Part shown: one piece after another, positions 1 to 64,000 of the stretch
Position numbering within the stretch: the first letter of the stretch is position 1
How the letters are laid out: the number at the start of each line of letters is the position of its first letter
Source of the DNA: a virus
Taxonomy: Duplodnaviria > Caudoviricetes
Length of the DNA stretch: 64,000 nt
IMG/VR virus record: IMGVR_UViG_3300009431_000002
Span: 1-64,000 of that record
Strand: one strand, 5' to 3'
The notes under the pieces: model-generated
The model's database searches: none
Seen by the model: the letters and a program-made list of their open reading frames with translations, nothing else
Told to the model about the DNA's origin: nothing
Program-made: the position numbers and the translations under genes

Positions 1-2
1 CC

Positions 3-911
3 GGAGGTCTTCTCTGCTGCGTCCGCCTTCGCGGCCTCGGCCTTGGCCGCCTCCTCTTCCAGCACGGGCTGCATGGCGCGGTTCATGCCGTACAGGTACC
101 CGCCGCCGCCACCACCGAGGAAGCCGAGGGTGCTGCCGAGGCTGGCAGCCCCGGCGGCGGGCGCCGTGGCCTGCTCACGCAGCAGGTGTGCTTTCTGCTC
201 GGCGTCGAACAGCGCCTTCCTCGCGGACCCCAGCTCGTCGAACGCGTCGGACGACTCTCGTGAGGCCTGGGTGAACGCGTCGCTCATCTCCTGCGACCGT
301 CTGGCGAAGTCGTCCGCCCACTGCTCCGGATGGCCGGACCGCAGCCCACCACCCCGGGACGCCGCCCTCCAGGCGTCGTCTGCCCGGTCCACACGCTGCT
401 GCGCCGCCCGCAGCAGGTCGTCGGCCTGGGCCGCCAACGCCCGACCGCGCCCACGCGTCAGCAGTGCCGCACCGCCACCGAGCAGGGCCCCGCCGGCGAC
501 GGCGCCACCGAGCGACCCGAGCAGTCCGCCTGCTTGGCCGCCGAGCTCGCCGCGAACGGCCATCTCGGCCTTGCGGCCCTCGGGGGCTTTGTTGAGCCCG
601 ACGATGGCGCCGACACCGGGCACCACGGCCGTCTTCTCCACGCCCGCCTTCTTCTCCGGCTTGTGGTCCAGCGGGAAGTCCCGGTCGGTCTTGTGGTCGA
701 AGTGCTCGCCCAGGAAGCCGTCGTGGCCCTGACGGGCCAGCCGGTGGGCCTCCGGCGAGAGCTTGTCGTTCTGCGCCGGCACGCGGTCCCAGCCAGGCTC
801 GGCGGCGGGGTCCTGCTTGGGCTTGGGGTAGGCCGAGACGCTGCCCACGCGGGCGTCCTCGTTGGTCTCCAGCTGCGACGCAGCCAACTTCAGTGCCTCG
901 GTCACGCTCAT
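3..911 (-). CDS. Gly/Ala-rich putative virion protein with EKTA/EKKA motifs (3' end runs off the window)
   Basis: Manually translated open frame from ATG at 911 (MSVTEALKLAASQLETNED...VEKTAVVPGVG...) with no stop before base 1; begins 10 nt after the stop of the 921..1403 ORF. Confidence 0.75.
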   Translation of the reverse strand, partial: MSVTEALKLAASQLETNEDARVGSVSAYPKPKQDPAAEPGWDRVPAQNDKLSPEAHRLARQGHDGFLGEHFDHKTDRDFPLDHKPEKKAGVEKTAVVPGVGAIVGLNKAPEGRKAEMAVRGELGGQAGGLLGSLGGAVAGGALLGGGAALLTRGRGRALAAQADDLLRAAQQRVDRADDAWRAASRGGGLRSGHPEQWADDFARRSQEMSDAFTQASRESSDAFDELGSARKALFDAEQKAHLLREQATAPAAGAASLGSTLGFLGGGGGGYLYGMNRAMQPVLEEEAAKAEAAKADAAEKTS

Positions 912-920
912 CTCGGTCTC

Positions 921-1403
921 CTACTCCGGCGGGATGCCGATGTTGCCGATGGTGGTCGCCTGGGTCCGGAACTTGAGGCCTCGCGGCTTCCTCGGGGCGC
1001 CCTTCTGGTTCTCCTCGCGGATCTCCTGCTTCTGCATGAAGGTCGAGCCATCGCCCGGCATCCGTGTGGAGCTGCGCCGCGGCTTCCATCCGACGTCCGC
1101 GCCCTTGATGATGGCCGCCTCAAGGGCCTTCTTCGCCGCGGGGTCCGCCTCCACCAGCTCCTTGGCCGCGGCCTCCTCGAACTTCGGCGCGCTCTTGAAC
1201 AGGATGCGGGCGGCCGTCAGCGTCGGGGCCGACGTCGACACGGCTCCCGTTGCCCGCGCGGCCTGGGCGGCGCCGGCCAGGCCCTTGAGGAGCTTGGCCT
1301 TGCGCACCGCCTCTCCCTGGCTGACCTCCTCAAGCGCGCGGAGCTCGTCCTGCGCGATCTTGGTCAGCTCGTCGAAGAAGCTGGTGGCGGCCTGCTGGAT
1401 CAT
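921..1403 (-). CDS. Hypothetical protein with N-terminal FFDELTKIA motif
   Basis: ORF track; coupled to neighbours; motif shared with two other ORFs. Confidence 0.8.
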   Translation of the reverse strand: MIQQAATSFFDELTKIAQDELRALEEVSQGEAVRKAKLLKGLAGAAQAARATGAVSTSAPTLTAARILFKSAPKFEEAAAKELVEADPAAKKALEAAIIKGADVGWKPRRSSTRMPGDGSTFMQKQEIREENQKGAPRKPRGLKFRTQATTIGNIGIPPE

Positions 1404-1759
1404 CCCTGCCTCTGCGACATGGCCTTGCGGTACTGCCGCCCCATCTGCAGGTCCTTGGCCCCCTGGAGCCCGACTGCGCCCGCGGGGATACCTGCTCCGA
1501 GGCCCCAGACGAACTTGTTCTTGCCGAGCATCGCGGCGAGCTGGCCAAGCGTCATCTCGGTGCCCGCCTTGGCCGCCCCGGCGATGGTGGCCTCCTTCTT
1601 GGCCCCCTGCTCCGCCAGCTTCCCGGGCTTGATGGGGATGCGCCCGCTGCGGGTCTTGGTGTGGTTGTCCCGCTTGTTGCGGTTCTCACGACAGGCGCCG
1701 ATCTTCTCGAGCTCGTCGAAGAACGCGTCCTGAAAGGCCGGACTGAACAGTAGCGACAT
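1400..1759 (-). CDS. Hypothetical protein with N-terminal FFDELEKIG motif
   Basis: ORF track; GAGG RBS; 4-nt overlap with next gene. Confidence 0.8.
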   Translation of the reverse strand: MSLLFSPAFQDAFFDELEKIGACRENRNKRDNHTKTRSGRIPIKPGKLAEQGAKKEATIAGAAKAGTEMTLGQLAAMLGKNKFVWGLGAGIPAGAVGLQGAKDLQMGRQYRKAMSQRQG

Positions 1760-1776
1760 GGGGCACCTCTCCCCTC

Positions 1777-1805
1777 GTTATACCGGGTGGTCAGGCTACA
1801 GCCAA
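1777..1805 (-). promoter_or_regulatory. Candidate sigma70 promoter TTGGCT-17-TATAAC
   Basis: Hexamers and 17-nt spacing read directly upstream of the 1759 ATG. Confidence 0.45.
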
Positions 1806-1808
1806 TGC

Positions 1809-4800
1809 CTACCCGACCATGGCCCGGGACTTGAGCGCCTTCACATAGGCGAGGACGCGGTCACGCCGCGCGATACGCTGATCGAGCGACACTGCAATCG
1901 GCTCCTCCTTCCCGCGTCCATCGACACGCGCGAAGGTCTGATCCTCCCTGGACAGGTCCACAGGCTCACCGGCCTCGTCGGTCAGCAGTCCGTGCAGGTT
2001 CTCCAGCGGGGCCACGGCGCGGCTGTGGAACCCCTCGTCTGGCGAGCCGTCGAATGGGAGGCCGAGCTCAGCGTACGTCTTCCGCCGCCCCATCTCGTCG
2101 TACTCCAGCTCGGCGCCTCCGAGGATGTCCTTCAGCGTCGCCACGGGCCGGTGGATGTAGTTCCACGCCATCTTGTCGGCGCCGCCGTGCTCCTTGGCGT
2201 AGCCGTAGACGATGGCCAGGGCGTCGAGCATCTGCGCCACGGAGACTGTCCTCGATGCGTCGTCGCCGAGCTGCACGGTGCTGACGACGTCGGCGTACTT
2301 GCTGTTGGGGTCCACCACGAACCGCTCCTGGTCCGTCGCCACGGTCTTCCCCTCTGCCTCCACACCGCCGAGGAGCTCGGCGTCCTCGTCCGACCCAGGC
2401 ACGGGCACCGGGCGCTCCGGCTCCCCGACCTCACGCGCGGCGAAGACGTGCTCGTCGACCAGCGACCCCGTCCCGAAGAACACTTGGTAGATCTTCTCGC
2501 CGATCTCCTTGTTGCCGTAGTGCGGGGACACCCACGGGGGACGCAGCGCCTCCTCGGCCGGCATGTCGAACGACAGCGTCCCGAGGACCTCGGCCGCGCG
2601 AGCCGGGTCGATGGTCTCCGTGACGACCACGGTGTCGTAGTAGAAGTACCTGGCGCCGCTGCCCGACTCCTCGTACCGGATGACGCCGTCCGACCGCAGG
2701 CTGTGGATGGGGCCCTGGACACCTGTGTCGCCGATGCCCTTGGCGCAGTCGTTGCCGCTGCCCTTGGTCACCCGCTCTCCTGTCTCGTCGTCCATCGGCT
2801 CGACGCCGAGTACACGGTAGGGGGTGCCGGGCCCCGCCTCGTACACCGGGTCAGGCGGCACGACGCCACCGCTGCCGAAGATGGACCCGTCGGCCGTCCG
2901 CGGGAAGATCGGGTTGGGCGTCAGGTCCTTGAGCAGGTCCAGCAGGTCCTGGTGCCCCGCCTCCAGGAGCTGGTCGTACTGGAGGATGAACACGACGGCC
3001 GTCTGCTCGCTGGCCGCCACCTCCTGCTCGGTGATGGCCATGTTGAGGTACTCGTCGTCCGTGCCGTCCGCGGAGCGGTGGGCGCGGCAGAAGTTGAGGA
3101 CCCCCGAGGTGTAGCCGCCCTGCTGGTCCGCGACGATCTCCATGCTGCTGCACAGACCCAGGAACTGGGTGGGGAAGCGGATCTCCTGACCCAGCCCGGC
3201 CTCGACCGCAGGCACGTAGCCAGATCCAACAGCCTCGATCAGCTCCCGTTGGCTCACGCCGTCCGGCACGTGCATGGGCTTGTCGAGGATGGCCATGGGG
3301 AAGCCGCAGACCGGCAGGTAGTTGAACTGCCCGCTGAACTGGATGACCCTCGGTGCGAACCGGAACCGGAAGAAGTTGTGGTGCGCCACCCTCTGGGCCC
3401 AGCTGTTCTGCACGTCCTTGGCGTTCTCGGTACCCGCTGTCTGCGAGGCCACGTAGTCCCGCTGGGCCTTGTTGGCGTAGAACTTCACCTCGCTGACCGA
3501 GTGCATCTTCGGCACGATGCCGGAGTGCACCTCGTGCGGCATGATGATGGCCGACTGCGTGTAGTACGAGCTCCCGGCCAGGTCGAGCATCCCCGACAGG
3601 TCGGGCGCGTAGTAGAAGTAGTCGAGCAGCTCGTCCGGCCCGATGAGCTCCATGCTCGACCGGAGCTGGTAGCGCGTGCACTCCCGCAGGAGCTGCCGGT
3701 TGAGCGAGAACGAGTTGTAGTGCTCTGGGAACAGGACGTTGCACCGCGGCGGCGCAGCGAACCAGATGTCGGGCCGGAAGATCTGCGTGTTGAGCCGTGC
3801 CCCCGAGGTGTACTCGACCGTCTTGCTCCCCGTCGTCGTGTGGTTGAGGGCTGCCTCGATGGACGCCTTCGCCAGCTCGAGCTTGCGGAGCGCGGTCTCG
3901 GCCTTCTGCGTCGTCGGCGACCCCGTGGTCGACGCAGCCGTTCGCGCCTCGACGATGTCCGCCAGCGCCATCTCGACGTCGGTGTAGGGCTGCGTCCCGA
4001 TGTGGTCGTCGAGCCCGGGGATCACGGTGTTGTCCATGTACCGCCAGATCCCCCACACCATCGACGCGATGTCGATGTCCTCCTCCGTGGGCGTCGCCGG
4101 CGCCGACTCGTCCGTGAACGAGGTCACAGACTGCTCGACGGACGCCGTGCTCGTGGTCAGCGGTGCACCCACGCTCCACAGCACCGTACTCTCGTCTTCG
4201 GGCTGGCTGCTCGCCTCGATGGCGGCGACGACGTCCTCGATGTCGGTCTTCACCTTCGTGAGGTGGCCGCGGCTCTCGCCCGTGATGGTGGACGCGTAGG
4301 TCGGCTCGTCGTAGCTGCCCGGCTCGCCGCCCGCCGTGAAGTACGGAGCGGGGCACGGGACCATCGAGTACGTGATGTACTGGCCCACCATCCGCAGGAT
4401 GTCGCGGATGGACATGAGCCCGCCACCGCCGCCGAGCGAGTTGGTGAGCCACTGGCTGAAGACCTTGCGGTTGAACAGGTCGATGCCGGTGGTGTCATCC
4501 AGGTCCGTGGCGATCTGCCACAGCAGCTTGTTGCGCAGCTCCTCGACCGTGTTGAAGTCGTTCACCCCCTTGAAGTCGCCGGGGATGCCACCGACCGCCT
4601 CGATGACCGACACAAGTCCAGCGAGGAGCCCCTGGAGCTGCTTGAACTCGTGGAACTTCGGCGTCTTCCGCTGGAGCAGGCTGCCGACCACCGACGCGGG
4701 GTCGTTGATGATGTCGTCGAACAGGTTGGTGTTGGCGCCGATCATCCGGGCGTTGCTGCCCATGATCCCGGACCCGCGGGGGCCGTAGGTCAGCATGAAC

Positions 4801-5174
4801 TGGTACGTCGTGTCCCAGGCGATGGAGGCGTCGAGGCACTGCAGGATCAGGGTCCGCTGCGTCCCCTGCTTCATGTACCGGAACCCGATGAGCAGCCCGT
4901 AGAAGCACAGCTTGTAGTCGTCCAAGCGGATGATCTCGGCCTCGGTGAGCGGTCGGCCGTCGGCGGTCTGCGTGACCTCCGGGACGTTGACGATGTCGTG
5001 GGCGAACAGGTGGACCATCGACCGGGCGTGGAACTCCAGGCCCTGGTCGAGGGGGACGATCTGGATGGTGGCTGCGCATGGCGCGTTCTCGGCGATGCTG
5101 ATGCGCGCGCCGATGACGGGGACCTCGACGCCCTCGACGAGAAGCCGCAGCTTCAGCCAGCGGGCAGCGGCCAC
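1809..5174 (-). CDS. Large virion structural protein, possibly baseplate hub-like (1121 aa)
   Basis: Long ORF in a co-oriented cluster downstream of the tape-measure candidate; beta-rich N-terminus (LKLRLLVEGVEVPV); function inferred from position. Confidence 0.5.
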   Translation of the reverse strand: MAAARWLKLRLLVEGVEVPVIGARISIAENAPCAATIQIVPLDQGLEFHARSMVHLFAHDIVNVPEVTQTADGRPLTEAEIIRLDDYKLCFYGLLIGFRYMKQGTQRTLILQCLDASIAWDTTYQFMLTYGPRGSGIMGSNARMIGANTNLFDDIINDPASVVGSLLQRKTPKFHEFKQLQGLLAGLVSVIEAVGGIPGDFKGVNDFNTVEELRNKLLWQIATDLDDTTGIDLFNRKVFSQWLTNSLGGGGGLMSIRDILRMVGQYITYSMVPCPAPYFTAGGEPGSYDEPTYASTITGESRGHLTKVKTDIEDVVAAIEASSQPEDESTVLWSVGAPLTTSTASVEQSVTSFTDESAPATPTEEDIDIASMVWGIWRYMDNTVIPGLDDHIGTQPYTDVEMALADIVEARTAASTTGSPTTQKAETALRKLELAKASIEAALNHTTTGSKTVEYTSGARLNTQIFRPDIWFAAPPRCNVLFPEHYNSFSLNRQLLRECTRYQLRSSMELIGPDELLDYFYYAPDLSGMLDLAGSSYYTQSAIIMPHEVHSGIVPKMHSVSEVKFYANKAQRDYVASQTAGTENAKDVQNSWAQRVAHHNFFRFRFAPRVIQFSGQFNYLPVCGFPMAILDKPMHVPDGVSQRELIEAVGSGYVPAVEAGLGQEIRFPTQFLGLCSSMEIVADQQGGYTSGVLNFCRAHRSADGTDDEYLNMAITEQEVAASEQTAVVFILQYDQLLEAGHQDLLDLLKDLTPNPIFPRTADGSIFGSGGVVPPDPVYEAGPGTPYRVLGVEPMDDETGERVTKGSGNDCAKGIGDTGVQGPIHSLRSDGVIRYEESGSGARYFYYDTVVVTETIDPARAAEVLGTLSFDMPAEEALRPPWVSPHYGNKEIGEKIYQVFFGTGSLVDEHVFAAREVGEPERPVPVPGSDEDAELLGGVEAEGKTVATDQERFVVDPNSKYADVVSTVQLGDDASRTVSVAQMLDALAIVYGYAKEHGGADKMAWNYIHRPVATLKDILGGAELEYDEMGRRKTYAELGLPFDGSPDEGFHSRAVAPLENLHGLLTDEAGEPVDLSREDQTFARVDGRGKEEPIAVSLDQRIARRDRVLAYVKALKSRAMVG

Positions 5175-5175
5175 A

Positions 5176-6612
5176 TCAGCCTCCCGCCGGGATGGAGCCG
5201 CTCTGGCTCAGCGCGCTGCCGAGCACGCCTTCGCCTGTGGCCAGCGCCTCGTGGCCCGCGACGCCACCCGACTCGACCACGGCCGTCTCCGGGACGTGCG
5301 GGTGTTCGACACCGAAGTACTCGGCGGCCTCGTTCTCGGTCCGGACGAAGTTCTGCCCGCCCTCCACCACGATCTGCGACATCTCCTCGGCCGTGGCCTG
5401 GACCTGCGACACGACGCTGGCGGTCAAGTTGACTCCGAACTTGGCGAAGTTGAGGAAGGTCTGACCGAACACTTCGGCGTTGGAGGCGGCGAGCTTGGTG
5501 AGCAGCAGCGGGTCGTGCGCCGGGTGGAACGGGTAGACGTTCGGGATGTCCCGGGCCGGGTACTCGTCGATGTTGTCCCAGATGCGCGACCGGCCGACCC
5601 GGTTGGCGGGGATCACGCCATACCGGCTCGTGTCAGGTCCGCGCACCGTGACCTGTCCGAACGCGCTCCTCGCCTGCCAGCCGGCTGGTGCGGACCCGGG
5701 CGCGATGTGGGTGCCGCTGGCCACCATGACGTGGGCCCCGAGCGCACTGATGGGCACGGTGTTGGCGCCACCGAAGGCGAACTGCTTGGCCTTCTCGATC
5801 AACGTGTGGGCCATCCCGAGTGGCCCGGTGATGTTCTGGATGCCCCACTTCACGGCGTCGATGACGCTACGCGCCTTGAACGCGGCCGTGTTCATGTTCC
5901 GCATCCGCATCAGCGACGACTCCAGGGCCGTGTCGAACTTGTAGACGTCGATGCCGCCCCCGGTGATGGGGTACTGGGTGCTGCCCACATTCGAGACGTC
6001 GGAGTGCCGGGTCACCCACATCGTGAAGGTGAACGGCACCTCCCGCGGGCGCCGGGAGTCCTCGGTGGTCGACGACCGGATGAGGTAGCCCTCGAGGGCG
6101 ATGGAGTCGTAGGTCAGGTACACGCGGGCGCCGCGCTCCACCAGCTTCGTGCCGCGCAGGTTCTGCTCGTAGTTGTGCCACCACTCCGAGCGCCAGTTGA
6201 AGTCCTCGGAGTTGGCCAGGACGCCCGAGAATCGCATCATCCGAGGCTTCTGGCCGAAGAAGAAGCCGTAGTCCTCGCCGAAGGTCTCGACCAGGTGGAA
6301 CTTCTCCTCCTGCACACGCTGGACGGACTGGATGATGAAGTTGGAGATCAGCGGCTGCGACGACCACGACCCGCTGGAGGAGTCACGGTTGCCGCCGGAG
6401 TCGTACAGCCCCAGGTTCTTGAGGTCGGACGTGAAGACTTGGATGGTGGCGTAGGTGTCATCCTTGATCTGCATGCCGCGCAGCGGCCGGCGCACGTGCG
6501 AGTAGTCCCGCAGCGCAGACCACGCCCCGCCCGGATCCGTGTCCCAGGTCTGGGCGGCGTCCGCCTCCATGGCGAACGGGTCTTCTTCGACCAGGATGAA
6601 AGCCGCCATCAC
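5176..6612 (-). CDS. Putative tail/baseplate protein (478 aa)
   Basis: Position between tape measure and hub-like gene; N-terminal beta-rich domain (EKFHLVETFGEDYGFFFGQKPRMMRFSG). Confidence 0.45.
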   Translation of the reverse strand: MMAAFILVEEDPFAMEADAAQTWDTDPGGAWSALRDYSHVRRPLRGMQIKDDTYATIQVFTSDLKNLGLYDSGGNRDSSSGSWSSQPLISNFIIQSVQRVQEEKFHLVETFGEDYGFFFGQKPRMMRFSGVLANSEDFNWRSEWWHNYEQNLRGTKLVERGARVYLTYDSIALEGYLIRSSTTEDSRRPREVPFTFTMWVTRHSDVSNVGSTQYPITGGGIDVYKFDTALESSLMRMRNMNTAAFKARSVIDAVKWGIQNITGPLGMAHTLIEKAKQFAFGGANTVPISALGAHVMVASGTHIAPGSAPAGWQARSAFGQVTVRGPDTSRYGVIPANRVGRSRIWDNIDEYPARDIPNVYPFHPAHDPLLLTKLAASNAEVFGQTFLNFAKFGVNLTASVVSQVQATAEEMSQIVVEGGQNFVRTENEAAEYFGVEHPHVPETAVVESGGVAGHEALATGEGVLGSALSQSGSIPAGG

Positions 6613-6857
6613 ACCTCCGGCAGGGAGAAGCCCAGCTTGGTCAGGTAGTCCTTGACCTGCCGGGGGATCTCGGTCGTGGCGTCCGTGCCGCGCACGGTGG
6701 AGGTGACGTGGGACCGGGCGAGGAAGGCCACGACGTCGTCCATCGTGATGCGGTCGTACATCCGCGCCACCCGCTTGCGACCGCCCCGCATGGGCACGGA
6801 GTGAACCATCTCACGCCGCGTCAGCGTCTGGTCCCACCTGGGAGTCGCCCGGCTCAT
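6609..6857 (-). CDS. Small hypothetical protein
   Basis: 4-nt overlaps with both neighbours. Confidence 0.7.
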   Translation of the reverse strand: MSRATPRWDQTLTRREMVHSVPMRGGRKRVARMYDRITMDDVVAFLARSHVTSTVRGTDATTEIPRQVKDYLTKLGFSLPEV

Positions 6858-9800
6858 CTACCCGCTCCTGGGCTGGCAGTCTGCTCGGTCAATTCGGTGA
6901 CCTCCCGCAGCTTGGGCAGCTCCTCGCCGACGGCGCGCACGAAGATGGTGTTGGCCTCCATCGCTCGTTCGATGGACTGGGCCAGCTCGACCACGTCCCC
7001 CGACAGCGTACCTGTCCTGGCGCCTCCTGTGGAGGCTCCAGAGATCGCGCCACGCTCCTGCGCCACCGCGAGCATGTCAGCGAGCTTCTGGCCCTCGGTG
7101 TCCGAGATGCTCAGGTCGCGGATGCTCTTCTCCAACTCGTAGTACAGCTCTCGCCCTATGCGGCCAGCAGACTCCGGGCCGCCCTCCCGAGTTTCCATCG
7201 ACCGCATGAGCCCCTGCACGTCGACGCCGCTGCGGCTGGCGATCTGGGCGAGCACCATATCCCTGTTGGTGCCGCCGATACCGCCGAGCCTCCGTTGGCC
7301 CTGCTGCATGCGCATGCCGACCCCAGCGGCGAGGACCTCGCCTTCCGGCCCGAGGGAACCGAGGTAGGCCATGACGTCGCCGCGTGCTCCCGACCCCATC
7401 CCGCGCATGAGTCGCGCGAGATCCGCGCCGCCGGGTCCGGCAACCTCGCCTGCGGCCATCGCCGCGGCATCCTCAAAACTCAAACCCTCCAGCTCGCTGG
7501 CGTAGGCCCGAATCTCACGCAGGGTCGCCTCGTCGACCCCATGCCGCGCCGCGTCCTCCTTCGAGATGCGGGCGCTGAGCGCGGCGCCCTGGCGGTTGGC
7601 CTTGTTCTGGAATTCCGTTACGACCTCGGTGGCCTCGTGCATGCCGGCTTCGGTCATCATCGCCTTGACCTGGTCCGGGTCGTTATCCTGGATGATCCGC
7701 TGGAGCGTCCTCAGTTCCTTCTGCGTCAGGTCTCCGATTTGCTCTCGGAAGCGCCGGAGCTCCTGCTTCTCCCCGCCTGTGATGGTCCCGTCCTCCTCCT
7801 TCTGGAGCAAGTTCCGGTACTTGGACGTCTGCTGGAACTTGTCCCCGACAGTCGTACTGGACCCGAGCCACGACATGACCTGCGTGCTGCTGTCGCCTGT
7901 GAGGAGGTCGCGGACCTTGCCGCGCATCGGCGCGTGCATCATCCCCGCGCCGACCGTGTACGCCCATGGCGTGAGCGACGCCTTCGCCGCCTCCCCGACG
8001 CTCTCGCCGGAGATCAGGCCAGCGTACATGCGCGTCATCCAGCCGCCGCCGTACTGCACCGCCGTCATCGCCGGCGCCACGAGCGACATCGCCGGCCCCG
8101 TGTACGCCCAGTTCCCCAACGACCCCCGGCCCAAGGTCTGGACGGCCTCGTCGATCACCTCTTCCCGCCCGCGCGCCGCCATCAACCCCATGGCCCCGAC
8201 GCCGTAGTCGTCGTCCGGCAGGGTGACGCCGCCCTGCTGCGCCGCGAGCCGGACGATGTCCTCCCGCTCCTGTCGAGGTCGTCCCTGGAGGTACTCCTCG
8301 TAGAAGCCTGTGCCTCGAAGCCCGCGCTGGACACGCCGCGCACTCATGTTCCCGGCAGTCCTGGCACGAATCGACCAACGGGCGCCCCCCAACGCCTCAC
8401 CGAACTCCGAGCCCATCTGCGAGAGGTCGACGTTCCGCCCGAGACCGACGTCGGCGGCGGTGAGGCCACCGAGGAAGCCTGCACGACGCTGCTCCAACTG
8501 CTGGAGTTGCCCGAACTGCCCCTCGGTGATCTGTCCCCGTCGGAGCTGGCGGTTCGCGGCACCCATCCGACCGAGCCCGCGGCCAGTCGACATCGCGGTG
8601 AGCCCCGCGACATCGCCCATGCCCGTCCCCATCATCCAGGCCTGGCGCTCCTGCTCGGTGATGGTGACGTCGTACCGTCCCCACAGGCGGTCGAAGAAGC
8701 GGTCAGACCGCTCCTCGATGCCGCCGCCCAGGCCCTGGCCCAGCTCCTGCAGGGGGTTGGAGATCTGCGCCTCCCACTCCCGGCCCACGTTCTGACGCCA
8801 CCAGCCCCGGATGCCGCGCTTCCGCTGCTCCGCCTGGTTGATGGCGTTGTCCACGGCCTGCAGGGTCCTCTCACGCTGCGTGCGGCGGATCGTCGCTGCC
8901 TCCCGAGCCATCTCCACCATCACCTCGGCCTCGGCCCTGTTGAGGTTGGTGAAGCGCTTCATCAGCAGCATCTCGATGTCTTCTTCGGCGCCGGCGATGC
9001 CCCGGCTCCCTGCCACGTCGCGGACGACGGACTCGATCAGCTCCGGGCCGGCCTGCTCCATCAGGTTGCCGCGGAGCAGCTCCTCGTTGGCCACGAACGA
9101 GACCCTGGAGCCGCGGCCCCCACCAAGCCGCCGGCTGGCCTCTCCACGGACGTTGCGGATGTTGATGTCGCCGGCGCGCAGCCGAGCGATCTGCCCCATG
9201 TCGACTTCGCCAGTGTACCGGCCGTCCTCGACCTCGCCGGTGGCGAGCATCATGGCCCTGCCCACAGGGGTCGTGGCGAACCGAAACGCCTGCTCGGCCA
9301 TCCGCATCGACAGCTGGTTGTAGGCCGCCGGGCCGGTCATGCCGCCCGTGGCCTCCATGATGGCCTCTTCGGAGATGGCCCCGGACTGTACGGCCGCGCC
9401 GAGAGACCCAGCGAGTCGGGTGGTCAGGCCGGCGCCTGTCGCCCGCCGGGATCCAAAGGCCTGTGCCAGAGAGGCTCCGCCCCGCTGCAGCTGGTTGAAC
9501 TGCTGCGTCCCGTAGCCCATGGTCCCGAGGACTTGGCGCTGGACCGTCGCACCCATCACGTCCTGGGCCGTGTAGAAGCCCGACCGGCGCATGTCCTGGA
9601 AGAAGGGGATGGCCTCCTGCAGGGAGACCCCCATCACCGACGCCACCTCCTTGGTCGCGCTGACGATGTCCTTGAACTTGCGCTGGAAATCCTGGGCGTC
9701 TCGGACGGCCTGCATCATCCCCATCTCGGGGAGTGCGGCCGCGATGCCGGCGAGGTCGCGGATGTCCATGTTCATCTGCGTGCCGATGTCACGCATCATG

Positions 9801-10339
9801 GAGGTGACCTGGCGCGCCTGGGCACCGCTGAACCCCTGGCCTCCTTGGGCCCCGGGGTTGTAGAAGTTGTAGCCGCCGAGCGCCTGCGAGGTCTGCCGGT
9901 ACTGCGAGTAGCCCCGTCCGACCTGCGACACGCCGTAGGCGCCGGCCGCAGCCGCAGCGGGGATGCCGAGGCCCAACGACAGGGGCAGAGCGCCGAGCGC
10001 CGCACCGCCGAGCAGACCGACGGGGCCGCCGAGCGCACCACCGAGGACACCCCCGACGGCCGCGCCTCCAGCCGACATCGGCAGCATCCCGGCCGCCCCC
10101 ATCCCGAGCGCGCCGACCGTCGCCGCGGCAGTCGCCATCTGGGGTGCGTGCTGCAGGGCGCCCATCGCGGCCGACGCGAGTCGGGGTCCAGCCGTCGCTC
10201 CGGGCGGTGGCGTGGCCGACGATCCGACGTACCCACCGTGCACCTGGCCCAACGCGGACGCGTAGGCCATCTGGTTGTAGGCGTAGGCCTGCTGTTGCCC
10301 GATCAGGGCCCCAGCCTGGTGACTCGACATGATCGTCAT
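6854..10339 (-). CDS. Probable tail tape measure protein (about 1160 aa)
   Basis: Long Ala/Gly/Gln-rich helical protein with Gly-rich hydrophobic segments, upstream of baseplate-like genes; start placed at MTIMSSHQ. Confidence 0.6.
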   Translation of the reverse strand: MTIMSSHQAGALIGQQQAYAYNQMAYASALGQVHGGYVGSSATPPPGATAGPRLASAAMGALQHAPQMATAAATVGALGMGAAGMLPMSAGGAAVGGVLGGALGGPVGLLGGAALGALPLSLGLGIPAAAAAGAYGVSQVGRGYSQYRQTSQALGGYNFYNPGAQGGQGFSGAQARQVTSMMRDIGTQMNMDIRDLAGIAAALPEMGMMQAVRDAQDFQRKFKDIVSATKEVASVMGVSLQEAIPFFQDMRRSGFYTAQDVMGATVQRQVLGTMGYGTQQFNQLQRGGASLAQAFGSRRATGAGLTTRLAGSLGAAVQSGAISEEAIMEATGGMTGPAAYNQLSMRMAEQAFRFATTPVGRAMMLATGEVEDGRYTGEVDMGQIARLRAGDINIRNVRGEASRRLGGGRGSRVSFVANEELLRGNLMEQAGPELIESVVRDVAGSRGIAGAEEDIEMLLMKRFTNLNRAEAEVMVEMAREAATIRRTQRERTLQAVDNAINQAEQRKRGIRGWWRQNVGREWEAQISNPLQELGQGLGGGIEERSDRFFDRLWGRYDVTITEQERQAWMMGTGMGDVAGLTAMSTGRGLGRMGAANRQLRRGQITEGQFGQLQQLEQRRAGFLGGLTAADVGLGRNVDLSQMGSEFGEALGGARWSIRARTAGNMSARRVQRGLRGTGFYEEYLQGRPRQEREDIVRLAAQQGGVTLPDDDYGVGAMGLMAARGREEVIDEAVQTLGRGSLGNWAYTGPAMSLVAPAMTAVQYGGGWMTRMYAGLISGESVGEAAKASLTPWAYTVGAGMMHAPMRGKVRDLLTGDSSTQVMSWLGSSTTVGDKFQQTSKYRNLLQKEEDGTITGGEKQELRRFREQIGDLTQKELRTLQRIIQDNDPDQVKAMMTEAGMHEATEVVTEFQNKANRQGAALSARISKEDAARHGVDEATLREIRAYASELEGLSFEDAAAMAAGEVAGPGGADLARLMRGMGSGARGDVMAYLGSLGPEGEVLAAGVGMRMQQGQRRLGGIGGTNRDMVLAQIASRSGVDVQGLMRSMETREGGPESAGRIGRELYYELEKSIRDLSISDTEGQKLADMLAVAQERGAISGASTGGARTGTLSGDVVELAQSIERAMEANTIFVRAVGEELPKLREVTELTEQTASPGAGR

Positions 10340-10348
10340 GCTGGCAAC

Positions 10349-10378
10349 ACCGTACCCGCGCACGCACGCGAAATTCAA
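10349..10378 (-). promoter_or_regulatory. Candidate sigma70 promoter TTGAAT-18-TACGGT
   Basis: Read directly, 9 nt upstream of the 10339 ATG. Confidence 0.45.
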
Positions 10379-10425
10379 GGATTACGGCTCGGTATAAGGG
10401 TAGCGCACCCAAACGAGGAGGTCAC

Positions 10426-10704
10426 ATGGCTTTCGTCATCCCCCTGCTGACCGTCCTCGGCGGCCCGAGGGTCCTCAAGTCCCTCATGGTCCCGATCTTC
10501 AGCTGGCTCGGAATCGCCATCCGCACCGCCCGCGACCACGAGGTCGAGGGGGACGTGGCGGGTGTCAAAGTCCGTCTGCCGCAGTCCGAGTACGGAGCGT
10601 TGCTGTCGTTCATCGCCTGGCGCGAGCGCGGTGACGTGCAGCCGCTCGTGGACGAGGCGGGGTTCGACCGCCTGCTGGCGAAGGGACGGCTGGCCGCCGA
10701 GTGA
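10426..10704 (+). CDS. Hypothetical membrane-anchored protein
   Basis: AGGAGG RBS; hydrophobic N-terminus. Confidence 0.75.
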   Translation: MAFVIPLLTVLGGPRVLKSLMVPIFSWLGIAIRTARDHEVEGDVAGVKVRLPQSEYGALLSFIAWRERGDVQPLVDEAGFDRLLAKGRLAAE

Positions 10705-10926
10705 AAAGGCTGGGCGGTGCGTGGCACAAGGGGTTCGGTCGCAGTCCAGAGTGACAGCGACCCCGCTACGCACCACCCGGCCCGTCAGGTCGGCGCGCCA
10801 TCCGGACACGGGGGCGCCGGCACAGAGGACGGCGACGGGGTTCTGCAGGACAGGTGTTTCATTAGCCCGCGAAACTGTGTCGCTGGTCGGGCACAAGGGT
10901 AGTACACCGAAAGGAGGATCGTTCAA

Positions 10927-11349
10927 GTGACATCCGTACCTGTGGGCGTCAAGCCCAGCGACATCGACGTGTCCAATCACTTCTGGGATGCGTTCGATCA
11001 CATGGAGACCGAGATCTCCGCCCGATGGATCGTCCGGTTCCTGCAGGACCGCGACGACACATGGGGTCCGTTCACCCGCGAGGAGCTCGAGGCGTACTAC
11101 ACCGCGCCCGGCCGCCGGCCCGCGGGAGAGCGCTTCAACTTCAACCGGCTGGTCAGCCCCGAACTCGTGCCGCGTGACGCCGCCGCTGCGTTCGCCGGGT
11201 TCATCGGGGACAGGGTGGAGAAGGGCGGCGGCTGGGTCGAGAGGACCGACGGCCGCTACCAGGTCACCGAGGATTTCATTCGCCGCTGCGCCGAAGGGCG
11301 ACAGAAGGCACGAGAGGAGACGCAGGATGACGGACAGCAACGGGACTGA
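10927..11349 (+). CDS. Hypothetical protein
   Basis: AGGAGG RBS, GTG start, typical codon bias. Confidence 0.7.
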   Translation: MTSVPVGVKPSDIDVSNHFWDAFDHMETEISARWIVRFLQDRDDTWGPFTREELEAYYTAPGRRPAGERFNFNRLVSPELVPRDAAAAFAGFIGDRVEKGGGWVERTDGRYQVTEDFIRRCAEGRQKAREETQDDGQQRD

Positions 11350-12208
11350 GCACGTCGAGCCGGACGGTGGCTGGGGCAAGCCCACGGGTACGCCACCGCC
11401 CGACTGGGCCGCGTGGCGGGAGGAGCAGGGGCACTACGTGGTCCAGCTCCGCAACGGCAGCGAGGAGGTCTACGGCCTCGTCACGGTGGTGCTGCTGAGC
11501 ATCCGGAGCGCCTTCGCCCCCGCCACCGAAGAGGAGATGCGGGCGATGGAGCCCACCCAGCTCGGCGACGAGCTGCGGAAGGCCACCTCCCTCTACGACC
11601 TCGTGATGATGGCCCAGGACCCGGAGTACCGCGAGCAGGTCTCCCCGGACAACATCGCGTTCCTCAAGCGCTTCAATCTCGTCGAGGCCGACGGGCGCAT
11701 GCACGGGTCCACCCGCAACATCGTCCGCTCGGCGTTCGAGATCGGCGCCAAGGGCCAGATGCCGGTCCAGAACAATCCGCTGCTTCGCAGGGGCGACGTG
11801 CCCGACCGTCGGGAGGACAAGTCGTTCGAGGACCCGCTGATGCGGATGATGCGGACGACGCCGAGCCCCGTCGCCGACCCCATCCCGGAGGTGCCGGGGG
11901 ACCAGCGGCCCGTCGCGGGCGAGGTGTTCGTCGGCAAGGCCTCCCGCGGCCGCGTGGTGGTGCTGCCGCCGTCGATGAACCCGAGCATCTTCCCGCACCA
12001 CGACACGGTGGTCTACACCAACGAGAAGTGGCCCACGGAGGAGCACCTCCAGTCCCACCAGCCGCACACCATGCGGACCGCGGTGTTCCTGGACACGTTC
12101 GACCGCGTCGAGGACGACGTCATCGGCACCGAGCAGCTGCGGGAGATCGCCAGCCGCTTCGGCGACCCCAACCAGTGGATCCACGCCGACAAGGAGACCG
12201 AGGAGTAG
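11327..12208 (+). CDS. Hypothetical protein
   Basis: Start reassigned to MTDSNGTEH; strong GC3 bias. Confidence 0.7.
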   Translation: MTDSNGTEHVEPDGGWGKPTGTPPPDWAAWREEQGHYVVQLRNGSEEVYGLVTVVLLSIRSAFAPATEEEMRAMEPTQLGDELRKATSLYDLVMMAQDPEYREQVSPDNIAFLKRFNLVEADGRMHGSTRNIVRSAFEIGAKGQMPVQNNPLLRRGDVPDRREDKSFEDPLMRMMRTTPSPVADPIPEVPGDQRPVAGEVFVGKASRGRVVVLPPSMNPSIFPHHDTVVYTNEKWPTEEHLQSHQPHTMRTAVFLDTFDRVEDDVIGTEQLREIASRFGDPNQWIHADKETEE

Positions 12209-12235
12209 CCTGAGTCCCTCCAGCCGGAGGGGCCA

Positions 12236-12258
12236 GGGGCGCGCCCGACGCGCGCCCC
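12236..12258. terminator. GC hairpin between convergent units
   Basis: GGGGCGCGC-ccgac-GCGCGCCCC followed by a T-rich stretch on the plus strand. Confidence 0.5.
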
Positions 12259-12272
12259 GCTTATCTTAGAGT

Positions 12273-12349
12273 TGGTGCGGGTGCTCGGGATCGAACCGAG
12301 GACCTCCTGGTCCCGAACCAGGCGCGCTACCAGACTGCGCTACACCCAC
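12273..12349 (-). tRNA. tRNA-Pro(CGG)
   Basis: Cloverleaf; CCTGG-TT CGG GA-CCAGG; CCA encoded; G1:C72. Confidence 0.93.
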
Positions 12350-12352
12350 ACC

Positions 12353-12429
12353 TGGGGCCGACGCTCGGAATCGAACCGAGAACCTGCTGATTACGAGTCA
12401 GCTGCTCTGCCTGGTTGAGCTACGTCGGC
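12353..12429 (-). tRNA. tRNA-Thr(CGT)
   Basis: GCTGA-CT CGT AA-TCAGC; CCA encoded. Confidence 0.95.
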
Positions 12430-12430
12430 G

Positions 12431-12507
12431 TGGTGCCCCGACCCTGAATTGAACAGGGGACCCCGGACTTATCAGGTCCGTGCTCTACCGGACTGAGCTA
12501 CCGGGAC
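12431..12507 (-). tRNA. tRNA-Ile(GAT)
   Basis: CGGAC-CT GAT AA-GTCCG; CCA encoded. Confidence 0.95.
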
Positions 12508-12556
12508 ACGGGAACTATTCAGTTGTGCATAGGTGCGCCCACCCGGACCGGGCGGG

Positions 12557-12592
12557 CTAGATAATGGTCGTAGGTGGTGTCAGCCAACGCAT
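12557..12592 (-). CDS. Leaderless leader peptide MRWLTPPTTII (Ile/Thr/Pro operon)
   Basis: ATG CGT TGG CTG ACA CCA CCT ACG ACC ATT ATC TAG, 6 nt after TG-C-TACAGT; hairpin GCCCGCCCG-GTC-CGGGTGGGC at the stop. Confidence 0.8.
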   Translation of the reverse strand: MRWLTPPTTII

Positions 12593-12598
12593 GAGGGC

Positions 12599-12607
12599 AC
12601 TGTAGCA
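12599..12607 (-). promoter_or_regulatory. Extended -10 promoter TG-C-TACAGT
   Basis: Identical motif at 14181-14189; no good -35. Confidence 0.6.
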
Positions 12608-12622
12608 CAGGAGGTAGGGTTG

Positions 12623-12676
12623 TGGTAGCCCGACCCGGACTCGAACCGGGGACCTTCGGTATCTAGCCGAAGATCC
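12623..12676 (-). pseudogene. 3' half of a tRNA (anticodon arm remnant, T-arm, acceptor strand, CCA)
   Basis: TTCGG-CTAGATA-CCGAA GGTC CCCGG-TTCGAGT-CCGGG TCGGGCT A CCA; overlaps the stop codon of the 12663 ORF; no matching 5' acceptor strand. Confidence 0.7.
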
Positions 12677-13424
12677 CTTCCACGCGGCCGGCTCGACCCG
12701 ACTGAGTCAGGGTCTTCCCCATGATGTGCCGGGCTTGTCGTTGGGCCATCTCGCCCGCCTGCTCTGGTGACATCTCCGGTAGTTCCTTGGCGCCTCGGAG
12801 GAATCTCCTCTTCATGGCGGCCGGGACCCTCTGGCCGCTTTCCAGGAATTGATGAGCGCGGGGGTCCTTGAACACCTGCGCGAACTGCTGACGGAGAAGC
12901 TCGGTTTCCCCGGTAGCCTCTCTCATTTCCCGCAGTCGCCGGGCAGCGTGCCTCAAGCTCTTGGCTTGCCCCTTCGGAGCGGCCAGACGGTTCAGGAGGT
13001 TCAACTCCTCTACCAGCACTCCGGGGCTGAGGTGAAGACTCTTGCCTAGAGGTACGGCCTTCCTCTCCAACCCCTCATGCAGCGTGAGGAGTGTCTTTGG
13101 GCCACGGCCTTCCACCCCAGGGAGCAGGCCCTTTGCCGCAGACGGGCCGTAGAAGATTCTCCCGGCGTGACGCCCGTACCTGGACTGGAGAGCCTGCACC
13201 AGCTCTTCTGGGATCATTCCCCGCTGCCACTCGAAGAACTCTGGATGCTTGAGGGACTTGCGGATGTGGGCCTTCGTCGGGATCAGCGTCGCTCCCAGCT
13301 GACCCGCCAGCCCCCTAGACCTGGTAGGTGCCAGTCTCCTGGCTGCCGCGTACAGCTCCTGAGCGGACGCAGCCTCCTTGATCTTGCAGAGCTCGTCAAC
13401 GAAAGCCGGGAAGGAGGGACTCAC
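12663..13424 (-). CDS. Hypothetical protein with N-terminal FVDELCKIKEAA motif
   Basis: ORF track; codon usage less GC3-biased than flanks; contains LHEGLE segment. Confidence 0.7.
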   Translation of the reverse strand: MSPSFPAFVDELCKIKEAASAQELYAAARRLAPTRSRGLAGQLGATLIPTKAHIRKSLKHPEFFEWQRGMIPEELVQALQSRYGRHAGRIFYGPSAAKGLLPGVEGRGPKTLLTLHEGLERKAVPLGKSLHLSPGVLVEELNLLNRLAAPKGQAKSLRHAARRLREMREATGETELLRQQFAQVFKDPRAHQFLESGQRVPAAMKRRFLRGAKELPEMSPEQAGEMAQRQARHIMGKTLTQSGRAGRVEGIFG

Positions 13425-13433
13425 GCTCAGAGA

Positions 13434-13829
13434 CTACCCCACCTCGTAGTCGGCCGTAAAGCGGATACCCTTCTTCTGCCCGTTCTTGGGCGGGGTGATC
13501 CGCAACGCGGCTACGCGGATGGCTACATCTTCTACGGGCACCAGGTAGACCTTGTCCAGATCGGGGCAGTAGACACCGAAGAGCTCGACTTGCCCCCTGT
13601 ACCCCTTCCGCTTCCTGGTGCGGTAATCCACGCTGCAGGGGTCGAACTGCACCGCGCCGTTCCGCAGGCGCCCGGTCTTGCACTGGATGCGCTTGAACTC
13701 CCCGTCGTCGTCCATGACGAGGTCGTACCGTTGGTTGTCCCCGAAGGGCTGGAGCATGACCTTCCCTGCCTTGAGGAGGGTGCCGAGGATCACGCCTTCC
13801 GACTTCTCACCGACTTCCTTGGTGTTCAT
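13434..13829 (-). CDS. PD-(D/E)XK family endonuclease (homing-type)
   Basis: GEKSEGVI...PFGDNQRYDLVMD...IQCKTG; leaderless promoter upstream. Confidence 0.85.
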   Translation of the reverse strand: MNTKEVGEKSEGVILGTLLKAGKVMLQPFGDNQRYDLVMDDDGEFKRIQCKTGRLRNGAVQFDPCSVDYRTRKRKGYRGQVELFGVYCPDLDKVYLVPVEDVAIRVAALRITPPKNGQKKGIRFTADYEVG

Positions 13830-13835
13830 GGGGCC

Positions 13836-13864
13836 AGCGTACCTGAGAGCGTCGGGTAGGTCAA
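13836..13864 (-). promoter_or_regulatory. Promoter TTGACC-17-TACGCT, 6 nt before ATG (leaderless)
   Basis: Read directly. Confidence 0.7.
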
Positions 13865-13874
13865 CCGGAGGTGT

Positions 13875-13950
13875 TGGTAGGTCTGGCTGGGCTCGAACCA
13901 GCGACTTCTGCCGTGTGAAAGCAGCACTCTCCCAACTGAGTTACAGACCC
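13875..13950 (-). tRNA. tRNA-Val(CAC)
   Basis: CTGCT-TT CAC AC-GGCAG; CCA encoded. Confidence 0.93.
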
Positions 13951-13988
13951 ACTGACACCGCTGCTCTCCCTAGCTGAGCTACCGGCCC
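13951..13988 (-). pseudogene. 5' half of a tRNA (acceptor strand + D-arm), truncated
   Basis: GGGCCGG TA GCTC AGCTAGGGA GAGC A GCGG... abutting tRNA-Val; no T-arm. Confidence 0.65.
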
Positions 13989-13989
13989 G

Positions 13990-14066
13990 TGGTGGAGGCG
14001 ACAGGAATCGAACCTGCGACCTGCTGCGTGCAAGGCAGCTGCTCTCCCAGCGTGAGCTACGCCCCC
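13990..14066 (-). tRNA. tRNA-Ala(TGC)
   Basis: GCTGC-CT TGC AC-GCAGC; G3:U70; CCA encoded. Confidence 0.95.
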
Positions 14067-14111
14067 ACGGCGAAGATGTAGATGTAGAGGGTCGCTCCCC
14101 GAACCGGGGAG

Positions 14112-14174
14112 CTAGATCGCGGCCACGACAACTGGCAGCGCGAGGAAGACGGAGAGTCGTGCGAGACGTTCCAT
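14112..14174 (-). CDS. Leaderless leader peptide MERLARLSVFLALPVVVAAI (Ala/Val operon)
   Basis: 6 nt after TG-C-TACAGT; hairpin GCTCCCCG-GTT-CGGGGAGC at the stop. Confidence 0.8.
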   Translation of the reverse strand: MERLARLSVFLALPVVVAAI

Positions 14175-14180
14175 GCCGCG

Positions 14181-14189
14181 ACTGTAGCA
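14181..14189 (-). promoter_or_regulatory. Extended -10 promoter TG-C-TACAGT
   Basis: Identical to 12599-12607. Confidence 0.6.
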
Positions 14190-14193
14190 CAAG

Positions 14194-14269
14194 TGGCGCG
14201 AGCTGTGGGAATCGAACCCACCCAGTTGGTTTTGGAGACCAACTCGCCTGCCTTGGGACATGAGCCCGC
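14194..14269 (-). tRNA. tRNA-Trp(CCA)
   Basis: TTGGT-CT CCA AA-ACCAA; atypical D-arm; CCA encoded. Confidence 0.88.
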
Positions 14270-14271
14270 AC

Positions 14272-14347
14272 TGGAACCCCCGACTGGACTCGAACCAGCG
14301 CACGGCGGATTAGAACTCCGCTGCTCTTCCAACTGAGCTACGGGGGC
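14272..14347 (-). tRNA. tRNA-Arg(TCT)
   Basis: GCGGA-GT TCT AA-TCCGC; CCA encoded. Confidence 0.9.
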
Positions 14348-14404
14348 CGACTTGACTGAACTCCCCTACTTGACCGGCTGCTCAAGCGGCCGGGTTTGGT
14401 CAAG

Positions 14405-14480
14405 TGGTACAGACGTCAGGGGTCGAACCTGAAACCACTGGGGCCACATCCCAGCGCTCTGCCAGTTGAGCTACGTCTGC
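14405..14480 (-). tRNA. tRNA-His(GTG)
   Basis: CTGGG-AT GTG GC-CCCAG; A73 and no encoded G-1. Confidence 0.88.
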
Positions 14481-14483
14481 ACG

Positions 14484-14561
14484 TGGTACCCGCGGGAGGA
14501 CTCGAACCTCCGACCTTCCGGTTCGTAGCCGGACGCTCTAGGTCCACTGAGCTACGCGGGC
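14484..14561 (-). tRNA. tRNA-Arg(ACG)
   Basis: TCCGG-CT ACG AA-CCGGA; CCA encoded. Confidence 0.95.
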
Positions 14562-14564
14562 ACG

Positions 14565-14639
14565 TGACCCCGGCAGGACTCGAACCTGCGACCTCCGCGT
14601 CCGGAGCGCGGCGCTCTGGGTCCACTGAGCTACGGGGCC
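14565..14639 (-). tRNA. tRNA-Arg(CCG), CCA not encoded
   Basis: CCGCG-CT CCG GA-CGCGG. Confidence 0.92.
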
Positions 14640-14651
14640 GGTTGTCAAAGA

Positions 14652-14727
14652 TGGCGGTGCCGCCAGGACTCGAACCTGGAACCAGAGCGTTAACAGCGCC
14701 CCGCTCTAGCCATTGAGCTACGACACC
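14652..14727 (-). tRNA. tRNA-Asn(GTT)
   Basis: GGGCG-CT GTT AA-CGCTC; G1:C72; CCA encoded. Confidence 0.93.
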
Positions 14728-14728
14728 G

Positions 14729-14803
14729 TGGTTGCTGCGCCTGGGGTCGAACCAGGGACCTGCCGGTTATGAGCCGGCTGCTCTACCGCTGAGCCACGCA
14801 GCA
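14729..14803 (-). tRNA. tRNA(CAT), elongator Met more likely than Ile2; not initiator
   Basis: GCCGG-CT CAT AA-CCGGC; lacks the GGG/CCC initiator stem. Confidence 0.85.
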
Positions 14804-14806
14804 TCG

Positions 14807-14879
14807 AGGGTCGACCGGGACTCGAACCCGGATCTCCGGATTAAAGGTCCAGGGCGTTATCCATTACGCTCATCGACCC
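14807..14879 (-). tRNA. tRNA-Lys(TTT), CCA not encoded, C33
   Basis: CTGGA-CC TTT AA-TCCGG; acceptor GGGTCGA/TCGACCC. Confidence 0.8.
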
Positions 14880-14880
14880 A

Positions 14881-14956
14881 TGGAGGGTGGAGGGGGACTC
14901 GAACCCCCAACCGCCGGATTAAGAGTCCAGCGCTCTACCTGTTGAGCCATCCACCC
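14881..14956 (-). tRNA. tRNA-Lys(CTT)
   Basis: CTGGA-CT CTT AA-TCCGG; CCA encoded. Confidence 0.95.
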
Positions 14957-14962
14957 GCAGTT

Positions 14963-15008
14963 CTCCGTCTCCACCTGCCGCCCCTTCGGGCAACAAGTAG
15001 ACACGGAG
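14963..15008 (-). promoter_or_regulatory. Long leader hairpin (putative attenuator element)
   Basis: CTCCGT/ACGGAG, TCTACTTG/CAGGTGGA, TTGCCC-GAAG-GGGCGG; G-U pairs work only on the minus strand. Confidence 0.65.
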
Positions 15009-15022
15009 GGGCGGACGCAGAT

Positions 15023-15073
15023 TTACCTGTGCTTGTTCCAGCGGTGCATGAAGGTGGGTCTGACGAAGGTCAT
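15023..15073 (-). CDS. Leaderless leader peptide MTFVRPTFMHRWNKHR (Lys/Met/Asn/Arg/His/Trp operon)
   Basis: ATG ACC TTC GTC AGA CCC ACC TTC ATG CAC CGC TGG AAC AAG CAC AGG TAA, 6 nt after TACGCT. Confidence 0.85.
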   Translation of the reverse strand: MTFVRPTFMHRWNKHR

Positions 15074-15079
15074 GTGGCG

Positions 15080-15108
15080 AGCGTAGACCAGCTCGAGATG
15101 GAGGTCAA
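15080..15108 (-). promoter_or_regulatory. Promoter TTGACC-17-TACGCT
   Basis: Read directly; same hexamers as 13836-13864. Confidence 0.75.
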
Positions 15109-15111
15109 CGG

Positions 15112-15195
15112 ATCCCGACATGAATCCCGACTTCGTGTCGGGATAGCCCCACGCACGTCATCCGGATCCCGACAGGGGTTGACGACACAGTGTCG
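15112..15195. repeat. Operator-like repeats between divergent tRNA promoters
   Basis: ATCCCGAC at 15112, 15124, 15166 and inverted at 15137-15144; palindrome CGACAC-A-GTGTCG at 15183-15195. Confidence 0.6.
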
Positions 15196-15207
15196 CCGTG
15201 CTGTACT
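15179..15207 (+). promoter_or_regulatory. Promoter TTGACG-17-TGTACT, 7 nt before ATG
   Basis: Paralogous to TTGACA-17-TGTAGT at 18744-18772; -10 is non-canonical. Confidence 0.6.
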
Positions 15208-15214
15208 CCGGCCC

Positions 15215-15271
15215 ATGCACTCCTTCGACATCCAATTCGGATTGTCGCTACAGCTCCTGGGTACCCAGTAG
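15215..15271 (+). CDS. Leaderless leader peptide MHSFDIQFGLSLQLLGTQ (Leu/Gly/Gln operon)
   Basis: Read directly; paralog at 18678-18737; followed by alternative GC hairpins. Confidence 0.85.
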   Translation: MHSFDIQFGLSLQLLGTQ

Positions 15272-15327
15272 TCGCCGCCCCCGTACGCCCGTAACCCCGG
15301 GTAGCCGGGGGCGGGAGAAGTGCGTTT

Positions 15328-15413
15328 GGGAGAGTGGCGGAATGGTAGACGCGCGGGTTTCAGGAGCTCGTGTCCTTCGCGGCGTGGGGGTTCGACTCCC
15401 CCCTCTCCCACCA
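15328..15413 (+). tRNA. tRNA-Leu(CAG)
   Basis: CGGGT-TT CAG GA-GCTCG; long variable arm; A73, CCA. Confidence 0.93.
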
Positions 15414-15415
15414 GT

Positions 15416-15500
15416 GCCGGAGTGGCGGAACGGTAGACGCGCGGGTCTGAGGGGCTCGTGTCCGAGTGGCGTCCGGGTTCGACTCCCGGTTCCGGCACCA
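15416..15500 (+). tRNA. tRNA-Leu(GAG)
   Basis: CGGGT-CT GAG GG-GCTCG; long variable arm; CCA. Confidence 0.93.
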
Positions 15501-15514
15501 CAACAAGAACTCGT

Positions 15515-15592
15515 GCGGGAGTAGCTCCAACTGGCTAGAGCAGCGGCCTTCCAAGCCGACGGTTCAGGGTTCGAGCCCCTGTTCCCGCACCA
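15515..15592 (+). tRNA. tRNA-Gly(TCC)
   Basis: CGGC-CT TCC AA-GCCG; A73; CCA. Confidence 0.9.
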
Positions 15593-15593
15593 T

Positions 15594-15671
15594 GTGCCGG
15601 GGCGCAAGGCGTCATAGGGAGAAGGGGACGGCCTCGCTCCTGTTTCGCGTGGGGAAACCCACCCCCGGCAC
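15594..15671 (+). ncRNA. Unclassified tRNA-sized structured RNA
   Basis: 9-bp GTGCCGGGG/CCCCGGCAC closing stem, GTGGG-GAAA-CCCAC arm, two inner hairpins; no TTC loop, no CCA. Confidence 0.5.
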
Positions 15672-15673
15672 CT

Positions 15674-15749
15674 GTGGGCATGGCGCAGTCGGTGGCGCGT
15701 CGGGTTGCCAATCCGAAGGTCGCGGGTTCGAGCCCCGCTGCCCACACCA
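15674..15749 (+). tRNA. tRNA-Gly(GCC) with atypical acceptor
   Basis: TCGGG-TT GCC AA-TCCGA; U2:A71, A73; CCA. Confidence 0.87.
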
Positions 15750-15757
15750 ACAGCTTT

Positions 15758-15846
15758 GCGAGCGTGGCGGAATTGGTATACGCGCCGGATTCAAAATCCG
15801 GTGGTCCTTCGCGGCCGTGCAGGTTCGATGCCTGCCGCTCGCACCA
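15758..15846 (+). tRNA. tRNA-Leu(CAA)
   Basis: CCGGA-TT CAA AA-TCCGG; long variable arm; CCA. Confidence 0.95.
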
Positions 15847-15848
15847 GA

Positions 15849-15924
15849 TGGGGAGTAGTTCAGTTGGTAGAACGGTTGGCTCTGGACCAGCATGTCGGGG
15901 GTTCGAGTCCCTCCTCCCCATCCA
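15849..15924 (+). tRNA. tRNA-Gln(CTG)
   Basis: GTTGG-CT CTG GA-CCAGC; U1:A72; CCA. Confidence 0.93.
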
Positions 15925-15981
15925 TCGTGAAACCCGGCTCGAAATCGGGATAAGGGCCCCGAACCCGAAGCAGGAGGTAGC

Positions 15982-18060
15982 ATGCCCGAATTCAAGCCGT
16001 TCGCCGAGCTTGTCCGATCCGCGTTCCAGGAGATGGCCGCCGGTGGGCTCTTCGTCGTCAACATCAGTGGGGACGACCTGTACGAGTCCTACCTGGGTGC
16101 GTTCCCGGACGGCACCAATCCCGTCTTCCGTGAGCGCACCGAGCACGACTGCAGCAGCTGCAAGCACTTCATCCGCCGCGTGGGCATGGTCATCGACCAG
16201 GACCGCAACACGGTCTGGGACAAGGCCGCCCGAACGGCCGAGTACCCCTACAACGAGGTGGCCTCCGACCTGGCCGCCATGGTCAAGGCCGCTCCGATCC
16301 GCGACGTCTTCCGCGTCCAGGAGAGCGGCATCGGCACCGCCATGAACCGCGGCGTGAGCCCGTCGGGCCAGGTCGAGCGCTGGCACCACTTCCACACCGG
16401 CAGCATCCCGAAGCGCTTCCGCGCGGCGAGCCCGGGGGAGGCCCAGGGCGCGTACCGCACCACCGTCCAGGTCTTCCGGCGCGGGCTGGAGGAGCTGACC
16501 ACCGACGCCCTGGAGACCGTGCTGGCGCTGATCGACGCCAACAACCTCTATCGGGGCGAGGAGCACCGCGAGAAGGTGGCGGGCTTCCTCAAGACGCAGC
16601 AGGAGTTCCTCGACCTCGGCGCCGTTGACCGGGAGCGCTTCGTCTGGGCACGCGCCGACGACCCGGCCACCCGCTTCCGCAACACCGCCATCGGCACCCT
16701 GGTCCAGGACCTGAGCGAGGGCATGGACGTCACGAAGGCGGTCAAGCGGTTCGAGGCGAAGGTCGCGCCGGAGAACTACAAGCGCACCTCGGCCGTCATC
16801 ACCCCCGGCATGGTCAAGGAGGCCATGAAGACCATCACGACGATGGATCTGGAGCCCGCCCTGGAGCGGCGGTTCGCCCGCGTCGAGGACGTCAACGTCA
16901 ACGACGTGCTGTGGGTGGACAACCAGGTCAAGCCGCTGATGGCCGGCGGCCTCGGCGACATGCTCATGGACCACGCCCAGGCAGCGCAGGGCTACGAGCT
17001 CGACGAGAAGCGCGCCGAGGACATCGCCGTCGACGAGTTCCTGGCCAGCGTGCTCCCCGAGGCCGCGGCCGTGGAGCTGCTGCTGAAGACCGCGCACCTG
17101 GGCAACCTGATGTCGCTCACGGCGCCGGTCCACCCGGCGCCCCACCAGCTGTTCCAGTGGGACAACGACTTCGCCTGGTCCTACGCCGGCAACATGGCCG
17201 ACTCCGAGCTGCGCAAGCGCGTGTCCGCCGCCGGCGGACGCGTGGACGGGGCGTTCCGCTTCTCTCACTCGTGGAACCACGACAAGCGCAACGCCTCGCT
17301 GATGGACCTCCACGTCTTCATGCCCGGGAACGGGACCTCGTACTCCCGGCCCGGGACCACCCACGACGTCTACGGCAACAACGAGCGCGTGGGGTGGAAC
17401 CACCGACAGCATCCCAGGTCCGGCGGCGTCCAGGACGTGGACTACGTGAAGGAGGCGCCTCCCGGGTACATCCCCGTCGAGAACATCACGTTCCCCGACA
17501 TCACGCGGATGCGTCCCGGCACGTATATCTGCAAGATCCACAACTGGCAGCTCCGACAGCCCACGCAGGGCGGCTTCCAGGCCGAGATCGAGTTCGGCGG
17601 GCAGGCGTTCACCTACGAGCACCTGGCACCCCTCAAGCACAAGGAGTGGGTGACGGTCGCCACGGTGACGCTGAAGCATGGCGAGTTCTCCATCGAGCAC
17701 CACCTGCCGTGCGGCACGGCCGCCCAGGAGAAGTGGGGCCTGACGTCCGAGCGGTTCGTCAAGGTCAACTTCGTGACCCTGAGCCCCAACCACTGGGGCG
17801 ACAACGCCGTGGGCAACCGCCACACGCTCTTCGTGCTCGACGGCGCGAAGAACGACGAGCCCTGCCGAGGCATCTACAACGAGTTCCTGCACCCCCGCCT
17901 GATCAAGCACCGCAAGGTGTTCGAGGTCATCGGCGACAAGACGAAGTGCCAGCCCACCGAGGGCCAGCTGTCCGGCGTCGGCTTCTCGTCCACGAAGCGC
18001 GACGCCGTGCTCATCAAGATCGACAACCAGCGCCTGTACCGCGTCCGGTTCGGCGCGTAG
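15982..18060 (+). CDS. Large conserved-looking phage protein (692 aa), function unknown
   Basis: AGGAGG RBS; YLxxFPxGTN...EHDCSSCKHFI N-terminal Cys motif; RFSHSWN...MDLHV C-terminal beta domain. Confidence 0.85.
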   Translation: MPEFKPFAELVRSAFQEMAAGGLFVVNISGDDLYESYLGAFPDGTNPVFRERTEHDCSSCKHFIRRVGMVIDQDRNTVWDKAARTAEYPYNEVASDLAAMVKAAPIRDVFRVQESGIGTAMNRGVSPSGQVERWHHFHTGSIPKRFRAASPGEAQGAYRTTVQVFRRGLEELTTDALETVLALIDANNLYRGEEHREKVAGFLKTQQEFLDLGAVDRERFVWARADDPATRFRNTAIGTLVQDLSEGMDVTKAVKRFEAKVAPENYKRTSAVITPGMVKEAMKTITTMDLEPALERRFARVEDVNVNDVLWVDNQVKPLMAGGLGDMLMDHAQAAQGYELDEKRAEDIAVDEFLASVLPEAAAVELLLKTAHLGNLMSLTAPVHPAPHQLFQWDNDFAWSYAGNMADSELRKRVSAAGGRVDGAFRFSHSWNHDKRNASLMDLHVFMPGNGTSYSRPGTTHDVYGNNERVGWNHRQHPRSGGVQDVDYVKEAPPGYIPVENITFPDITRMRPGTYICKIHNWQLRQPTQGGFQAEIEFGGQAFTYEHLAPLKHKEWVTVATVTLKHGEFSIEHHLPCGTAAQEKWGLTSERFVKVNFVTLSPNHWGDNAVGNRHTLFVLDGAKNDEPCRGIYNEFLHPRLIKHRKVFEVIGDKTKCQPTEGQLSGVGFSSTKRDAVLIKIDNQRLYRVRFGA

Positions 18061-18071
18061 AGAGGAGAACT

Positions 18072-18485
18072 ATGGACACCGCCAAGATGTACGAGGTCGC
18101 GCTCCGCAACAAGCTCCGGTTCGAGAGCCCCAAGGGCCCGCTGAGCCTGGAGCACCTGTGGGACGTGCCGCTGCGCTCCCGCACCAACTTCAACCTGGAC
18201 ACCATCGCCCGGACCGCCAGCCGCGATCTCAAGGAGACGTCCGAGGAGAGCTTCGTCGCCACGCGCAAGAGCCCGAAGCAGACGCTGGCCGAGGTCAAGC
18301 TCGAGCTCGTCAAGCACGTCATCGCGGTCAAGCTCGCCGAGGAGGAGAAGGCCGAGAAGCGCGCCGACGCCGTCAAGCGCAAGGAGAAGCTGACGGAGAT
18401 CCTGGAGCGCAAGCAGGACGCCAAGTTCGAGGAGATGGACGAGGCCGCCATCCGCAAGGAGCTCGCCGAGCTCGACGCCTCCTGA
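18072..18485 (+). CDS. Phage protein with coiled-coil C-terminus, partner of the 692-aa gene
   Basis: RBS GAGGAG; KLRFESPKGPLSLEHLWDVPL. Confidence 0.85.
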   Translation: MDTAKMYEVALRNKLRFESPKGPLSLEHLWDVPLRSRTNFNLDTIARTASRDLKETSEESFVATRKSPKQTLAEVKLELVKHVIAVKLAEEEKAEKRADAVKRKEKLTEILERKQDAKFEEMDEAAIRKELAELDAS

Positions 18486-18496
18486 CCCCACGCCCT

Positions 18497-18525
18497 GGGA
18501 GGGCCGGCACGCCGCCGGTCCTCCC
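18497..18525. terminator. Hairpin between convergent units
   Basis: GGGAGGGCCGGC-acgcc-GCCGGTCCTCCC. Confidence 0.55.
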
Positions 18526-18537
18526 GTTAGCTCGGAA

Positions 18538-18622
18538 TGGCGGAGAGGGTGGGAATCGAACCCACACGCCCGAAGACACGAGGTCCTGAACCCCGCGCGT
18601 CTACCAATTCCGCCACTCTCCC
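18538..18622 (-). tRNA. tRNA-Leu(CAG) copy with a Ser-like 3' end (chimera, G73)
   Basis: 5' part near-identical to 15328 copy; 3' end CCCTCTCC G CCA; acceptor pairs only as 6 bp GGAGAG/CTCTCC. Confidence 0.75.
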
Positions 18623-18677
18623 ACACGCACTTCTCCCGCCCCCGGCTACCCGGGGTTCGGGCGTACGGGGGCGGCGA

Positions 18678-18737
18678 CTACTGGATACCCAGAAGCTGGA
18701 GCGACAATCCGAGGACTTGGATGTCGGAGACGTGCAT
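18678..18737 (-). CDS. Leaderless leader peptide MHVSDIQVLGLSLQLLGIQ (duplicate Leu leader)
   Basis: 6 nt after TTGACA-17-TGTAGT; paralog of 15215-15271. Confidence 0.8.
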   Translation of the reverse strand: MHVSDIQVLGLSLQLLGIQ

Positions 18738-18743
18738 GGGGGC

Positions 18744-18772
18744 ACTACAGCACGGCCCGCCAAGCGTGTCAA
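18744..18772 (-). promoter_or_regulatory. Promoter TTGACA-17-TGTAGT
   Basis: Read directly. Confidence 0.65.
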
Positions 18773-18815
18773 GTTCTCGGTATAAGACGGATGAACCTAA
18801 CCACGAGAGGTAACC

Positions 18816-19472
18816 ATGACCACCTGGACCGTTATCGTTGGCAACATCGGCACCGTCTACGAGGGGTGCAACAGCCACGAGGCGCAGCAGTCGTACAAGA
18901 CCTACGTCAGCCTCTCCCAGCAGGGGTACGGCCGGGGGGGTGACGAGGTCGTAACCCTCATCAAGGGCGAGGAGATCGTGCAGGAGCATCTCCCCGACCT
19001 CGACGAGCCCCACAAGGTGAGCGAGGGCACGGACGCCCATGCCTACTACCGCGCTCTGCAGCGGGCCGAGGGGGAACTCCACCAGCTCCAGAAGGACCAC
19101 CGGACCACCCTGGCCCACACCCTGGCCCACAACCAGGCGCAGTCCAAGAAGCTCACCGAGCTGGGCAATACCGTCTCAGCACTGAAGAGCCTACTGCGCA
19201 AGATGGCCGAGCAGCGGCTGCTCGACAAGATTCACCACTTCAGCAGGGACGCCTCCATCGTCCCCAGCGGTCTCCCCGAGGCCAACACCAGCAGCGAGGA
19301 GGAGAGGGCTGCGCTGCGCGCACTCCAGTCCCAAGGCTTGGTGGAGCGAGTGGGGGAACAGCGCTGGGCGGCGTATCGCCTGACCTACGAGGGGCGTACC
19401 CGACGCGACTACCTGCACAACCACTACAACCTCGACGCATCGCTGATGCGCTACCTGACGGAGAACACATGA
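18816..19472 (+). CDS. Hypothetical protein (coiled coil, possible C-terminal winged helix)
   Basis: RBS GAGG; coupled to next gene. Confidence 0.7.
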   Translation: MTTWTVIVGNIGTVYEGCNSHEAQQSYKTYVSLSQQGYGRGGDEVVTLIKGEEIVQEHLPDLDEPHKVSEGTDAHAYYRALQRAEGELHQLQKDHRTTLAHTLAHNQAQSKKLTELGNTVSALKSLLRKMAEQRLLDKIHHFSRDASIVPSGLPEANTSSEEERAALRALQSQGLVERVGEQRWAAYRLTYEGRTRRDYLHNHYNLDASLMRYLTENT

Positions 19473-20713
19473 AGACTGCAACGCTACTCGGCCTCGAAGC
19501 CCAACAGATCAACATCCTCGTGAGCAGGGAGCCCAGCGCGGGCCACAGGTTCTGGATCATCGGACTACCCGCTCACGCTACCGGGGAGACCGCCGCGAGA
19601 GTTCGCGCTGCCATCGTGGCCAGCGGATACGAGTTCCCGTCTGGGGTCTCCGTGCGGCTGTTCCCCGACGACGTGCCCAAGTACGGCACCCACTACGACC
19701 TGCCCATCGCCCTGGCCATCATCGACGCCCTCTACCTCGCCAAGGTGCACTTCACCTCCCACTACCTGCCCGTGGGCGAGCTGGGACTGAACGGTGAGGT
19801 GCGGCCCGTCCGCGGCGTGCTGGCCATGCGCTCGGCGGAGGATCTCAACACCAGTGGAGTCCTCTGCCCCTACGACAACATCGCCCAGGCGGCCATGTAC
19901 CCCGGCGGGGTCGGCAGCGTCTTCGGCGTCCGCACCCTGCAGGAAGCCGTCGCCTACGCCAGCGGGGAGATCGCCGACCCCACTCCGCCTCCTGTGCCGG
20001 TCCCGCCCTCCCAGGACGTCGTCGACATGTACGACGTAAGGGGCCATAAACGGGCCAAAAGGGCTATGGAGGCGGCTGCCGTCAATGGCGCCAACATCCT
20101 CCTGCAGGGACCGGCTGGCTGCGGCAAGACCATGCTGGCCCGCCGGTTCCCTACCATCCTACCTACCATGCACGCGGTGGAGGAGCACGGCGTGGCGCGC
20201 ATCTTCAGCGCCTCCGGTCTGACGGCTCCTGGCGCCGCGGCCTACGTGACCACGAGGCCCTTCCGCGCGCCGCACCACACGTGCTCAGCGCAGGCCCTCG
20301 TGGGCGGTGGGGTGCCTGTCCGCCCCGGCGAGGTCACGCTGGCCCACAACGGAGTGCTCTTCCTGGACGAGCTGCCCGAGTTCCCGCGGGCCGCCATCGA
20401 CGCCCTGCGGCAGCCGCTGAGGGAGAAGAGGGTCACCTTCGCCCGTGCGGGCATGGTCTACGAGTTCCCCGCCAGCTTCCAGCTGGTGGCCGCGGCCAAC
20501 CACTGCCCCTGTGGGAGATTGATGCAGCAGTGCACCTGCAGCAGTGCCGAGCTGCGCCGGTACACGGCGCGCGTCGATGAGCTGGTGGACAAGCTGGAGC
20601 TGGAGGTCATCCAGGTGAAGGGGGCCAACCCCTACCAGCTGTACGACGAGCCCAAGGGCGAAACATCGGAGACCATCCGGGAGCGGGTGGAGGAGGCACG
20701 AAGAAATGACTGA
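19469..20713 (+). CDS. comM: YifB/ComM family Mg-chelatase-like AAA+ ATPase, C-terminally shortened
   Basis: Lon-like N-domain (IGLP...YDLPIALAI), Walker A GPAGCGKT, PFRAPHHT, Walker B LFLDELPEF, CPCG...CTC. Confidence 0.9.
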   Translation: MKTATLLGLEAQQINILVSREPSAGHRFWIIGLPAHATGETAARVRAAIVASGYEFPSGVSVRLFPDDVPKYGTHYDLPIALAIIDALYLAKVHFTSHYLPVGELGLNGEVRPVRGVLAMRSAEDLNTSGVLCPYDNIAQAAMYPGGVGSVFGVRTLQEAVAYASGEIADPTPPPVPVPPSQDVVDMYDVRGHKRAKRAMEAAAVNGANILLQGPAGCGKTMLARRFPTILPTMHAVEEHGVARIFSASGLTAPGAAAYVTTRPFRAPHHTCSAQALVGGGVPVRPGEVTLAHNGVLFLDELPEFPRAAIDALRQPLREKRVTFARAGMVYEFPASFQLVAAANHCPCGRLMQQCTCSSAELRRYTARVDELVDKLELEVIQVKGANPYQLYDEPKGETSETIRERVEEARRND

Positions 20714-21404
20714 CAACTACCAGCAGTGGAGCGAGATCATCGAGGATCTGACGGGCGAGGAGATCGCCTGGATCAACGAAGACCTCCTCCGGTTCAGTCC
20801 GGGGGAAGACGGAGGCATCATCGAGCGTGGCGGGGACACCCTGCTGCTCATCGACAAGAACGGCAACTGGACTCCGCTGGGAGAGCAGTGGCGCGAGAAG
20901 CACCCGGCGTTCACCGAGGACGACTACGCCTGGCCCAGCTTCGACTGGTCCATCAGCACCTACAAGGGAGAGCCCCACATCTGGTTCCGGGGCGACTCCG
21001 GCTGCAACCTGGAGCACCTCGCTGACTTCGTGCACAGGTTCATCAAGAAGTTCCGCCCAGACATGATCTTCAAGCTCACCTGGGCCGAGTGGTGCTCTGG
21101 CCCCCGTGTCGGCGAGTTCGGCGGCGGCTGGTTCGTCGCGCACAAGGGTGGCGTGGAGTGGGGGAACACCTACGAGGACACCAAGATCTGCGCCGACCGG
21201 ATCAAGCACCCCTGGCTGACCGACAGGGTCCAGTTCGCCCGTCTCCTCTGCGAGATGAGCGCCCTGGGACTGCCGGACGGTGAGGACAACTGGGATCTCT
21301 TCAACGACCTGAAGGAGAACATGGACCTCACCGACAATGACATCGACGAGCTGTTCGAGCGCGCCCACAAAGTGTGGGAGGACGCGAAGGAGAGGATGAC
21401 GTAA
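20706..21404 (+). CDS. Hypothetical protein
   Basis: Coupled ORF with typical codon bias. Confidence 0.7.
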   Translation: MTDNYQQWSEIIEDLTGEEIAWINEDLLRFSPGEDGGIIERGGDTLLLIDKNGNWTPLGEQWREKHPAFTEDDYAWPSFDWSISTYKGEPHIWFRGDSGCNLEHLADFVHRFIKKFRPDMIFKLTWAEWCSGPRVGEFGGGWFVAHKGGVEWGNTYEDTKICADRIKHPWLTDRVQFARLLCEMSALGLPDGEDNWDLFNDLKENMDLTDNDIDELFERAHKVWEDAKERMT

Positions 21405-21718
21405 TGGAGGTGCACCCACCTGTGCGGGTGTTCTGCTTCGAGTGTGGAGACGAGATCGAGGTGGTGGACACACAACGAGAAGAAGACGGCTCGCTGTCTG
21501 TCAGCATCTCCGGTGCCTGTGAGCGCGAGTGCCAGCAGGCGGCAGAGAAGTCCTCCTGGGCGGCGCACCAGCGCGAACAGCAGATACAAGAGAGGGCCGA
21601 CCGCCTACTCCGTGAGGAGCGGCAGAACGCCGAAACCGAGCGGTTCCTGCGCGATGAGCGCGACCGCAAAAACAAACAGGATCGCGCCTTCTGGCGCGCG
21701 ATGGGATGGAACCGATGA
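21404..21718 (+). CDS. Hypothetical protein (CxxC Zn ribbon, coiled coil)
   Basis: TAATG coupling; CFEC and CEREC. Confidence 0.6.
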   Translation: MEVHPPVRVFCFECGDEIEVVDTQREEDGSLSVSISGACERECQQAAEKSSWAAHQREQQIQERADRLLREERQNAETERFLRDERDRKNKQDRAFWRAMGWNR

Positions 21719-21951
21719 TCCTGCCTGGCTACAAGACCAACTACGAGACCCTGCTCCGCGCCGCCAAGGCTGGCGACCTGGCGCTGGTGGAGTGCACCAG
21801 CATCGAGACCGGAGAGCCCGTCTTCGTGATCTGTAGCGTCCACGTGAGCGATGGCGAGTACGTCATGACTCCACTGGCCAAGATGTTCGACGGCAACCCC
21901 TACGAGGAGGTGGCTCCTCCCAGCTCGGAGAGGCCAGAGAATGAGAGCTAG
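21715..21951 (+). CDS. Hypothetical protein
   Basis: ATGA coupling. Confidence 0.65.
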   Translation: MILPGYKTNYETLLRAAKAGDLALVECTSIETGEPVFVICSVHVSDGEYVMTPLAKMFDGNPYEEVAPPSSERPENES

Positions 21952-22141
21952 GGTCACCGCCACCCTCGACAAGCGCGTGCTGGCGCTACTCAAGGAGGAG
22001 GCAGCCCGTATGAACACGTCGGTCTCACACTTGATCGAGCGGAGCATCTGGAGGGCAATCAACTCCCCCGAAGGGCTAGGTGTGGACGATGTCGACGAAG
22101 CCATCAACAGGTACAAGGAAAGGAAAGATCATGCCGACTGA
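21941..22141 (+). CDS. Ribbon-helix-helix (CopG-like) DNA-binding protein
   Basis: RVTATLDKRVLALLKEEAARMNTSVSHLIE pattern. Confidence 0.65.
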   Translation: MRARVTATLDKRVLALLKEEAARMNTSVSHLIERSIWRAINSPEGLGVDDVDEAINRYKERKDHAD

Positions 22142-22143
22142 GG

Positions 22144-22587
22144 ATGGGCAGCATGCTACTTCGTGAGGCGCGGGTCACCTACACCAGCAGGCGCATCGAC
22201 CTGAAGCGCAAGTCCCTCAAGGGTTCCCAGGAGGCGTACGACGTGGTGAAGCACATCTTCACCCCGGGAGACCCCCAGGAGCGCTTCTACGTCGTCCTGC
22301 TGAACGCCAAGCACATGTACGAGGGCCACGCGCTGGTGTCTGTGGGGACTCTGGACGCAGCCATCGTTCACCCCCGAGACGTGTTCCGCCCCGCCGTTGC
22401 ACAGAGCAGCGCACTTGTAATCCTGGCCCACTACCACCCCTCGGGCGACCCAACACCTTCCGCAGAAGACGTGGCCGTCACCAAGCGGCTGGTCGCTGCG
22501 GGGGAGGTTCTGGGCATCGACGTACTGGACCACTTGATCATCTCGGATGAGAGCTGGTGCTCCATGCGGGACAGAGGAGAGATATGA
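22144..22587 (+). CDS. radC: RadC-like JAB domain protein
   Basis: VHPRDVF...AHYHPSGDPTPSAED...LDHLII. Confidence 0.9.
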   Translation: MGSMLLREARVTYTSRRIDLKRKSLKGSQEAYDVVKHIFTPGDPQERFYVVLLNAKHMYEGHALVSVGTLDAAIVHPRDVFRPAVAQSSALVILAHYHPSGDPTPSAEDVAVTKRLVAAGEVLGIDVLDHLIISDESWCSMRDRGEI

Positions 22588-22760
22588 GCATCGCCATCAC
22601 CGGGACCCCCAACCGGGAGCGCACCTACGACGCGGGCTTCGGCGGCGCGGACAACCCTTTCCCCGACGACCCCGAGCTGTCCCGCTACTACGAGCTGGGG
22701 CGGCGGTGCCGAACCGATTGGCGGATGGAGCAGGCGATGGGCCGAATGGAGGCCCAGTGA
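22584..22760 (+). CDS. Small hypothetical protein
   Basis: Coupled to neighbours. Confidence 0.55.
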   Translation: MSIAITGTPNRERTYDAGFGGADNPFPDDPELSRYYELGRRCRTDWRMEQAMGRMEAQ

Positions 22761-22966
22761 CCGACCCCAAACAACTGGCCCGGGACCTGTTGCGGGACTT
22801 CGTCAGCGACATGCGCTGGGCCAAGAAGCAGGACGTCGCGTACCTCAAGAAGGTCCGCAAGGAGTTCCAGCTCTTCTGGCCCACCAGGCACAACCCCAAG
22901 TTCGACGAGTTTGGCTGGCCCGTAGTGCTGGCTGAGTTCAGCACCTTCAAGGAGGGAACACCATGA
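22757..22966 (+). CDS. Small hypothetical protein
   Basis: GTGA coupling, GGAGG RBS. Confidence 0.6.
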   Translation: MTDPKQLARDLLRDFVSDMRWAKKQDVAYLKKVRKEFQLFWPTRHNPKFDEFGWPVVLAEFSTFKEGTP

Positions 22967-23202
22967 TCACCTGGGACGCCAAGGCTGTCGTAATCTGGTG
23001 CGGTACGTGTACGGCTCATGGCCGGACACTACGGCTCGAAGTCGAACCGTCAACCCTGGTCGTGGCCGATACCGTCTGGTACTGGCGAGTCCGCGACGAG
23101 GAGGGCGCTGTCCAGAAGAACGGGACGCGGCACTCCGCTCTGCAGGCCAAGGCATCCTGTACCCGAGCGGCTAACAAGTACGCCAAGGCGCCGCGGCCGT
23201 GA
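22963..23202 (+). CDS. Small hypothetical protein
   Basis: ATGA coupling, GGAGG RBS. Confidence 0.55.
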   Translation: MITWDAKAVVIWCGTCTAHGRTLRLEVEPSTLVVADTVWYWRVRDEEGAVQKNGTRHSALQAKASCTRAANKYAKAPRP

Positions 23203-23296
23203 GTGTCCTTGACCAACTCTCTGCCGTCTCGTGCATCGCAGTGGCACTGCTGCTCATCCCCTGTGTCGCGCACCTCATCACTGAAAGGAAAGACCG

Positions 23297-23830
23297 TTGA
23301 TCACCTACGAAGACCTGATCCGTCCGCTCAAGGAGGGCGGGCACTACGAAGTGTCCCCCCAGACCATCTACAGCTTCCTGACGCTCGTCAAGAAGGGCGA
23401 CCGGGCGTTGCTCTACCAGGGCCACATGTTCGACAGCAGCCAGATGGGCAAGACGGCCCTGACCGTAGCTGGCCCCGGCCGTACCATCGACGACCCCGAC
23501 AACCCGCCCAAGCGTATCGGCAACGCGCCGTCCAACTTCAAGGAGCTGGAGGGTGAGGTGGACATCCCCAGCCTCCGCGCGGGCATCAAGGACTTCGACC
23601 CCATCTCACGCGAGAAGTGCGTCGCCGCGGCCGAGAAGTACCTCGGAGACGGGCAGCACGGCGAGCTGCTGTGGGAGACCTACCTCTGCACCATCACCAA
23701 TTCGGGCTACCAGGCAAGCGTGAAGGGTGAGATGACCCCGCTCAAGGAGCTGGGCCTCGTCTCGTACCGAGCGAAGTACCCGGCTGGGTGGACGCTCACC
23801 AGCAAGGCCTGGAAGATCCTGGAGGCGTGA
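23297..23830 (+). CDS. Hypothetical protein
   Basis: AAGGA RBS, TTG start, typical codon bias. Confidence 0.65.
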   Translation: MITYEDLIRPLKEGGHYEVSPQTIYSFLTLVKKGDRALLYQGHMFDSSQMGKTALTVAGPGRTIDDPDNPPKRIGNAPSNFKELEGEVDIPSLRAGIKDFDPISREKCVAAAEKYLGDGQHGELLWETYLCTITNSGYQASVKGEMTPLKELGLVSYRAKYPAGWTLTSKAWKILEA

Positions 23831-24012
23831 TGTCCGACGCACAACGCATCGAACAGCTGGAGGAGCAGGTCGCGCGTGTCCGCCTGATGTGCAAGACCCT
23901 GCTGGAGGAGATCGAGGAGAACCCGGTCGCCCAGGTCGGCAACGCGGCCATGGGCATCCGAACCGCTGTACGGGCGATCAACCACGCCCTGGGCGAGACG
24001 GAGGAGCCGTGA
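23830..24012 (+). CDS. Small hypothetical protein
   Basis: TGATG coupling. Confidence 0.6.
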   Translation: MSDAQRIEQLEEQVARVRLMCKTLLEEIEENPVAQVGNAAMGIRTAVRAINHALGETEEP

Positions 24013-24245
24013 GCCGCATCTCCTGCGGCGTCCCCATCTACAAGCCCAACGATGAGTGCCTCTGGTACTACTGGCTCGACGGCAAGCAGGGCTACTACAG
24101 CGGCTGGCTGTGGGCACGTACCCGCATCGGCGCCCGGCGCAAGATCAAGAAGAAGCACCCCAACAACAGCATCGACTCGGTGCTGCACCAAGACCAGTAC
24201 CACGGTCGCAGTCAGCACTGCCCGTTGGACAGAGGAGGACCATGA
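24009..24245 (+). CDS. Small hypothetical protein
   Basis: GTGA coupling. Confidence 0.55.
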   Translation: MSRISCGVPIYKPNDECLWYYWLDGKQGYYSGWLWARTRIGARRKIKKKHPNNSIDSVLHQDQYHGRSQHCPLDRGGP

Positions 24246-24715
24246 GCAAGTTCGACATCGACTTCGAGACTACCCGAGACGGCACGCGGTGCTGGGGCGT
24301 CATCTACAGGGATGGCGAAGAGGTCTGGAGGGACAGGCCCTGGCCTGCCGACGGCAGCGCCCAGCAGGCGGGCTACGAGAAGCTGAAGAAGCTACGAAAG
24401 GCGGAAGCGGTACTGGATGACGCTTCCCAGGAGGCCCCCAAGTCAGCCAACACGGTCTGCCGTGTTGAGTTTCGGCTCTACTACGACGTCCCAGAGCACC
24501 TCGTCAAACGCGCTGGGGACACCATCATCAGCGCCATCGAGTGCATGGTCGCGGACCACGATGTGGTTCCAGAGGTCCGCACACTTCGGGCCGACGAGGT
24601 GGACCAAGACCTAGTGGACTACGCCCTGGGCTTCCTGGACGAAGGCTGCCCCACCTGTGGCGGCAGCCTGGACGACGGCATCTGCATGAGCGGGTGCGAC
24701 AACCTCCTCCCCTGA
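24242..24715 (+). CDS. Hypothetical protein with C-terminal Zn ribbon
   Basis: GAGGA RBS; CPTC...CMSGC. Confidence 0.65.
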   Translation: MSKFDIDFETTRDGTRCWGVIYRDGEEVWRDRPWPADGSAQQAGYEKLKKLRKAEAVLDDASQEAPKSANTVCRVEFRLYYDVPEHLVKRAGDTIISAIECMVADHDVVPEVRTLRADEVDQDLVDYALGFLDEGCPTCGGSLDDGICMSGCDNLLP

Positions 24716-24759
24716 CAGGAGGCCCGCGTTCTGCAGTGCCTTCTTTCTTAGATCAAAGT

Positions 24760-24848
24760 TGGCGGAGAGGGGGAGAATCGAACTCCCGGCCCTGTCGGGT
24801 CAACGCCTTAGCAGGACGCGGTAGGGCACCAACGCCTACAGCCCCTCC
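24760..24848 (-). tRNA. tRNA-Ser(GCT) with extended D-stem
   Basis: GCGTC-CT GCT AA-GGCGT; D-stem GTAGG/CCTAC; G73, CCA. Confidence 0.85.
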
Positions 24849-24926
24849 TTGCCGCTCGAGCACGCACCCAGAATCACAGAAGCTCCGAACATACCGGCCC
24901 TTTGTTCGGAGCTACTCCGAACATTG

Positions 24927-25012
24927 TGGCGGATGGAGAGCGGATCGAACGCTCGCTGGTGTCCCAGGCCTCGACTTTCCAAGCCGGCACCTTGCCACTC
25001 GGTCACCCATCC
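24927..25012 (-). tRNA. tRNA-Ser(GGA)
   Basis: CGGC-TT GGA AA-GTCG; long variable arm; G73, CCA. Confidence 0.9.
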
Positions 25013-25413
25013 GTGTTGGAGGAGGGTGGGGGATTCGAACCCCCGCACCCAGGGTCACTGGACTCGCCGGATTTCCGGACCTTGACCCCCCTTTTGCGCA
25101 GCTCTGCGCGCCAGGTGCTGTCGCCTAGTGCATCACCTGTGGCGAGGCAGTTGCCCAGGACAGGTACCCGGCAGTGTGCCCTACCGGCAACCCAGTCCTC
25201 CCCCACGTATTCATGGATGCCCCCATCTTGGTCGACGGCGACCATACGGTCGGGAGGAAGGTCGAGTACACGTGACACCTGCGTCCAGACGTCGTCGATG
25301 ACATCGGGGCTGTGCCTAGACCGCGTAGCATGCCAAGGGACCGTGGGAAGTGCCCCAGCGAAACAGGTCCGCACGATCACAATGGCGTCCTCGTTGGCGC
25401 CGTGCTCACACAT
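25003..25413 (-). CDS. Hypothetical protein reading through the tRNA remnant
   Basis: Start MCEHGANED overlaps the HNH stop; C-terminus encoded by tRNA-like sequence. Confidence 0.5.
   Translation of the reverse strand: MCEHGANEDAIVIVRTCFAGALPTVPWHATRSRHSPDVIDDVWTQVSRVLDLPPDRMVAVDQDGGIHEYVGEDWVAGRAHCRVPVLGNCLATGDALGDSTWRAELRKRGVKVRKSGESSDPGCGGSNPPPSSNTDG
25017..25091 (-). pseudogene. tRNA-like remnant lacking D-arm and anticodon (possibly ex-Ser(TGA))
   Basis: Acceptor GGGGGGT/ACCCTCC, CCGGA-AA-TCCGG arm, variable hairpin, perfect T-arm, T CCA. Confidence 0.65.
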
Positions 25414-25876
25414 CGTTTTTCTTCTCCAGTCCGTAGTGCTCCTCGGCGTGGCAGTTGGGGCACAGCAGCTCCAGGTTCTCTGGGTCGTCCGTGCCCCCGT
25501 CAGCGCGGTGCACCTTGTGGTGCACAATCAGGATTTCCGGCAGTCGGTTATACGGGCACCGCTCACACTGCTCTCCACGGAGCTCCCCGAGCATCTTCCG
25601 GAGACGCTTCTTGCGCGCCATGTGGCTATTAGGTTGTCCCTGCCCATATTTGATGCCTGTCCTTTTCTTGTTCGAGCAGGCCTTGCTGCAGGTGATCCTG
25701 CGGCTGTTACCGGCCAGAAACTCGTCGCCGCACACCGGACAGGTCTTCGGCTTCCTGCACCACTTCCCATAGCAGGCCTTGCTGCAGAAGACCTTTCCGC
25801 TCTTCGAGTTCAGATCGCGCTTCCTCCGGTAGACGGGCTTCTCGCAGACAGCACACTCGGCATTGGGTTTGTGCAT
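25406..25876 (-). CDS. HNH endonuclease with N-terminal Cys/Zn fingers
   Basis: IVHHKVHRADGGTDDPENLELLCPNCHAEEH; TG-C-TATGAT -10 upstream. Confidence 0.92.
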   Translation of the reverse strand: MHKPNAECAVCEKPVYRRKRDLNSKSGKVFCSKACYGKWCRKPKTCPVCGDEFLAGNSRRITCSKACSNKKRTGIKYGQGQPNSHMARKKRLRKMLGELRGEQCERCPYNRLPEILIVHHKVHRADGGTDDPENLELLCPNCHAEEHYGLEKKNDV

Positions 25877-25909
25877 GATATGAAATCATAGCACACCCAA
25901 TACCAGAAG

Positions 25910-25995
25910 TGGCGGGCAGGGTGGGAGTCGAACCCACGGAGCTTTCGCCCACTGGTTTTCGAGACCAGCACCATAAGCCACTCGGACACCTGCCC
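25910..25995 (-). tRNA. tRNA-Ser(CGA)
   Basis: CTGGT-CT CGA AA-ACCAG; G73, CCA. Confidence 0.95.
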
Positions 25996-26193
25996 TCACT
26001 TCTGCTTGGGCGGGTCGGCCTTCTCTCGTGCCTTACCAGACTCGGCCAACCCTCCCAGTCGCTCGATCCGCAGACCGTAGTGGTGGGTTGACTCACCTGG
26101 CTTCAGCGCCGCCATCTTCATGCCGAGCCCGGGCTCGTTCCATGGCGCGTCGGCCAGCACCTCCGCATGCTTCTCTCGTCTGTCCTCGGCCAT
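25996..26193 (-). CDS. Small hypothetical protein inside tRNA operon
   Basis: GGAGG RBS before MAEDRREK. Confidence 0.6.
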   Translation of the reverse strand: MAEDRREKHAEVLADAPWNEPGLGMKMAALKPGESTHHYGLRIERLGGLAESGKAREKADPPKQK

Positions 26194-26242
26194 CTGGGCC
26201 TCCGTTTTGCAACCCAACGTCCTTGACAGGACGGGCATCTTG

Positions 26243-26330
26243 TGGTGGGCCGGGGAGGGATCGAACCTCCAGGGTCGCAATGACTCCGGGTCTACAGTCC
26301 GGCGCGCTTCCAGTTACGCTCTACCGACCC
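26243..26330 (-). tRNA. tRNA-Tyr(GTA)
   Basis: CCGG(A)-CT GTA GA-(C)CCGG; variable arm; CCA. Confidence 0.9.
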
Positions 26331-26346
26331 ACGTGTATTCAGTTGT

Positions 26347-26422
26347 TGGCGGAGACGACGGGGCTCGAACCCGCTACCTCCCGGGCGACAGCCGGGCGTC
26401 CTTCCACCAGGACCTCGTCTCC
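26347..26422 (-). tRNA. tRNA-Asp(GTC)
   Basis: CCCGG-CT GTC GC-CCGGG; G73, CCA. Confidence 0.95.
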
Positions 26423-26425
26423 GCA

Positions 26426-26501
26426 TGGTGGATCGGGCTGGAGTTGAACCAGCGGCACCGAGATTTTCAGTCCCGTGCTCTACCTGCTGAGCTACCGATC
26501 C
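26426..26501 (-). tRNA. tRNA-Phe(GAA)
   Basis: CGGGA-CT GAA AA-TCTCG; CCA. Confidence 0.95.
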
Positions 26502-26504
26502 ACA

Positions 26505-26580
26505 TGGAGCAGGCATCCGGACTCGAACCGGAGATGACCGGAGCTGCAATCCGGCGCCTTACCAACTTGGCTATGCCCGC
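26505..26580 (-). tRNA. tRNA-Cys(GCA)
   Basis: CCGGA-TT GCA GC-TCCGG; U73, CCA. Confidence 0.95.
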
Positions 26581-26591
26581 TCAAACCTCTG

Positions 26592-26637
26592 CTCTCCCAT
26601 CCTGCGCCCCTTCGGGGCCAGGACAGGTCACGGAGAG
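26592..26637 (-). promoter_or_regulatory. Long leader hairpin homologous to 14963-15008
   Basis: CTCTCC/GGGAGAG, TCCTG/CAGGA, GCCCC-GAAG-GGGC. Confidence 0.65.
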
Positions 26638-26649
26638 ACGCAGACGCAG

Positions 26650-26712
26650 TTATGCGGAGTCGCTATCGAAGCAATAGGAAGACGATGACAGGAGGGGTGC
26701 AGCGGTGTGCAT
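26650..26712 (-). CDS. Leaderless leader peptide MHTAAPLLSSSSYCFDSDSA (Cys/Phe/Asp/Tyr/Ser operon)
   Basis: ATG CAC ACC GCT GCA CCC CTC CTG TCA TCG TCT TCC TAT TGC TTC GAT AGC GAC TCC GCA TAA, 6 nt after TACGGT. Confidence 0.88.
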   Translation of the reverse strand: MHTAAPLLSSSSYCFDSDSA

Positions 26713-26718
26713 GGGGCG

Positions 26719-26747
26719 ACCGTACCTCAGCCTGTCGAGGAGGTCAA
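26719..26747 (-). promoter_or_regulatory. Promoter TTGACC-17-TACGGT
   Basis: Read directly. Confidence 0.75.
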
Positions 26748-27001
26748 CGACGAAAGAGCGTCTCCAGTGCGCGGCGGACCAGCTCCCAGACGGGATAGGA
26801 CTCCCGCGGGTAGTCGAGTACCTCACACTCCCGCTGGACGCGGTCAGTGGTCCCGCGCCGCATCAGGCTCACGTCGTAGTTCCCGCGACGGGGGTGGTCG
26901 GGGTGGACACCGAAGCCCTGATTGGCGAGGGTCATGCGGCCGATCTCACGCTTCCGCCGCTCGCTCCCGCCAGGCCACAGCTCGATGCGGACTACGATCA
27001 C
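26744..27001 (-). CDS. Small hypothetical protein
   Basis: Coupled to 26998..27210. Confidence 0.65.
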   Translation of the reverse strand: MIVVRIELWPGGSERRKREIGRMTLANQGFGVHPDHPRRGNYDVSLMRRGTTDRVQRECEVLDYPRESYPVWELVRRALETLFRR

Positions 27002-27210
27002 TCTTCGGCTCCCTCGACGGGGTTGGGGATCTGGAAGTTGAGCTTGCCCATGATGTAGGTCCGGACGCAGGACTTCTCGAAGTTGGTCATGGGGTCGTCG
27101 CCGTGGCGCTGCATGAACGAGTCGAGCGCCTCGATCTCCTCCTCCACCAGCTTGATGGCCTCCGCCTCGGCGGTTGGTACGGTTCCGTCTTCCTTGCAGA
27201 TTCGCAGCAT
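26998..27210 (-). CDS. Small hypothetical protein
   Basis: GAGGAG RBS. Confidence 0.65.
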   Translation of the reverse strand: MLRICKEDGTVPTAEAEAIKLVEEEIEALDSFMQRHGDDPMTNFEKSCVRTYIMGKLNFQIPNPVEGAEE

Positions 27211-27302
27211 GTCAGTTCTCCTCTGGGCCTCAGTGTCCCAAGGCGGCAGAATCCCGTCAACACCGTCATAAGAGCCGTAGCTATAGCGAAAAGGAGGTAG
27301 CC

Positions 27303-28283
27303 GTGAACGTACCTTGGACCAAAGTCCTGGCCGAGGTGGACACCGACGAGGCGTCGGTAGCCATCGAGAGGGCCCGCCTGGACTGGGAAACCAGTCTCCA
27401 CTCCATGACCATCGAGGTCACCGACGACGAGGGCACCATCGTGCCCACGACCGTCGACGACCACAGCTGTGTGGTCCGCCTCGACAACCAGCTCCAGCTC
27501 GGCGTCGTCGGGTCGTCCTACAAGGACATCCAGAACGACCGCGCCTTCGAGATCTTCGAGTCCATCGCCCGCGAGGGCGACCTCAAGTTCACCCACGCCG
27601 GCGAGCTCGCCGGCGGCCGCATCATCATGGCCGTCGTCGACCTCGGCCGCACCATCGAGCTCGGCGATGACGACATCATCTTCGGCCACATCTGCATGTT
27701 CACCAGCCACAACGGGTCCCGGGCTCTCGGCGCCATGCTGATGGCCACCACCTCCGAGGGGAACGCTGCGCTCAACGTCAAGGTCCTCGGCAAGCGCTCC
27801 GGCATCAAGATCCGCCACACCGGCGATGTCAAGCAGAAGGTCAAGCAGGCCTCCAAGATCATCGACACCCTGATCGCCGCCTTCGAGAGCTACGAGGAGA
27901 AGGTCGTCCGGCCTCTCATCGGCTGCGAGCTGTCCTTCCGCGAGACCAAGGAGGTCCTGCTGGAGCTCGTCCCCGACCCGAAGCGTGAGGGCGCCTCGAA
28001 CTCCAAGGCCGCCAAGCGCCGGGACAAGATCCGGGAGCTGTTCGAGATCGGCCCCGGGGCCCACCTCCCGTCCCGCGAGAGCACGGCCTGGGGCCTGCTG
28101 TGCGCCGTGAGCCAGTACTACGCGGCCGAGTGCCACACCCGCGGCGTCGAGGACGACGACGAGGTCGGCAAGCAGACGAACCGGATGAAGGCCGTGTGGT
28201 TCGGATCCGGCGGGCAGTCGACGCTGAAGACGGCCTCGATTCTGCTGGACCTCATCAAGCGGAAGCGGGAGGCTCAGGCCTGA
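27303..28283 (+). CDS. DUF932/DUF945-like phage-plasmid protein
   Basis: ARLDW...LGVVGSSYKDIQNDRAF...AGELAGGR...TSHNGS...IRHTG...TAWGLLCAVSQY; AGGAGG RBS. Confidence 0.8.
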   Translation: MNVPWTKVLAEVDTDEASVAIERARLDWETSLHSMTIEVTDDEGTIVPTTVDDHSCVVRLDNQLQLGVVGSSYKDIQNDRAFEIFESIAREGDLKFTHAGELAGGRIIMAVVDLGRTIELGDDDIIFGHICMFTSHNGSRALGAMLMATTSEGNAALNVKVLGKRSGIKIRHTGDVKQKVKQASKIIDTLIAAFESYEEKVVRPLIGCELSFRETKEVLLELVPDPKREGASNSKAAKRRDKIRELFEIGPGAHLPSRESTAWGLLCAVSQYYAAECHTRGVEDDDEVGKQTNRMKAVWFGSGGQSTLKTASILLDLIKRKREAQA

Positions 28284-28582
28284 TGCCGGGGTTCTGGGAG
28301 AGCTTCGAGGGCCGGGCCTTCGTCTCTCAACTGCAGGCGGTCTTCCCGTCGGTGACCCGCATCGGGATGCACGTCAAACAGGTCGCAGACGAACTGAAGC
28401 GCCGCAACGACGAGTCCCAAAAGACACGACAGGTGCTTCAGCAGCTGACGCAGCAACTGCAGGACGAGGACACGGTCCGAGAGGGCAGTGGGGTCCACGT
28501 CCTGATCATACACGTGGAGGACCGAGATGGTGTACCCGCAGTTCGTGGTCCTGGAGATGGGTCGGGGGGACGCCGTGGATGA
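28283..28582 (+). CDS. Hypothetical protein
   Basis: TGATG coupling. Confidence 0.5.
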   Translation: MPGFWESFEGRAFVSQLQAVFPSVTRIGMHVKQVADELKRRNDESQKTRQVLQQLTQQLQDEDTVREGSGVHVLIIHVEDRDGVPAVRGPGDGSGGRRG

Positions 28583-29015
28583 GACGAAGATGCCCCCGCC
28601 CGGCGGCTGGTCCGAGCGCAGGGACGCCAAGCTCAAGGAGGTCGAGGCCGAGAAGGTCCGGCAGTCGAAGCTCAAGCACATCCCCCTGGAGGGGTGGATC
28701 TTCGGCTGGCGGCGCCCGACGCCCAAGCCCTTCGAGTACATGGGCTGCTGCGTCGTGCTCGAGCCCGAGTTCGTCAACGTCCTGGTCGAGAACTCCGAGG
28801 AGGTCACCTACGCCGAGATGCTCAAGCACTGCGACCTCGTCATCTTCGCCCAGGTCTTCGACTACGTCCGGAGCCAGCGGGAGGGCCATGGCGGGACGCT
28901 CAAGGACGACCGCGCCGTGTCCTTCCACCGCGCCGAGATCCCGTCCACGGGCGAGGTCTACTACTACGTCGACCACTCGCGCATCGAGTGGGTCTACAAG
29001 AAGAGGGCCGCGTGA
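28527..29015 (+). CDS. Hypothetical protein
   Basis: Typical codon bias; coupled to helicase. Confidence 0.65.
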   Translation: MVYPQFVVLEMGRGDAVDETKMPPPGGWSERRDAKLKEVEAEKVRQSKLKHIPLEGWIFGWRRPTPKPFEYMGCCVVLEPEFVNVLVENSEEVTYAEMLKHCDLVIFAQVFDYVRSQREGHGGTLKDDRAVSFHRAEIPSTGEVYYYVDHSRIEWVYKKRAA

Positions 29016-30928
29016 CCTACATCACCGACAGCTTCAAGGCCGGCGGGCACATCGACCAGCGTATGCCGAGCTACCTGCCGCGGCCGCAGCAGCTGGAGTA
29101 CGCCCAGGCCGTCCACGAAGCCGTGGCGGACCCGCACCACCTCATCGCCGAGGCACCGACCGGCATCGGCAAGTCCCTCGGCTACCTGGTCCCCGTCTCC
29201 AACGCAGTGGCCACCACCAAGCGCAAGGCCGTCATCGTCACCGCCGGCATCACCCTGCAGGAGCAGCTGCTCCGCAAGGACCTGCCGATGCTGCAGGACG
29301 CCGTGCCCTGGCACTTCAGCTACGCCTTGCGCAAGGGCCTGAGCAACTACGTCTGCCTCTACCGGCTGACGCAGTCCCGAGCGAAGCCGCCGGGCGGCCG
29401 CGAAGTGCGTGAGGCCTTCGACCGCCTGTCCGACTGGGAGCGGACCTCGGCCTGCACCGGCGACCGCAGCGACGCCGACCTCCCGAACGCGGACAAGGCG
29501 TGGCACCTCGTGTCGACCAACCACCAGGACTGCCTGCGCGGCGACTGCACGTTCAAGGAGGCGGGCCGCTGCTACGCCTACCGCGCGTTCAAGGGCGTCG
29601 CCGAGGCACAGATCGTGGTGACCAACTACCACGTCCTGTTCGCCGACCTGCAGCTGTACAGGCTCACCGGCGACCACCACGTCCTGCCTCCCTACGACAT
29701 CCTCGTCATGGACGAGGCCCACCAGGCGGCCGACGTGGCCCGACAGTTCTTCGGCTTCCGCGTGACCCGCCGGCAGTGCGCACGCGCCGCCAAGCTCCTG
29801 AACGACGACCCCCTCGACAAGCCGAGGATGTTCCGGGGCCTGATGGCCGAGATCAACGACGTCTTCGCCCACGCCGAGACCCACTACGGCAAGGCCAAGG
29901 GGAAGAAGCGGATCACCGAGGCCGGCGCGCTGAAGGCCCTGGAGCTCGCCAAGAAGCTCCACGACGCCGGCGACGCCTACCAGGACTACCTGGACACCAA
30001 GAGGGTGCCCAAGGAGGTGGGAGCGCGGCTGAAGGGCGCCATCCGGCGGTGTGAGCACATCGTCGACGCCCTGGACTCCCTGGAGCACCTCGAACCCAAC
30101 CTGTCCTACTTCGTGGCCAAGGAGCGCAGCCAGTACTCCATCAACGCCTGGACCATCCGCGTCGACCGGCTCCTGCACAAGACGCTGTTCGCCGACCTGG
30201 CGACAGCCGTGGCAACGTCGGCGACCCTGGAGGTCGACAGGAGCTTCGGGTACATCCTCGGCGAGCTGGGGATGAAGCCCAAGGTCGAGGGATCCGTCGG
30301 CAGTCCGTTCGACTTCTCGAAGCAGGCGCTGGCCGTCACGCCGGGCATGCCCGAGCCCAACGCCGACAACTTCCCGGACGCCGTGCGGCGCTGTGTCGAC
30401 GACGTCATCCAGCAGGCCAAGGGCCGAACGCTGGTGCTGTGCACCTCCTACAAGATGCTCAAGCACCTGCAGTCCACCCTGCAGCCGGGGGCCCACACGC
30501 TGATGTGCCAGGGCGACCGGCCGCGCATCCGGCTCATCGACGCGTTCCGCAAGGACACGCACTCCGTGCTCCTGGGGACCGAGTCCTTCTGGAGCGGCGT
30601 GGACGTGCCCGGGGAGAGCCTCAGCTGCGTCGTGATGGACCGTCTGCCCTTCCGGTCGCCCGACGACCCCATCAGCGCGGCGCTGAGCGACCTGGACAGC
30701 ATGGCGGCGTTCCAGGAGTGGACACTGCCTCGCGCCGTCGTCCTGTTCCGACAGGCCGTTGGCCGCCTCATCCGAACCGTCGACGACCGCGGCGTCGTCG
30801 TCCTCCTGGACCGTCGCCTCCTCGCCAAGAACTACGGGGGCATGTTCTGGTCCGGGCTGCCCGAAGGGATCAAGCACACGTACAACGTCGATGACATCGG
30901 CCCATTCCTGGAAGGAGGTGCACGTTGA
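29012..30928 (+). CDS. dinG: DinG/YoaA family SF2 helicase (Fe-S)
   Basis: EAPTGIGKS, NYVC, C..DC...C Fe-S ligands, DEAH, FWSGVDVPG, QAVGRLIR. Confidence 0.92.
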   Translation: MTYITDSFKAGGHIDQRMPSYLPRPQQLEYAQAVHEAVADPHHLIAEAPTGIGKSLGYLVPVSNAVATTKRKAVIVTAGITLQEQLLRKDLPMLQDAVPWHFSYALRKGLSNYVCLYRLTQSRAKPPGGREVREAFDRLSDWERTSACTGDRSDADLPNADKAWHLVSTNHQDCLRGDCTFKEAGRCYAYRAFKGVAEAQIVVTNYHVLFADLQLYRLTGDHHVLPPYDILVMDEAHQAADVARQFFGFRVTRRQCARAAKLLNDDPLDKPRMFRGLMAEINDVFAHAETHYGKAKGKKRITEAGALKALELAKKLHDAGDAYQDYLDTKRVPKEVGARLKGAIRRCEHIVDALDSLEHLEPNLSYFVAKERSQYSINAWTIRVDRLLHKTLFADLATAVATSATLEVDRSFGYILGELGMKPKVEGSVGSPFDFSKQALAVTPGMPEPNADNFPDAVRRCVDDVIQQAKGRTLVLCTSYKMLKHLQSTLQPGAHTLMCQGDRPRIRLIDAFRKDTHSVLLGTESFWSGVDVPGESLSCVVMDRLPFRSPDDPISAALSDLDSMAAFQEWTLPRAVVLFRQAVGRLIRTVDDRGVVVLLDRRLLAKNYGGMFWSGLPEGIKHTYNVDDIGPFLEGGAR

Positions 30929-31386
30929 CCGAGATCGACATCGAACGCGAACGCATGGCCTGCGCCTTCTGTCTGGGAGGCGGAGAGCTCCACGAGCCAC
31001 ACCCGGACTTCCCCGACGAGTGGGACGGGACCATCGCCTACTGGTACGAGGGCACGCCCGAGTACGCCACCGAGTACCGTGACGAGCACGACTGCCGCAC
31101 TGCCCTGATGTCCGTCTCCGCCGGCCTGCCGTCGCCGCCCGACGGCTGGGAGCTCCTCGGCACCCACACTGCCTCTGGCGAAGCGGAGTGCTGGTGGTGC
31201 GGTCCCGGCACCGGCTGGGATGGCAGCGACGAACAAGTCCTCGCTGAGCACCACGCCGAGATGCCGACGCCGACCGGCTACCGTGGCGACCCCAAGTGCA
31301 AGCTCTGTGGGGGCGACGGCCACGTCTACCTCGGCGGTGGTTGGGCGGAGGTCGTCTTCGCGCGGCTGGAGGACGAGGATGAGTAG
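30925..31386 (+). CDS. Cys-rich hypothetical protein
   Basis: CAFC, CWWC, CKLC; AGGAGG RBS. Confidence 0.65.
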   Translation: MTEIDIERERMACAFCLGGGELHEPHPDFPDEWDGTIAYWYEGTPEYATEYRDEHDCRTALMSVSAGLPSPPDGWELLGTHTASGEAECWWCGPGTGWDGSDEQVLAEHHAEMPTPTGYRGDPKCKLCGGDGHVYLGGGWAEVVFARLEDEDE

Positions 31387-31879
31387 ACCGCGCGCCTACG
31401 CAGAGGAGACCACGGTCTCCGTGAGCCGCACCCGCGAGCAGATCAACAAGCTGCTCCGCACCTGGGGCTGCGAGCAGATCCTGTGGATGGACAACTTCAA
31501 GGAGGGCAGCGCTCTCCTGCAGCTCGTCTGGATCACGGAGAAGGGCCTGCAGATCCCCCTCGAGTACTCCATCAGCCTGCCCACCGAGGCGGAGATCCGT
31601 GCCGAGTACCAACGGCCGCCGACGAAGGCGCAGGTCGAGAAGCGGCGCCAGCAGCGCAACCGGGCGATGTTCCGGCTCCTGCTGCTGAAGCTGAAGGCCG
31701 ACCTCAACTGGGTCGCCGCCGGCGGCGAGGATGAGATCTCCGTCTTCCTGTCCCACGTGATCATGAACGACACCGATGGCGTGCCGATGCAGATCGGCCA
31801 GCTCGTCGGGCCGAAGCTGCTGGAGGGCTACACCGGTCACCCCGTGAAGCTGCTGGGAGGACCCCATGGCCGCGAATGA
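31379..31879 (+). CDS. Hypothetical phage protein
   Basis: YAEETTVSVSRTREQI N-terminus; coupled. Confidence 0.65.
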   Translation: MSRPRAYAEETTVSVSRTREQINKLLRTWGCEQILWMDNFKEGSALLQLVWITEKGLQIPLEYSISLPTEAEIRAEYQRPPTKAQVEKRRQQRNRAMFRLLLLKLKADLNWVAAGGEDEISVFLSHVIMNDTDGVPMQIGQLVGPKLLEGYTGHPVKLLGGPHGRE

Positions 31880-32837
31880 CGACCGCATCATCACCCTGAA
31901 CGCCGGTGTCGGCCGTGACTCCACGACGATGCTGTGCCTGCTGTGCGAGGGCCTGCTCGAGGTCAAGGACCTGGGCACCCTCACCCCGCTCGACATCGAC
32001 GTCGTGGTGTTCAGTGACACCGGCTGCGAGTGGCCCCACACCTACGAGCTGGTGCCGCGACTGCACAAGCTGTGCACCGACAACGGCATCCCCTTCATCG
32101 TGCTGGCCAAGCCGCCGTGCAAGCCGGACCCCAAGGACTACTCCTGGATCACCCACGAGCCGTGGACCGACAAGATCGGCGGCGGCGCCTACCACTACCG
32201 CCTCGGCGTCCTCGAGGACTACCGCAGCCGCGAGACCGTGGTCTCCCTGGGCAAGGGGGACTGCACGGACAACCACAAGATCCAGCCGATCCGTAGGTTC
32301 GTGCAGGATCTGTCCGTGCAGCGCTTCGGGCTCACCAACCGCCAGTACTCCGGCGAGGTCCGCAAGGGCGTCCGGGACCCCCACGTCAACCTCATCGGCA
32401 TCGCCGCCGACGAGACGCGCCGGCTGTCCAACGCCGGCCGCAGCCCGGCCTACGTCACCGAGCTCTACCCGCTGGTAGACATGGGCATCCCCAAGGACGA
32501 CGAGGCGGCCGTGCTCTCTCAGTGGGGGCTCAACGGCGTCAAGAAGTCCGGGTGCTTCGTGTGCCCGTACCAGCCCGCCGGCTGGTGGTGGGCGCTGTCC
32601 GTGAGCGAGCCGGAGCTGTGGCAGCGCGCCGTCGAGTACGAGACCACGGCGCTGGCCCGCAACGCCAAGATGAGCGTCGCCAACGTCAAGGTCGCCGGCG
32701 ATCTCCTCACCATCGACCAGGTCGTCCATCGCTGGCGCGAGCGGAACCCGCGCGCTACTGTCGAGGCCGTCCTGGCCAAGAGCTACACCCAGTGCCCCGC
32801 CGAAGCGCGGGCTGACATGAAGGGCCTCTCCGAATGA
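31866..32837 (+). CDS. PAPS reductase-like PP-loop family protein
   Basis: AGVGRDST (PP-loop-like), FSDTGCEW, IGIAADE..R, YPL, KSGCFVCPY. Confidence 0.75.
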   Translation: MAANDDRIITLNAGVGRDSTTMLCLLCEGLLEVKDLGTLTPLDIDVVVFSDTGCEWPHTYELVPRLHKLCTDNGIPFIVLAKPPCKPDPKDYSWITHEPWTDKIGGGAYHYRLGVLEDYRSRETVVSLGKGDCTDNHKIQPIRRFVQDLSVQRFGLTNRQYSGEVRKGVRDPHVNLIGIAADETRRLSNAGRSPAYVTELYPLVDMGIPKDDEAAVLSQWGLNGVKKSGCFVCPYQPAGWWWALSVSEPELWQRAVEYETTALARNAKMSVANVKVAGDLLTIDQVVHRWRERNPRATVEAVLAKSYTQCPAEARADMKGLSE

Positions 32838-33700
32838 CCCCGTTCCTGAAGTGGTTGGGCGGCAAGGCCCGACACATCGACACCATCCACAAGCACCTGC
32901 CCGAGCCCGCCGAGCACATGCACCGCCGCTTCCGGGTCTACGAGCCCTTCGTGGGCGGCGGGGCCGTGACGCTCTCGCTGCTGGACCGCCTGTCCGCCGC
33001 CCGGCCGCCGGTCATCCGCGACCTCAACCCCGCCCTGATCCTCACCTGGGAGGCGATCCGCGACGACGTGGAGGGCGTCATCGACGAGCTCGAGCAGCTG
33101 TGTCGCAACATGACCAAGGAGGCCTACGAGCTGGCCCGCGCCGACTTCAACCACGCCAAGAAGTTGATCCCCGACCTCATCGTCCGGCCGTCGGTCGTGC
33201 TGGCAGCGTACTTCGTGTACCTCAACAAGACCGGCTTCAACGGGATGTACCGGGAGAACAAGCAGGGCAGCTTCAACGTGCCGTGGGGCCAGAGGGAGAA
33301 CGCGGGCGTGTACCGCGCCTCCCACCTGCGCGCCGTGAGCCGGGCCCTCGACGACGCGGGCGCCATCATCGAGTGTGGCCCCTTCCAGGGCGTGCTGCCC
33401 GAGATCGGCAGCGACAGCTTCATGTACCTGGACCCGCCGTTCCCGCCGACGGCCGGCAAGGAGGGGTTCACGGACTACACGCCGGGCGGGTTCAACGACA
33501 TGGACCAGCTGGAGCTGGCCGTGTTCCTGCGCAGCGCCACAACGCAGGGCGGGAAGTGGATGCTCTCCATGCCCGACCAGCCCTACGTCCGGGAGTTGTA
33601 TCGTGGCTACAACTTCCACGAGATCCAGGCCCGCCGGGCCAACAGCGCAACCCCCGAAGGTCGAGGTGTGGTCAGCGAGCTGCTGATCACGAACTACTGA
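32834..33700 (+). CDS. dam: Dam-family N6-adenine DNA methyltransferase
   Basis: FLKWLGGK, EPFVGGG, FNGMYRENKQGSFNVP, YLDPPF, ELLITNY. Confidence 0.92.
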   Translation: MTPFLKWLGGKARHIDTIHKHLPEPAEHMHRRFRVYEPFVGGGAVTLSLLDRLSAARPPVIRDLNPALILTWEAIRDDVEGVIDELEQLCRNMTKEAYELARADFNHAKKLIPDLIVRPSVVLAAYFVYLNKTGFNGMYRENKQGSFNVPWGQRENAGVYRASHLRAVSRALDDAGAIIECGPFQGVLPEIGSDSFMYLDPPFPPTAGKEGFTDYTPGGFNDMDQLELAVFLRSATTQGGKWMLSMPDQPYVRELYRGYNFHEIQARRANSATPEGRGVVSELLITNY

Positions 33701-34245
33701 TGCACGCCACGTCACCGCACCACGTCGAGTGGGAGGACCTGGATGTCCAGCACCACGACGACGGCGTCGTGACCGTCGACATCCCCGGGCGCGTGCTGCC
33801 CATCGTCATCAACGTCGAGGCCGAGGACTGGAAGCTCGACGACCACAGGTCGTTCGTCCGCGGCGTCCTGTTGCAAGAGGGCTACCTCGTCCTGCCGCTG
33901 GAGTTCGTGGGCTACGGCCGCGCCATCCAGGCTGCCAACGGGAAGTGGTTGTGGATCCACCTCCTGCTGTACGACGACATCCCCATCCACGCCATGTCCG
34001 ACGACCGCGCCGTCCACATCCGAGTCTGCTACCAGGTTCCGGGGAGCATGCGACAGGACGAGCTGGTTGAGATCCGAACCCAGCTGGGTGAGCATGAGCA
34101 TCGCCTGGCCTACAAGCTGATGGACCTGATCGCAGATGAACTAGAGCTGGGACTGCGCTCGGTCAGCGCCCGGGCCCTCCTCAAGGTCGAGGGGTGGTCA
34201 CCGGACGTCGTGGCGGAGCATGTCACGCAGGAAGGAGGAGTATGA
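33700..34245 (+). CDS. Hypothetical protein
   Basis: TGATG coupling. Confidence 0.6.
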   Translation: MHATSPHHVEWEDLDVQHHDDGVVTVDIPGRVLPIVINVEAEDWKLDDHRSFVRGVLLQEGYLVLPLEFVGYGRAIQAANGKWLWIHLLLYDDIPIHAMSDDRAVHIRVCYQVPGSMRQDELVEIRTQLGEHEHRLAYKLMDLIADELELGLRSVSARALLKVEGWSPDVVAEHVTQEGGV

Positions 34246-34613
34246 GCTGCGAACACCTGCCGACGGACGTGGGCTTCGGCTACGACGCCGGCAACATCAA
34301 GGTGACTGCGCGCTGCAACATCTGCGGCGCCAACCTGTACTACCACATCCCCCGCGACGAGTGGGGGGTCACCGACGACAGCCCCGTCGTGGTCGAGAAG
34401 TGGCAGGAGGCCGTCGATCTCTGCGACGACCTCATCGGCCGTGCCGAGGAGCTGATGGAGCCCCACGACGACATGGCCGCCAGCGCCATGGACTTCCTGG
34501 AGAGCGTTCGTGCCGACGCCGAGAGACGGCAGAGCGTCACGGACGCGCAGCTCGAGGGCATCGCCAAGTGGCGGACGGCCATCGAGAACGCGGAGGACCG
34601 GGCGTGCTACTAG
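34242..34613 (+). CDS. Hypothetical protein (CxxC)
   Basis: GGAGG RBS. Confidence 0.65.
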   Translation: MSCEHLPTDVGFGYDAGNIKVTARCNICGANLYYHIPRDEWGVTDDSPVVVEKWQEAVDLCDDLIGRAEELMEPHDDMAASAMDFLESVRADAERRQSVTDAQLEGIAKWRTAIENAEDRACY

Positions 34614-35152
34614 AGATCACTGCCCGGTACACCGAGCCGCACCGCGTCTACCACACCGTCGAGCATCCCGCACGGATGCTCCAAGAGGCCGCTAACCGCG
34701 GCATCCCCCTGACCGACACGCAGATCTGGGCCATCTGGGGCCACGACCTCGTCTACGAGCCAGGCGCCAGCGACAACGAGCGCCGCAGCGGGGAGCTGAT
34801 GGTGGAGATGCTCGACCGAGCCGGCCACCACCCCGACAAGGGCCGCATGGTCGAGCAGATCATTCTCGACACCAAGGACCACGTGCCGCACGTGCACCTC
34901 TCCGAGTTGGTCATCGACCTGGACCTGCTGGGCTTCGCCGACCTGGAGACCTCGCTGCGGAACATGCGCATGGTCCGCGAGGAGTTCACCCGCGCCCTCA
35001 AGCTGACCCACGAGCAGTGGGTCACGGGCCGCCGCGACTTCCTGCAGGGCATGCTGGAGCGCGACCCGTTCTTCGTGTCGGCGCCGTTCCGCAACCTGTC
35101 CAGCGCCGCGCGCGACAACATCGGCTACGAGCTCCAGAGGTTCCTGACGTGA
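34604..35152 (+). CDS. HD-superfamily metal-dependent phosphohydrolase (COG4339-like)
   Basis: YTEPHRVYHT...AIWGHDLVYEPGASDNERRS...IDLDL. Confidence 0.85.
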   Translation: MLLEITARYTEPHRVYHTVEHPARMLQEAANRGIPLTDTQIWAIWGHDLVYEPGASDNERRSGELMVEMLDRAGHHPDKGRMVEQIILDTKDHVPHVHLSELVIDLDLLGFADLETSLRNMRMVREEFTRALKLTHEQWVTGRRDFLQGMLERDPFFVSAPFRNLSSAARDNIGYELQRFLT

Positions 35153-35664
35153 AGGCCATGTACGCCGGGTCCTTCGACCCCCTGACCAACGGCCACCTCT
35201 GGGTCATCGCCGCCGCGTCGAACATCTTCGAGGAGATCGTCATCGGCGTCGGGTACAACCCCGCCAAGAGCGGCCACCTCCCCCTGGACCGCCGCATCAG
35301 CATCATCCAGCACGTGCTCATACGCATGGGCCTCGACGCCCTCGTCATCCCCGTGAGCACCGACACCTACCTGGTCCACAAGGCCGCCAGGCGTGGCTGC
35401 GGGGCGCTCATCCGCGGCGTCCGCAACTCCGAGGACCTGCGCTACGAGCAGATGGTCCAGGAGGTCAACCGCAACCTGGAGCCGGACGTCCAAACCGTCT
35501 TCCTGGTGCCCCCACCCCACCTCGCCAACGTCAGCTCCAGCCTGGTCCGGCAGCTCGTCGGGCCCGGCGGCTGGGAGAACATCGTGAACAAGTACGCGCC
35601 AATGGAGACCGTCCAGGCCCTGGCGCAGGCCCGTGCACGGGCCGAGGAGAACTCCAGTGGATGA
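35149..35664 (+). CDS. coaD: Pantetheine-phosphate adenylyltransferase
   Basis: YAGSFDPLTNGH, GVGYNPAK, LIRGVRNSEDLRYE, VSSSLVRQL. Confidence 0.88.
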   Translation: MKAMYAGSFDPLTNGHLWVIAAASNIFEEIVIGVGYNPAKSGHLPLDRRISIIQHVLIRMGLDALVIPVSTDTYLVHKAARRGCGALIRGVRNSEDLRYEQMVQEVNRNLEPDVQTVFLVPPPHLANVSSSLVRQLVGPGGWENIVNKYAPMETVQALAQARARAEENSSG

Positions 35665-36232
35665 GGCCATGTGGGTCCTGATCTTCGCCATCTGCAACGA
35701 CCGCTTCCTGCTGCGCCGGAAGACGCACCCTGCCCCGCAGGCTGGGAAGTGGAACGGCCTGGGAGGCAAGGTCTGCGACGACGACTACGCCGACCAGACT
35801 GCGGACCGTGACACCAAGGCGGGCTACTTCGACCTGCCGTACTACACGGCCATCCGCGAGTTCGCCGAGGAGGCCGGCGTCGACCTGCCGGGCCAGCGGC
35901 TCACCAACATGGCGACGCTGCACCTGCCGCTCGGCGAGCTCCACATCTTCCACGCCGACCTGACCGACGCCGAGGCCCAGCGCGTCGACACCACGCCGGA
36001 CAACACTGGCGAGTACAACCGCTGGTTCACCGTCGACGACGTCAACGACCTCGCCAACGAGGACCGCGTCGCCATGGACGAAGCCGGCATCGCCGTCAAC
36101 GACGACAGCGAGTGGGCCGTGGCGCACACCGTCGCGCTCATCGACCTCGTCCGCTCCCTGACCGGGGAGTGGGCCTCGATGGACCGCAGCGGCCCGCCCT
36201 ACGACCCCGCCTACCGGAAGCCGACCACCTGA
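35657..36232 (+). CDS. NUDIX hydrolase
   Basis: GKWNGLGGKV...AIREFAEEAG (with an insertion in the Nudix box). Confidence 0.8.
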   Translation: MDEAMWVLIFAICNDRFLLRRKTHPAPQAGKWNGLGGKVCDDDYADQTADRDTKAGYFDLPYYTAIREFAEEAGVDLPGQRLTNMATLHLPLGELHIFHADLTDAEAQRVDTTPDNTGEYNRWFTVDDVNDLANEDRVAMDEAGIAVNDDSEWAVAHTVALIDLVRSLTGEWASMDRSGPPYDPAYRKPTT

Positions 36233-36507
36233 TGCCTATGCAGGAGCGTGTGCAGCAGGAGATCGCGGCCGTCTGCGACGAGGTCAAGGAGCTGCTCCTG
36301 GCCAAGAACCGCGAGTACGGCAACAGTGCCTTGGAGCCTGTGCGGATCTTCTCCAAGGCGGACAGCGTCGAGCAGATCAAGGTCCGCATCGACGACAAGC
36401 TCTCCCGGCTGTCCACGGCCGGCGAGAAGACGATCACCGAGGACACGGAGATGGACCTCATCGGCTACCTGGTGCTGCTGAAGGTGGCTCAGAGGCTGCG
36501 GGACTGA
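36232..36507 (+). CDS. DUF1599/nucleotide-modification-associated domain 1 protein
   Basis: KNREYGNS...RIDDKLSRL...EDTEMDLIGYLVL. Confidence 0.8.
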   Translation: MPMQERVQQEIAAVCDEVKELLLAKNREYGNSALEPVRIFSKADSVEQIKVRIDDKLSRLSTAGEKTITEDTEMDLIGYLVLLKVAQRLRD

Positions 36508-36749
36508 TGGACGTCGTCGTCTGCCAGCAGTGCGGCCTGGAGCACTTCCTGGACCAGCTGTACGAGGAGCGCCGGAACCGCTGCGATGGCTGCGGTGCCG
36601 GGCTCCCGCTGTCCAAGCCGGTCACCGTCGAGTCCGAGACTCCCGAGGTACCACCGGAGCTGGCAGAGGCCGACTTCCTGGGCCGGATGATGGCTCACGC
36701 CTACGTGACGGAGCTGACCGCCATCACCGGCAAGGTGCTGGAGGACTGA
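36507..36749 (+). CDS. Zn-ribbon protein
   Basis: CQQC...CDGC; TGATG coupling. Confidence 0.6.
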   Translation: MDVVVCQQCGLEHFLDQLYEERRNRCDGCGAGLPLSKPVTVESETPEVPPELAEADFLGRMMAHAYVTELTAITGKVLED

Positions 36750-36750
36750 C

Positions 36751-37716
36751 GTGCTGACGCGACCAGAGCTCGTCCACCACGCCAACCGCATCTACCGGAA
36801 GTACCGCCGCATGGACCTGTCGCTCACCCTGCGGCAGCTCTACTACCAGCTCGTGAAGCTGGGGCTCATCGTCAACAAGCAGACCGAGTACGGACGCCTG
36901 GGCAAGGCGCTCTCCAAGGCACGGCTCAACGGCGACTTCCCCCTCGAGGGGCTGGTCGACCGCGGCAGGCACGTGACCCCCGACACCGCCACCCTCTACA
37001 GCGACGACGTCGACATGGTCGAGCCCGTCGCCCAAGCCTACGCGGGCGCACTGCCCAAGTGGCTGCTCGACTACGGTCGCTGGGCTGGGCAGGAGAAGTA
37101 CGTCTGTGTCCTGTGCGAGAAGGAGGCGCTCGCGGGCGTCTTCCAAAGGCCGTGCAAGAGCCTCGGCGTCTCGTTCCTCGCCTGCAAGGGCTACCCCAGC
37201 ATCTCGTCCCTCTACGCCTGGGTCCTCCAGGCGAACCAAGCGATCAACGGTGGCCAGTGGACCGACGACCGCCACCTGCAGCACTGGGCGTTCGCACAGC
37301 GCGCCGTCATCCTGTACTTCGGCGACCTCGACCCCGACGGGTGGGCGGTCCCGAAGGTCGTGAGCGACCGGGTCGGGCGCATCCAGAGCTTGACGGGCAT
37401 GGAGTTCCCCGTGGATGTGGAGCGTGTCGCGCTGAACCTGGACCAGATCGAAGACCGCGGCCTCCCACCCTTCCCGGCAAAGGACAGCTCCTCGCGGTAC
37501 AAGAAGTACGTTCAGGAGGTCGGCATCGAGGACGCATGGGAGCTCGATGCCCTAGACCCGCCCGAGCTCATCGAGATGATCCAAGACGCCATCTCGGTCC
37601 ACTTCGATGAGCACGTGCACGCGTACAACAGCGACCGGATCGAGACCCTGCGGGACGACCTCCGTCGGCGCATGCTGACAGACGGATGGTTGGAAGACGC
37701 ACTGGGAGAGGAGTGA
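36751..37716 (+). CDS. Topo VI-A/Spo11-like TOPRIM protein
   Basis: TLRQLYY helix region, CEKEAL, KGY, YFGDLDPDG, ERVAL, WELDALDP. Confidence 0.75.
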   Translation: MLTRPELVHHANRIYRKYRRMDLSLTLRQLYYQLVKLGLIVNKQTEYGRLGKALSKARLNGDFPLEGLVDRGRHVTPDTATLYSDDVDMVEPVAQAYAGALPKWLLDYGRWAGQEKYVCVLCEKEALAGVFQRPCKSLGVSFLACKGYPSISSLYAWVLQANQAINGGQWTDDRHLQHWAFAQRAVILYFGDLDPDGWAVPKVVSDRVGRIQSLTGMEFPVDVERVALNLDQIEDRGLPPFPAKDSSSRYKKYVQEVGIEDAWELDALDPPELIEMIQDAISVHFDEHVHAYNSDRIETLRDDLRRRMLTDGWLEDALGEE

Positions 37717-37718
37717 CG

Positions 37719-39098
37719 ATGAACTGGCGCTACTTCCGTCAGAAGGGCCGGCGGCACACGCTGGCCTGGCAGATCGCCGTCGCCGACGACACCGTCTTCG
37801 TCCACTACGGGATCGTGGACGGGCAGTTCCAAGACACCAGCGACACCAAGCGCCCCGTGAACGTGGGCAAGCGCAACGAGAAGTCCGCGGAGCAGGTGGC
37901 CCAGGAGAACGCCGAGAGGCAGATCCTGATGAAGCGCCGCTCCGGCTACTACGAGGTCGACGCCAAGGGCCGCCCGCTCGAGGCCGCGCCCGAGATGATG
38001 GACTTCGACGACATCCCCATCAGCCTCCGGTTCTGGAAGCCCACCAACACCCTGGGCGCCGGCATGGTCAAGAAGTTGGAGCGAGGGCACGCCTGGGCGG
38101 GCCGCAAGCGCAACGGCATGGCCTACCCGATGGTCGTCCAACCCGACGGGTCCGTGGACCTGTACAGCCGCGTGATGCTGCCGGCCCACCGCGAGGACCC
38201 GGAGACGCCGTGGAACCAGTACTTCCGCCACGTCGTGACCGAAGCCGAGGACATGGTCCGCCGGCACAGCATCCCGGGGGAGTCCATGCTCCTGGGCGAG
38301 CTGGTGGCCAGCCGCGACACCGACGACTTCTACTACGTCGAGTCCGTGACCGGCAGCCTGTGCGCCCGCGCGCAACGTCTGCAGGCCGAGCAGGGGCTCC
38401 TGCACTACTACTTCTGGGGCGTCGGCTTCTGGGGCGGCAAGCCCGCCTGCAGCCTGTGGCCGATGGGTCGGCAGTACGAGGTCCTCGAGGACCTGGCCTT
38501 CGGCGGCGAGTTCCTGCTGCCGCCCGACATCTTCTTCCCGGAGGAGATCGCTCGCTTCGTCGACAAGCACCAGACCGCCACGGCCGTCGTCGCCCTCCAA
38601 CAGGAGGCCATCGAGCGTGCGTGGGAGGGCTGGGTCGTCGTGGACCCCGAGCTCTCCCTCAAGGACCGCGCGTGGAACCTGCGGGGCAAGACCGACCGCT
38701 CCGCGCCGGTCGCCGGCAAGTGCAAGCCCATCTTCGAGGACGACTTCGTCGCCCTGTGGAACCCCGACGACGGCTACGGCAAGTGGGGCACTGGCAAGTT
38801 CCAGGGCTCCGTCGGCTCCGTGGCGCTGTACCAGTACACCACCAACGGCACGCTGACCTACATCTGCGACTGCAAGGGCGGCATCAAGGAGAAGGGCAAG
38901 GACCCCAAGGCTCCCCCCGACTCCTGCTGGCGCCACATCCTCGAGAACGTGGCCAGCTACCCGCTGGTCGTCGAGGTCCACTACGACTCCCGCACCTACG
39001 TCTCCAAGGGCGCCAAGACCGACGCCCTGTCCTTCCCGCGGATGGTCCGCATCCGCCACGACAAGGCCCCGGAGGAGTGCATCAACGAGGAGCTGTGA
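37719..39098 (+). CDS. ATP-dependent DNA ligase with WGR-like N-terminal domain
   Basis: Motif I KRNG, LLGEL, EGWVV, KCKP, C-terminal OB (SFPRMVRIRHDK). Confidence 0.8.
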   Translation: MNWRYFRQKGRRHTLAWQIAVADDTVFVHYGIVDGQFQDTSDTKRPVNVGKRNEKSAEQVAQENAERQILMKRRSGYYEVDAKGRPLEAAPEMMDFDDIPISLRFWKPTNTLGAGMVKKLERGHAWAGRKRNGMAYPMVVQPDGSVDLYSRVMLPAHREDPETPWNQYFRHVVTEAEDMVRRHSIPGESMLLGELVASRDTDDFYYVESVTGSLCARAQRLQAEQGLLHYYFWGVGFWGGKPACSLWPMGRQYEVLEDLAFGGEFLLPPDIFFPEEIARFVDKHQTATAVVALQQEAIERAWEGWVVVDPELSLKDRAWNLRGKTDRSAPVAGKCKPIFEDDFVALWNPDDGYGKWGTGKFQGSVGSVALYQYTTNGTLTYICDCKGGIKEKGKDPKAPPDSCWRHILENVASYPLVVEVHYDSRTYVSKGAKTDALSFPRMVRIRHDKAPEECINEEL

Positions 39099-39163
39099 CG
39101 ACACTGTGTCGTCGACCGCGAAAGCGGTCTACGATCCAGGGATAAGGGGTACGGAGGTGACCC

Positions 39164-39739
39164 ATGTATCGTTTCACGCTTCTCGCACTCCTGCTCGCCC
39201 TGGGGTGCACTCCGACCGTCTCGATGGAACCGGAGCCACAGTCCCACCACTGGCTCGACGATGACGACATCACGGCCGGCGACGACGACACCGTCGCTGA
39301 CGACGATGACGACGACTCGACGGGTGATGACGACACCGGCGACGACGACACCGCGGACGACGATGACGTTGGCGATGACGACTCCGCCGACGACGTCGGC
39401 ACCGTCACCGTCGACCCCGTGGAGATCGACCTCGGCGTGGTCCTCGTCGGCACCGACCGCTCCGAGATTCTGCACATGGAGGTGGTGGAGGGTGCCGGCA
39501 CGGTCGTCGTGGACATCGACGTCGCCGAGATCCTCGAGGCCGGCTTCACCGTCAATGGCTACGAGGCCGTGGTCGAACTCTCGGAGGATCCTTGGGCCAC
39601 GCCGGACTACTCGATGACGGTCATCGCGGAGCCGACCCTGGAGAGCCAGGTCGGCGTGTGGTCCGGAAGCATCTACATCGAGGCCTCACCAGGTGGCGAG
39701 GTCGTGGTGCCGGTGGTCGTGGAGGTGGTGCCGGAGTGA
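39164..39739 (+). CDS. Lipoprotein with Asp-rich GDDD repeats and Ig-like domain
   Basis: Signal peptide and lipobox LALGC; DDDDSTGDDDTGDDDTADDDD; VDPVEIDLG. Confidence 0.8.
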   Translation: MYRFTLLALLLALGCTPTVSMEPEPQSHHWLDDDDITAGDDDTVADDDDDDSTGDDDTGDDDTADDDDVGDDDSADDVGTVTVDPVEIDLGVVLVGTDRSEILHMEVVEGAGTVVVDIDVAEILEAGFTVNGYEAVVELSEDPWATPDYSMTVIAEPTLESQVGVWSGSIYIEASPGGEVVVPVVVEVVPE

Positions 39740-39745
39740 CTGGTT

Positions 39746-39775
39746 CCCCGGGGGCCCTGCGGGGGCCTCCGGGGC
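39746..39775. terminator. Hairpin between convergent genes
   Basis: CCCCGGGGGCCC...GGGCCTCCGGGG inverted repeat. Confidence 0.45.
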
Positions 39776-39780
39776 GGCGG

Positions 39781-39975
39781 TCAGGGGCTCAGCGCCATAG
39801 CCCCGAAGGACTTGCCGCACGCCGGGCACTGGCTGACCGCCCGGCCGCTGCGGCTGGGCCTCTTGACCAGCATGGCGCCGCCGCATCTCGGGCAGACGCT
39901 GTTGGCGGCTGCGGTGCCGCCCTTCTTCTTCAGCCTCTTGAGGTGGGGCGGGCTCTGCGTGCGGACCTTCGGCAT
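39781..39975 (-). CDS. Small basic Zn-ribbon protein
   Basis: CPRC...CPAC. Confidence 0.65.
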   Translation of the reverse strand: MPKVRTQSPPHLKRLKKKGGTAAANSVCPRCGGAMLVKRPSRSGRAVSQCPACGKSFGAMALSP

Positions 39976-39983
39976 GACGGCTC

Positions 39984-40628
39984 CTAGTCTTCGTCCTCAC
40001 CGAAGAACTGCGTGCCCTCGGCGTAGCCGGCGGCGACACCCTCCGCAGCGGCGGCCGTGGCCTCGGTGAGCTCCTTGTCGTTCAACTCATCGAGCTTCAT
40101 ACTATCGCGTTCCGCTGCCTCTTTGGCTACCTTTTCCTGCGCAGCCTTGAGCCGCTCGGCCTCCTCGAGGCGCTTCTTCTGGGCCTCGACGCGCTCGACC
40201 CTCGCGGAGTTGGCGCACTTGAGCAACATCTCGTCCGTGATGACGGGCGCCCAGCCCTTCGGCACCTCCTCGGCCGTGCGGCCGTCGCCGGCGAGCTGGG
40301 CCTCCAGGAGCCGCAGCCGCTGCTCGTGGTCCTCGGCGACCTGTGCCTGGACCGCCGAGTGCTCCCGGTACGCCCGCGCGATGCCGTGGAGCTTGTCCGC
40401 CACCTCGTCGATGTAGTCGCACAGCGTCTTGTCGTTGGTCGAAAAGGCGTCGTTGAAGCTCTTCATCGACTTGTTGACGTTGATGGAGATGCCGTGCACC
40501 TCCGTGCGCAACCCGTCGAGGGAGCCCTTCAACTCCTCGGCGAGCTTGAGGGCGCGCTCGGCGATGGTGAGCTTCTTCGGCTTGTCCTTGCCCTTCTTGC
40601 CGGGCTTCTTGGCGGGCTTCTTGGACAC
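39984..40628 (-). CDS. Coiled-coil hypothetical protein
   Basis: GGAGG RBS; Lys-rich N-terminus. Confidence 0.7.
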   Translation of the reverse strand: MSKKPAKKPGKKGKDKPKKLTIAERALKLAEELKGSLDGLRTEVHGISINVNKSMKSFNDAFSTNDKTLCDYIDEVADKLHGIARAYREHSAVQAQVAEDHEQRLRLLEAQLAGDGRTAEEVPKGWAPVITDEMLLKCANSARVERVEAQKKRLEEAERLKAAQEKVAKEAAERDSMKLDELNDKELTEATAAAAEGVAAGYAEGTQFFGEDED

Positions 40629-40630
40629 GA

Positions 40631-40894
40631 CTACACCTCCGCCTCGAGGATCTTGCCGATCTCGGTTTCGAGCGGCCCGACGAAGTCGTGCATCAGCTGC
40701 TCGCGCACGGCCTCGATAGCCTCCTGGCTCACCTTGGGCTCGGCGCAGTCCTCCGCCGTCAGAGCGACCTTCGGCTCCGGCCGGGCGTCGTCCACGGTGA
40801 GCTGCTCGTCCATGTGCTCCACCAAGTGATAGAAGACGGCCAGCTTGTGCTGCTTGGCCTTCAGCTCGTCCAACTTCTCCTGCATCGTCGCCAC
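40631..40894 (-). CDS. Hypothetical protein
   Basis: GGAGG before GTG at 40894. Confidence 0.6.
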   Translation of the reverse strand: MATMQEKLDELKAKQHKLAVFYHLVEHMDEQLTVDDARPEPKVALTAEDCAEPKVSQEAIEAVREQLMHDFVGPLETEIGKILEAEV

Positions 40895-41048
40895 TGCAAG
40901 TCCCTCCAGGTCGGTGCTATAAGTGGAGTGGTCGGCGTGTACGGTTCCCGGTGACGCGCGGCTGGACACCCCATCGTCGACCGGTGCGTCGTCAGCCACC
41001 CCGTGGGTTCGGGGAAAGGGCGGCGCACCTCATACCACCCTCTTTTAC

Positions 41049-41732
41049 CTATGCTGTCAGCATCGCGTAGATGCGCTTCTCCAGTTCAGCGCCACCGGAC
41101 ACGTCCCGAAGGATGCGGTGGAGCGGGTACACCAGCTGCCCCCTGCTGATCCGGGCCTTGTGGGCACCCTGCAGCAGCACGGCCGTCTGGTAGCGGATGT
41201 CGTCCTGGGCGAACCGGGCGACGAGGTCGGCCGAGTGCTCGGCCACACGAAAGTAGTGGGCCATGGCCCGTGCGACGTTCCTGGTGGTCGCCCTGAAGTA
41301 GATCTGGCCGGTCAGGAACGCCGCGTTGATGAAGTTGTGGCAGTGCGGGCACATCGCCGCGCCGTCGTGGACGTACTGCGGCGCGATGAACTTGCCGCAA
41401 CCGCCACCGCCACCGGGGCGGCCGACCTCGAAGTTGTCGCGCTCCGAGCCGCTGTCGGCCTCACGGCACAGGTACAGCATCTCGTCCCCGCCGCCGTGGA
41501 GCTTGCTGCCACTGAGCCAGAAGGTCAGCACACCCTTGTTGGGGCCCTGCAGGGTTCGGTTGGTCCCGAAGTTGACCTGCACCTTGTACTTGGCGATGAC
41601 GCGGCTGGCCAGCTCCTGCTTCTTCATGTCCTGCAGCAGCGCCAGCCCGCGGGCGAGGCCCTGCGGCGTCGTGCCGCGCATCATCTCCTCGGCGGAGACG
41701 AGGTTCTCGAATCGCTCGTTCGTCATGCTCAC
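41049..41732 (-). CDS. Hypothetical protein with Zn finger
   Basis: C...CGK...CPHC. Confidence 0.7.
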   Translation of the reverse strand: MSMTNERFENLVSAEEMMRGTTPQGLARGLALLQDMKKQELASRVIAKYKVQVNFGTNRTLQGPNKGVLTFWLSGSKLHGGGDEMLYLCREADSGSERDNFEVGRPGGGGGCGKFIAPQYVHDGAAMCPHCHNFINAAFLTGQIYFRATTRNVARAMAHYFRVAEHSADLVARFAQDDIRYQTAVLLQGAHKARISRGQLVYPLHRILRDVSGGAELEKRIYAMLTA

Positions 41733-42322
41733 CTACCGAGGATGCCCTTGGCACCCTTCTCACTCGGGATCATACGCCCCTCGGCGCCCTCGACCATCCC
41801 GCGCGGGATGTTCCGCATATTCGTGCCACCGGGCAGGCTCAGGACGAACTCCTTCTTCCTCCCGGACCGACGCTCGGCACGGATGTGCTCCTGCGAGACG
41901 GCCTCGCGCTTCCGGGTCCGCAGCACGTTGCGCTGCGCGTCCCGCATCTCGGGGTCCTCTTCGATCTTGGACTTCCGCGCCCGCGGGTCCTGGCTGCGGA
42001 CGGCGTAGTCCTGCTGCGGGTTCGAGAACGCGCGGCTGATGACCGCGAACATGGCGCGCAGCGACCCCTCGGCGTCCTGGGTCCACAACGACACGTTCCA
42101 CAGATACCCGCGCTGCCCATGGAGCTCGATGAGCTGCTTGGCCACGAACAGCTTGGAGTGCTTCAGGCAGTCCATCAGCGTGAACGCGAGCGTCTCCCAC
42201 CCATTCTCCTGCGCCGGCGTGATGCGGCACAGCACGGTGTACACGCCGTCCCTCTCGCCCTTCCACCGGACCGTGGCGTAGGGGATGCGGCCGATGATGT
42301 TGGCCAGGCCGTCAGCACTCAT
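41729..42322 (-). CDS. Hypothetical protein
   Basis: Coupled ORF. Confidence 0.7.
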   Translation of the reverse strand: MSADGLANIIGRIPYATVRWKGERDGVYTVLCRITPAQENGWETLAFTLMDCLKHSKLFVAKQLIELHGQRGYLWNVSLWTQDAEGSLRAMFAVISRAFSNPQQDYAVRSQDPRARKSKIEEDPEMRDAQRNVLRTRKREAVSQEHIRAERRSGRKKEFVLSLPGGTNMRNIPRGMVEGAEGRMIPSEKGAKGILGR

Positions 42323-42629
42323 CGTCGTCGGGCTCCTTGCGCTCGGGGAGAGCGTACACGTTGTCGCGCCGCCCCTCCATGTCTTCGATCTGGCACTCCA
42401 GCGCCTGGATCATGTAGTCGAACTGCACAATCGACAGCCCGATGGCTCCCATCGCTGCCTGCGTCCCGGAGAAGTGGCGGACGTCCGAGGTGAGCTCGCC
42501 GGCGACGTCGCGGGCCTTGACATCGCTCAGCCGGTTCGACAGCACGCCCCTGGCGCGCATGAAGGCGGCCTTGTCGATCCGGACCTGCTCGAGGAGCTCC
42601 TTGAGCTGGTCGAGTGAGTACTCAGCCAT
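42312..42629 (-). CDS. Hypothetical protein
   Basis: GAGGA RBS. Confidence 0.65.
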   Translation of the reverse strand: MAEYSLDQLKELLEQVRIDKAAFMRARGVLSNRLSDVKARDVAGELTSDVRHFSGTQAAMGAIGLSIVQFDYMIQALECQIEDMEGRRDNVYALPERKEPDDDEC

Positions 42630-43068
42630 CGTCCTCTTCCTTGCTCTTCACCGCCCGCAGCGGCGGGAACGTCTTGGGCTTCGGCGTCTCGGGCCGCGGC
42701 GCCCTCAGCTGGTCCCGCATGAACGGCGGCAGGTTCACGTCGTCGTCAGCCCTCGTCGGAGGGAGCCCCATCGGCGACGACTTGATCTCCAGCGGCCTCT
42801 GCACCCCCGGCGGATCCGGACCCATCGCCGCATCCGCCCTCGTCTGCGCGTTCCTGACCTGCTCCGCCTCCGTCTCGGTCATCGGCCGACCCAGGCTGGT
42901 GTCGATCTTCTCGACCACCATCTCCAGGACCAGCAGCTTCAGCTCCGCGAACAGCGTCTTGATGTTCGGCAGCTCCAGCCTCTGCCGGTTCTTCCCGATG
43001 TCCTCCCCTTCCAGCCGCAGCTTGTATCCCTCCGCCGTCTTGTAGATCGTGATCGAGTGGATCCGCAC
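42622..43068 (-). CDS. Hypothetical protein
   Basis: GGAGG before GTG (MRIHSITIYK). Confidence 0.6.
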   Translation of the reverse strand: MRIHSITIYKTAEGYKLRLEGEDIGKNRQRLELPNIKTLFAELKLLVLEMVVEKIDTSLGRPMTETEAEQVRNAQTRADAAMGPDPPGVQRPLEIKSSPMGLPPTRADDDVNLPPFMRDQLRAPRPETPKPKTFPPLRAVKSKEEDDG

Positions 43069-43503
43069 CGTCGGCCTCCATTCCCAGGACGTACTTGGCG
43101 AGCTTCTCGAAGGCGCCGCCGTCCTTCGGTTCCTCGCCGATGAACGCGCCGAGGACGGGCGCGGGCGGCCCCGTGTCTCGCCGGGTCGGCGACGGCATGA
43201 CGACGTTCGGGTACGGGCAGCCGTCGTTCCGAAGACGCTTGGCCCCGCTGAACGGGATGCGCGTGGTCCAGATGCGACGTTCCTCGGTTGTGTCGCAAGG
43301 CCACGGGCCGCGCCCACGGCGCCACGGCGTCGTCCCTGGGCCCCACGGCGCGTCCTTCCGCATGATCGCGTCCTGGCGGGCCTTGGCGAGCTTCAGGGCG
43401 TTGTCGTAGTCGGTCAGCCCGACCTCTTCGGCTTGGCCCCGAACCGCGTGCTTGCCGCGGCGCAGGAGGCGCTTGACACGACGCTTGATTCGGTCCCGGA
43501 GTC

Positions 43504-43947
43504 TCACTCCATCACCTCCACAACGCAGCGGGTCCAGGGCGCGCCCTGGTAGGTCACCGCCGTCGCCTCCACGAGGTGGAGAGGCTCGTCGTTGGGCAGC
43601 GCCAAGCCCAGCGACGCGATGTTGGCCTGCGGCGAGTCCACGTAGAGCTCACCGCCCGCGCCGATGGAGGCCCGGACCAGCGCACCGCCCACCTTCAGGT
43701 TGATCCAGTCGTTGGGCAGGTCCAGGATGGTCTCGTCGGGCTCGTCGGTGGCGTCACCGAGCAGCTCGTCGAGCTCGTCGTTCAGCGCCTGGGCGCCCTC
43801 GATCCCGTCCGGCACGCTACCCTGGGCCGAACCATGCTGGTGGCTCATCGGTGGGAGCGCCCCCCTCTCCTCGAGAAACTGGAGCTGGTTCTTCGGGATC
43901 ACCCCATGAGTCGTCAACAGGTCCACGATCTTCTGCCGGTTCGACAT
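43504..43947 (-). CDS. Hypothetical protein
   Basis: GGAGG before MSNRQKIV. Confidence 0.65.
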   Translation of the reverse strand: MSNRQKIVDLLTTHGVIPKNQLQFLEERGALPPMSHQHGSAQGSVPDGIEGAQALNDELDELLGDATDEPDETILDLPNDWINLKVGGALVRASIGAGGELYVDSPQANIASLGLALPNDEPLHLVEATAVTYQGAPWTRCVVEVME

Positions 43948-44488
43948 AGCGTCCTCCAACCGTCATCTTGAGGGCCACCTGGGTCTCGGAGGGGCCCGCC
44001 CCGGCGCGCTTGGCACCGAAGACGATGACGACATCAGGCGGAAGCATCCGCGCCTCCACGACGCGGGCGTTGCAGATCATCCAGTCGTCCCCTGTGAGCC
44101 ACGCCTCCGCGCCCAACCAGCGCCGCAGCGCGTCCTTGTCGTGGCACAGAACGTGTGTGGGGACGAACTTGCCCGTGCCCACCAACATGAACAGCGAGAA
44201 CATCTGCGACCGCGGCTCCCTCGCCAGCTCGCCTGGGGCCGGAGCCCACTCGGCGAGGACCACGCGGTTGATCATGTCCTCCAACGTCAGCTCGGCCAAC
44301 AACGGGTCGTCCGGTGAGTCGACCTTGTCCGCCGGCGCAATCCGCTCGACGTAGATCGGCTCCCCGACGTTGAGAGCGATCATCTCGACATCGCCCGGCA
44401 TGGCGAGGATGCGGGCTACCGCGGCCGCAATCTCGTCGACCGTGGCCGGGCACGGATGGTGCTCAGTAACGCGTACCTTCCCTGGCAC
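43817..44488 (-). CDS. Hypothetical protein
   Basis: AGGAGG RBS; 3' end overlaps next gene. Confidence 0.6.
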   Translation of the reverse strand: MPGKVRVTEHHPCPATVDEIAAAVARILAMPGDVEMIALNVGEPIYVERIAPADKVDSPDDPLLAELTLEDMINRVVLAEWAPAPGELAREPRSQMFSLFMLVGTGKFVPTHVLCHDKDALRRWLGAEAWLTGDDWMICNARVVEARMLPPDVVIVFGAKRAGAGPSETQVALKMTVGGRYVEPAEDRGPVDDSWGDPEEPAPVSRGEGGAPTDEPPAWFGPG

Positions 44489-44663
44489 TGTCTTCCTCCT
44501 CCTTCAGCGCGACCAGGTAGTCGCGGAGGATCTGGCTCAACGTGTTGGACTTGCGACGGGCGTAGGCGAGGGCCCACTGATGTAGGTCCTTCGGCAGCTT
44601 GATGTTGAGGCGGCTGGTCTCGCCGTCCCACTGGCCGCGCTTTCGGATGGGGATCTCAGGCAT
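44463..44663 (-). CDS. Ribbon-helix-helix (Arc/CopG-like) regulator
   Basis: RLNIKLPKDLHQWALAYARRKSNTLSQILRDYL. Confidence 0.75.
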   Translation of the reverse strand: MPEIPIRKRGQWDGETSRLNIKLPKDLHQWALAYARRKSNTLSQILRDYLVALKEEEDSAREGTRY

Positions 44664-44674
44664 GGCAGGCTCCG

Positions 44675-44703
44675 ATGGTACACACGCTGTACTTACCTGT
44701 CAA
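44675..44703 (-). promoter_or_regulatory. Promoter TTGACA-17-TACCAT with GTACA-N5-TGTAC operator in the spacer
   Basis: Read directly; operator at 44678-44692. Confidence 0.7.
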
Positions 44704-45995
44704 GGCGGTCCTGCGAGCGAGTACCCCAACGCCTCCACGACGTCGGGATCGGCCGCGTCGCGCATCGCCTTGAGCAGCGGCTGGCTGTACCGACGCATGT
44801 ACTCCCCCTCGAGGTAGTACGCTCGCCGGGTGAAGGTCTTGTCTTCCAGCCCGTCGTCGCGGGAGAAGTGCTCCAACATCGGCGCAAGGCACCTGTCCGG
44901 CAGACGGACCACGCCGGGCACTGCTTCGCGCCCGAAGAGCGCCGCGACCCGCCGGAGCTCGACGCCCGGGTTGCGCAGGAGATCCTCGTAGCGCACGACC
45001 GCGGCGCGCTTGCCCTCGAAGAAGTCGAGCCAGGCACGGTGCAGCTTGTTCCAGCGCCCCATCCACTTCGTGACCGCTTCGGGCGTCACCGAGACCCGAC
45101 GCTTCGTGAGGCGTTCGGCCCATTCGGCGAAGCTGATGCACCAGGCGTAGGGGTTCTTCACGCTCAAGATGAAGCCGAGGTCGCCGCGGTCGTGGGCCGC
45201 CTTCACGTTGGTCTGCTCGTACTGCGAGGTGAACCCACGCGCGACGAGCGGCGACCAATCCCAATCGAGCTCCGCCGGCGCGTGGTGCTTCCCGCCGAGC
45301 GGGTTGGAGAGGACGCGGGCGTGGACGTACTCCTCGAGGAGCAGCTTGAGGAGGTTCGTGCCGGACCGCTCGATGCCGTACTGCTTGACGTAGAGCTTGC
45401 GTCCGCGGGGCTGGCTGCAGTTCGGGCCCGTGATGACCCGCCGGACGTCGGCGATCTCGGGACCAGTCGGCGGCTGCACCCGCCACCAATCTGTTCGCCA
45501 CCGACCGTTCGTGGTCTGCCCACCATCTGTTGCGAAGCGGCCGACGAGGTCCGCGCCGAAGTCGTAGTACCGCCGCTCAGCGTTGTCCAGCGCGATGACG
45601 CCGCCGCTGCGCACGGCGAGGAGTGCTGCCGCGAGGCAGCGGACGCGACGACGGCCATCCACGAGTGCGAAGTCAGCGCCCTGCAGGCCGACTGCGTCCA
45701 CGCCGGCCATCGGGTAGGCTGTCCGGTCGCCCCACACCGGCACGTGCTGCAGGCGGACCTGCTGGGGCAGCCTGGGGCGAAGGTCCTTGACGGCGGGAGC
45801 ATGGTGTTCGACCGACGACCACCCCTTCGTCCGGCGGGCGAACCACAGGGTCGACTCGCCGGAGCCCCACTCCAGGCCAACCCAGTTGCCCGTGTCCCAG
45901 GACTCGAAGAGGTCGATGAACTCGCGGGTCAGCCACGGCTCTCCGGGGCCACCGGTCAGCGCTTTGTACCTGTGCTTCGGGTTGATCCACGTCAT
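44700..45995 (-). CDS. Class I SAM methyltransferase fused to sulfotransferase
   Basis: LEWGSGEST...ALVDGRRR...ALDN; then YGIERSGTN, VKNPYAW, VRYEDLLRNP. Confidence 0.75.
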   Translation of the reverse strand: MTWINPKHRYKALTGGPGEPWLTREFIDLFESWDTGNWVGLEWGSGESTLWFARRTKGWSSVEHHAPAVKDLRPRLPQQVRLQHVPVWGDRTAYPMAGVDAVGLQGADFALVDGRRRVRCLAAALLAVRSGGVIALDNAERRYYDFGADLVGRFATDGGQTTNGRWRTDWWRVQPPTGPEIADVRRVITGPNCSQPRGRKLYVKQYGIERSGTNLLKLLLEEYVHARVLSNPLGGKHHAPAELDWDWSPLVARGFTSQYEQTNVKAAHDRGDLGFILSVKNPYAWCISFAEWAERLTKRRVSVTPEAVTKWMGRWNKLHRAWLDFFEGKRAAVVRYEDLLRNPGVELRRVAALFGREAVPGVVRLPDRCLAPMLEHFSRDDGLEDKTFTRRAYYLEGEYMRRYSQPLLKAMRDAADPDVVEALGYSLAGPP

Positions 45996-46675
45996 CGGGG
46001 CACCCGGCAGTCGTACCCAAGGGCCCGCGCGAGCTGCGGCAGGGCCGCATCGCTCCGAAGGCGGCGACGCAGGGCCACGACATCCGCTGCAGAGCAAGTC
46101 TTCCACGGCTCGAGACGGCTCGGGTCGAGCGGCCGGTGGCCTCCCATCGCCTTGGTCGCCCACGGGTCGTCTGTCCTGAAGTGCCGGTGGCAGCCTGCGA
46201 AGGTGCGGCAGTCCTGGAGGTGGAAGGCGCGACGCAGCTGCCGCTGGATCGTCGCCGGGTCGGTGACCAGGGTCTCGAAGCGGACGACCTGAACATTCGC
46301 GTGCTGCCGAAACCGCAAGAGCATCCGCGCGGCGTAGGCCCACCGGCTCGGCGGGACGTAGAACTTGCCGCCGCTGGCGGGGTGGCGAGACAGCAGCACG
46401 GCCTTGGGGTCCCGGACCATGAACACGACGCCCACGCCAGCGGCCAGGGCCTCCCTGACGTCCTCCACCGACTCCGCGAGGTCCACCCAGTGCTTGGAGA
46501 CCATCCGCGGGTACTTCAGCGCCACGCACGACGACGGTGAGATGTGAACGTCCGGGACACACCGCCACTCGTGCTCCCCGGGTACGTGGGCGATGTCCCG
46601 GTACCCGGCGCCGATCAAGAAGTGCATCAGGGTGTTGCCCGAGCGAGCGCACCCGGTGGTGACGATCCGCCTCAC
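45992..46675 (-). CDS. Sulfotransferase family protein
   Basis: TGCARSGNT (PAPS loop), MVRDPKAVLLS, VRFETLVTDP. Confidence 0.8.
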   Translation of the reverse strand: MRRIVTTGCARSGNTLMHFLIGAGYRDIAHVPGEHEWRCVPDVHISPSSCVALKYPRMVSKHWVDLAESVEDVREALAAGVGVVFMVRDPKAVLLSRHPASGGKFYVPPSRWAYAARMLLRFRQHANVQVVRFETLVTDPATIQRQLRRAFHLQDCRTFAGCHRHFRTDDPWATKAMGGHRPLDPSRLEPWKTCSAADVVALRRRLRSDAALPQLARALGYDCRVPR

Positions 46676-47986
46676 CTACTTCTTCCCGAAGAACTCCTTC
46701 ACCACCTTCGGCCGCATGGCGACAGCGACCTTGCGGTTCGACAGGCACATCGAGCAGAAAGGTTGCTTCAGCCGGTCCTGCTGCAACAGGCGGTTGAGGA
46801 AGTGGGGCCGCAGGGTGTCGTGGAACTGCGGGAAGTTGTCGTAGTCGCGGCCGAGGTGCAGCGCCGTGTTCCGGCCGTTGGGGCAGATGTCGACCTTCCC
46901 CTCGCGCAGCGTGAACTTCGCGCAGTTGCAGTGCGCCGGCAACGACTTCGGCACCGGGACGACGGGGCCGTTCACCCGCTGCTCCCGTTCCGAGATGACG
47001 ATGTGCTTGGCCTCGCCGTACTTGCCGGCCTTCGGGAAGGCCTTGCGCACCGCGGCCACCTGGGCCTTGTTGCCGGAGTACTCCGAGATCCGAACGAGGT
47101 CGGCCATCTCCAGCACGGGCGCGTACTTCCTGGTGGTCTTCTCGGTGAAGGGCAGCACCGCGGTGAGGATGTCCACCTGGTCCGTCAGGCCGGACTCCTT
47201 GAGCCGCTTGACGCCGGCGGCGATGTACTTCCACATCAGAGGCTCGCCGCCGCAGAGCGTGATGACGCGGTAGTGGTAGCCCGACTGCTTGCTGTAGTCG
47301 ATGAAGCGGTCGACCTCGGCCAACGACATGTGGTGGTTGGGAGAGCCCTCCATCCACTCGCGGACGATGCAGGGCACGCACCCACCCGAGCAGGTCGTGG
47401 TGGCCATCAGCGTCATCTTCAGCACGGGTTTCCTGGCGAACCAGGTGCTCCCCGGGCCACGCTGGAGCTCCAGGCCCTGCAGGGCGCAGAACTCGTCCAC
47501 GGCGTGGATCACGCCTGGGAACCAGCCCGCGTAGTCGTGGCCCGCGAGCCACCCACCGGGCTTGACCTTGCCGTACCATGCCCGGAGGTCGGCCGAGACG
47601 TCCTTGTAGCCGTGGCCGGCGTCCACGAAGACCATGTCGAGGGTCCGGTCTCCGATCATCTCCGCCGCGTCCACCGACGGCATGTGCATCGGCCGCACGT
47701 CGCACTTGGCGTCGCCGCGCGTGATCTCCAGGAAGGTCGCCTTGGCGTCGCGGTGCTCCTGGACCGACTCGTCCCAGGAGTCCACGGCGTAGAGCACCGC
47801 GGGAGGAACGGCCTCGAGCATGTAGCTCGTGCTCAGCCCAGAATGGACCCCCACCTCGGCCATCGTCCGCACGCGCTTCTCCCGGACGAACTTGGCGTAC
47901 CACTCCCCCTCCTTGGGGAAGAACCACCCCATGACCTCGCGTCCGCGGAACTGCCTGCTGCCTCGACTCTTGAAGTTGATCGCCAC
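46676..47986 (-). CDS. Class I SAM methyltransferase fused to radical SAM domain
   Basis: EVGVHSG...FVDAGH...GGWLAGHDY; then CSGGCVPC (CxxxCxxC), GGEPL, C-terminal Cys cluster. Confidence 0.8.
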   Translation of the reverse strand: MAINFKSRGSRQFRGREVMGWFFPKEGEWYAKFVREKRVRTMAEVGVHSGLSTSYMLEAVPPAVLYAVDSWDESVQEHRDAKATFLEITRGDAKCDVRPMHMPSVDAAEMIGDRTLDMVFVDAGHGYKDVSADLRAWYGKVKPGGWLAGHDYAGWFPGVIHAVDEFCALQGLELQRGPGSTWFARKPVLKMTLMATTTCSGGCVPCIVREWMEGSPNHHMSLAEVDRFIDYSKQSGYHYRVITLCGGEPLMWKYIAAGVKRLKESGLTDQVDILTAVLPFTEKTTRKYAPVLEMADLVRISEYSGNKAQVAAVRKAFPKAGKYGEAKHIVISEREQRVNGPVVPVPKSLPAHCNCAKFTLREGKVDICPNGRNTALHLGRDYDNFPQFHDTLRPHFLNRLLQQDRLKQPFCSMCLSNRKVAVAMRPKVVKEFFGKK

Positions 47987-47995
47987 GTCGTCCTC

Positions 47996-49825
47996 CTACC
48001 AGGCGTCCTTGCTGGAGACCCTGGGTCCAGTCACGCGATACTGGCACAGGAAGCCGTCGTGCGCACGAGCCTTCCGGTGCTTCTGCCTGTACCGCTTGTA
48101 GAAGTCGTAGTCGTGGCCCTTCTTCCAGACACCCTGTCCGGTGGACCACTCCTCGTCGTACATCGTCTCCAGCGCCCACGCAGTGCGGAACGCCACGCAG
48201 CCGCTGTGCGGGGCGAACCGGCGCCCCTCCTTGCCGTCCCATCGATGCTCCCCGACGCGCTCCCCGCCGTGGTCGATCAGCCGTGCGCTGCCCCAGAACA
48301 AGCCCAGCTGCGGGTCCTTCTCGAACGCCTCGACGGTGATCTTCAGCCGGTCGGGCAAGGAGATGTCGTCGTCGTCGTTGTTGGCGATGAGCGGGGCTCG
48401 CGCGTGCAACAGCACCTGGTTGCGCTTCCACGACAGGTTGCTGTTGGGGTAGTGGAACCACACGATCCGCGGGTCCCTGAAGGACTCCAGCACCTTCCGC
48501 ACCTTCGGGTCTGTGCTGTCGTCGATGATGATGAGCTCCCAGTCGCGCATCGACTGCGCCAGGATCCCCTCGATGGCCTGGAACAGGAACCGCGGCCGGT
48601 TGTGCGAGACCATCATCACCGTGACCTTCGGCGCGTTGGTCGCCGTCCGCAGGCCGTGCCGCCGTCGCCAGATATTGCCGAGGCGCATTAGGTCCTCCTT
48701 CTCCCAGTTCTGGTACATGTCCAAGCTCACCTCGGGGGCGTCGTCGGCGGCGAGCTCCTCGGCGAGCGCCCTTCGCCACTCGTCGAGGTCGTGCGGAGGC
48801 ACGAACACTCCGTGGTGCGGAAGGGCTTCGCGGATCCCAGGTAGGTCTGAGGCGATGACCCTCGCGCCCCCGATGGCCGCCTCCACAGCGGCCATGCCGT
48901 AGGTCTCGGTCTCCGAGGGCATGAGGTGAACCCGGCTGCGCGAGAAGAAGCGCCGCAGGTCCCGGGCCGGCCCCACCATCTGGACGTTCGGCAACACCTC
49001 CAGGCCCTCGACCTGGGTGCCGTAGCCGCCGCGGGCGATGAGGAAGTGCTGGTCGTTGAACTCCCGGGCCAGTTCCCGGACGATGTTGCCGCCCTTCGAC
49101 CCGGAGGGGTTGATCATGGTCACGCTGTCCCGCTTCGGCGCCAGTCCCCCGAGGATGCGCGACGTGTCGATGACTGGACGGACGATCACGCTGTCCTTCG
49201 GCTTCCCGCACTCCTCCCACAGCGAGTACGAGTTGAAGATCCATCCTGCGGGCTTGTACCCCTGTGAAAGCGGATGGTCGTAGCTCCACTTCACGTGGCA
49301 GTACAGGTAGACCGGCACGGTGCCGAGCTCGAGGAACGGATGCGCAGCCTCGAACTGCGCCACGACCACGTCCGGCCGCATCCGCGCGAGCAGGGGCTTG
49401 ACGTAGTGCCGTTCCCATCTTGGGAACCCGGAGTGCAGGAGCACCCCCTCCATCGACTCCACTCCGCCAGGGCCCTCGCCCTCGACTGCGACGACATCGA
49501 AGCCGTCCCGGACCAGGGCCTGGGCCAGCCCCATCATCGCGGTCTCGCCCCCGGCGTAGACGTAGGGGGGCAGCCTCGGGGACACGCACAGGACCAGTGG
49601 CTTGGTCTTGGGGGGCGCACCCGTCAGCAGGAGCATCGCGGCGCCCCGCCGTCCAGGCTTGACGTTCAGCGGGCGCCCTTCGATCTCGCCCATCCTCGTC
49701 ACGACGTTGCCTGCGAAGCGCGTGTAGCGCTCGGCGGGTACAGGGCTCGTCGGGGCCAGGACTGCGACGACGTCGCTGAACGTCTCGTAGATCCTATCCG
49801 AGATCAGGTGGATGTCGTCAGCCAC
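47996..49825 (-). CDS. GT4 (GT-B) + GT2 (GT-A) bifunctional glycosyltransferase
   Basis: GGET, ETYGMAAVEAAIGG..VIASDLPG; then VMMVSHNRP...WELIIIDD...NDDDDISLPDRL. Confidence 0.85.
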   Translation of the reverse strand: MADDIHLISDRIYETFSDVVAVLAPTSPVPAERYTRFAGNVVTRMGEIEGRPLNVKPGRRGAAMLLLTGAPPKTKPLVLCVSPRLPPYVYAGGETAMMGLAQALVRDGFDVVAVEGEGPGGVESMEGVLLHSGFPRWERHYVKPLLARMRPDVVVAQFEAAHPFLELGTVPVYLYCHVKWSYDHPLSQGYKPAGWIFNSYSLWEECGKPKDSVIVRPVIDTSRILGGLAPKRDSVTMINPSGSKGGNIVRELAREFNDQHFLIARGGYGTQVEGLEVLPNVQMVGPARDLRRFFSRSRVHLMPSETETYGMAAVEAAIGGARVIASDLPGIREALPHHGVFVPPHDLDEWRRALAEELAADDAPEVSLDMYQNWEKEDLMRLGNIWRRRHGLRTATNAPKVTVMMVSHNRPRFLFQAIEGILAQSMRDWELIIIDDSTDPKVRKVLESFRDPRIVWFHYPNSNLSWKRNQVLLHARAPLIANNDDDDISLPDRLKITVEAFEKDPQLGLFWGSARLIDHGGERVGEHRWDGKEGRRFAPHSGCVAFRTAWALETMYDEEWSTGQGVWKKGHDYDFYKRYRQKHRKARAHDGFLCQYRVTGPRVSSKDAW

Positions 49826-50558
49826 GGTCCAGCTCCAGCACCTTCCGGACGCCCCACGGCCGCGGGGCCACGCCGTCCCGTTTGATGGTCTCGAACATCT
49901 CGTTGTTGCGGTGGTGGTCCCCGGCCGCGGCCGCGGACGGATGGTCTTGGTGGATGATGAGCGGGTCGTCGATCCAGCTGATGTCGCCGACCTGGTCGGC
50001 CTTCCAGACGGCGTGGTCGTCTTCGGCGCCCCAGCCGACGAAGCGTTCGTCGACGCCGGAGATCGCAGCCCACAGGGCACGCTCCGCGCCCATCGACATA
50101 CCGTTGGCACACCGAGACCAGGGGTTGGGCTGCGACGACGCGAAGTAGGCGCCCCAGTCCGACGAGAGGTCCTCACCCTCGGCGGCCTCGCGGCCGCGCC
50201 GGTGCTCGCACATGAGCATCAGATTCGGCCGGAGCCGGGCCTCGTAGGTCTCGACGAAGTGGGGGGCTGCGACGGCGTCGACGTCCAGCACGACGACGTG
50301 GCGACTCCGGCTCACGCGGATGCCGCAGTTGATGCTCGCGGCCCGACTGAACCGCGGGTCCCGCCACTCCACACGGAGGAACGTGAAACCGAAGGACCTG
50401 GTGATGCCGCGGATGTTGTCGAGGTGGTCTGTCGCGCTGGACAGGTCCGAGACGACGACCTCCTCAGGAGGCACCGTCTGGCGCGCCAAGGCGTTGAGGC
50501 AGTTCCACAACCGGGCGCCGCCACGGTCGCGCTGCGGGATGACGACCGTGGTGCCCAT
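49818..50558 (-). CDS. GT2 glycosyltransferase with GT7 C-terminal-like motif
   Basis: VVIPQR, FSRAASINCG, LDVD, DERFVGWGAEDD. Confidence 0.85.
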   Translation of the reverse strand: MGTTVVIPQRDRGGARLWNCLNALARQTVPPEEVVVSDLSSATDHLDNIRGITRSFGFTFLRVEWRDPRFSRAASINCGIRVSRSRHVVVLDVDAVAAPHFVETYEARLRPNLMLMCEHRRGREAAEGEDLSSDWGAYFASSQPNPWSRCANGMSMGAERALWAAISGVDERFVGWGAEDDHAVWKADQVGDISWIDDPLIIHQDHPSAAAAGDHHRNNEMFETIKRDGVAPRPWGVRKVLELDRG

Positions 50559-50840
50559 CTACTCCGGCGGGACCTCCTGCTCCTGGACGTTCTGGAGCTT
50601 CGTCAGCCAGTCGTCCAGTCCCTCGAACATCGGGAAGCGCTCCCCGAGCCAGCAGGCGATGAACACGTGCGCCTCGCGCATGTCGCGCTCCGACGTCGTC
50701 AGCTCGCCGGCGAAGCGGTCGTTCAGCGCCTGGGCCAGCCGGATGTGCAGGTCACCCTGCACCGCGATGAAGGAGGGGAGGAGATCCCACCGGATCTCGA
50801 CGTTCCCCTCCTTGCGGCTACTGGGCCTGACGAGCAGCAC
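50559..50840 (-). CDS. Hypothetical protein
   Basis: ORF track; start uncertain. Confidence 0.55.
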   Translation of the reverse strand: MLLVRPSSRKEGNVEIRWDLLPSFIAVQGDLHIRLAQALNDRFAGELTTSERDMREAHVFIACWLGERFPMFEGLDDWLTKLQNVQEQEVPPE

Positions 50841-51162
50841 TGGGCCAGTCCACCAGCTTGAAGTCGAGCTCGAAGCCCGGCACGCGGTACGCCATCTCCT
50901 GGATGCGGTCCACGAGCGGCACCGGAATGGTCTGGTCCTCGCGGTGGTACAGCTCCAGCTCCAGGTGCTGCGTGACCTCGCCGGTCTCCGGGTCCAGGTC
51001 GCAGGTGAACCGGCAGCGCTTCACCAGCTGCAGCGCTTGGCCGTCGACGGTGATGACCGTCTGGTCCGGCGTGGCGCCGACGAGGATCTGCACCGGGTGG
51101 TTCTGGGAGGCGGTGGGGCGGCGGCCTGGCCGCTGTACTCCTTGGTCGATTCGACGTACCAT
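50818..51162 (-). CDS. Hypothetical protein
   Basis: GGAG RBS. Confidence 0.6.
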   Translation of the reverse strand: MVRRIDQGVQRPGRRPTASQNHPVQILVGATPDQTVITVDGQALQLVKRCRFTCDLDPETGEVTQHLELELYHREDQTIPVPLVDRIQEMAYRVPGFELDFKLVDWPSAARQAQ

Positions 51163-51172
51163 CGTGGTCTCC

Positions 51173-51529
51173 TCACATCACCGCGAGGTCGACGTCGTCG
51201 CCGACCTTCATCGTGATGTCGTTCATGTGCAGCAGGCAGTGCTCGACGTCCTCCACCTTCTTCAGGGGGATGGCGTCCTTGAGGAAGCGGCGGAAGGTGA
51301 TCCGGTCGCCCGGCTCCACCGGCGGCGTCAGGGTCACGCCCTTGTCGGTGAGCTGGCCGGGGCCGACGCGGACCACGCGGCCGACGCCCTCCATGACGTG
51401 CTCGCGGCCGACGTCCTGGTTGGGCCGGTACAGCCCGCCGCGGGTCTTCTCGCCGCGCGGCTCCACGGAGACGAGCACGTAGGGGCCCATCGGGCGGATG
51501 ACGTCGGGGTGGATGTCAGAGCTGTCCAT
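51173..51529 (-). CDS. groES: GroES/Cpn10 co-chaperonin
   Basis: IRPMGPYVLV, EKTRGGLYRP mobile loop, GRVVRVGPG, VEPGDRI. Confidence 0.88.
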   Translation of the reverse strand: MDSSDIHPDVIRPMGPYVLVSVEPRGEKTRGGLYRPNQDVGREHVMEGVGRVVRVGPGQLTDKGVTLTPPVEPGDRITFRRFLKDAIPLKKVEDVEHCLLHMNDITMKVGDDVDLAVM

Positions 51530-51869
51530 GGAGTGTGTCCTCGAGCTCGGCCTCGTCGACCTCGCCGTCGGGTCCGCCGATGTCCAGCATCTCCTCGTCC
51601 TCGCCGTCCACCACCCCGTCCAGCAGGTTGGCGACTTGACGACCCATCCGAGGGTGCATCGGGACCATGTCGAGGGTGAGGTCCTTCGGGAAGTTGAAGA
51701 AGGAGCGCGAGCCCTTCCCCTCCCCCATCATCAGGCAGAGCTGGGTCTTCTCCGCGTTGTTCCGGTCGATGTACCGGATGATGAAGACGTCACCCGGAAT
51801 CACCTCCAGTACCCTCGTCCCCAACGCTTGCGTAGTGCGCTGCCCAGGGTGGCGGCGTGCGTCCGTCAT
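51516..51869 (-). CDS. Hypothetical protein, acidic C-terminus
   Basis: GGAGG RBS. Confidence 0.6.
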   Translation of the reverse strand: MTDARRHPGQRTTQALGTRVLEVIPGDVFIIRYIDRNNAEKTQLCLMMGEGKGSRSFFNFPKDLTLDMVPMHPRMGRQVANLLDGVVDGEDEEMLDIGGPDGEVDEAELEDTLHGQL

Positions 51870-52101
51870 TTGGATCCTCCACTTCGGGCAAGGTCATGCT
51901 GTGGACGCCGGTGTGGCATCCACACTGCCTGACGACCAGCCCATCGGCCGACGGCAGGTACCGGACGGGCTGCTCACAGACTGGGCAGACCGTCCCCGCT
52001 GTCATCGGAGGCGTCACCGCCTCCTGGTTGTGCTTGAGGTGCCACAGGATCAGGTCCTGCTTGTACTCGATCCTCGCCAGTGCCTCCATGATCGCCTTCA
52101 C
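51790..52101 (-). CDS. Zn-ribbon hypothetical protein
   Basis: CPVC...CGC; GGAGG before GTG. Confidence 0.55.
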   Translation of the reverse strand: MKAIMEALARIEYKQDLILWHLKHNQEAVTPPMTAGTVCPVCEQPVRYLPSADGLVVRQCGCHTGVHSMTLPEVEDPNDGRTPPPWAAHYASVGDEGTGGDSG

Positions 52102-52525
52102 GGATCTCCTCCACCCTGTAGATGACGGCGCCGCTCGTGCTGGGCCCGAAGTGGAGCGCGAAGCGGCCTCCATCCGGGAAGCCTAGCAGCATGCTGTGCA
52201 CCACGGTCTTCGGCGGCACGCCGACCGGCTCCACGTCGAGGGCGAGGACCTTGCCGTACTTGAGCATCTGGGCCACGGTGTCCGGCGAGGCGCCGTACTC
52301 ACCCGGCAGCCCCATCCCACGGGTGGCGCGGTAGAAGTCCTCGGCGCCCATGGTCGTGAGCCGGTAGGGCTCGCCCTCCTGCGCCGCCCGCCCGAGGACA
52401 GGGTGGCAGATCATGTGGCTCGCCTTGCACCACGGACACGTCGGCGTGTCCGTGGCCTCCACCAGCGAGCCGTCCGGTGAGACGATGGCGACAGCCGCGA
52501 GGCAACCGGTACAGACGAAGATCAC
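51974..52525 (-). CDS. Zn-finger hypothetical protein
   Basis: CTGC...CPWC. Confidence 0.6.
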   Translation of the reverse strand: MIFVCTGCLAAVAIVSPDGSLVEATDTPTCPWCKASHMICHPVLGRAAQEGEPYRLTTMGAEDFYRATRGMGLPGEYGASPDTVAQMLKYGKVLALDVEPVGVPPKTVVHSMLLGFPDGGRFALHFGPSTSGAVIYRVEEIREGDHGGTGEDRVQAGPDPVAPQAQPGGGDASDDSGDGLPSL

Positions 52526-52929
52526 AGCTGACCCACTCCTCCCTCACCGGGCATGGACGGCTCGTGGTTGTATGACTCCCAGTCCGGGGCGTCGTCCACC
52601 TCGATGCCGGCCTCCTCGTCCATGTCGCCGAACGGGTCCTCGAGGCTTTCCGTCCGCGGTGGCGGCTGCTGTAGGACCCGCACCTCCGCGCCATCGGTGT
52701 GCGGCGCGGCCGGTGCTGGTGGCGCGGCGGGCTGCGACGACACAGTGTCGCCGGCCGGTGCAGAAGCGCCGGAGTCGGACTTCACCAGCCCCACGACCTT
52801 GGAGAGCTCCCGCTGGTCGATGACGACCTCCGCGGTGAGGCCGACGTCGTTCTTCAGGACCAGCGTGGTCGCCATCTGGCCACCGCGCTCCAGGTCCATC
52901 AGCTCTCCGACTCGGATGAGCCTGATCAC
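52522..52929 (-). CDS. Hypothetical protein, Pro/acidic C-terminus
   Basis: GTGA coupling, GGAGG RBS. Confidence 0.6.
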   Translation of the reverse strand: MIRLIRVGELMDLERGGQMATTLVLKNDVGLTAEVVIDQRELSKVVGLVKSDSGASAPAGDTVSSQPAAPPAPAAPHTDGAEVRVLQQPPPRTESLEDPFGDMDEEAGIEVDDAPDWESYNHEPSMPGEGGVGQL

Positions 52930-53429
52930 GTCCGCCTCCTTGCCCTCCGGACCTTGGAGGGTCGGGCACCCGCCCGTTCTCGCCACTCCTTGCTGCCGAT
53001 CCGCACCAGGTTGCCAGACTCCATCGCCTCGGCCCGGAGCTTCTCGGCCGCCGCCCCTCGGCGGCGCAGCCGCGACACCTGGGCCTGATTCGTCGTCGGG
53101 CCCAGCGGCCGGACAGCGATGGGCCCCATCGACGTCCAGTCGTGCAGCACGGCCTTCGCCTGCTGCTCGCGCTCCTTGATCTGGTCCTTCCGGAACGGGT
53201 AGAGCGCGTTACTGAAGTCCTCCAGTGCCTGTTGCACGTGCTTGCCCTCCTTGGGCGTCACGATTGCCTGGGTCAAGAGCCTGGCTTCCGTCCGCTGGAT
53301 CTCCTGCTTCCGTTGCCAGACCAACACCATGAGCGCCTCCTGCCAGCCCCCAGGATCGGGCATGCCGGCGAACTTGTCGTAGAAGATGTTCGCCAGTGCC
53401 CAGCCGACAGGAGTCGTTAGCCATTTCCC
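52926..53429 (-). CDS. -1 frame extension (gpT-like) of the tail assembly chaperone candidate
   Basis: Open -1 frame entered at G GGA AAT: GKWLTTPVGWALANIFYDK...; no RBS-linked start near its beginning. Confidence 0.6.
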   Translation of the reverse strand, partial: GKWLTTPVGWALANIFYDKFAGMPDPGGWQEALMVLVWQRKQEIQRTEARLLTQAIVTPKEGKHVQQALEDFSNALYPFRKDQIKEREQQAKAVLHDWTSMGPIAVRPLGPTTNQAQVSRLRRRGAAAEKLRAEAMESGNLVRIGSKEWRERAGARPSKVRRARRRT

Positions 53430-54298
53430 AGTGTCTCCACGTTGATGGCGTCGCGGATGCGGTCGTCGAACCACCCGTGGTTGAGCCAGATGTCCTGGAG
53501 GATGACGAACGGCCGCGTGAGGAGGTCGAAGAACTTCTTCTCGAAGGTCTCCTCGTCCACCTCGCCGTTCGACTTGCGGTGCTCGAGGATCTCCTCGTCG
53601 TTGATGCGGGTCACCGACAGCGCCACCTGCACCATGCCCATGACGGTGTCGTGGTACATCTGGCTCGGCCGTTCGCCGACAGTGCTCTTGACCACGTCCC
53701 AGGTGTAGCGCTTGGCGAACAGGTCCTCCTGCCCGCTCAGAGCCCGGAAGGTCACCTCGAACTTGCCCTCGACGATGGGGACACGCTGGATGCCCCCGCG
53801 GCCCACCACGTAGTGCCGGATGTCGATGGGCTCGCACCGGGCCTCGATGGCCTCCCTCACCTCGGGGTTGTCGAGCTGGTCGGTGCGCTGCTGCATCAGC
53901 ATCTCGAAGAACTTGGGGTCGACGTCGGGGCGCGGCTTGTCACCCTCCTCCGCCTGCTCTTCGACCGCGGCGTCCGCCTGCTGCGCTGGCTGCTCCTCAC
54001 CCTCGTCCGGGGGCGGCGAGGCCGCGGCCGGCCCGGAGCCGAGACCGCCTGTGCGGATGGAGTCGCGGAGCTCGTCGGCCGTGAACGCCTCCTCCTGCTC
54101 CGGCATCATCGGGGGCGCGCCTCGGTGGGCGTGGTCGGTCAGGACCGGCGTGCCCGCGAGCGGCTTCGCGTGGCCGAGCGGGACACCGCCCTCCTGGCCT
54201 CCGCGTTGCGTCGCTGCGGCGATCCGCTGCTTGTAGTTCTCGACAGCCGCGTCGTCTGCGCCGTCGCCGAGTTCCAGAACTTGTCGCTTTGTCGCCAC
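53417..54298 (-). CDS. Putative tail assembly chaperone (gpG-like)
   Basis: FEVTFRALSGQED-type core; ends CTG GGA AAT GGC TAA with an X XXY YYZ slippery site. Confidence 0.55.
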   Translation of the reverse strand: MATKRQVLELGDGADDAAVENYKQRIAAATQRGGQEGGVPLGHAKPLAGTPVLTDHAHRGAPPMMPEQEEAFTADELRDSIRTGGLGSGPAAASPPPDEGEEQPAQQADAAVEEQAEEGDKPRPDVDPKFFEMLMQQRTDQLDNPEVREAIEARCEPIDIRHYVVGRGGIQRVPIVEGKFEVTFRALSGQEDLFAKRYTWDVVKSTVGERPSQMYHDTVMGMVQVALSVTRINDEEILEHRKSNGEVDEETFEKKFFDLLTRPFVILQDIWLNHGWFDDRIRDAINVETLGNG

Positions 54299-54301
54299 GG
54301 T

Positions 54302-54730
54302 CTATCCCTCCGAGTAGTTCTTGCCCGGGTGCCGGTATGCCGGCGCGCCGGACGGAATGAAGTCCAACGGGGTGACGGGGGCGGCCGGCGGGGGCGCCGG
54401 CTGCGCCTGCAGCGCGGACTTCAACGTCGCGCCGACCGCCGACTCCCACTTGTTGCCGCACCCCTCTGCGAGGCACCGCCAGATGATCTTGCGCGGGCAC
54501 GTGGTGCCCTGCACCGCCGTGGACCCACACCTCGGGCACGTGGGCACGCGAGGTGCCTGCTTCTTCTCCGGGACCTTGCCTGTGCCCGCGGAGATCGCGT
54601 CTTGGATGCCGCCGATCCCCTGCTGGTGCTCGAGGTCCTCCAGCCACCGCTGCTCGTCGGGCGTCCGTTCCCCCGCCGGGATCGCCCGGAGCTTCCGGAG
54701 GATGTCCTGCCTCTTGGCGTCAAGACCCAA
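54302..54730 (-). CDS. Zn-ribbon protein
   Basis: CPRC...CPRK..C...C. Confidence 0.65.
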   Translation of the reverse strand: MGLDAKRQDILRKLRAIPAGERTPDEQRWLEDLEHQQGIGGIQDAISAGTGKVPEKKQAPRVPTCPRCGSTAVQGTTCPRKIIWRCLAEGCGNKWESAVGATLKSALQAQPAPPPAAPVTPLDFIPSGAPAYRHPGKNYSEG

Positions 54731-55388
54731 GGCGGTACTCCGCGGCCCGTCGGGTCTCGTCGAGCACCGCGGTGCCGTTCCGGGAGAAGGTGAGCTTCAG
54801 CTCGCCGTCCTCGATCTCCACGTCGACGGCCAGCGGCTCGGGGAAGTACAGCTTGCCGGCCTTCGGCGCGAACGCGTACATCCGGTCGACCTGCTGCAGG
54901 TCGCAGAAGAACAGGCTGCTCTCGCCGAGGCGCGCGTCGGGCTGCCGGCCGCGGCCGGGCATGTCGACGGCCATTCGACGGATGTCCTCATGCAGCGCGT
55001 CGCGCAGGCCCACCGGCGCCAGCCAGATGATGTCTCTCCCCAACAGCCCGAGTCCGGACTGGATGGCCTCACTCCAGGTGGGGAGCTGGAGGGCCCAGGT
55101 GACGTCGCGGCACGCGGCGTCGTCGATGACCTTGGACGCCGAGGACACCAGCTCCTCGACATCGCGCTGCAGCTTCGTGATGGGCACGTCCATCGGAAGC
55201 GCCGCGTCCCCCGCCACGACGAACGAGGCGCCATGCCCCGTCGGCGCGGGCCCGAGCTGGGTGACGAGGGCTGCGCTCGCCGCTGCGTGGTGACCGTCGC
55301 CGAAGGCCTTGTACACGAACTGGCGAACGCCGTTGATGAAGTGCCGGGGTGCCCGTTCCCACAGTTCCAGGGCGCTGAGATCGGTCAT
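54720..55388 (-). CDS. Hypothetical protein
   Basis: GGAG before MTDLSALE; GTACA-N5-TGTAC site upstream. Confidence 0.6.
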   Translation of the reverse strand: MTDLSALELWERAPRHFINGVRQFVYKAFGDGHHAAASAALVTQLGPAPTGHGASFVVAGDAALPMDVPITKLQRDVEELVSSASKVIDDAACRDVTWALQLPTWSEAIQSGLGLLGRDIIWLAPVGLRDALHEDIRRMAVDMPGRGRQPDARLGESSLFFCDLQQVDRMYAFAPKAGKLYFPEPLAVDVEIEDGELKLTFSRNGTAVLDETRRAAEYRLGS

Positions 55389-55404
55389 GCGCGCTCCAAG
55401 GTGT

Positions 55405-55419
55405 GTACAGCGTATGTAC
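55405..55419. promoter_or_regulatory. Operator-like GTACA-GCGTA-TGTAC
   Basis: Matches 44678-44692; TTGACA lies at 55440-55445 on the minus strand. Confidence 0.6.
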
Positions 55420-55422
55420 TTA

Positions 55423-55623
55423 CTAGCGTTCGCGCTCGGTGTCAAGCGCGACGATGGTGATGTCGAGGCCAACAGCGTGCGCGAGCCGGCGCACGACGCG
55501 GATGCCTGGGCTCCTGGTTTTGCCGGACAGCGCGCCGTGTACGGTCTGGCGGGTGACGCCGCCGACTCGGTCTGCGACGTCCTGGTAGGAGAGGTTCTGA
55601 CGGACGCGCTGCGCCTCGATCAC
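55423..55623 (-). CDS. Cro/C1-type HTH protein
   Basis: RVRQNLSYQDVADRVGGVTRQTVHGALSG...RRLAHAVG. Confidence 0.8.
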   Translation of the reverse strand: MIEAQRVRQNLSYQDVADRVGGVTRQTVHGALSGKTRSPGIRVVRRLAHAVGLDITIVALDTERER

Positions 55624-55796
55624 CTGGACGATGGGATCGGTGATGGCGGACCCTTCCTCACCAGCGAGATGCTCGGCACGTCGAAGTCCTCCTGGCATCG
55701 TCCGCAGAAGTACTTGGACGTCCCCCTTCCCGTCGCCTTCACCCGGATCACCAGGTCCCTCTTCTTGCACTTCGGGCATAGAGCCGTGTTCAGCAT
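55620..55796 (-). CDS. Zn-ribbon protein
   Basis: CPKC...CGRC. Confidence 0.6.
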   Translation of the reverse strand: MLNTALCPKCKKRDLVIRVKATGRGTSKYFCGRCQEDFDVPSISLVRKGPPSPIPSSR

Positions 55797-55804
55797 GCGC
55801 AAGG

Positions 55805-56092
55805 TCACCGCGCAACTCCCCTCCTCACCTGCACCGAGCAGGTCGCCTCCGGCCACTCCTCCTCCACGAGCCGGCCGATGGCGTCCTCCACCGCGCGGTC
55901 CTCCGGCGCGTCCTCGATGACTCCGAGGAAGACGACGAAGCGGAGCGGGTCAGTCAACAGGCGAGGGTCGGTGTAGACGGACACGAAGATGACGAACGGC
56001 GCATCCAGCATGAGGATGCGCTCGCGGAGGCGCAGGGCCTCCTCGCGGTCCGTCGTGCGGACGTGGGGGGTCGGAGCCTTGAAGGCCGTCAC
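55805..56092 (-). CDS. Hypothetical protein
   Basis: GTGA coupling. Confidence 0.55.
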   Translation of the reverse strand: MTAFKAPTPHVRTTDREEALRLRERILMLDAPFVIFVSVYTDPRLLTDPLRFVVFLGVIEDAPEDRAVEDAIGRLVEEEWPEATCSVQVRRGVAR

Positions 56093-56367
56093 CGCGCCTC
56101 CAGGCCCGATTCCATGAAGCGACTCAGCGTGCGGCCCCACTGCGTCTCCTGCACACGCTCGTGCTCGAGGATGTCGAAGGCCAGACTCCCCAGCGTTCCG
56201 CTACGGAAGTCCGTGTTGATGTAGGTCTTGACGCGGGCGAGGTTGCGGGCCAACCGGAACCCGTCCCGCACGTCCGGCTTCGCCGGCGTCTGGTACCTGC
56301 CGACTCGAGCGGCTCTGCGGAGGGTCGGCGCGACCTTGGGGTTAGGCTGGACGGGCACGGCTGTCAC
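56089..56367 (-). CDS. Hypothetical protein
   Basis: GTGA coupling. Confidence 0.55.
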   Translation of the reverse strand: MTAVPVQPNPKVAPTLRRAARVGRYQTPAKPDVRDGFRLARNLARVKTYINTDFRSGTLGSLAFDILEHERVQETQWGRTLSRFMESGLEAR

Positions 56368-57412
56368 TCCTCAGCGGCGCCAGTTCCTTGTAGGCGTCCG
56401 CGTGGTCGTTCACCTTGTTGAGTCCGAACTGGGCCTCGCCGCGAGCGTACAGACGCTGGCGACGCGCCGGATCCGGCGCGTAGCCCCGCAGAGCGGGGAT
56501 GACCTGCGTGGGGTCGGTGCTGGCCACGTAGATGCCATCGGGTCCGAGGGTCTCGCGGGACGACCCAGAGTCGAGCGCGATGACCTCCTTCTTCGCCCCC
56601 ATCGCCAGCACGGCCTCGGTGCGGACGCTCTCGCTGCGGTCCCAGCTCAGTTCGAGCACGGCGTCCGCGGCGTTGATGAGCATCTCCTCCGGCTTGCTCT
56701 CGACCACGGTGACCCTGGGCCCAGCGGGCTGCGCCAGCGAGATGACCTGCTCCGCGGCCTCCTCGGCCGGGTCCGCGATGATGAGCTGGTAGCCCTCGTC
56801 CGACGAGGCGAGGTTGTTGATCACCGGCGTCAGGACCTCGATCTCCTCGACCGTCGGTTCCATGACGACCAGCGTCGTCTCCGCCGGCTGTACGCCGAGG
56901 TCGGCGCGGGCTTGAGCAGCCGGCCGCTGCTGCACCTTCTGGATGGGCGGCCGCAGGACCTTGATGCGTGGCTCCTCGATGCCGGCCGCCATGAGGGCGT
57001 TCTTCCCCCGGAAGTCCGGGACGACCCACAGCGAGATGCGCGAGTAGGCCAGTCGCTTGATGACGCCGCGCCGGACTGGACGGGCCCCGTAGCGGTGGGC
57101 CAGCATCCGCTGGCGCGTACCGTACAGGCCCATCACGCCGAGGCGCGACAGCTCCATGGAGTGGAAGATCACCAGGTCCGGGTTGATGAGCCGCGTCCGC
57201 TGCAGGATGTCGGCTCGCTCCAGCTGGAGACGCCTGTGGACCTCGATGGTGCGGTCGAGCACCCCGATGGCCCGCTTCCCAGCTTGACGCTGCTGGACAC
57301 GGTCGCCGAACCTCTCCAGGAAGATGTGCTCGTTGACCGCGTCGTTCTCGATCAGCGTCCGGACGAAACGGATGTGGGGGCCCCGCCGTGGGCCGATGTG
57401 AAGGAAACGCAT
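56364..57412 (-). CDS. GT4-like (GT-B fold) glycosyltransferase with degenerate catalytic motif
   Basis: MRFLHIG, PDLVIFHS, AADAVLELS..SESVRTEAVLAMGAKKEVIA. Confidence 0.65.
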
Positions 57413-57472
57413 GCCTGAAGAAGGGGGCGGTCGTTGTGGCATAAGGGTACCTAACAGCAGGAGGAGAGTACC

Positions 57473-57649
57473 ATGCACAGTGTCAGGAGATCAACTGACA
57501 AGAAGAAGGCTCGGCGCGCCGCCGGCAAGGAGGCCGACGTGCTGTGTCCGAACTGCAACGAGATGATGGAGTTCCCGGTTGCGAGGCCGTGGCATCCCAT
57601 CCGGGCAACTCGCCGGTGCCCGGCGTGCGGCGTGGTGGAGCACCCCTAG
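57473..57649 (+). CDS. Small Zn-ribbon protein
   Basis: Manual translation MHSVRRSTDK...CPNC...CPAC; AGGAGG RBS. Confidence 0.65.
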   Translation: MHSVRRSTDKKKARRAAGKEADVLCPNCNEMMEFPVARPWHPIRATRRCPACGVVEHP

Positions 57650-57656
57650 TCGGGGT

Positions 57657-57896
57657 TCACGCGCACTGCTCCAGATCCCCCTCCCACATCGCCTGGGAGG
57701 GGGACAGCGGCACGGGCAGTGTCCGCAGCTCCTCCTCCAGCTGACTCCGGAGGTCACGCAGCTCCTTGATGCGCTCGCCGACGCCCTCTTTGCGCTGGGT
57801 CTGGGGCCACTGGAGAAGCGCACGGATGGCTTCGTCCACGTCGTCCAACGACTCGAGGATGAACCGGCGTCGCACGTCTGGGTGCACGGTGCTCAT
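57657..57896 (-). CDS. Leaderless small coiled-coil protein
   Basis: ATG 6 nt after TACCAT. Confidence 0.7.
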   Translation of the reverse strand: MSTVHPDVRRRFILESLDDVDEAIRALLQWPQTQRKEGVGERIKELRDLRSQLEEELRTLPVPLSPSQAMWEGDLEQCA

Positions 57897-57902
57897 ACCT
57901 TT

Positions 57903-57931
57903 ATGGTACGCACGCGCAATCCAACTGTCAA
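57903..57931 (-). promoter_or_regulatory. Promoter TTGACA-17-TACCAT (leaderless)
   Basis: Read directly. Confidence 0.75.
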
Positions 57932-58235
57932 CAAATTGCCTGACGCCTGGCCGGTAGCCGTTGTCGCACGGCTGTCTGATAATGGTCTTGGCGGTCGGGC
58001 GTTCTCCTCTGCAGGTTGGCGGAGAGGTTCGGCAACCGCGCCCGGCCGCCCTCGAAATTCCGCCCCCACTGCATGGTACAAGGTAGATAGACCGACCGGA
58101 GGAAACCTCCGTTGGGTGAGATTAGGTCTGGGTGCGGGTCCGGTCGGTTACCCGCACCCCGACCTTTACCTCGCAAAGGCCCGCGTCGGCCCGTCATAAG
58201 CGATGTAGATACCCATCAACCAGCTGAGGAGAGCT

Positions 58236-59165
58236 ATGCGCCACATCACCATCGACCGGAACTTCTGCCGGCTGTTCGCGTTCGTCGGAGACGACAGCCG
58301 ACCGCACCTGATGCCCATCTACATCGACGACGACGGCACCGCCTGGGCCACCAACGGCCACCTGATGCGCAAGGTCCCACTCCCGCCGCAGGGGAGCAAG
58401 GTGCCCCCCACCGCCCTCCTCTTCGACAAGCGGGTCAAACTCCTCGACGTGGATGAGACCGTGGTGCTCGACGTGGACGAGACCCCCACCAAGCACGCCG
58501 AGTACGGCACGTTCGCGGCGCCCGGCCGCCCCGGCATCAAGGGGAAGCTGGCCAACCTCGATGCCCGGCCGGACTACTCCTACGCCGTCCCGACGGTGGA
58601 CGAGGAGTTCGTCCTCCGCCGGCGCTACTTCATCGAGGTCCTGCGGTCGTTCGGCGACCACTTCGCCGTGCGCGCTGGTCTCCACCTCAGCTGGTCCGAC
58701 CGGCACCAGCGGCGCATCATCGACCCGTTCAGCGGCGTGCTCTTCAGCACACCCGACGCCCGCGACTTCGCCGTCGTGATGCCGGCGCGGCTGGACGACG
58801 TGGCGCACCTCCACGGCCGACGTCGGCGCGTGGTCGTCGAGTCCCCCTACGCTGGTTCGATGCCCGAGGAGATCCAGGCCAACGAGACCTACGCTCGGGC
58901 CTGCATGGTCGACTGCCTGTCGCGCAACGAGGACCCCATCGCCTCCCACCTCCTCTACCCCCAGGTCCTCGACGACACAGTGTCGTCGGAGCGAGAGACC
59001 GGCATGAACGCCGGCTTCAACTGGCGTGCTGTCGCAGACATGACCGTGGTATACGATGACCGAGGCATCACGCCGGGGATGCAGAAGGGCATCGAACACT
59101 CCGAGGCCATCGGCGTTCCGGTCGTGCGCCGCACCCTCAAGATGGAGACGGACGATGCTCGCTGA
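58236..59165 (+). CDS. Beta-clamp-like N-terminal domain fused to DUF7768/NDT-like C-terminal domain
   Basis: DDSRPHL..IY....WATNGH; VVVESPYAG...PIASHLLYPQVLDD...RGITPGM..GI. Confidence 0.55.
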   Translation: MRHITIDRNFCRLFAFVGDDSRPHLMPIYIDDDGTAWATNGHLMRKVPLPPQGSKVPPTALLFDKRVKLLDVDETVVLDVDETPTKHAEYGTFAAPGRPGIKGKLANLDARPDYSYAVPTVDEEFVLRRRYFIEVLRSFGDHFAVRAGLHLSWSDRHQRRIIDPFSGVLFSTPDARDFAVVMPARLDDVAHLHGRRRRVVVESPYAGSMPEEIQANETYARACMVDCLSRNEDPIASHLLYPQVLDDTVSSERETGMNAGFNWRAVADMTVVYDDRGITPGMQKGIEHSEAIGVPVVRRTLKMETDDAR

Positions 59166-59910
59166 CCCCCTGAAGGCCACCTACGACGACCTCCTCCGCC
59201 AGCTGAACCGCGGCATCATCCCCGATGGGTTCCAGGCCAAGGCGCGCTGTCCCCTCTGCCACGGCTCGAACACCATCCGCAAGCAGATCGGCTACGACGA
59301 CGAGAAGAAGAAGCCCGTCACGGCGCGCGTCGGCTGCCCGTGCATCGAGCGCCAGATCATCGCCGAGTACCACCGCGAGCAGCGGAAGCTCGCCAAGGCC
59401 GTCTCCTCGCCGGCGACGCCCGAGAAGAAGGGCCCGCGGCAGCCCACCAGGAAGGTGCTGGAGCGCCGCGCCCGGCTGCAGAACACCGTCGACTCCCGCA
59501 AGAAGAAGCTGGAGGGCGCCGAGCAGCTCGTCGCCGACCTCGAGGAGCAGGTCGAGCTGGGCACGGTCGAGATGCGCGAGGAGATGAACGAGCTTCAGGA
59601 GGAGCTGGGCCGGCTCAACGACGCGACCGGGCACGCCTACAAGGTCCACGACGAACTGGAGGAGACGGCCAAGGCCATCCAGGAGCAGCTGGCCCGCGTC
59701 CACGAGGCGCTGCGCGGCCTGGCGTCGGACAGGGAGGAGGTCAACGGCAAGGTGGAGGCGGTCGTCGCCCAGATCGACGGGGTCAAGGAGCGGCGCGCCG
59801 TGGACCTCGGCAGGGCCCGCGCCAGGATGGAGAACGCCCGCCGCAACTACGACACGTCGTTCGGCAAGCTCCAGAGCCTCGACAGGATGATCGATGCCGG
59901 CAACGCGTGA
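59155..59910 (+). CDS. Zn finger plus long coiled-coil protein
   Basis: CPLC...CPC; heptad repeats. Confidence 0.7.
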   Translation: MLADPLKATYDDLLRQLNRGIIPDGFQAKARCPLCHGSNTIRKQIGYDDEKKKPVTARVGCPCIERQIIAEYHREQRKLAKAVSSPATPEKKGPRQPTRKVLERRARLQNTVDSRKKKLEGAEQLVADLEEQVELGTVEMREEMNELQEELGRLNDATGHAYKVHDELEETAKAIQEQLARVHEALRGLASDREEVNGKVEAVVAQIDGVKERRAVDLGRARARMENARRNYDTSFGKLQSLDRMIDAGNA

Positions 59911-61708
59911 GGAGATCACGCACTTCCACTTCTACTCCGGCATCGGCGGGTGCGCCATCGGCATGCAGGGCGGGCACGCCCGGGTCGGCCGCATGTACGC
60001 GTACCCCCACCTCCTGGGCGGCGTCGAGTCCGACCTGAAGCGCTGCTACGAGTTCGAGAAGCTGTCCGGCGTCCCCGCGGCCTGCTACGACCTCTTCACC
60101 GCCGATCAGTACGAGCTGTTCCACGGCCACGCGCCGCCGCGCAGCTGGCGGGAGGTCTCGGTCGACGACATCCGCAAGGCCGCCCGCGGCCGCCACCCCG
60201 ACGTAGTGTTCACCTCGCCGCCCTGCAAAGGCTTCAGCGGGCTGCTGAACTCCAAGGCCGCGGCCTCGCCGAAGTACCAGGCCCTCAACGAGCTGGTCTG
60301 CCGCGCCATCTTCCTGGCCATGGAGGCCTGGGGCGACGACCCACCCGCCTTCTTCCTGCTGGAGAACGTGCCGCGCATCGAGACCCGGGGCGGTCCCCTG
60401 CTTGAACAGGTGGAGCAGCTGCTGTGGCACTACGGCTACGCCGTCACCCGGAGCCGGCACGACTGCGGCGAGCTCGGCGGGATCCCCCAGCACCGCAACC
60501 GCTTCATGCTGGTCGCGCGGAACATGGAGAAGATCCCGCCCTTCCTGTACGAGCCGCCGAAGCGCAGGGTCAAGGCGGTCGGCGAGCTCCTCAGCACGCT
60601 GCCCATGCCCGAGGACCCGGCCGCTGGCCCCATGCACACGCTGTCCCGACTGGAGTGGCGCACGTGGGTCCGGCTGGCGCTCATCCAGGCCGGCAAGGAC
60701 TGGCGCTGCCTCGAAGGGTTGGACTGGGAGAACTACGGCATCGTGCCGGGCGAGGTGGCCTGGCACCGCGGCATCCTGGGTGTCCAGCGCTGGGACCAGC
60801 CGTCGGGGACCGTGACCAGTCGCGGCTCCGTGACCTGCGGTCGGTTCGCCGTCGCAGACCCCCGCTCCCACACGTCCCACCGCGGCCGTGGCAAGTACCG
60901 CATCACCCGGATGGACGAGCCTGCGGGCACGGTCATCGCGGCCAACGGCACCGGCAACGGCGCGTTCGCCCTCGCCGACCCTACGCCGCACCGGGACATC
61001 GGACGGTACCAGCCCTACGGTGTGCTCCGCGAAGACCAGCCCGGCCACACCGTCACTGGGCAGGCCGACGTCGGCGCAGGCCCCTACTCCATCGCGGACC
61101 CGCGGCTCCGCGGCGACAACTTCAACAACATCTACGCCGTGGTCCACTTCGGGGACCCCGCACACGCCGTCACAGCCGGAATGTCGCCGAGCTCCGGCGG
61201 CCAGGCCGTCGGCGACCCGCGCGTCGGCCGGTCCATCGCCCGCCGCAAGGACTTCCGCAACTCCCGGCTCTACGGCGTCTGTCGGTACACAGATCCGTCG
61301 CTGGCCGTCATCGCCCACATGAAGCACGACAACACCCAGGGATCCGTCGCCGACCCCCGCATCCCTGCTGAGCGCGACCGGCCGGACCCCGTGCCGATCA
61401 TCATCAGCCTGGACGGGACGTGGCACCGTCCCTTCACGACCTGGGAGCTCGCGGCCCTGCAGGGCTTCCCGGTGCTCGACGCGGACAACGAGCCCCTCGT
61501 CTTCGAGGGACGCTCGCACTCCATGTGGCGCGAGTGGATCGGCAACGCCGTCCCACCGCCCGCCGCGGAGGCCATCATGTCCGTCATCGCCGAGACCATC
61601 CTCATGTCGAGGCTCGGCGTGCAGGGCCACTTCAACCTGTTCGACCCGGTCTGGGTCCGCGAGATCAAGACCGCACTGAGCGTGGAGACCGCCCATGGAC
61701 CCCAATGA
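59894..61708 (+). CDS. C5 cytosine DNA methyltransferase with repeated ADPR modules
   Basis: FYSGIGG, SPPCKGFS, LENV, PQHRNR, LQGFP, IGNAVPP. Confidence 0.92.
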   Translation: MPATREEITHFHFYSGIGGCAIGMQGGHARVGRMYAYPHLLGGVESDLKRCYEFEKLSGVPAACYDLFTADQYELFHGHAPPRSWREVSVDDIRKAARGRHPDVVFTSPPCKGFSGLLNSKAAASPKYQALNELVCRAIFLAMEAWGDDPPAFFLLENVPRIETRGGPLLEQVEQLLWHYGYAVTRSRHDCGELGGIPQHRNRFMLVARNMEKIPPFLYEPPKRRVKAVGELLSTLPMPEDPAAGPMHTLSRLEWRTWVRLALIQAGKDWRCLEGLDWENYGIVPGEVAWHRGILGVQRWDQPSGTVTSRGSVTCGRFAVADPRSHTSHRGRGKYRITRMDEPAGTVIAANGTGNGAFALADPTPHRDIGRYQPYGVLREDQPGHTVTGQADVGAGPYSIADPRLRGDNFNNIYAVVHFGDPAHAVTAGMSPSSGGQAVGDPRVGRSIARRKDFRNSRLYGVCRYTDPSLAVIAHMKHDNTQGSVADPRIPAERDRPDPVPIIISLDGTWHRPFTTWELAALQGFPVLDADNEPLVFEGRSHSMWREWIGNAVPPPAAEAIMSVIAETILMSRLGVQGHFNLFDPVWVREIKTALSVETAHGPQ

Positions 61709-61916
61709 GACGATGCGTCTGCTCCGGCAGGCCGTCAAGAACCTCGACTTCGACAAGGCCGTCGAGTACGCCGAGTACCTCGTCGAGTGGCTGGAGAAGG
61801 GAGGCTTCGCCCCCGAGCCACCGACGCTGACCATCCCGGCCTCCTGGACCCGCACCTGGCTCCGGACGGCCGCGGACGTCATCAACCATCAGATCGAGAA
61901 GGGCACAGCCGAATGA
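61695..61916 (+). CDS. Small hypothetical protein
   Basis: MDPNETMR; GGAG RBS. Confidence 0.65.
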   Translation: MDPNETMRLLRQAVKNLDFDKAVEYAEYLVEWLEKGGFAPEPPTLTIPASWTRTWLRTAADVINHQIEKGTAE

Positions 61917-62203
61917 TCGGATCGTTCAAGCAGCTCTGGAACCTCATCCCCATGGCCTACGGCATGTGGGAGATCGTCGAGATCCCCGACCCGCCGAGCA
62001 CGCAGCACGAGCTGTTCACCGCCGGGCAGAAGCCCGCGCCGGTGGGCAGCTGGTTCATCATCAAGGACGCCGGCGGCCGCGAGGTGGCCCGCACACGCAT
62101 CAAGCTCATGGCCAAGGTCATCAGCTCGCTGCCGTTGGTCTACGAGCCCGACCTGCGCAGCGACAGGGACATCTACATCGTCGGCATCCGCAAGGCGTCG
62201 TAG
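61913..62203 (+). CDS. Hypothetical protein
   Basis: ATGA coupling. Confidence 0.6.
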   Translation: MIGSFKQLWNLIPMAYGMWEIVEIPDPPSTQHELFTAGQKPAPVGSWFIIKDAGGREVARTRIKLMAKVISSLPLVYEPDLRSDRDIYIVGIRKAS

Positions 62204-62260
62204 CGCGGCAGACCCGTGGCTCTTCTGGGTACAAGGGTGGTACACCCAACTGGAGGAGTC

Positions 62261-62599
62261 ATGGTGAAGCTGAGACGAATGTTGTTGCCCCTGGAAGACC
62301 ACCACCTCGCGGCTCTCCGCGAGTCGCTCGCCCGTCGGGACGCCGAGACCACGGCGTCCCACATCGCCCGCATCCTCGCCGACCGCGGCCGCATGCCCGT
62401 CACCACGACCCGCGTGGAGGGCGCCGTGGTCGAGCTGTTCGAGGAGGAAGGTGACCGTGCCTTCGACGAGATGTGCTTCGTCCTGACCGGCGAGCACCTC
62501 GAGGACGGTGACCGGAGCTGGATGGACCCCGACGAGTACGCCGTCGAGGTCCTCACGGAGCACGCGCTGGATGCCGTGAGCGCGCTGCCCGCCTGCTGA
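62261..62599 (+). CDS. Hypothetical protein
   Basis: GGAGG RBS. Confidence 0.65.
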   Translation: MVKLRRMLLPLEDHHLAALRESLARRDAETTASHIARILADRGRMPVTTTRVEGAVVELFEEEGDRAFDEMCFVLTGEHLEDGDRSWMDPDEYAVEVLTEHALDAVSALPAC

Positions 62600-62734
62600 T
62601 TCGGCCCGCCGCCGTGGGGCGTCCATGACCACGCGCGGCGAGGCCGCGGGCCGCCCTTCACCGGGCGGCCCGTCATTAGCTGGCGAATCTCGGCACAAGG
62701 GGGTCAACTACATCGAAGGAGGGCTACCGATTCA

Positions 62735-63016
62735 ATGATCCACAAGCTGATCTGGTTCGTGTGCATCTACGCTGCCGTGGCGCCGTTCGGGCTCATCCTG
62801 GACGTCGCCATCCGGAAGCTGTGGCCACGGATCCGACGAGAGTACATCCGCGCCCGCGTCCGACATCGGAACGAGACCTACGGTCGTCGCCCATGGCCGT
62901 CGAGGCGACGGGTCAAGGGCATGAGCTACCCGAAGAAGGGGCCTGGATTCAAGAAGGGCCGCAGGAAGCCGAAACGGAAGGGCGCCAAGAAGCCCGGGAA
63001 GAGGAAGAACCGATGA
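62735..63016 (+). CDS. Small membrane protein with basic tail
   Basis: Hydrophobic N-terminus, Lys/Arg-rich C-terminus. Confidence 0.55.
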   Translation: MIHKLIWFVCIYAAVAPFGLILDVAIRKLWPRIRREYIRARVRHRNETYGRRPWPSRRRVKGMSYPKKGPGFKKGRRKPKRKGAKKPGKRKNR

Positions 63017-63210
63017 CCCCCAAGACCCGCAAGGCCCACGCCGAGCTGCCGCACGGCGCCCTGATCGTCACGCCCATCGAGGCTGGCGTGAACCCCTGCC
63101 TGTCCTGCGAGTACCTGTACATGCGGGACACGGAGACGGACGAGCACTGCTACATGTTCCAGGAGGAGCCGAGCTGCCAGTGTGCGCAGCTCCGGGAGGT
63201 GCTGCCATGA
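63013..63210 (+). CDS. Small Cys-containing protein
   Basis: ATGA coupling on both sides. Confidence 0.55.
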   Translation: MTPKTRKAHAELPHGALIVTPIEAGVNPCLSCEYLYMRDTETDEHCYMFQEEPSCQCAQLREVLP

Positions 63211-63809
63211 GCCACGAACGCCGACGCCCCTGGAGGCCGAAGGATCTCCTGCGGCTCGACACGTTCTACAACCGCATCTGCCACAACCACGTGAGCCTCC
63301 CGGAGCGAGGCGGCGACGGCCAGGTGATGGTGAAGGAGCACCACGAGTCCGAGGCCTACAGGGCCGCCATCAACGTGCTCAGTGACCTCCCCTGGGACAT
63401 GCGCATCGTGATGACCCTCAAGCACTTCTGCGACATCCACATGTCCAACACCGAGATCGGCCTCGCCGCCGGGACGGACGCGAAGGCCGTCACGCGCCTG
63501 CAGGTGGCCGCACTGCGTCGCCTTCGGAAGCGCGAGGCGTACCGCGAGTTCCTCCACCTCCTGTCGCCCCGACGGGGCTGGCCGCTCCAGAAGCAGGAGA
63601 CGCCGGCGGAGATCCTCGACCATCGCCAGTACCAGATGTACCTGGACACCAACGTGGGATGTCCGTTCTGCGGACGACACGAGGACGCCACGGTCGAAGG
63701 CGGCCCCGTGGACATCCAAGGCCCCATCGCCGTCCAGGAGTGCTGGTGCCTCGACTGCGGCAAGCACTGGAACGCGTCGTTCCGGCTGGAGGGCATCGGC
63801 GGTGACTGA
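63207..63809 (+). CDS. Sigma70 region-4-like HTH fused to Zn ribbon
   Basis: LSDLPWDMRIVMTL...MSNTEIGLAAG...VTRLQVAALRRLR; CPFC...CLDC. Confidence 0.65.
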   Translation: MSHERRRPWRPKDLLRLDTFYNRICHNHVSLPERGGDGQVMVKEHHESEAYRAAINVLSDLPWDMRIVMTLKHFCDIHMSNTEIGLAAGTDAKAVTRLQVAALRRLRKREAYREFLHLLSPRRGWPLQKQETPAEILDHRQYQMYLDTNVGCPFCGRHEDATVEGGPVDIQGPIAVQECWCLDCGKHWNASFRLEGIGGD

Positions 63810-64000
63810 CCTGCTGAACCTCGTCTACCACGAGCGCCTGGTCCGCCACGAGCCCGGCGTGGCGAACCTCCGGACCGACGCGGACCTCCGCGCCGCGATC
63901 CTCCTCACGCTGGTCGAGCAGATGCCGCAGCAGGAGCTGGACGAGGCCACGCACACGGCCTTCCTGGAGCGTCTGCAGGAGCTGGGCGCCGATGGCGACG
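63802..64000 (+). CDS. Hypothetical protein (truncated by window end)
   Basis: GTG start overlapping upstream stop; open to the end. Confidence 0.5.
   Translation, partial: MTDLLNLVYHERLVRHEPGVANLRTDADLRAAILLTLVEQMPQQELDEATHTAFLERLQELGADGD

Follow-up and report, generated by a model that had tools for sequence, protein, structure and literature searches.

Ribosome-mediated transcription attenuation is best known from the leaders trpL, hisL, leuL and pheL, from the multivalent thrL and ilvL, in which several amino acids are tested in one leader, and from pheM, which precedes the pheST synthetase genes and shows that genes of the translation apparatus can be controlled in this way. In these systems, a short leader open reading frame (ORF) enriched in codons for the relevant amino acids, often rare synonymous ones, is separated from the regulated genes by an RNA hairpin, and stalling of the ribosome typically increases transcription. 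Two other described systems are also relevant here: (i) the polycysteine short-ORF attenuators of mycobacteria, where a ribosome stalled in a leaderless short ORF physically blocks an RNA duplex that hides the ribosome-binding site of a downstream protein gene, and where several independent units answer to the same input (a "ribulon" according to the authors; Canestrari et al., bioRxiv 10.1101/834739), and (ii) the pyrBI attenuator of E. coli, where a ribosome that keeps close to the polymerase until the end of the leader suppresses an adjacent canonical terminator, the sensed variable being polymerase speed (UTP) at a U-rich pause region. In all of these cases protein genes are regulated. Phage tRNA genes, in contrast, are usually discussed as codon-usage helpers or as replacements for tRNAs lost to host shut-off or defence nucleases, and how their expression is regulated is essentially unknown. 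No description of leader peptides or short ORFs controlling tRNA genes was found in the literature searched, which does not cover most subscription journals.

To investigate whether a phage tRNA cluster is preceded by such a leader, we examined a 64,000-nt window, the first 64 kb of a 201,921-bp virus record with 67% G+C (Duplodnaviria; Caudoviricetes; IMG/VR record IMGVR_UViG_3300009431_000002). All 29 tRNA calls of the genome lie between 12.2 and 26.6 kb, and 28 of them are confirmed by Rfam. The original prediction, of a leader whose eleven consecutive residues SSSSYCFDSDS match the tRNAs of the operon behind it, was confirmed. The ORF has 20 codons plus a stop codon, and its residues 9-19 are all Ser, Tyr, Cys, Phe or Asp, the amino acids of the seven tRNAs downstream. 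The four different tandem Ser codons (TCA, TCG, TCT and TCC), the later AGC and the use of both Asp codons (GAT and GAC) are exactly as had been described. However, the accompanying claim that every Ser isoacceptor class is represented among the operon's tRNAs is not right for TGA, as no intact tRNA-Ser(TGA) gene is present. The two halves of a split tRNA were joined in silico, but this gave no clear tRNA-Ser, and it could not be shown to be the missing Ser(TGA). TCA is the one cognate codon of this leader that none of the cluster's tRNAs reads under standard wobble rules (10 of 11 readable). No other leader-like ORF was found upstream of the last two Ser tRNAs, and the six Ser codons of the leader imply that they share its operon, which would then extend down to position 24760.

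Listing the short ORFs upstream of every tRNA block showed that this locus, termed unit G, is one of six units (A to E and G), each consisting of a promoter-like box, a neutral N-terminus, cluster-specific test codons, a stop codon, a GC-rich hairpin and the first tRNA. The features and their positions are listed below.

Features of the six leader-tRNA units (positions in the 64,000-nt window)
Feature	Positions	Strand	Description
85-aa ORF	26744-27001		Upstream of unit G; its TGA stop is overlapped by the -35-like box
-35-like box, unit G	26742-26747	-	TTGACC; 26747 is also the upper limit of the region in the original prediction
-10-like box, unit G	26719-26724	-	TACGGT, 17 nt after the -35 box and 6 nt before the ATG; predicted transcript starts at the A of the ATG (leaderless)
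Leader ORF G	26650-26712	-	MHTAAPLLSSSSYCFDSDSA; ATG 26712-26710, TAA 26652-26650
Test segment, unit G	26656-26688	-	Codons 9-19 (SSSSYCFDSDS); 11 cognate codons, 10 distinct, 4 rare A/T-ending
Hairpin, unit G	26585-26647	-	Two-tier, GC-rich; starts about 3-5 nt after the stop and ends 4 nt before tRNA-Cys; -36.2 kcal/mol (z = -3.6); no U-tract, only UUUGA
tRNA genes, unit G	26243-26580	-	tRNA-Cys(GCA), tRNA-Phe(GAA), tRNA-Asp(GTC), tRNA-Tyr(GTA)
tRNA gene, unit G	25910-25995	-	tRNA-Ser(CGA)
HNH endonuclease gene	25406-25876	-	Inside the tRNA operon
tRNA genes, unit G	24760-25012	-	tRNA-Ser(GGA), tRNA-Ser(GCT)
Leader A	12557-12592	-	MRWLTPPTTII; before tRNA-Ile, tRNA-Thr and tRNA-Pro; hairpin starts at the stop codon
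"Ser(aga)" call	12623-12699		No Rfam support
Leader B	14112-14174	-	MERLARLSVFLALPVVVAAI; before tRNA-Ala and tRNA-Val; hairpin starts at the stop codon
Leader C	15023-15073	-	MTFVRPTFMHRWNKHR; before Lys, Lys, Met, Asn, Arg, Arg, His, Arg, Trp; shares a scaffold with unit G
Leader D	15215-15271	+	MHSFDIQFGLSLQLLGTQ; before Leu, Leu, Gly, Gly, Leu, Gln
Leader E	18678-18737	-	MHVSDIQVLGLSLQLLGIQ; paralog of D; before a single tRNA-Leu(CAG)

The leader-by-cluster matrix is diagonal, apart from the paralogs D and E, which both score highest on cluster D, and each leader contains every amino-acid type of its own cluster. Although codons beginning with T (Ser, Tyr, Cys and Phe) would be favored in any pyrimidine-rich intergenic stretch, a chance origin is very improbable: a run of 11 or more residues from {S,Y,F,C,D} occurs only twice in the six-frame translation of the whole genome, the expected number in a 120-nt upstream window is 6e-4, and the product of expectations over five independent units, whose amino-acid sets are quite different, is about 3e-11.

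Synonymous codon use in the leaders is also non-random. Compared with the phage's own codon usage, taken from 141 long high-GC3 ORFs, the 42 degenerate cognate codons of five leaders include 37 that are distinct within their leader (26.5 expected) and 15 that end in A or T (3.6 expected), and none of 20,000 simulations was as extreme. This is what would be expected of a decoding sensor, and it agrees with the impression in the original prediction that synonymous codons are being sampled. However, only 33 of the 44 cognate codons can be read by the cluster's own tRNAs, and in leader A neither Pro codon is the one read by the phage tRNA-Pro(CGG). The match is therefore complete at the level of the amino acid and not of the phage tRNA species.

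In all six units, a TAnnnT-like box ends 6-7 nt before the ATG, and none of the six ATGs has a Shine-Dalgarno sequence. Units C, D, E and G also have TTGAC 17 nt upstream, while units A and B have an identical extended -10, TGTGCTACAGT. The full geometry (TTGACN, 16-18 nt, TRNNNT, 5-7 nt, ATG) occurs eight times in the genome and never in five Markov shuffles. Four of the eight are tRNA leaders and three head ordinary ORFs of 79-140 aa, including a Pfam-supported PDDEXK_5 gene whose independently called start is that same ATG. This supports leaderless transcripts beginning with the start codon, although no RNA run was found to hold this phage.

Every stop codon is followed by a GC-rich hairpin, starting 0-5 nt after the stop in units A, B, D, E and G but 14 nt after it in unit C, and ending 4-29 nt before the first tRNA. 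All six are more stable than dinucleotide shuffles, with z values of -1.8, -2.1, -5.6, -2.4, -2.4 and -3.6, the last being unit G. None has a U-tract, and a consensus scan found no canonical terminator at unit G, so termination is assumed here. Hairpins at convergent gene ends elsewhere in this genome (39746, 52430, 129195, 163193 and others) also lack U-tracts; therefore, the post-leader hairpins may be of the genome's own putative terminator style, acting as a terminator or a long pause. Unlike in the mycobacterial attenuators, no ribosome-binding site lies downstream and only tRNAs follow, so control would have to act on transcription or RNA fate, and here each unit tests a different set of 2-6 amino acids.

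The units also appear to have evolved as modules. Units C and G share the promoter, the ATG position, the sequence just after the stop and the hairpin core, but their test segments are unrelated, and each fits its own cluster. Units D and E are 91% identical through the first tRNA; their leaders differ by, among others, two synonymous Leu changes and one added Leu codon, and their hairpins by one loop base. Both patterns are what selection on the encoded amino acids would produce. It is unlikely that the short ORFs are real, and perhaps translated, but do not regulate, with the hairpin serving as a processing, stability or insulating element for the pre-tRNA transcript. The lack of U-tracts and of expression data would be compatible with that view, as would the expectation that read-through transcripts from the upstream 85-aa gene carry the ATG without a Shine-Dalgarno sequence, so that the hairpin would form on them. 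However, this explains neither the cluster-specific match in six units, nor the synonymous diversity, nor the rewriting of the test segment on a shared scaffold. Sensing without a ribosome, by direct codon-anticodon pairing of the leader RNA with the tRNAs as in a T-box specifier, appears very unlikely. The codons are by definition complementary to the anticodons of several downstream tRNAs, but 11 of 44 triplets have no complementary phage anticodon, and the synonymous differences between D and E keep the amino acid and not the triplet. In addition, the cognate triplets are contiguous and in one frame, opened by an ATG at the predicted +1 and closed by a stop within 0-1 codons of the run, and an Rfam scan of 12000-27000 at E up to 0.1 gave only tRNAs and chance-level hits, with no T-box or other known leader at any unit.

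Taken at the sequence level, leader G is probably a translated, cis-acting decoding sensor of the leader-peptide kind, reporting how fast a ribosome decodes Ser, Tyr, Cys, Phe and Asp codons, although translation and any response to stalling are inferred. In this view, the host RNA polymerase would start at the A of the ATG, and a 70S ribosome would load on the 5' end and follow it. To investigate how the hairpin might be affected, we modeled a ribosome with its A site at each codon, covering 13 nt downstream, and refolded the free RNA. In units A, B, D, E and G, the hairpin keeps all or nearly all of its pairs for stalls at most test codons, being lost, or in G reduced to its 11-bp apical stem, only with the A site at the last 2-3 codons or the stop. 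No alternative antiterminator pairing was found. In unit C, the model selected a minor 2-bp helix, so we rely there on the hairpin folding described above, which places the main hairpin beyond the reach of a terminating ribosome.

Two directions of control could follow from this, and the choice between them is unresolved. We lean, weakly, toward (i) a licensing direction, in which a ribosome that passes all test codons in step with the polymerase prevents the hairpin and lets transcription run into the tRNAs, whereas a ribosome lagging at any test codon leaves the hairpin to form and attenuate. The logic would resemble the coupling at pyrBI, with ribosome speed as the input, and the mycobacterial system offers a precedent for occlusion. 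The tRNAs would then be made only when charged tRNAs are available, a virus-encoded, amino-acid-specific and stringent-like control of stable RNA. Speculatively, the phage would avoid making tRNAs that cannot be charged, which would also explain why all synonymous codons of an amino acid are sampled. This reading is tentative, because the direction is opposite to that of the classical leader-peptide attenuators, unit C does not fit the occlusion geometry, a terminating ribosome in G leaves the apical stem intact, and making tRNAs only when decoding is already good has no obvious benefit.

The alternative, somewhat less favored but still possible, is (ii) a demand or depletion sensor, in which a ribosome stalled at the test codons (tRNAs scarce, uncharged or cleaved, for example by host anticodon nucleases) increases transcription of the tRNA operon, and smooth decoding shuts it down. 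As far as is established, all characterized leader-peptide attenuators work in this direction, rare codons, which are enriched here, make classical leaders more sensitive, and making tRNAs on demand is the more obvious benefit to a phage. However, stalls at most test codons leave the hairpin fully formed, and by occlusion alone, stalls at early and late test codons would give opposite outputs. For the 11 of 44 codons that the cluster's own tRNAs cannot read, including both Pro codons of leader A, the product could not close a feedback loop. An effector that we could not see would be needed, such as an unrecognized alternative fold or Rho loading on the vacated C-rich leader RNA, as in the tna operon. 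Leader G is strongly C-rich and G-poor (C 0.40, G 0.17), in the top 1% of 60-nt windows, and C exceeds G in all six leaders, but five of the six C-G skews are unremarkable, and leader A, at only 36 nt, is too short for a typical rut site. In either direction, it is possible, although less likely than not, that six such sensors together govern all 28 well-supported tRNA genes of the phage. Such a system would extend leader-peptide attenuation to stable RNA genes, and the units, at about 130 nt, would be compact enough for use as amino-acid-specific or tRNA-specific sensors.

A comparable arrangement was found in Caulobacter phage CcrBL9 (MH588546.1), with which no sequence similarity was detected. 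There, a 32-codon ORF starts 7 nt after a TTGACA-17-TATAAG promoter and carries the run YRQFVRQIQSVRVNR, with codons for R, Q, F, V, I and N, ahead of Val, Ile, Val, Gln, Asn, Arg and Phe tRNAs. By inspection, it has the classical design, with 13 further codons after the test run, a canonical U-tract terminator before the first tRNA, and a near-copy of the terminator's 3' arm inside the leader, in keeping with the demand direction. In the present phage no antiterminator was found, there is no U-tract, and the hairpin abuts the stop. The recurrence of the same logic with a different RNA design in an unrelated phage argues for a general need.

No diverged relative with these units could be recovered, and there is thus no cross-species covariation in support of them. 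A blastn search of the unit against 50,697 phage records hit only tRNAs of unrelated phages, and exact or degenerate patterns from the D/E hairpin, the G test segment, the tRNA-Cys 3' end, the D/E leader and the C test segment found nothing in IMG/VR or JGI metagenomes. The neighboring DUF932 protein has no close relative in IMG/VR or among phage records, the 85-aa ORF has no phage match, and DUF8224 homologs at 60-82% identity lie on contigs without the tRNA clusters. A ComM-like gene gave only distant cellular hits, and the host remains unknown. A syntenic contig at 42% DUF932 identity has three tRNAs and no leaders, although one of those tRNAs sits directly behind a promoter-like box. A second assembly of the same phage, of 201,918 bp, has identical leaders and so gives no information on selection, but its Tyr-Asp-Phe block is about 23% diverged between identical flanks. 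Finally, four marine DNA runs hold a relative whose contig aligns at about 87% to the leader-C unit and has a different tRNA order.

Within the tRNA operon of unit G (a promoter, leader, hairpin, and tRNA block), two halves of a type-II (Ser/Leu-like) tRNA were found, in which the acceptor strands are complementary (GGAGGGT / ACCCTCC). The two halves flank about 1 kb holding tRNA-Ser(CGA), the HNH endonuclease gene, and 390 nt more. This is either (i) a tRNA disrupted by a mobile HNH cassette or (ii) a very large insertion. Although this could be the missing Ser(TGA), joining the halves in silico gave no clear tRNA, and the Rfam search returned a weak tmRNA-like hit at 25017-25091. The same operon also differs between the two assemblies compared here. 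The second, 201,918-bp assembly (L010, JGI sample 3300013120) is identical to the present one over 7 kb, and over 11 kb around units A-E, with the exception of a block covering tRNA-Tyr, tRNA-Asp, and tRNA-Phe, which differs at about 75 positions (roughly 23%) while all three tRNA identities are kept. This block looks like a tRNA cassette exchanged by recombination with a related phage.

Possible atypical or incomplete tRNA sequences were also observed elsewhere. Just upstream of leader A, ARAGORN calls a 77-nt "tRNA-Ser(aga)," whereas the tRNA model of Rfam gives no match at E up to 0.1. A Ser tRNA of 77 nt without a long variable arm would be abnormal; however, the sequence does have a good T-arm and an ACCA end, and it may be a degenerate or atypical tRNA. 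In addition, a 39-nt stretch between tRNA-Ala and tRNA-Val looks like the 5' part (acceptor and D-arm) of a tRNA and is probably a gene fragment.

Features in and around the tRNA region; positions are those of the window unless a contig is named
Feature	Position	Strand
Two halves of a type-II (Ser/Leu-like) tRNA with intervening sequence	25017-26055	minus
5' acceptor and D-arm start	about 26055	minus
T-arm plus acceptor 3' strand and CCA end	about 25017	minus
Weak tmRNA-like Rfam hit	25017-25091	
Block of tRNA-Tyr, tRNA-Asp, and tRNA-Phe differing from L010	26185-26504	
ARAGORN call "tRNA-Ser(aga)"	12623-12699	minus
Probable tRNA gene fragment	13951-13989	minus
Unit E mini-operon	18496-18776	
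GC hairpin at the end of unit E	18496-18526	
tRNA-Glu(TTC) of contig L006	L006 7592-7668	
Repeat cluster between units C and D	15109-15174	
DUF8224 (PF26675) protein	15982-18060	plus
Three ORFs behind the shared promoter geometry (131 aa PDDEXK_5, 140 aa, and 79 aa)	13829, 23019, and 57896	minus

Unit E is a complete mini-operon, consisting of a promoter, a leader, a hairpin, and one tRNA-Leu(CAG), followed by a 13-bp GC hairpin that is shared with the end of the convergent plus-strand gene. The leader of this unit still carries Gly and Gln codons although only a Leu tRNA follows, which fits a recent duplication of the start of unit D. Over the whole genome, the phage has tRNAs for every amino acid except Glu. 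The syntenic relative L006 (a contig) has a tRNA-Glu(TTC), which sits directly behind a promoter-like box with no leader ORF.

Between the divergent promoters of units C and D, four copies of ATCCCGAC/GTCGGGAT, including two 12-nt copies of CGGATCCCGACA and a 13-nt inverted repeat, cluster within 66 bp. Each outer copy lies just upstream of a -35 box, and only two other copies occur in the 64-kb window. This is a candidate operator for a DNA-binding regulator acting on both tRNA operons. The 692-aa protein encoded next to tRNA unit D belongs to DUF8224 and has over 2,000 metagenomic homologs at 50-82% identity, many of them on contigs of 60-185 kb; this is therefore a large uncultured phage group of unknown function.

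The promoter geometry (TTGACN / 16-18 nt / TRNNNT) is not confined to the tRNA leaders, as three protein-coding ORFs, one of them a PDDEXK_5 gene, start 5-7 nt after the same arrangement. Therefore, leaderless expression seems to be used for early protein genes of this phage too.

Follow-up and report, generated by a model that had tools for sequence, protein, structure and literature searches.

The chlorovirus PBCV-1 protein A064R contains two rhamnosyltransferase domains and one methyltransferase domain; it builds a methylated glycan on the capsid protein, independently of the host glycosylation machinery. To our knowledge, no virion glycosylation has been reported for phages of Gram-negative hosts, and we know of no phage sulfotransferase with a known role. 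According to the summary of Freeman et al. (2023) in PMC11600133, the cluster O, Corndog-like mycobacteriophages carry one O-methyltransferase gene followed by three tandem glycosyltransferase (GT) genes, and these cassettes decorate the capsid and the tail tube. Sulfotransfer_3 auxiliary metabolic genes have been described in OM43-phage genomes and Synechococcus phage S-SRM01 (PMC10580990), and in glacier-ice viruses (PMC8290583).

Here we analyzed a five-gene cassette in the 202-kb genome of an uncultured phage. We tentatively read it, at somewhat less than an even chance, as one coupled operon segment encoding a soluble cytoplasmic line that builds and tailors a glycan, whose acceptor would probably be a phage-made protein of the virion surface.

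Organization and genomic context of the cassette

The cassette is located at 44700-50558 on the minus strand of the window, the 64,000-nucleotide stretch that was analyzed. It contains five translationally coupled genes:

49818-50558, minus strand: gA (246 aa), GT2/GT-A glycosyltransferase
47996-49825, minus strand: gB (609 aa), two-domain glycosyltransferase, GT4/GT-B and GT2/GT-A
46676-47986, minus strand: gC (436 aa), Methyltransf_24 and small radical SAM domains
45992-46675, minus strand: gD (227 aa), PAPS-type sulfotransferase
44700-45995, minus strand: gE (431 aa), Methyltransf_24-like methyltransferase and PAPS-type sulfotransferase

GC3 and codon scoring supported all five as real genes, all on the minus strand. 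The TAG of the upstream small ORF directly abuts the gA ATG, gA runs 8 nt into gB, the 9-nt spacer between gB and gC contains GGAGGA, the gC TAG abuts the gD GTG with zero gap, and gD and gE overlap by ATGA. Both the domain reading and the coupled five-gene run of the initial annotation were thus borne out by Pfam, the gene calls and the junction sequence. One 1629-aa ORF at 44700-49589 was rejected as a high-GC artefact; gE corresponds to its final 431 codons alone, starting from MTWINPK.

The following features surround the cassette:

57903..57931, minus strand: sigma-70-like promoter candidate (TTGACA-N17-TACCAT) that heads a 13-kb minus-strand run, with gE as the last gene
56342..57412, minus strand: possible sixth glycan gene (356 aa), weakly GT1/GT-B-like and close to the start of the unit
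51173-51529, minus strand: GroES-type co-chaperonin (Cpn10, 5e-13), upstream in the same co-directional run
50559..51093, minus strand: two small ORFs of 93 and 91 aa from the gene calls, between GroES and gA
44675..44703, minus strand: another promoter candidate, which shares both hexamers with 57903..57931 and overlaps the gE stop codon

No terminator-like site was found on the minus strand from the 57903-57931 promoter candidate to 44700, and the candidate at 44675..44703 likely marks the 3' limit of the unit. The unit promoter candidate and the promoter before the head operon belong to one sigma-70-like class. The protein encoded at 56342..57412 matches Glyco_trans_1_4 under the cut-off (2.7e-4, 21.7 bits) and EPS_EpsE at 9e-3; the 93-aa and 91-aa ORFs have no Pfam match. 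The heptamer G GGA AAT at 53423-53429 would give a 165-codon -1 extension, and the gene that carries it has weak tail-assembly-chaperone leads. The cassette had been placed downstream of GroES and this gene in a late-like block. Both upstream genes are present, but the 'late' assignment was not confirmed: the major capsid protein and large terminase genes lie at genome positions 115951-117072 and 125817-127586, which puts the head genes 65-80 kb away from the cassette; the tail genes are 35 kb away.

We found no transmembrane segment in the 27 proteins of the block, so the enzymes are expected to be soluble, in line with an acceptor in the cytoplasm. In the 202-kb genome, our search returned neither APS kinase nor ATP sulfurylase and, among nucleotide-sugar genes, neither an epimerase/dehydratase nor an NTP-transferase, which points to dependence on host precursors. 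The suggested link to a PAPS-reductase-like gene at 31866 found no support. This gene matches phrog_424 (1.4e-25) but gave no Pfam PAPS_reduct match; it overlaps a Dam methylase gene within a DNA-metabolism block, and a genuine PAPS reductase would use up PAPS, not supply it. The endolysin combines PG_binding_1 and muramidase domains. Judged from this endolysin, the phage may infect a Gram-negative host; an actinobacterial host is improbable.

Glycosyltransferases gA and gB

In Pfam, gA matches Glycos_transf_2 (4e-9) and Glyco_transf_7C (1.4e-3); it contains a DVD (DxD) motif and a WGAEDD motif of the beta4GalT type. Its closest solved relative is the chondroitin polymerase K4CP (5e-9, WGxEDD region included), and it has a 31-aa motif in common with Phrappuccino gp144. 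gB matches phrog_26352 (2.5e-31). Its N-terminal half is of GT4/GT1 type (Glyco_trans_1_4, 1.3e-13), with the GT4/GT-B domain at residues ~80-380 carrying ETYGMAAVE as the EX7E motif; its C-terminal half (Glycos_transf_2, 2e-17) forms a GT2/GT-A domain at residues ~395-580, with DDS and DDDD motifs. Among PDB entries, gB matches K4CP residues 358-551 (5e-12, with this C-terminal domain), SpsA (1.7e-8) and heparosan synthase (5e-6). K4CP of E. coli K4 and the Pasteurella heparosan synthase are GT2 capsule polymerases and the best solved-structure matches of gA and gB, at the level of likeness expected of generic GT-A domains: SpsA also matches gB, and both domains of K4CP can be aligned with gA. 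Sugar specificity cannot be derived from these matches. The best NCBIfam matches of gA and gB, all sub-threshold, are EPS, colanic-acid and teichuronic-acid glycosyltransferases.

The methyltransferase and radical SAM protein gC

gC contains an O-methyltransferase-type Methyltransf_24 domain at residues ~20-170 (Pfam, 2.3e-17) and a radical SAM domain at residues ~185-436. In Pfam, Radical_SAM is just under its cut-off (28.4 versus 29.5 bits), Fer4_12 is above its own (23.2 versus 22 bits), and SPASM gave no significant match. The domain carries CSGGCVPC (CxxxCxxC) and GGEP motifs and a C-terminal Cys cluster, CNC...C...CSMC. Its NCBIfam matches are all weak, to MoaA, viperin and twitch-domain models; in Atlas, it resembles radical SAM clusters of ~260 aa that are mostly viral (score 0.96).

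The sulfotransferases gD and gE

gD scores 26.2 bits against Sulfotransfer_3, for which the Pfam cut-off is 27; of its six homologues, all but one carry PF13469. TGCARSGNT (5'-PSB), the invariant E34 and MVRDPKAVLLS (3'-PB) are its key motifs; in the family, G..RSGNT, E34 and R88..S96 are invariant columns. The public gene call for gD is 211 aa long, begins at M17 and loses the PSB loop.

The N-terminal domain of gE (residues 1-190) has no direct Pfam match; it contains EWGSGEST as motif I and is a class I, Methyltransf_24-like methyltransferase. The C-terminal domain (residues 200-431), with YGIERSGTN, GGKHH and SVKNPYAWCIS, matches Sulfotransfer_3 over the cut-off (33.5 bits). HMMER against 1.84 billion representatives gave 2974 gE matches, which were divided by domain: Methyltransf_24 is matched by 43 of 51 N-domain homologues and Sulfotransfer_3 by 42 of 66 C-domain homologues, the latter with conserved K/G/R/T/N, G-K-H and K-x-P columns. 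Neither gD nor gE had a match in 50,697 phage records. Both sulfotransferases keep the 5'-PSB and 3'-PB PAPS-binding motifs.

AlphaFold (AF2) models of the two gE domains have pLDDT values of 95.1 (N) and 93.5 (C). The N-domain model aligns with the class I methyltransferase 3cvo (VIA-align Z 15.9), and the C-domain model with SULT1C3 (Z 14.5, rmsd 3.5, 190 residues aligned). Its best 50 Foldseek matches are all PAPS sulfotransferases, with tyrosylprotein sulfotransferases at ranks 2-8; in VIA-align, the latter reach Z 13.2. The C-terminal domain of gE is thus predicted to fold as a PAPS sulfotransferase.

Relatives of the cassette in other loci

By gene content, comparable predicted gene sets recur in other viral contigs. 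Directly after the tail genes of one phage-like contig (L002) come a methyltransferase, a GT4, an MT24, a GT2, a gD-like and a GT1 gene. In an unrelated IMG/VR contig (L047), four neighbouring genes encode a GT2, a gD-like sulfotransferase, another sulfotransferase, which is of heparan-sulfate type (2e-34), and a methyltransferase resembling gE-N.

The L047 GT2 resembles GmaR and SunS (4e-21), which are protein/peptide glycosyltransferases, and because tyrosylprotein sulfotransferases fit the gE model about as well as sugar or small-molecule sulfotransferases do, the sulfate could go straight onto protein, and no sulfated glycan would be built. Tyr or Ser would then be sulfated as by TPST or RaxST, the same polypeptide would be tailored by the methyltransferase and radical SAM domains, and the glycosyltransferases would add sugars separately; the target would be a phage or host polypeptide, perhaps a small ORF nearby, and the product a RiPP-like peptide or modified effector. 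Small unannotated ORFs (93, 91 and 66 aa) do flank the cassette, and the C-terminal Cys clusters of gC recall peptide-modifying SPASM/twitch radical SAM enzymes. However, the SPASM match is below significance, we recognised neither a precursor-like peptide nor a protease or exporter, Methyltransf_24 is typical of small-molecule/sugar O-methyltransferases, and the gD family includes a fusion to a GT4 enzyme and members within polysaccharide-type loci. We consider modification of a polypeptide by the whole set distinctly improbable.

The gD family also occurs in bacteria, with 28-40% identity to the phage protein and identical invariant motifs. In Salinisphaera japonica YTM-1 (L027), a 687-aa GT4/GT1 enzyme is fused to a gD-like sulfotransferase, and two more GT2 genes and one GT1 gene lie beside the fusion gene. 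The other bacterial loci (L023/L024 and L004) contain, in this order, genes for GT1, a second sulfotransferase, two GT2 enzymes, the gD-like protein, a third GT2, a pyruvyl transferase and a small radical SAM protein. Like the phage, the bacterial loci pair the gD-type gene with GT2/GT1, second sulfotransferase and small radical SAM genes; the sulfotransferase alone is clearly orthologous, and pyruvyl transferase takes the place of the phage's Methyltransf_24 domains. The sulfated-glycan reading gains support, because in independent loci a gD relative either has glycosyltransferase neighbours or forms one protein with a glycosyltransferase.

These bacterial loci, with their polysaccharide pyruvyl transferase, look like cell-surface polysaccharide clusters, an observation against a virion target. 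They fit a rather unlikely but serious alternative, in which the soluble enzymes would extend a lipid-linked or nascent host polysaccharide (O-antigen, capsule or EPS) at the cytoplasmic face and add methyl and sulfate caps. Host transporters would export the product, and the altered surface of the infected cell might, for example, exclude other phages or prevent re-adsorption of progeny. The capsule polymerases among the solved relatives of gA and gB, their NCBIfam matches, and a second cluster, of one GT2 and two methyltransferase genes, which closes the lysis gene run, are in line with this scheme; large cyanophages hold similar gene sets, which were read as cell-surface modification (PMC12801897). 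Against it, membrane proteins are missing from the block, an initiating phosphoglycosyl transferase, a flippase, a polymerase and an ABC transporter among them, no lysogeny context was seen around it, and the unit is co-transcribed with GroES and the tail-chaperone-like gene. The known seroconverting systems, by contrast, are found on temperate phages and work through membrane proteins, GtrABC for example.

Proposed product and acceptor

For the favoured line of soluble enzymes, individual steps are read from the domain families, while we infer the reaction order, the sugars used and the acceptor. The three glycosyltransferase domains (GT-A of gA; GT-B and GT-A of gB) would attach sugars from host nucleotide-sugars; gC-N and gE-N, both of Methyltransf_24 type, would O-methylate the sugars with SAM as donor; the gC radical SAM domain would perform one additional radical step on a sugar; and gD and gE-C would add sulfate, with PAPS made by the host as donor. 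This would yield an oligo- or polysaccharide that is O-methylated, O-sulfated and thus anionic. A methylated, sulfated glycan had been proposed as the product, and the PAPS motifs, the gE-C fold and the gD relatives among glycosyltransferases support it.

The acceptor is the weakest step. On the present analysis, a phage protein at the virion surface seems most likely, with a host envelope glycan as main rival. GroES, the weak tail-chaperone leads in the unit and the promoter class shared with the head operon are hints of a virion target, for which the cluster O cassettes are the precedent. The distances to the head and tail genes speak against it, as do the possibly Gram-negative host, a capsid protein that lacks a Ser/Thr-rich tail at its C terminus, and glycosyltransferases that share no more than a 31-aa motif with those of mycobacteriophages.

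DNA, the other acceptor first considered, now looks very improbable. The tailored glycan would hypermodify phage DNA for protection from restriction, as glycosyltransferases of T-even and further phages do on hydroxymethylated pyrimidines. Radical SAM enzymes are found in thymidine hypermodification pathways, and a C5-cytosine methylase gene (59894-61708) lies 2 kb from the unit head. We know of no sulfated DNA modification, and the GT2/GT4, O-methyltransferase and sulfotransferase families, like their relatives, are polysaccharide/glycoconjugate in type. DNA is an unlikely acceptor mainly because the genome has no ThyA-family dCMP/dUMP hydroxymethylase, a family that the control search did find; Tet_JBP gave no match in the genome, and none in its control search. 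Hypermodification of DNA with diverse glycans by phage GT sets is known (Pyle et al. 2024, cited in PMC12619734).

Comparison with known systems

Like A064R, gA-gE would provide virus-encoded, cytoplasmic, multidomain glycosyltransferase and methyltransferase functions. Different from gA-gE, A064R belongs to a eukaryotic virus, is unrelated in sequence, and involves neither sulfation nor a radical SAM step. The actinobacteriophage cassettes, as summarised in the source above, resemble gA-gE in plan: in both cases soluble glycosyltransferases and an O-methyltransferase are encoded in one co-directional run, without export machinery and with host sugar donors. There is no detectable homology between them save the 31-aa GT-A motif of Phrappuccino gp144, and gA-gE have, in addition, a radical SAM domain and two domains of sulfotransferase type. 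Like the sulfotransferases of OM43 phages, S-SRM01 and glacier-ice viruses, gD and gE are phage-encoded PF13469 proteins that would use host PAPS. Different from those reported genes, the two sulfotransferase domains of gD and gE lie within a coupled operon of glycosyltransferase, methyltransferase and radical SAM genes, and this setting points to their substrate class.

Organization of the five-gene cassette

The window covers the opening 64 kb of a source record that is 201,921 bp long and was rated complete by CheckV. Because the GC content of the window DNA is ~67%, six-frame ORF lists were crowded with long false frames; gene calling by codon usage over the whole genome gave 223 genes. 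The 1629-aa ORF at 44700–49589 was rejected as a giant multidomain protein: it is mostly an Arg/Gly-rich out-of-frame reading, and coding character is restricted to its last 431 codons, from MTWINPK, which correspond to gE, the last of the five cassette genes.

Genes of the cassette (window coordinates)
49818–50558, minus strand: gA, 246 aa; Pfam GT2
47996–49825, minus strand: gB, 609 aa; Pfam GT4/GT1, then GT2
46676–47986, minus strand: gC, 436 aa; Pfam Methyltransf_24, then Radical_SAM/Fer4_12
45992–46675, minus strand: gD, 227 aa; Pfam Sulfotransfer_3, 26.2 bits (cut-off 27)
44700–45995, minus strand: gE, 431 aa; Pfam Sulfotransfer_3, 33.5 bits (cut-off 27)

The ATG of gA immediately follows the TAG of the upstream ORF, gA shares its last 8 nt with gB, gC is preceded by a 9-nt spacer with GGAGGA, the TAG of gC abuts the GTG start of gD with zero gap, and gD and gE overlap in ATGA; judged from sequence, these junctions show translational coupling. 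The Pfam matches, the junctions and the position of the GroES gene upstream of the cassette (51173–51529; Cpn10, 5e-13) agree with the domain reading and coordinates of the initial annotation, which were correct. In public annotation, gD is given 211 aa beginning at Met17, which removes the TGCARSGNT loop described below (window 46628–46675, minus strand); as supported by the homologues, the correct predicted start is the GTG abutting the gC stop codon.

The two sulfotransferases

In a collection of 5.8 billion proteins, gD has six homologues at 29–40% identity, five of which match PF13469. Its 5′-phosphosulfate-binding (PSB) loop, which in the superfamily is of the GxxRSGTT or PKSGTT type and lies near the start of the domain, is TGCARSGNT (family form TGCxRSGNT), in which G8, R11, S12 and G13 are invariant among eight aligned sequences; in the 3′-phosphate-binding (3′-PB) motif MVRDPKAVLLS (family form MVRDPxxVxxS; superfamily form R/K-x7-S where a helix begins), R88, D89, P90 and S96 are invariant. 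A word-indexed search of the same 5.8 billion proteins gave almost nothing for gE or gC. When 1.84 billion representatives were searched exhaustively with HMMER, gE obtained 2974 matches, which fall cleanly into two sets, one of ~170–220 aa on residues 1–175 and one of ~230–260 aa on residues 200–430. In a global MAFFT alignment of gE with all 149 matches, sequences of both domain families were jumbled, and each domain was then aligned separately (A3 and A5); alignment A1 was too divergent for the genome pattern scan and was replaced by A4.

Among 66 homologues of the C-terminal domain of gE (gE-C), 42 match Sulfotransfer_3 and 22 match Sulfotransfer_1. The motifs KQYGxxRSGTN, GxKH and KxPYAWxxS are conserved in this family. 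K15, G18, R21, T24 and N25 of the gE PSB loop region (YGIERSGTN) are at least 90% conserved in the 66 sequences, and in the 3′-PB motif SVKNPYAWCIS (consensus KxPYAWxxS) Lys replaces Arg. gD can be aligned with gE-C, with the same motifs in both. The initial annotation had named non-functional PAPS-binding residues as evidence that would count against sulfation; nothing of the kind is seen in the sequences, where PSB and 3′-PB motifs are kept in gD and gE. Candidate catalytic bases are the invariant E34 of gD and the conserved K-H pair (GGKHH) of gE; they sit 23–27 residues past the PSB arginine, which we take to be the position of the catalytic Glu in tyrosylprotein sulfotransferases (TPST) and heparan-sulfate sulfotransferases.

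The AlphaFold (AF2) model of gE-C, built on the family alignment, has a pLDDT of 93.5, and PAPS sulfotransferases account for all 50 of its 50 best Foldseek matches in the PDB, heparan-sulfate 3-O-sulfotransferases and StaL being in the list. Aligned with VIA-align, the model superimposes on SULT1C3 (2reo) with a Z score of 14.5 and an rmsd of 3.5 Å over 190 residues; also among the top 50 are TPSTs (Z 13.2) and Teg12, a glycopeptide sulfotransferase (Z 11.7). As modelled, gE-C has the sulfotransferase α/β fold. The tie of TPST-type enzymes among these fold matches would fit direct sulfation of a protein or peptide, which we consider quite improbable.

Methyltransferase, radical SAM and glycosyltransferase domains

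The N-terminal domain of gC (gC-N) matches Methyltransf_24 (MT24, PF13578) at 64.2 bits. The N-terminal domain of gE (gE-N) has no direct Pfam match; 43 of its 51 homologues match PF13578, and motif I, E42-x-G44-x-G46, is invariant in the family alignment. In structural comparison of its model (pLDDT 95.1), the methyltransferase-like protein 3cvo ranks first (Z 15.9), ahead of many O-methyltransferases. Judged from these matches, both domains are of the class I SAM methyltransferase type, with a Rossmann-like fold and motif I (E/DxGxGxG type).

The radical SAM half of gC (residues 185–436) carries the cluster motif CSGGCVPC (CxxxCxxC), the SAM-binding GGE motif in CGGEPL and a C-terminal cysteine cluster in the translation; it scores 28.4 bits with Radical_SAM (cut-off 29.5) and 23.2 with Fer4_12 (cut-off 22). 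By language-model features, it resembles ~260-aa radical SAM clusters that are mostly viral, and the nearest Atlas clusters are 66–96% Radical_SAM.

In gA and gB, the matches to PF00535 (37.1 and 64.1 bits), PF13692 (51.9) and PF00534 (41.4) are above cut-off, and the translations contain the DxD-type motifs DVD and DDDD and the EX7E motif ETYGMAAVE. Among solved structures, they come closest to two capsule polymerases, K4CP and heparosan synthase, a similarity that is of generic GT-A level, from which sugar specificity cannot be drawn. Because the closest matches of gA and of the C-terminal half of gB are the two transferase halves of chondroitin/heparosan polymerases, and two sulfotransferases follow, the product could, in an unlikely reading, even be a glycosaminoglycan-like sulfated polymer; we know of no such polymer from bacteria or their viruses.

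The cassette shares the genome with further genes of glycan type.

Other glycan-type genes
Window 56342–57412, minus strand: weak GT1/GT-B-like gene, 356 aa, near the head of the ~13-kb unit described below; Glyco_trans_1_4, 21.7 bits, below cut-off
Genome 80026–81021, minus strand: GT2 of a second cluster; 5.6e-24
Genome 81018–81653, minus strand: class I methyltransferase of the second cluster; Methyltransf_23, 1e-10
Genome 81650–82351, minus strand: MT24 of the second cluster, paralogue of gC-N; 1.3e-12

The 356-aa gene may, by its sequence, be a sixth glycan gene of the unit. The second cluster (genome 80026–82351; L008:16026–18351) lies 16 kb past the end of the window, where the lysis gene run finishes. 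In total, the phage encodes approximately five GT, four sugar-type methyltransferase, two sulfotransferase and one radical SAM domains.

Transcription unit and genomic position

The cassette ends a ~13-kb co-directional gene run on the minus strand (window 57931–44700), which is bracketed by promoter-like sites with identical hexamers (TTGACAG...GCGTGnGTACCAT); no terminator-like site was found on the minus strand between 57931 and 44703.

Promoter candidates (window coordinates)
57903–57931, minus strand: sigma-70-like candidate, TTGACA-N17-TACCAT, at the head of the unit
44675–44703, minus strand: second candidate, same two hexamers, overlapping the gE stop

The predicted transcripts would be near-leaderless, since in both sites the first start codon is only 6–11 nt past the −10 element. 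Sites of the class TTGAC-N17/18-TAnnnT also precede the head operon (TTGACA-N18-TATAAC, genome 124076, minus strand) and several tRNA operons, with one site at genome 155190 (minus strand). Because the tRNA operons, the head operon and the cassette unit share this class, it cannot separate early from late genes and was rejected as an expression clock. The large terminase (genome 125817–127586), the major-head-protein candidate (115951–117072) and the endolysin (84472–85359) are far from the cassette, and tRNA arrays and replication genes lie between it and the large tail-type genes at 1–10 kb of the window. The cassette is outside the structural module, and its description as part of a "late-like" block is unproven.

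A tail chaperone candidate had also been placed near the cassette. The gene in question (293 aa, 53417–54298, minus strand) ends CTG GGA AAT GGC TAA, with the heptamer G GGA AAT at 53423–53429, and its −1 frame is open for 165 further codons. By sequence, it resembles a tail chaperone pair of the G/GT type, far from tape-measure-sized genes; the Atlas leads to tail-assembly-chaperone families are weak (Phage_TAC_5, 0.82; Phage_TAC_1, 0.79). Divergent from the unit and 2 kb from its head, there is a 605-aa C5-cytosine DNA methylase (59894–61708, plus strand) with an extra N-terminal phrog_32684 domain.

Sulfotransferases together with glycan genes at related loci

The main new evidence comes from loci that hold relatives of gD. 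In Salinisphaera japonica YTM-1 (L027:6621–8684, NZ_AYKG01000045.1), one 687-aa protein fuses a GT4/GT1 to a gD-type sulfotransferase (Glycos_transf_1, 5e-25; Sulfotransfer_3, 2.9e-11), with two GT2 genes and another GT1 nearby; from a cultured bacterium, this fusion is a convenient model for gD-family activity. A contig placed in two MAGs (L023/L024) has the order GT1, second Sulfotransfer_3, GT2, GT2, gD relative, GT2, polysaccharide pyruvyl transferase and a 237-aa radical SAM protein, which is 26% identical to the radical SAM core of gC over 92 aa (E 2e-6). The two MAGs, in which this near-identical 8–10 kb contig occurs, are of two phyla (Deltaproteobacteria and Aminicenantes), which hints at a mobile element or a virus, if it is not an error of binning. 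Over the part that it covers, metagenome contig L004 repeats the order: GT2, GT2, gD relative, GT2, pyruvyl transferase and a 228-aa radical SAM protein.

Two viral or phage-like contigs carry similar sets. In a 42.9-kb phage-like contig (L002), the tail protein phrog_8763 is followed by a methyltransferase, GT4, MT24, GT2, gD relative and GT1, and then by an exonuclease and an SbcC-like gene. The viral contig L047 (IMGVR_UViG_3300035698_017414, 36% GC) has, in a row at 7193–10762, a GT2 resembling the protein/peptide glycosyltransferases GmaR and SunS (4e-21), a gD relative and another sulfotransferase, which is similar to the N- and 3-O-sulfotransferases of heparan sulfate (2e-34), with a gE-N homologue (7e-14) 1.5 kb beyond. 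L047 also encodes a 616-aa protein homologous (3e-65) to the product of the gene at 163232–165205 of this phage's genome. The closest homologue of gE-N (~42–45% identity) is flanked by a HAD gene and by a radical SAM gene of 568 aa, on a contig with a weak GT1-like gene at its start.

What recurs is the enzyme classes and not a conserved operon, because only the sulfotransferase is clearly orthologous between loci. With crude home-made GT HMMs, three of the eight distinct gD-relative loci (L025, L026 and L028) gave no GT match, so the co-occurrence is frequent, not universal. On sequence evidence, sulfation would belong with the glycan. Neither the cultured phages nor pattern scans of IMG/VR, made with gE, gB, GroES and the 293-aa neighbour, yielded anything closely related to the phage or its cassette.

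Source of the precursors

Family searches of the complete genome, in which all controls were positive, found no APS kinase, ATP sulfurylase, NAD-dependent sugar epimerase/dehydratase or sugar nucleotidyltransferase. We therefore rejected the idea that the phage makes its own PAPS or nucleotide sugars; since these four families are missing, PAPS, SAM and nucleotide sugars must be supplied by the host. The endolysin (PG_binding_1 plus muramidase), whose neighbours are secreted or membrane proteins, hints that the host may be Gram-negative; the nearest terminases are those of Salmonella phage Arash and of Vibrio and Bacillus phages, at ~26% identity.

A "PAPS reductase" gene at 31866–33700 (plus strand) had been tentatively linked to the cassette, and we see no such link. 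It matches phrog_424 of that name (1.4e-25), has neither a Pfam PAPS_reduct match nor an informative solved relative in the PDB, and overlaps a Dam methylase gene (MethyltransfD12, 1.4e-45) in a DNA-metabolism block, which suggests DNA modification rather than sulfur metabolism. A genuine PAPS reductase destroys the sulfate donor; as a PAPS supplier, the gene was rejected.

Nature of the product and its acceptor

Taken together, the domains, motifs and related loci make it likely that the cassette encodes a soluble line in which a glycan would be assembled from host precursors and then O-methylated and O-sulfated, with one additional radical step. This upholds the chemical part of the proposal of a sulfated, methylated phage glycan. 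Its DNA option is weakened: no ThyA-family hydroxymethylase (PF00303), as a T4-like route of DNA glycosylation would lead one to expect, was found in the complete 202-kb record, with the control positive in 10 of 14 genomes. A Tet_JBP search of the genome was blank, as was its positive control. Hypermodification of DNA is very unlikely.

As the acceptor, we tentatively rank first a phage protein, probably on the virion. The reasons are the precedent of O-methyltransferase and tandem-GT cassettes acting on mycobacteriophage capsids and tail tubes, the absence of membrane or export components, the GroES and tail-chaperone-like neighbours, two candidate morphogenesis helpers whose presence in the unit argues mildly that its role is virion-related, the placement of the L002 cassette directly after tail genes, and the GmaR/SunS-like GT of L047. 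All 27 proteins encoded between 39224 and 57896 are free of transmembrane-type hydrophobic segments, so a flippase, polymerase, initiating transferase or Gtr-type component is lacking there. Ser/Thr-rich C-terminal tails, a possible sign of glycosylation, were sought on capsid and tail proteins; nothing distinctive was seen, and the capsid C-terminus is not Ser/Thr-rich, which weighs neither way.

Remodelling of a host envelope glycan, which we place a close second, would agree with the surface-polysaccharide-like loci of the bacterial gD relatives and with the second glycan cluster beside the lysis genes. The same 27 proteins, with no integral-membrane transferase or flippase, speak against an O-antigen module of the Gtr/Oac type.

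In its boldest form, the phage-protein reading would have the particle itself, or another phage protein, coated with a sulfated, methyl-capped, strongly anionic glycan. That is unlikely; if true, it would be the first known sulfated glycoconjugate made by a virus of bacteria, and the GT2, double sulfotransferase and MT24 set of L047 would mark a wider, undescribed viral "sulfoglycan" module. A sulfated glycan on the virion would alter charge, adsorption behaviour and recognition by hosts or predators.

Comparison with known phage glycosylation systems

Phage glycosylation affects restriction evasion when on DNA, serotype when on the host surface and, in mycobacteriophages, antibody recognition of virions; to our knowledge, sulfation has been tied to none of these. 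In our literature searches, neither a sulfated phage glycan nor a phage GT-sulfotransferase operon was found described. Lone Sulfotransfer_3 genes in marine phage genomes and viral metagenomes have been treated as auxiliary metabolic genes (AMGs), their phage function being called unclear (PMC10580990, PMC8290583). Two intact-looking sulfotransferases, coupled with GTs and sugar-type methyltransferases in a combination that is seen again in other viral and bacterial loci, provide a testable substrate class for phage sulfotransferases. A sulfated virion glycan would matter for the reading of "sulfur AMGs" in viromics, and the gD and gE families, both of which have homologues in bacteria, are candidate new carbohydrate sulfotransferases.

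O-methyltransferase and tandem-GT cassettes are tied to mycobacteriophage capsid and tail-tube glycans in PMC11600133 (citing Freeman et al. 2023, a study also cited through PMC12619734). Different from the cassettes of cluster O/F mycobacteriophages, the present one lacks homology to their characterised O-methyltransferase and GT genes: tblastn of gB, gC, gD and gE against 50,697 phage records gave no mycobacteriophage match, and the sole similarity is a 79-nt, 31-aa motif that gA shares with Phrappuccino gp144. We class the set as a glycosylation cassette of phage type to which sulfation and a radical SAM step are added; a similar set is seen again in at least one viral contig unrelated to this phage (L047).
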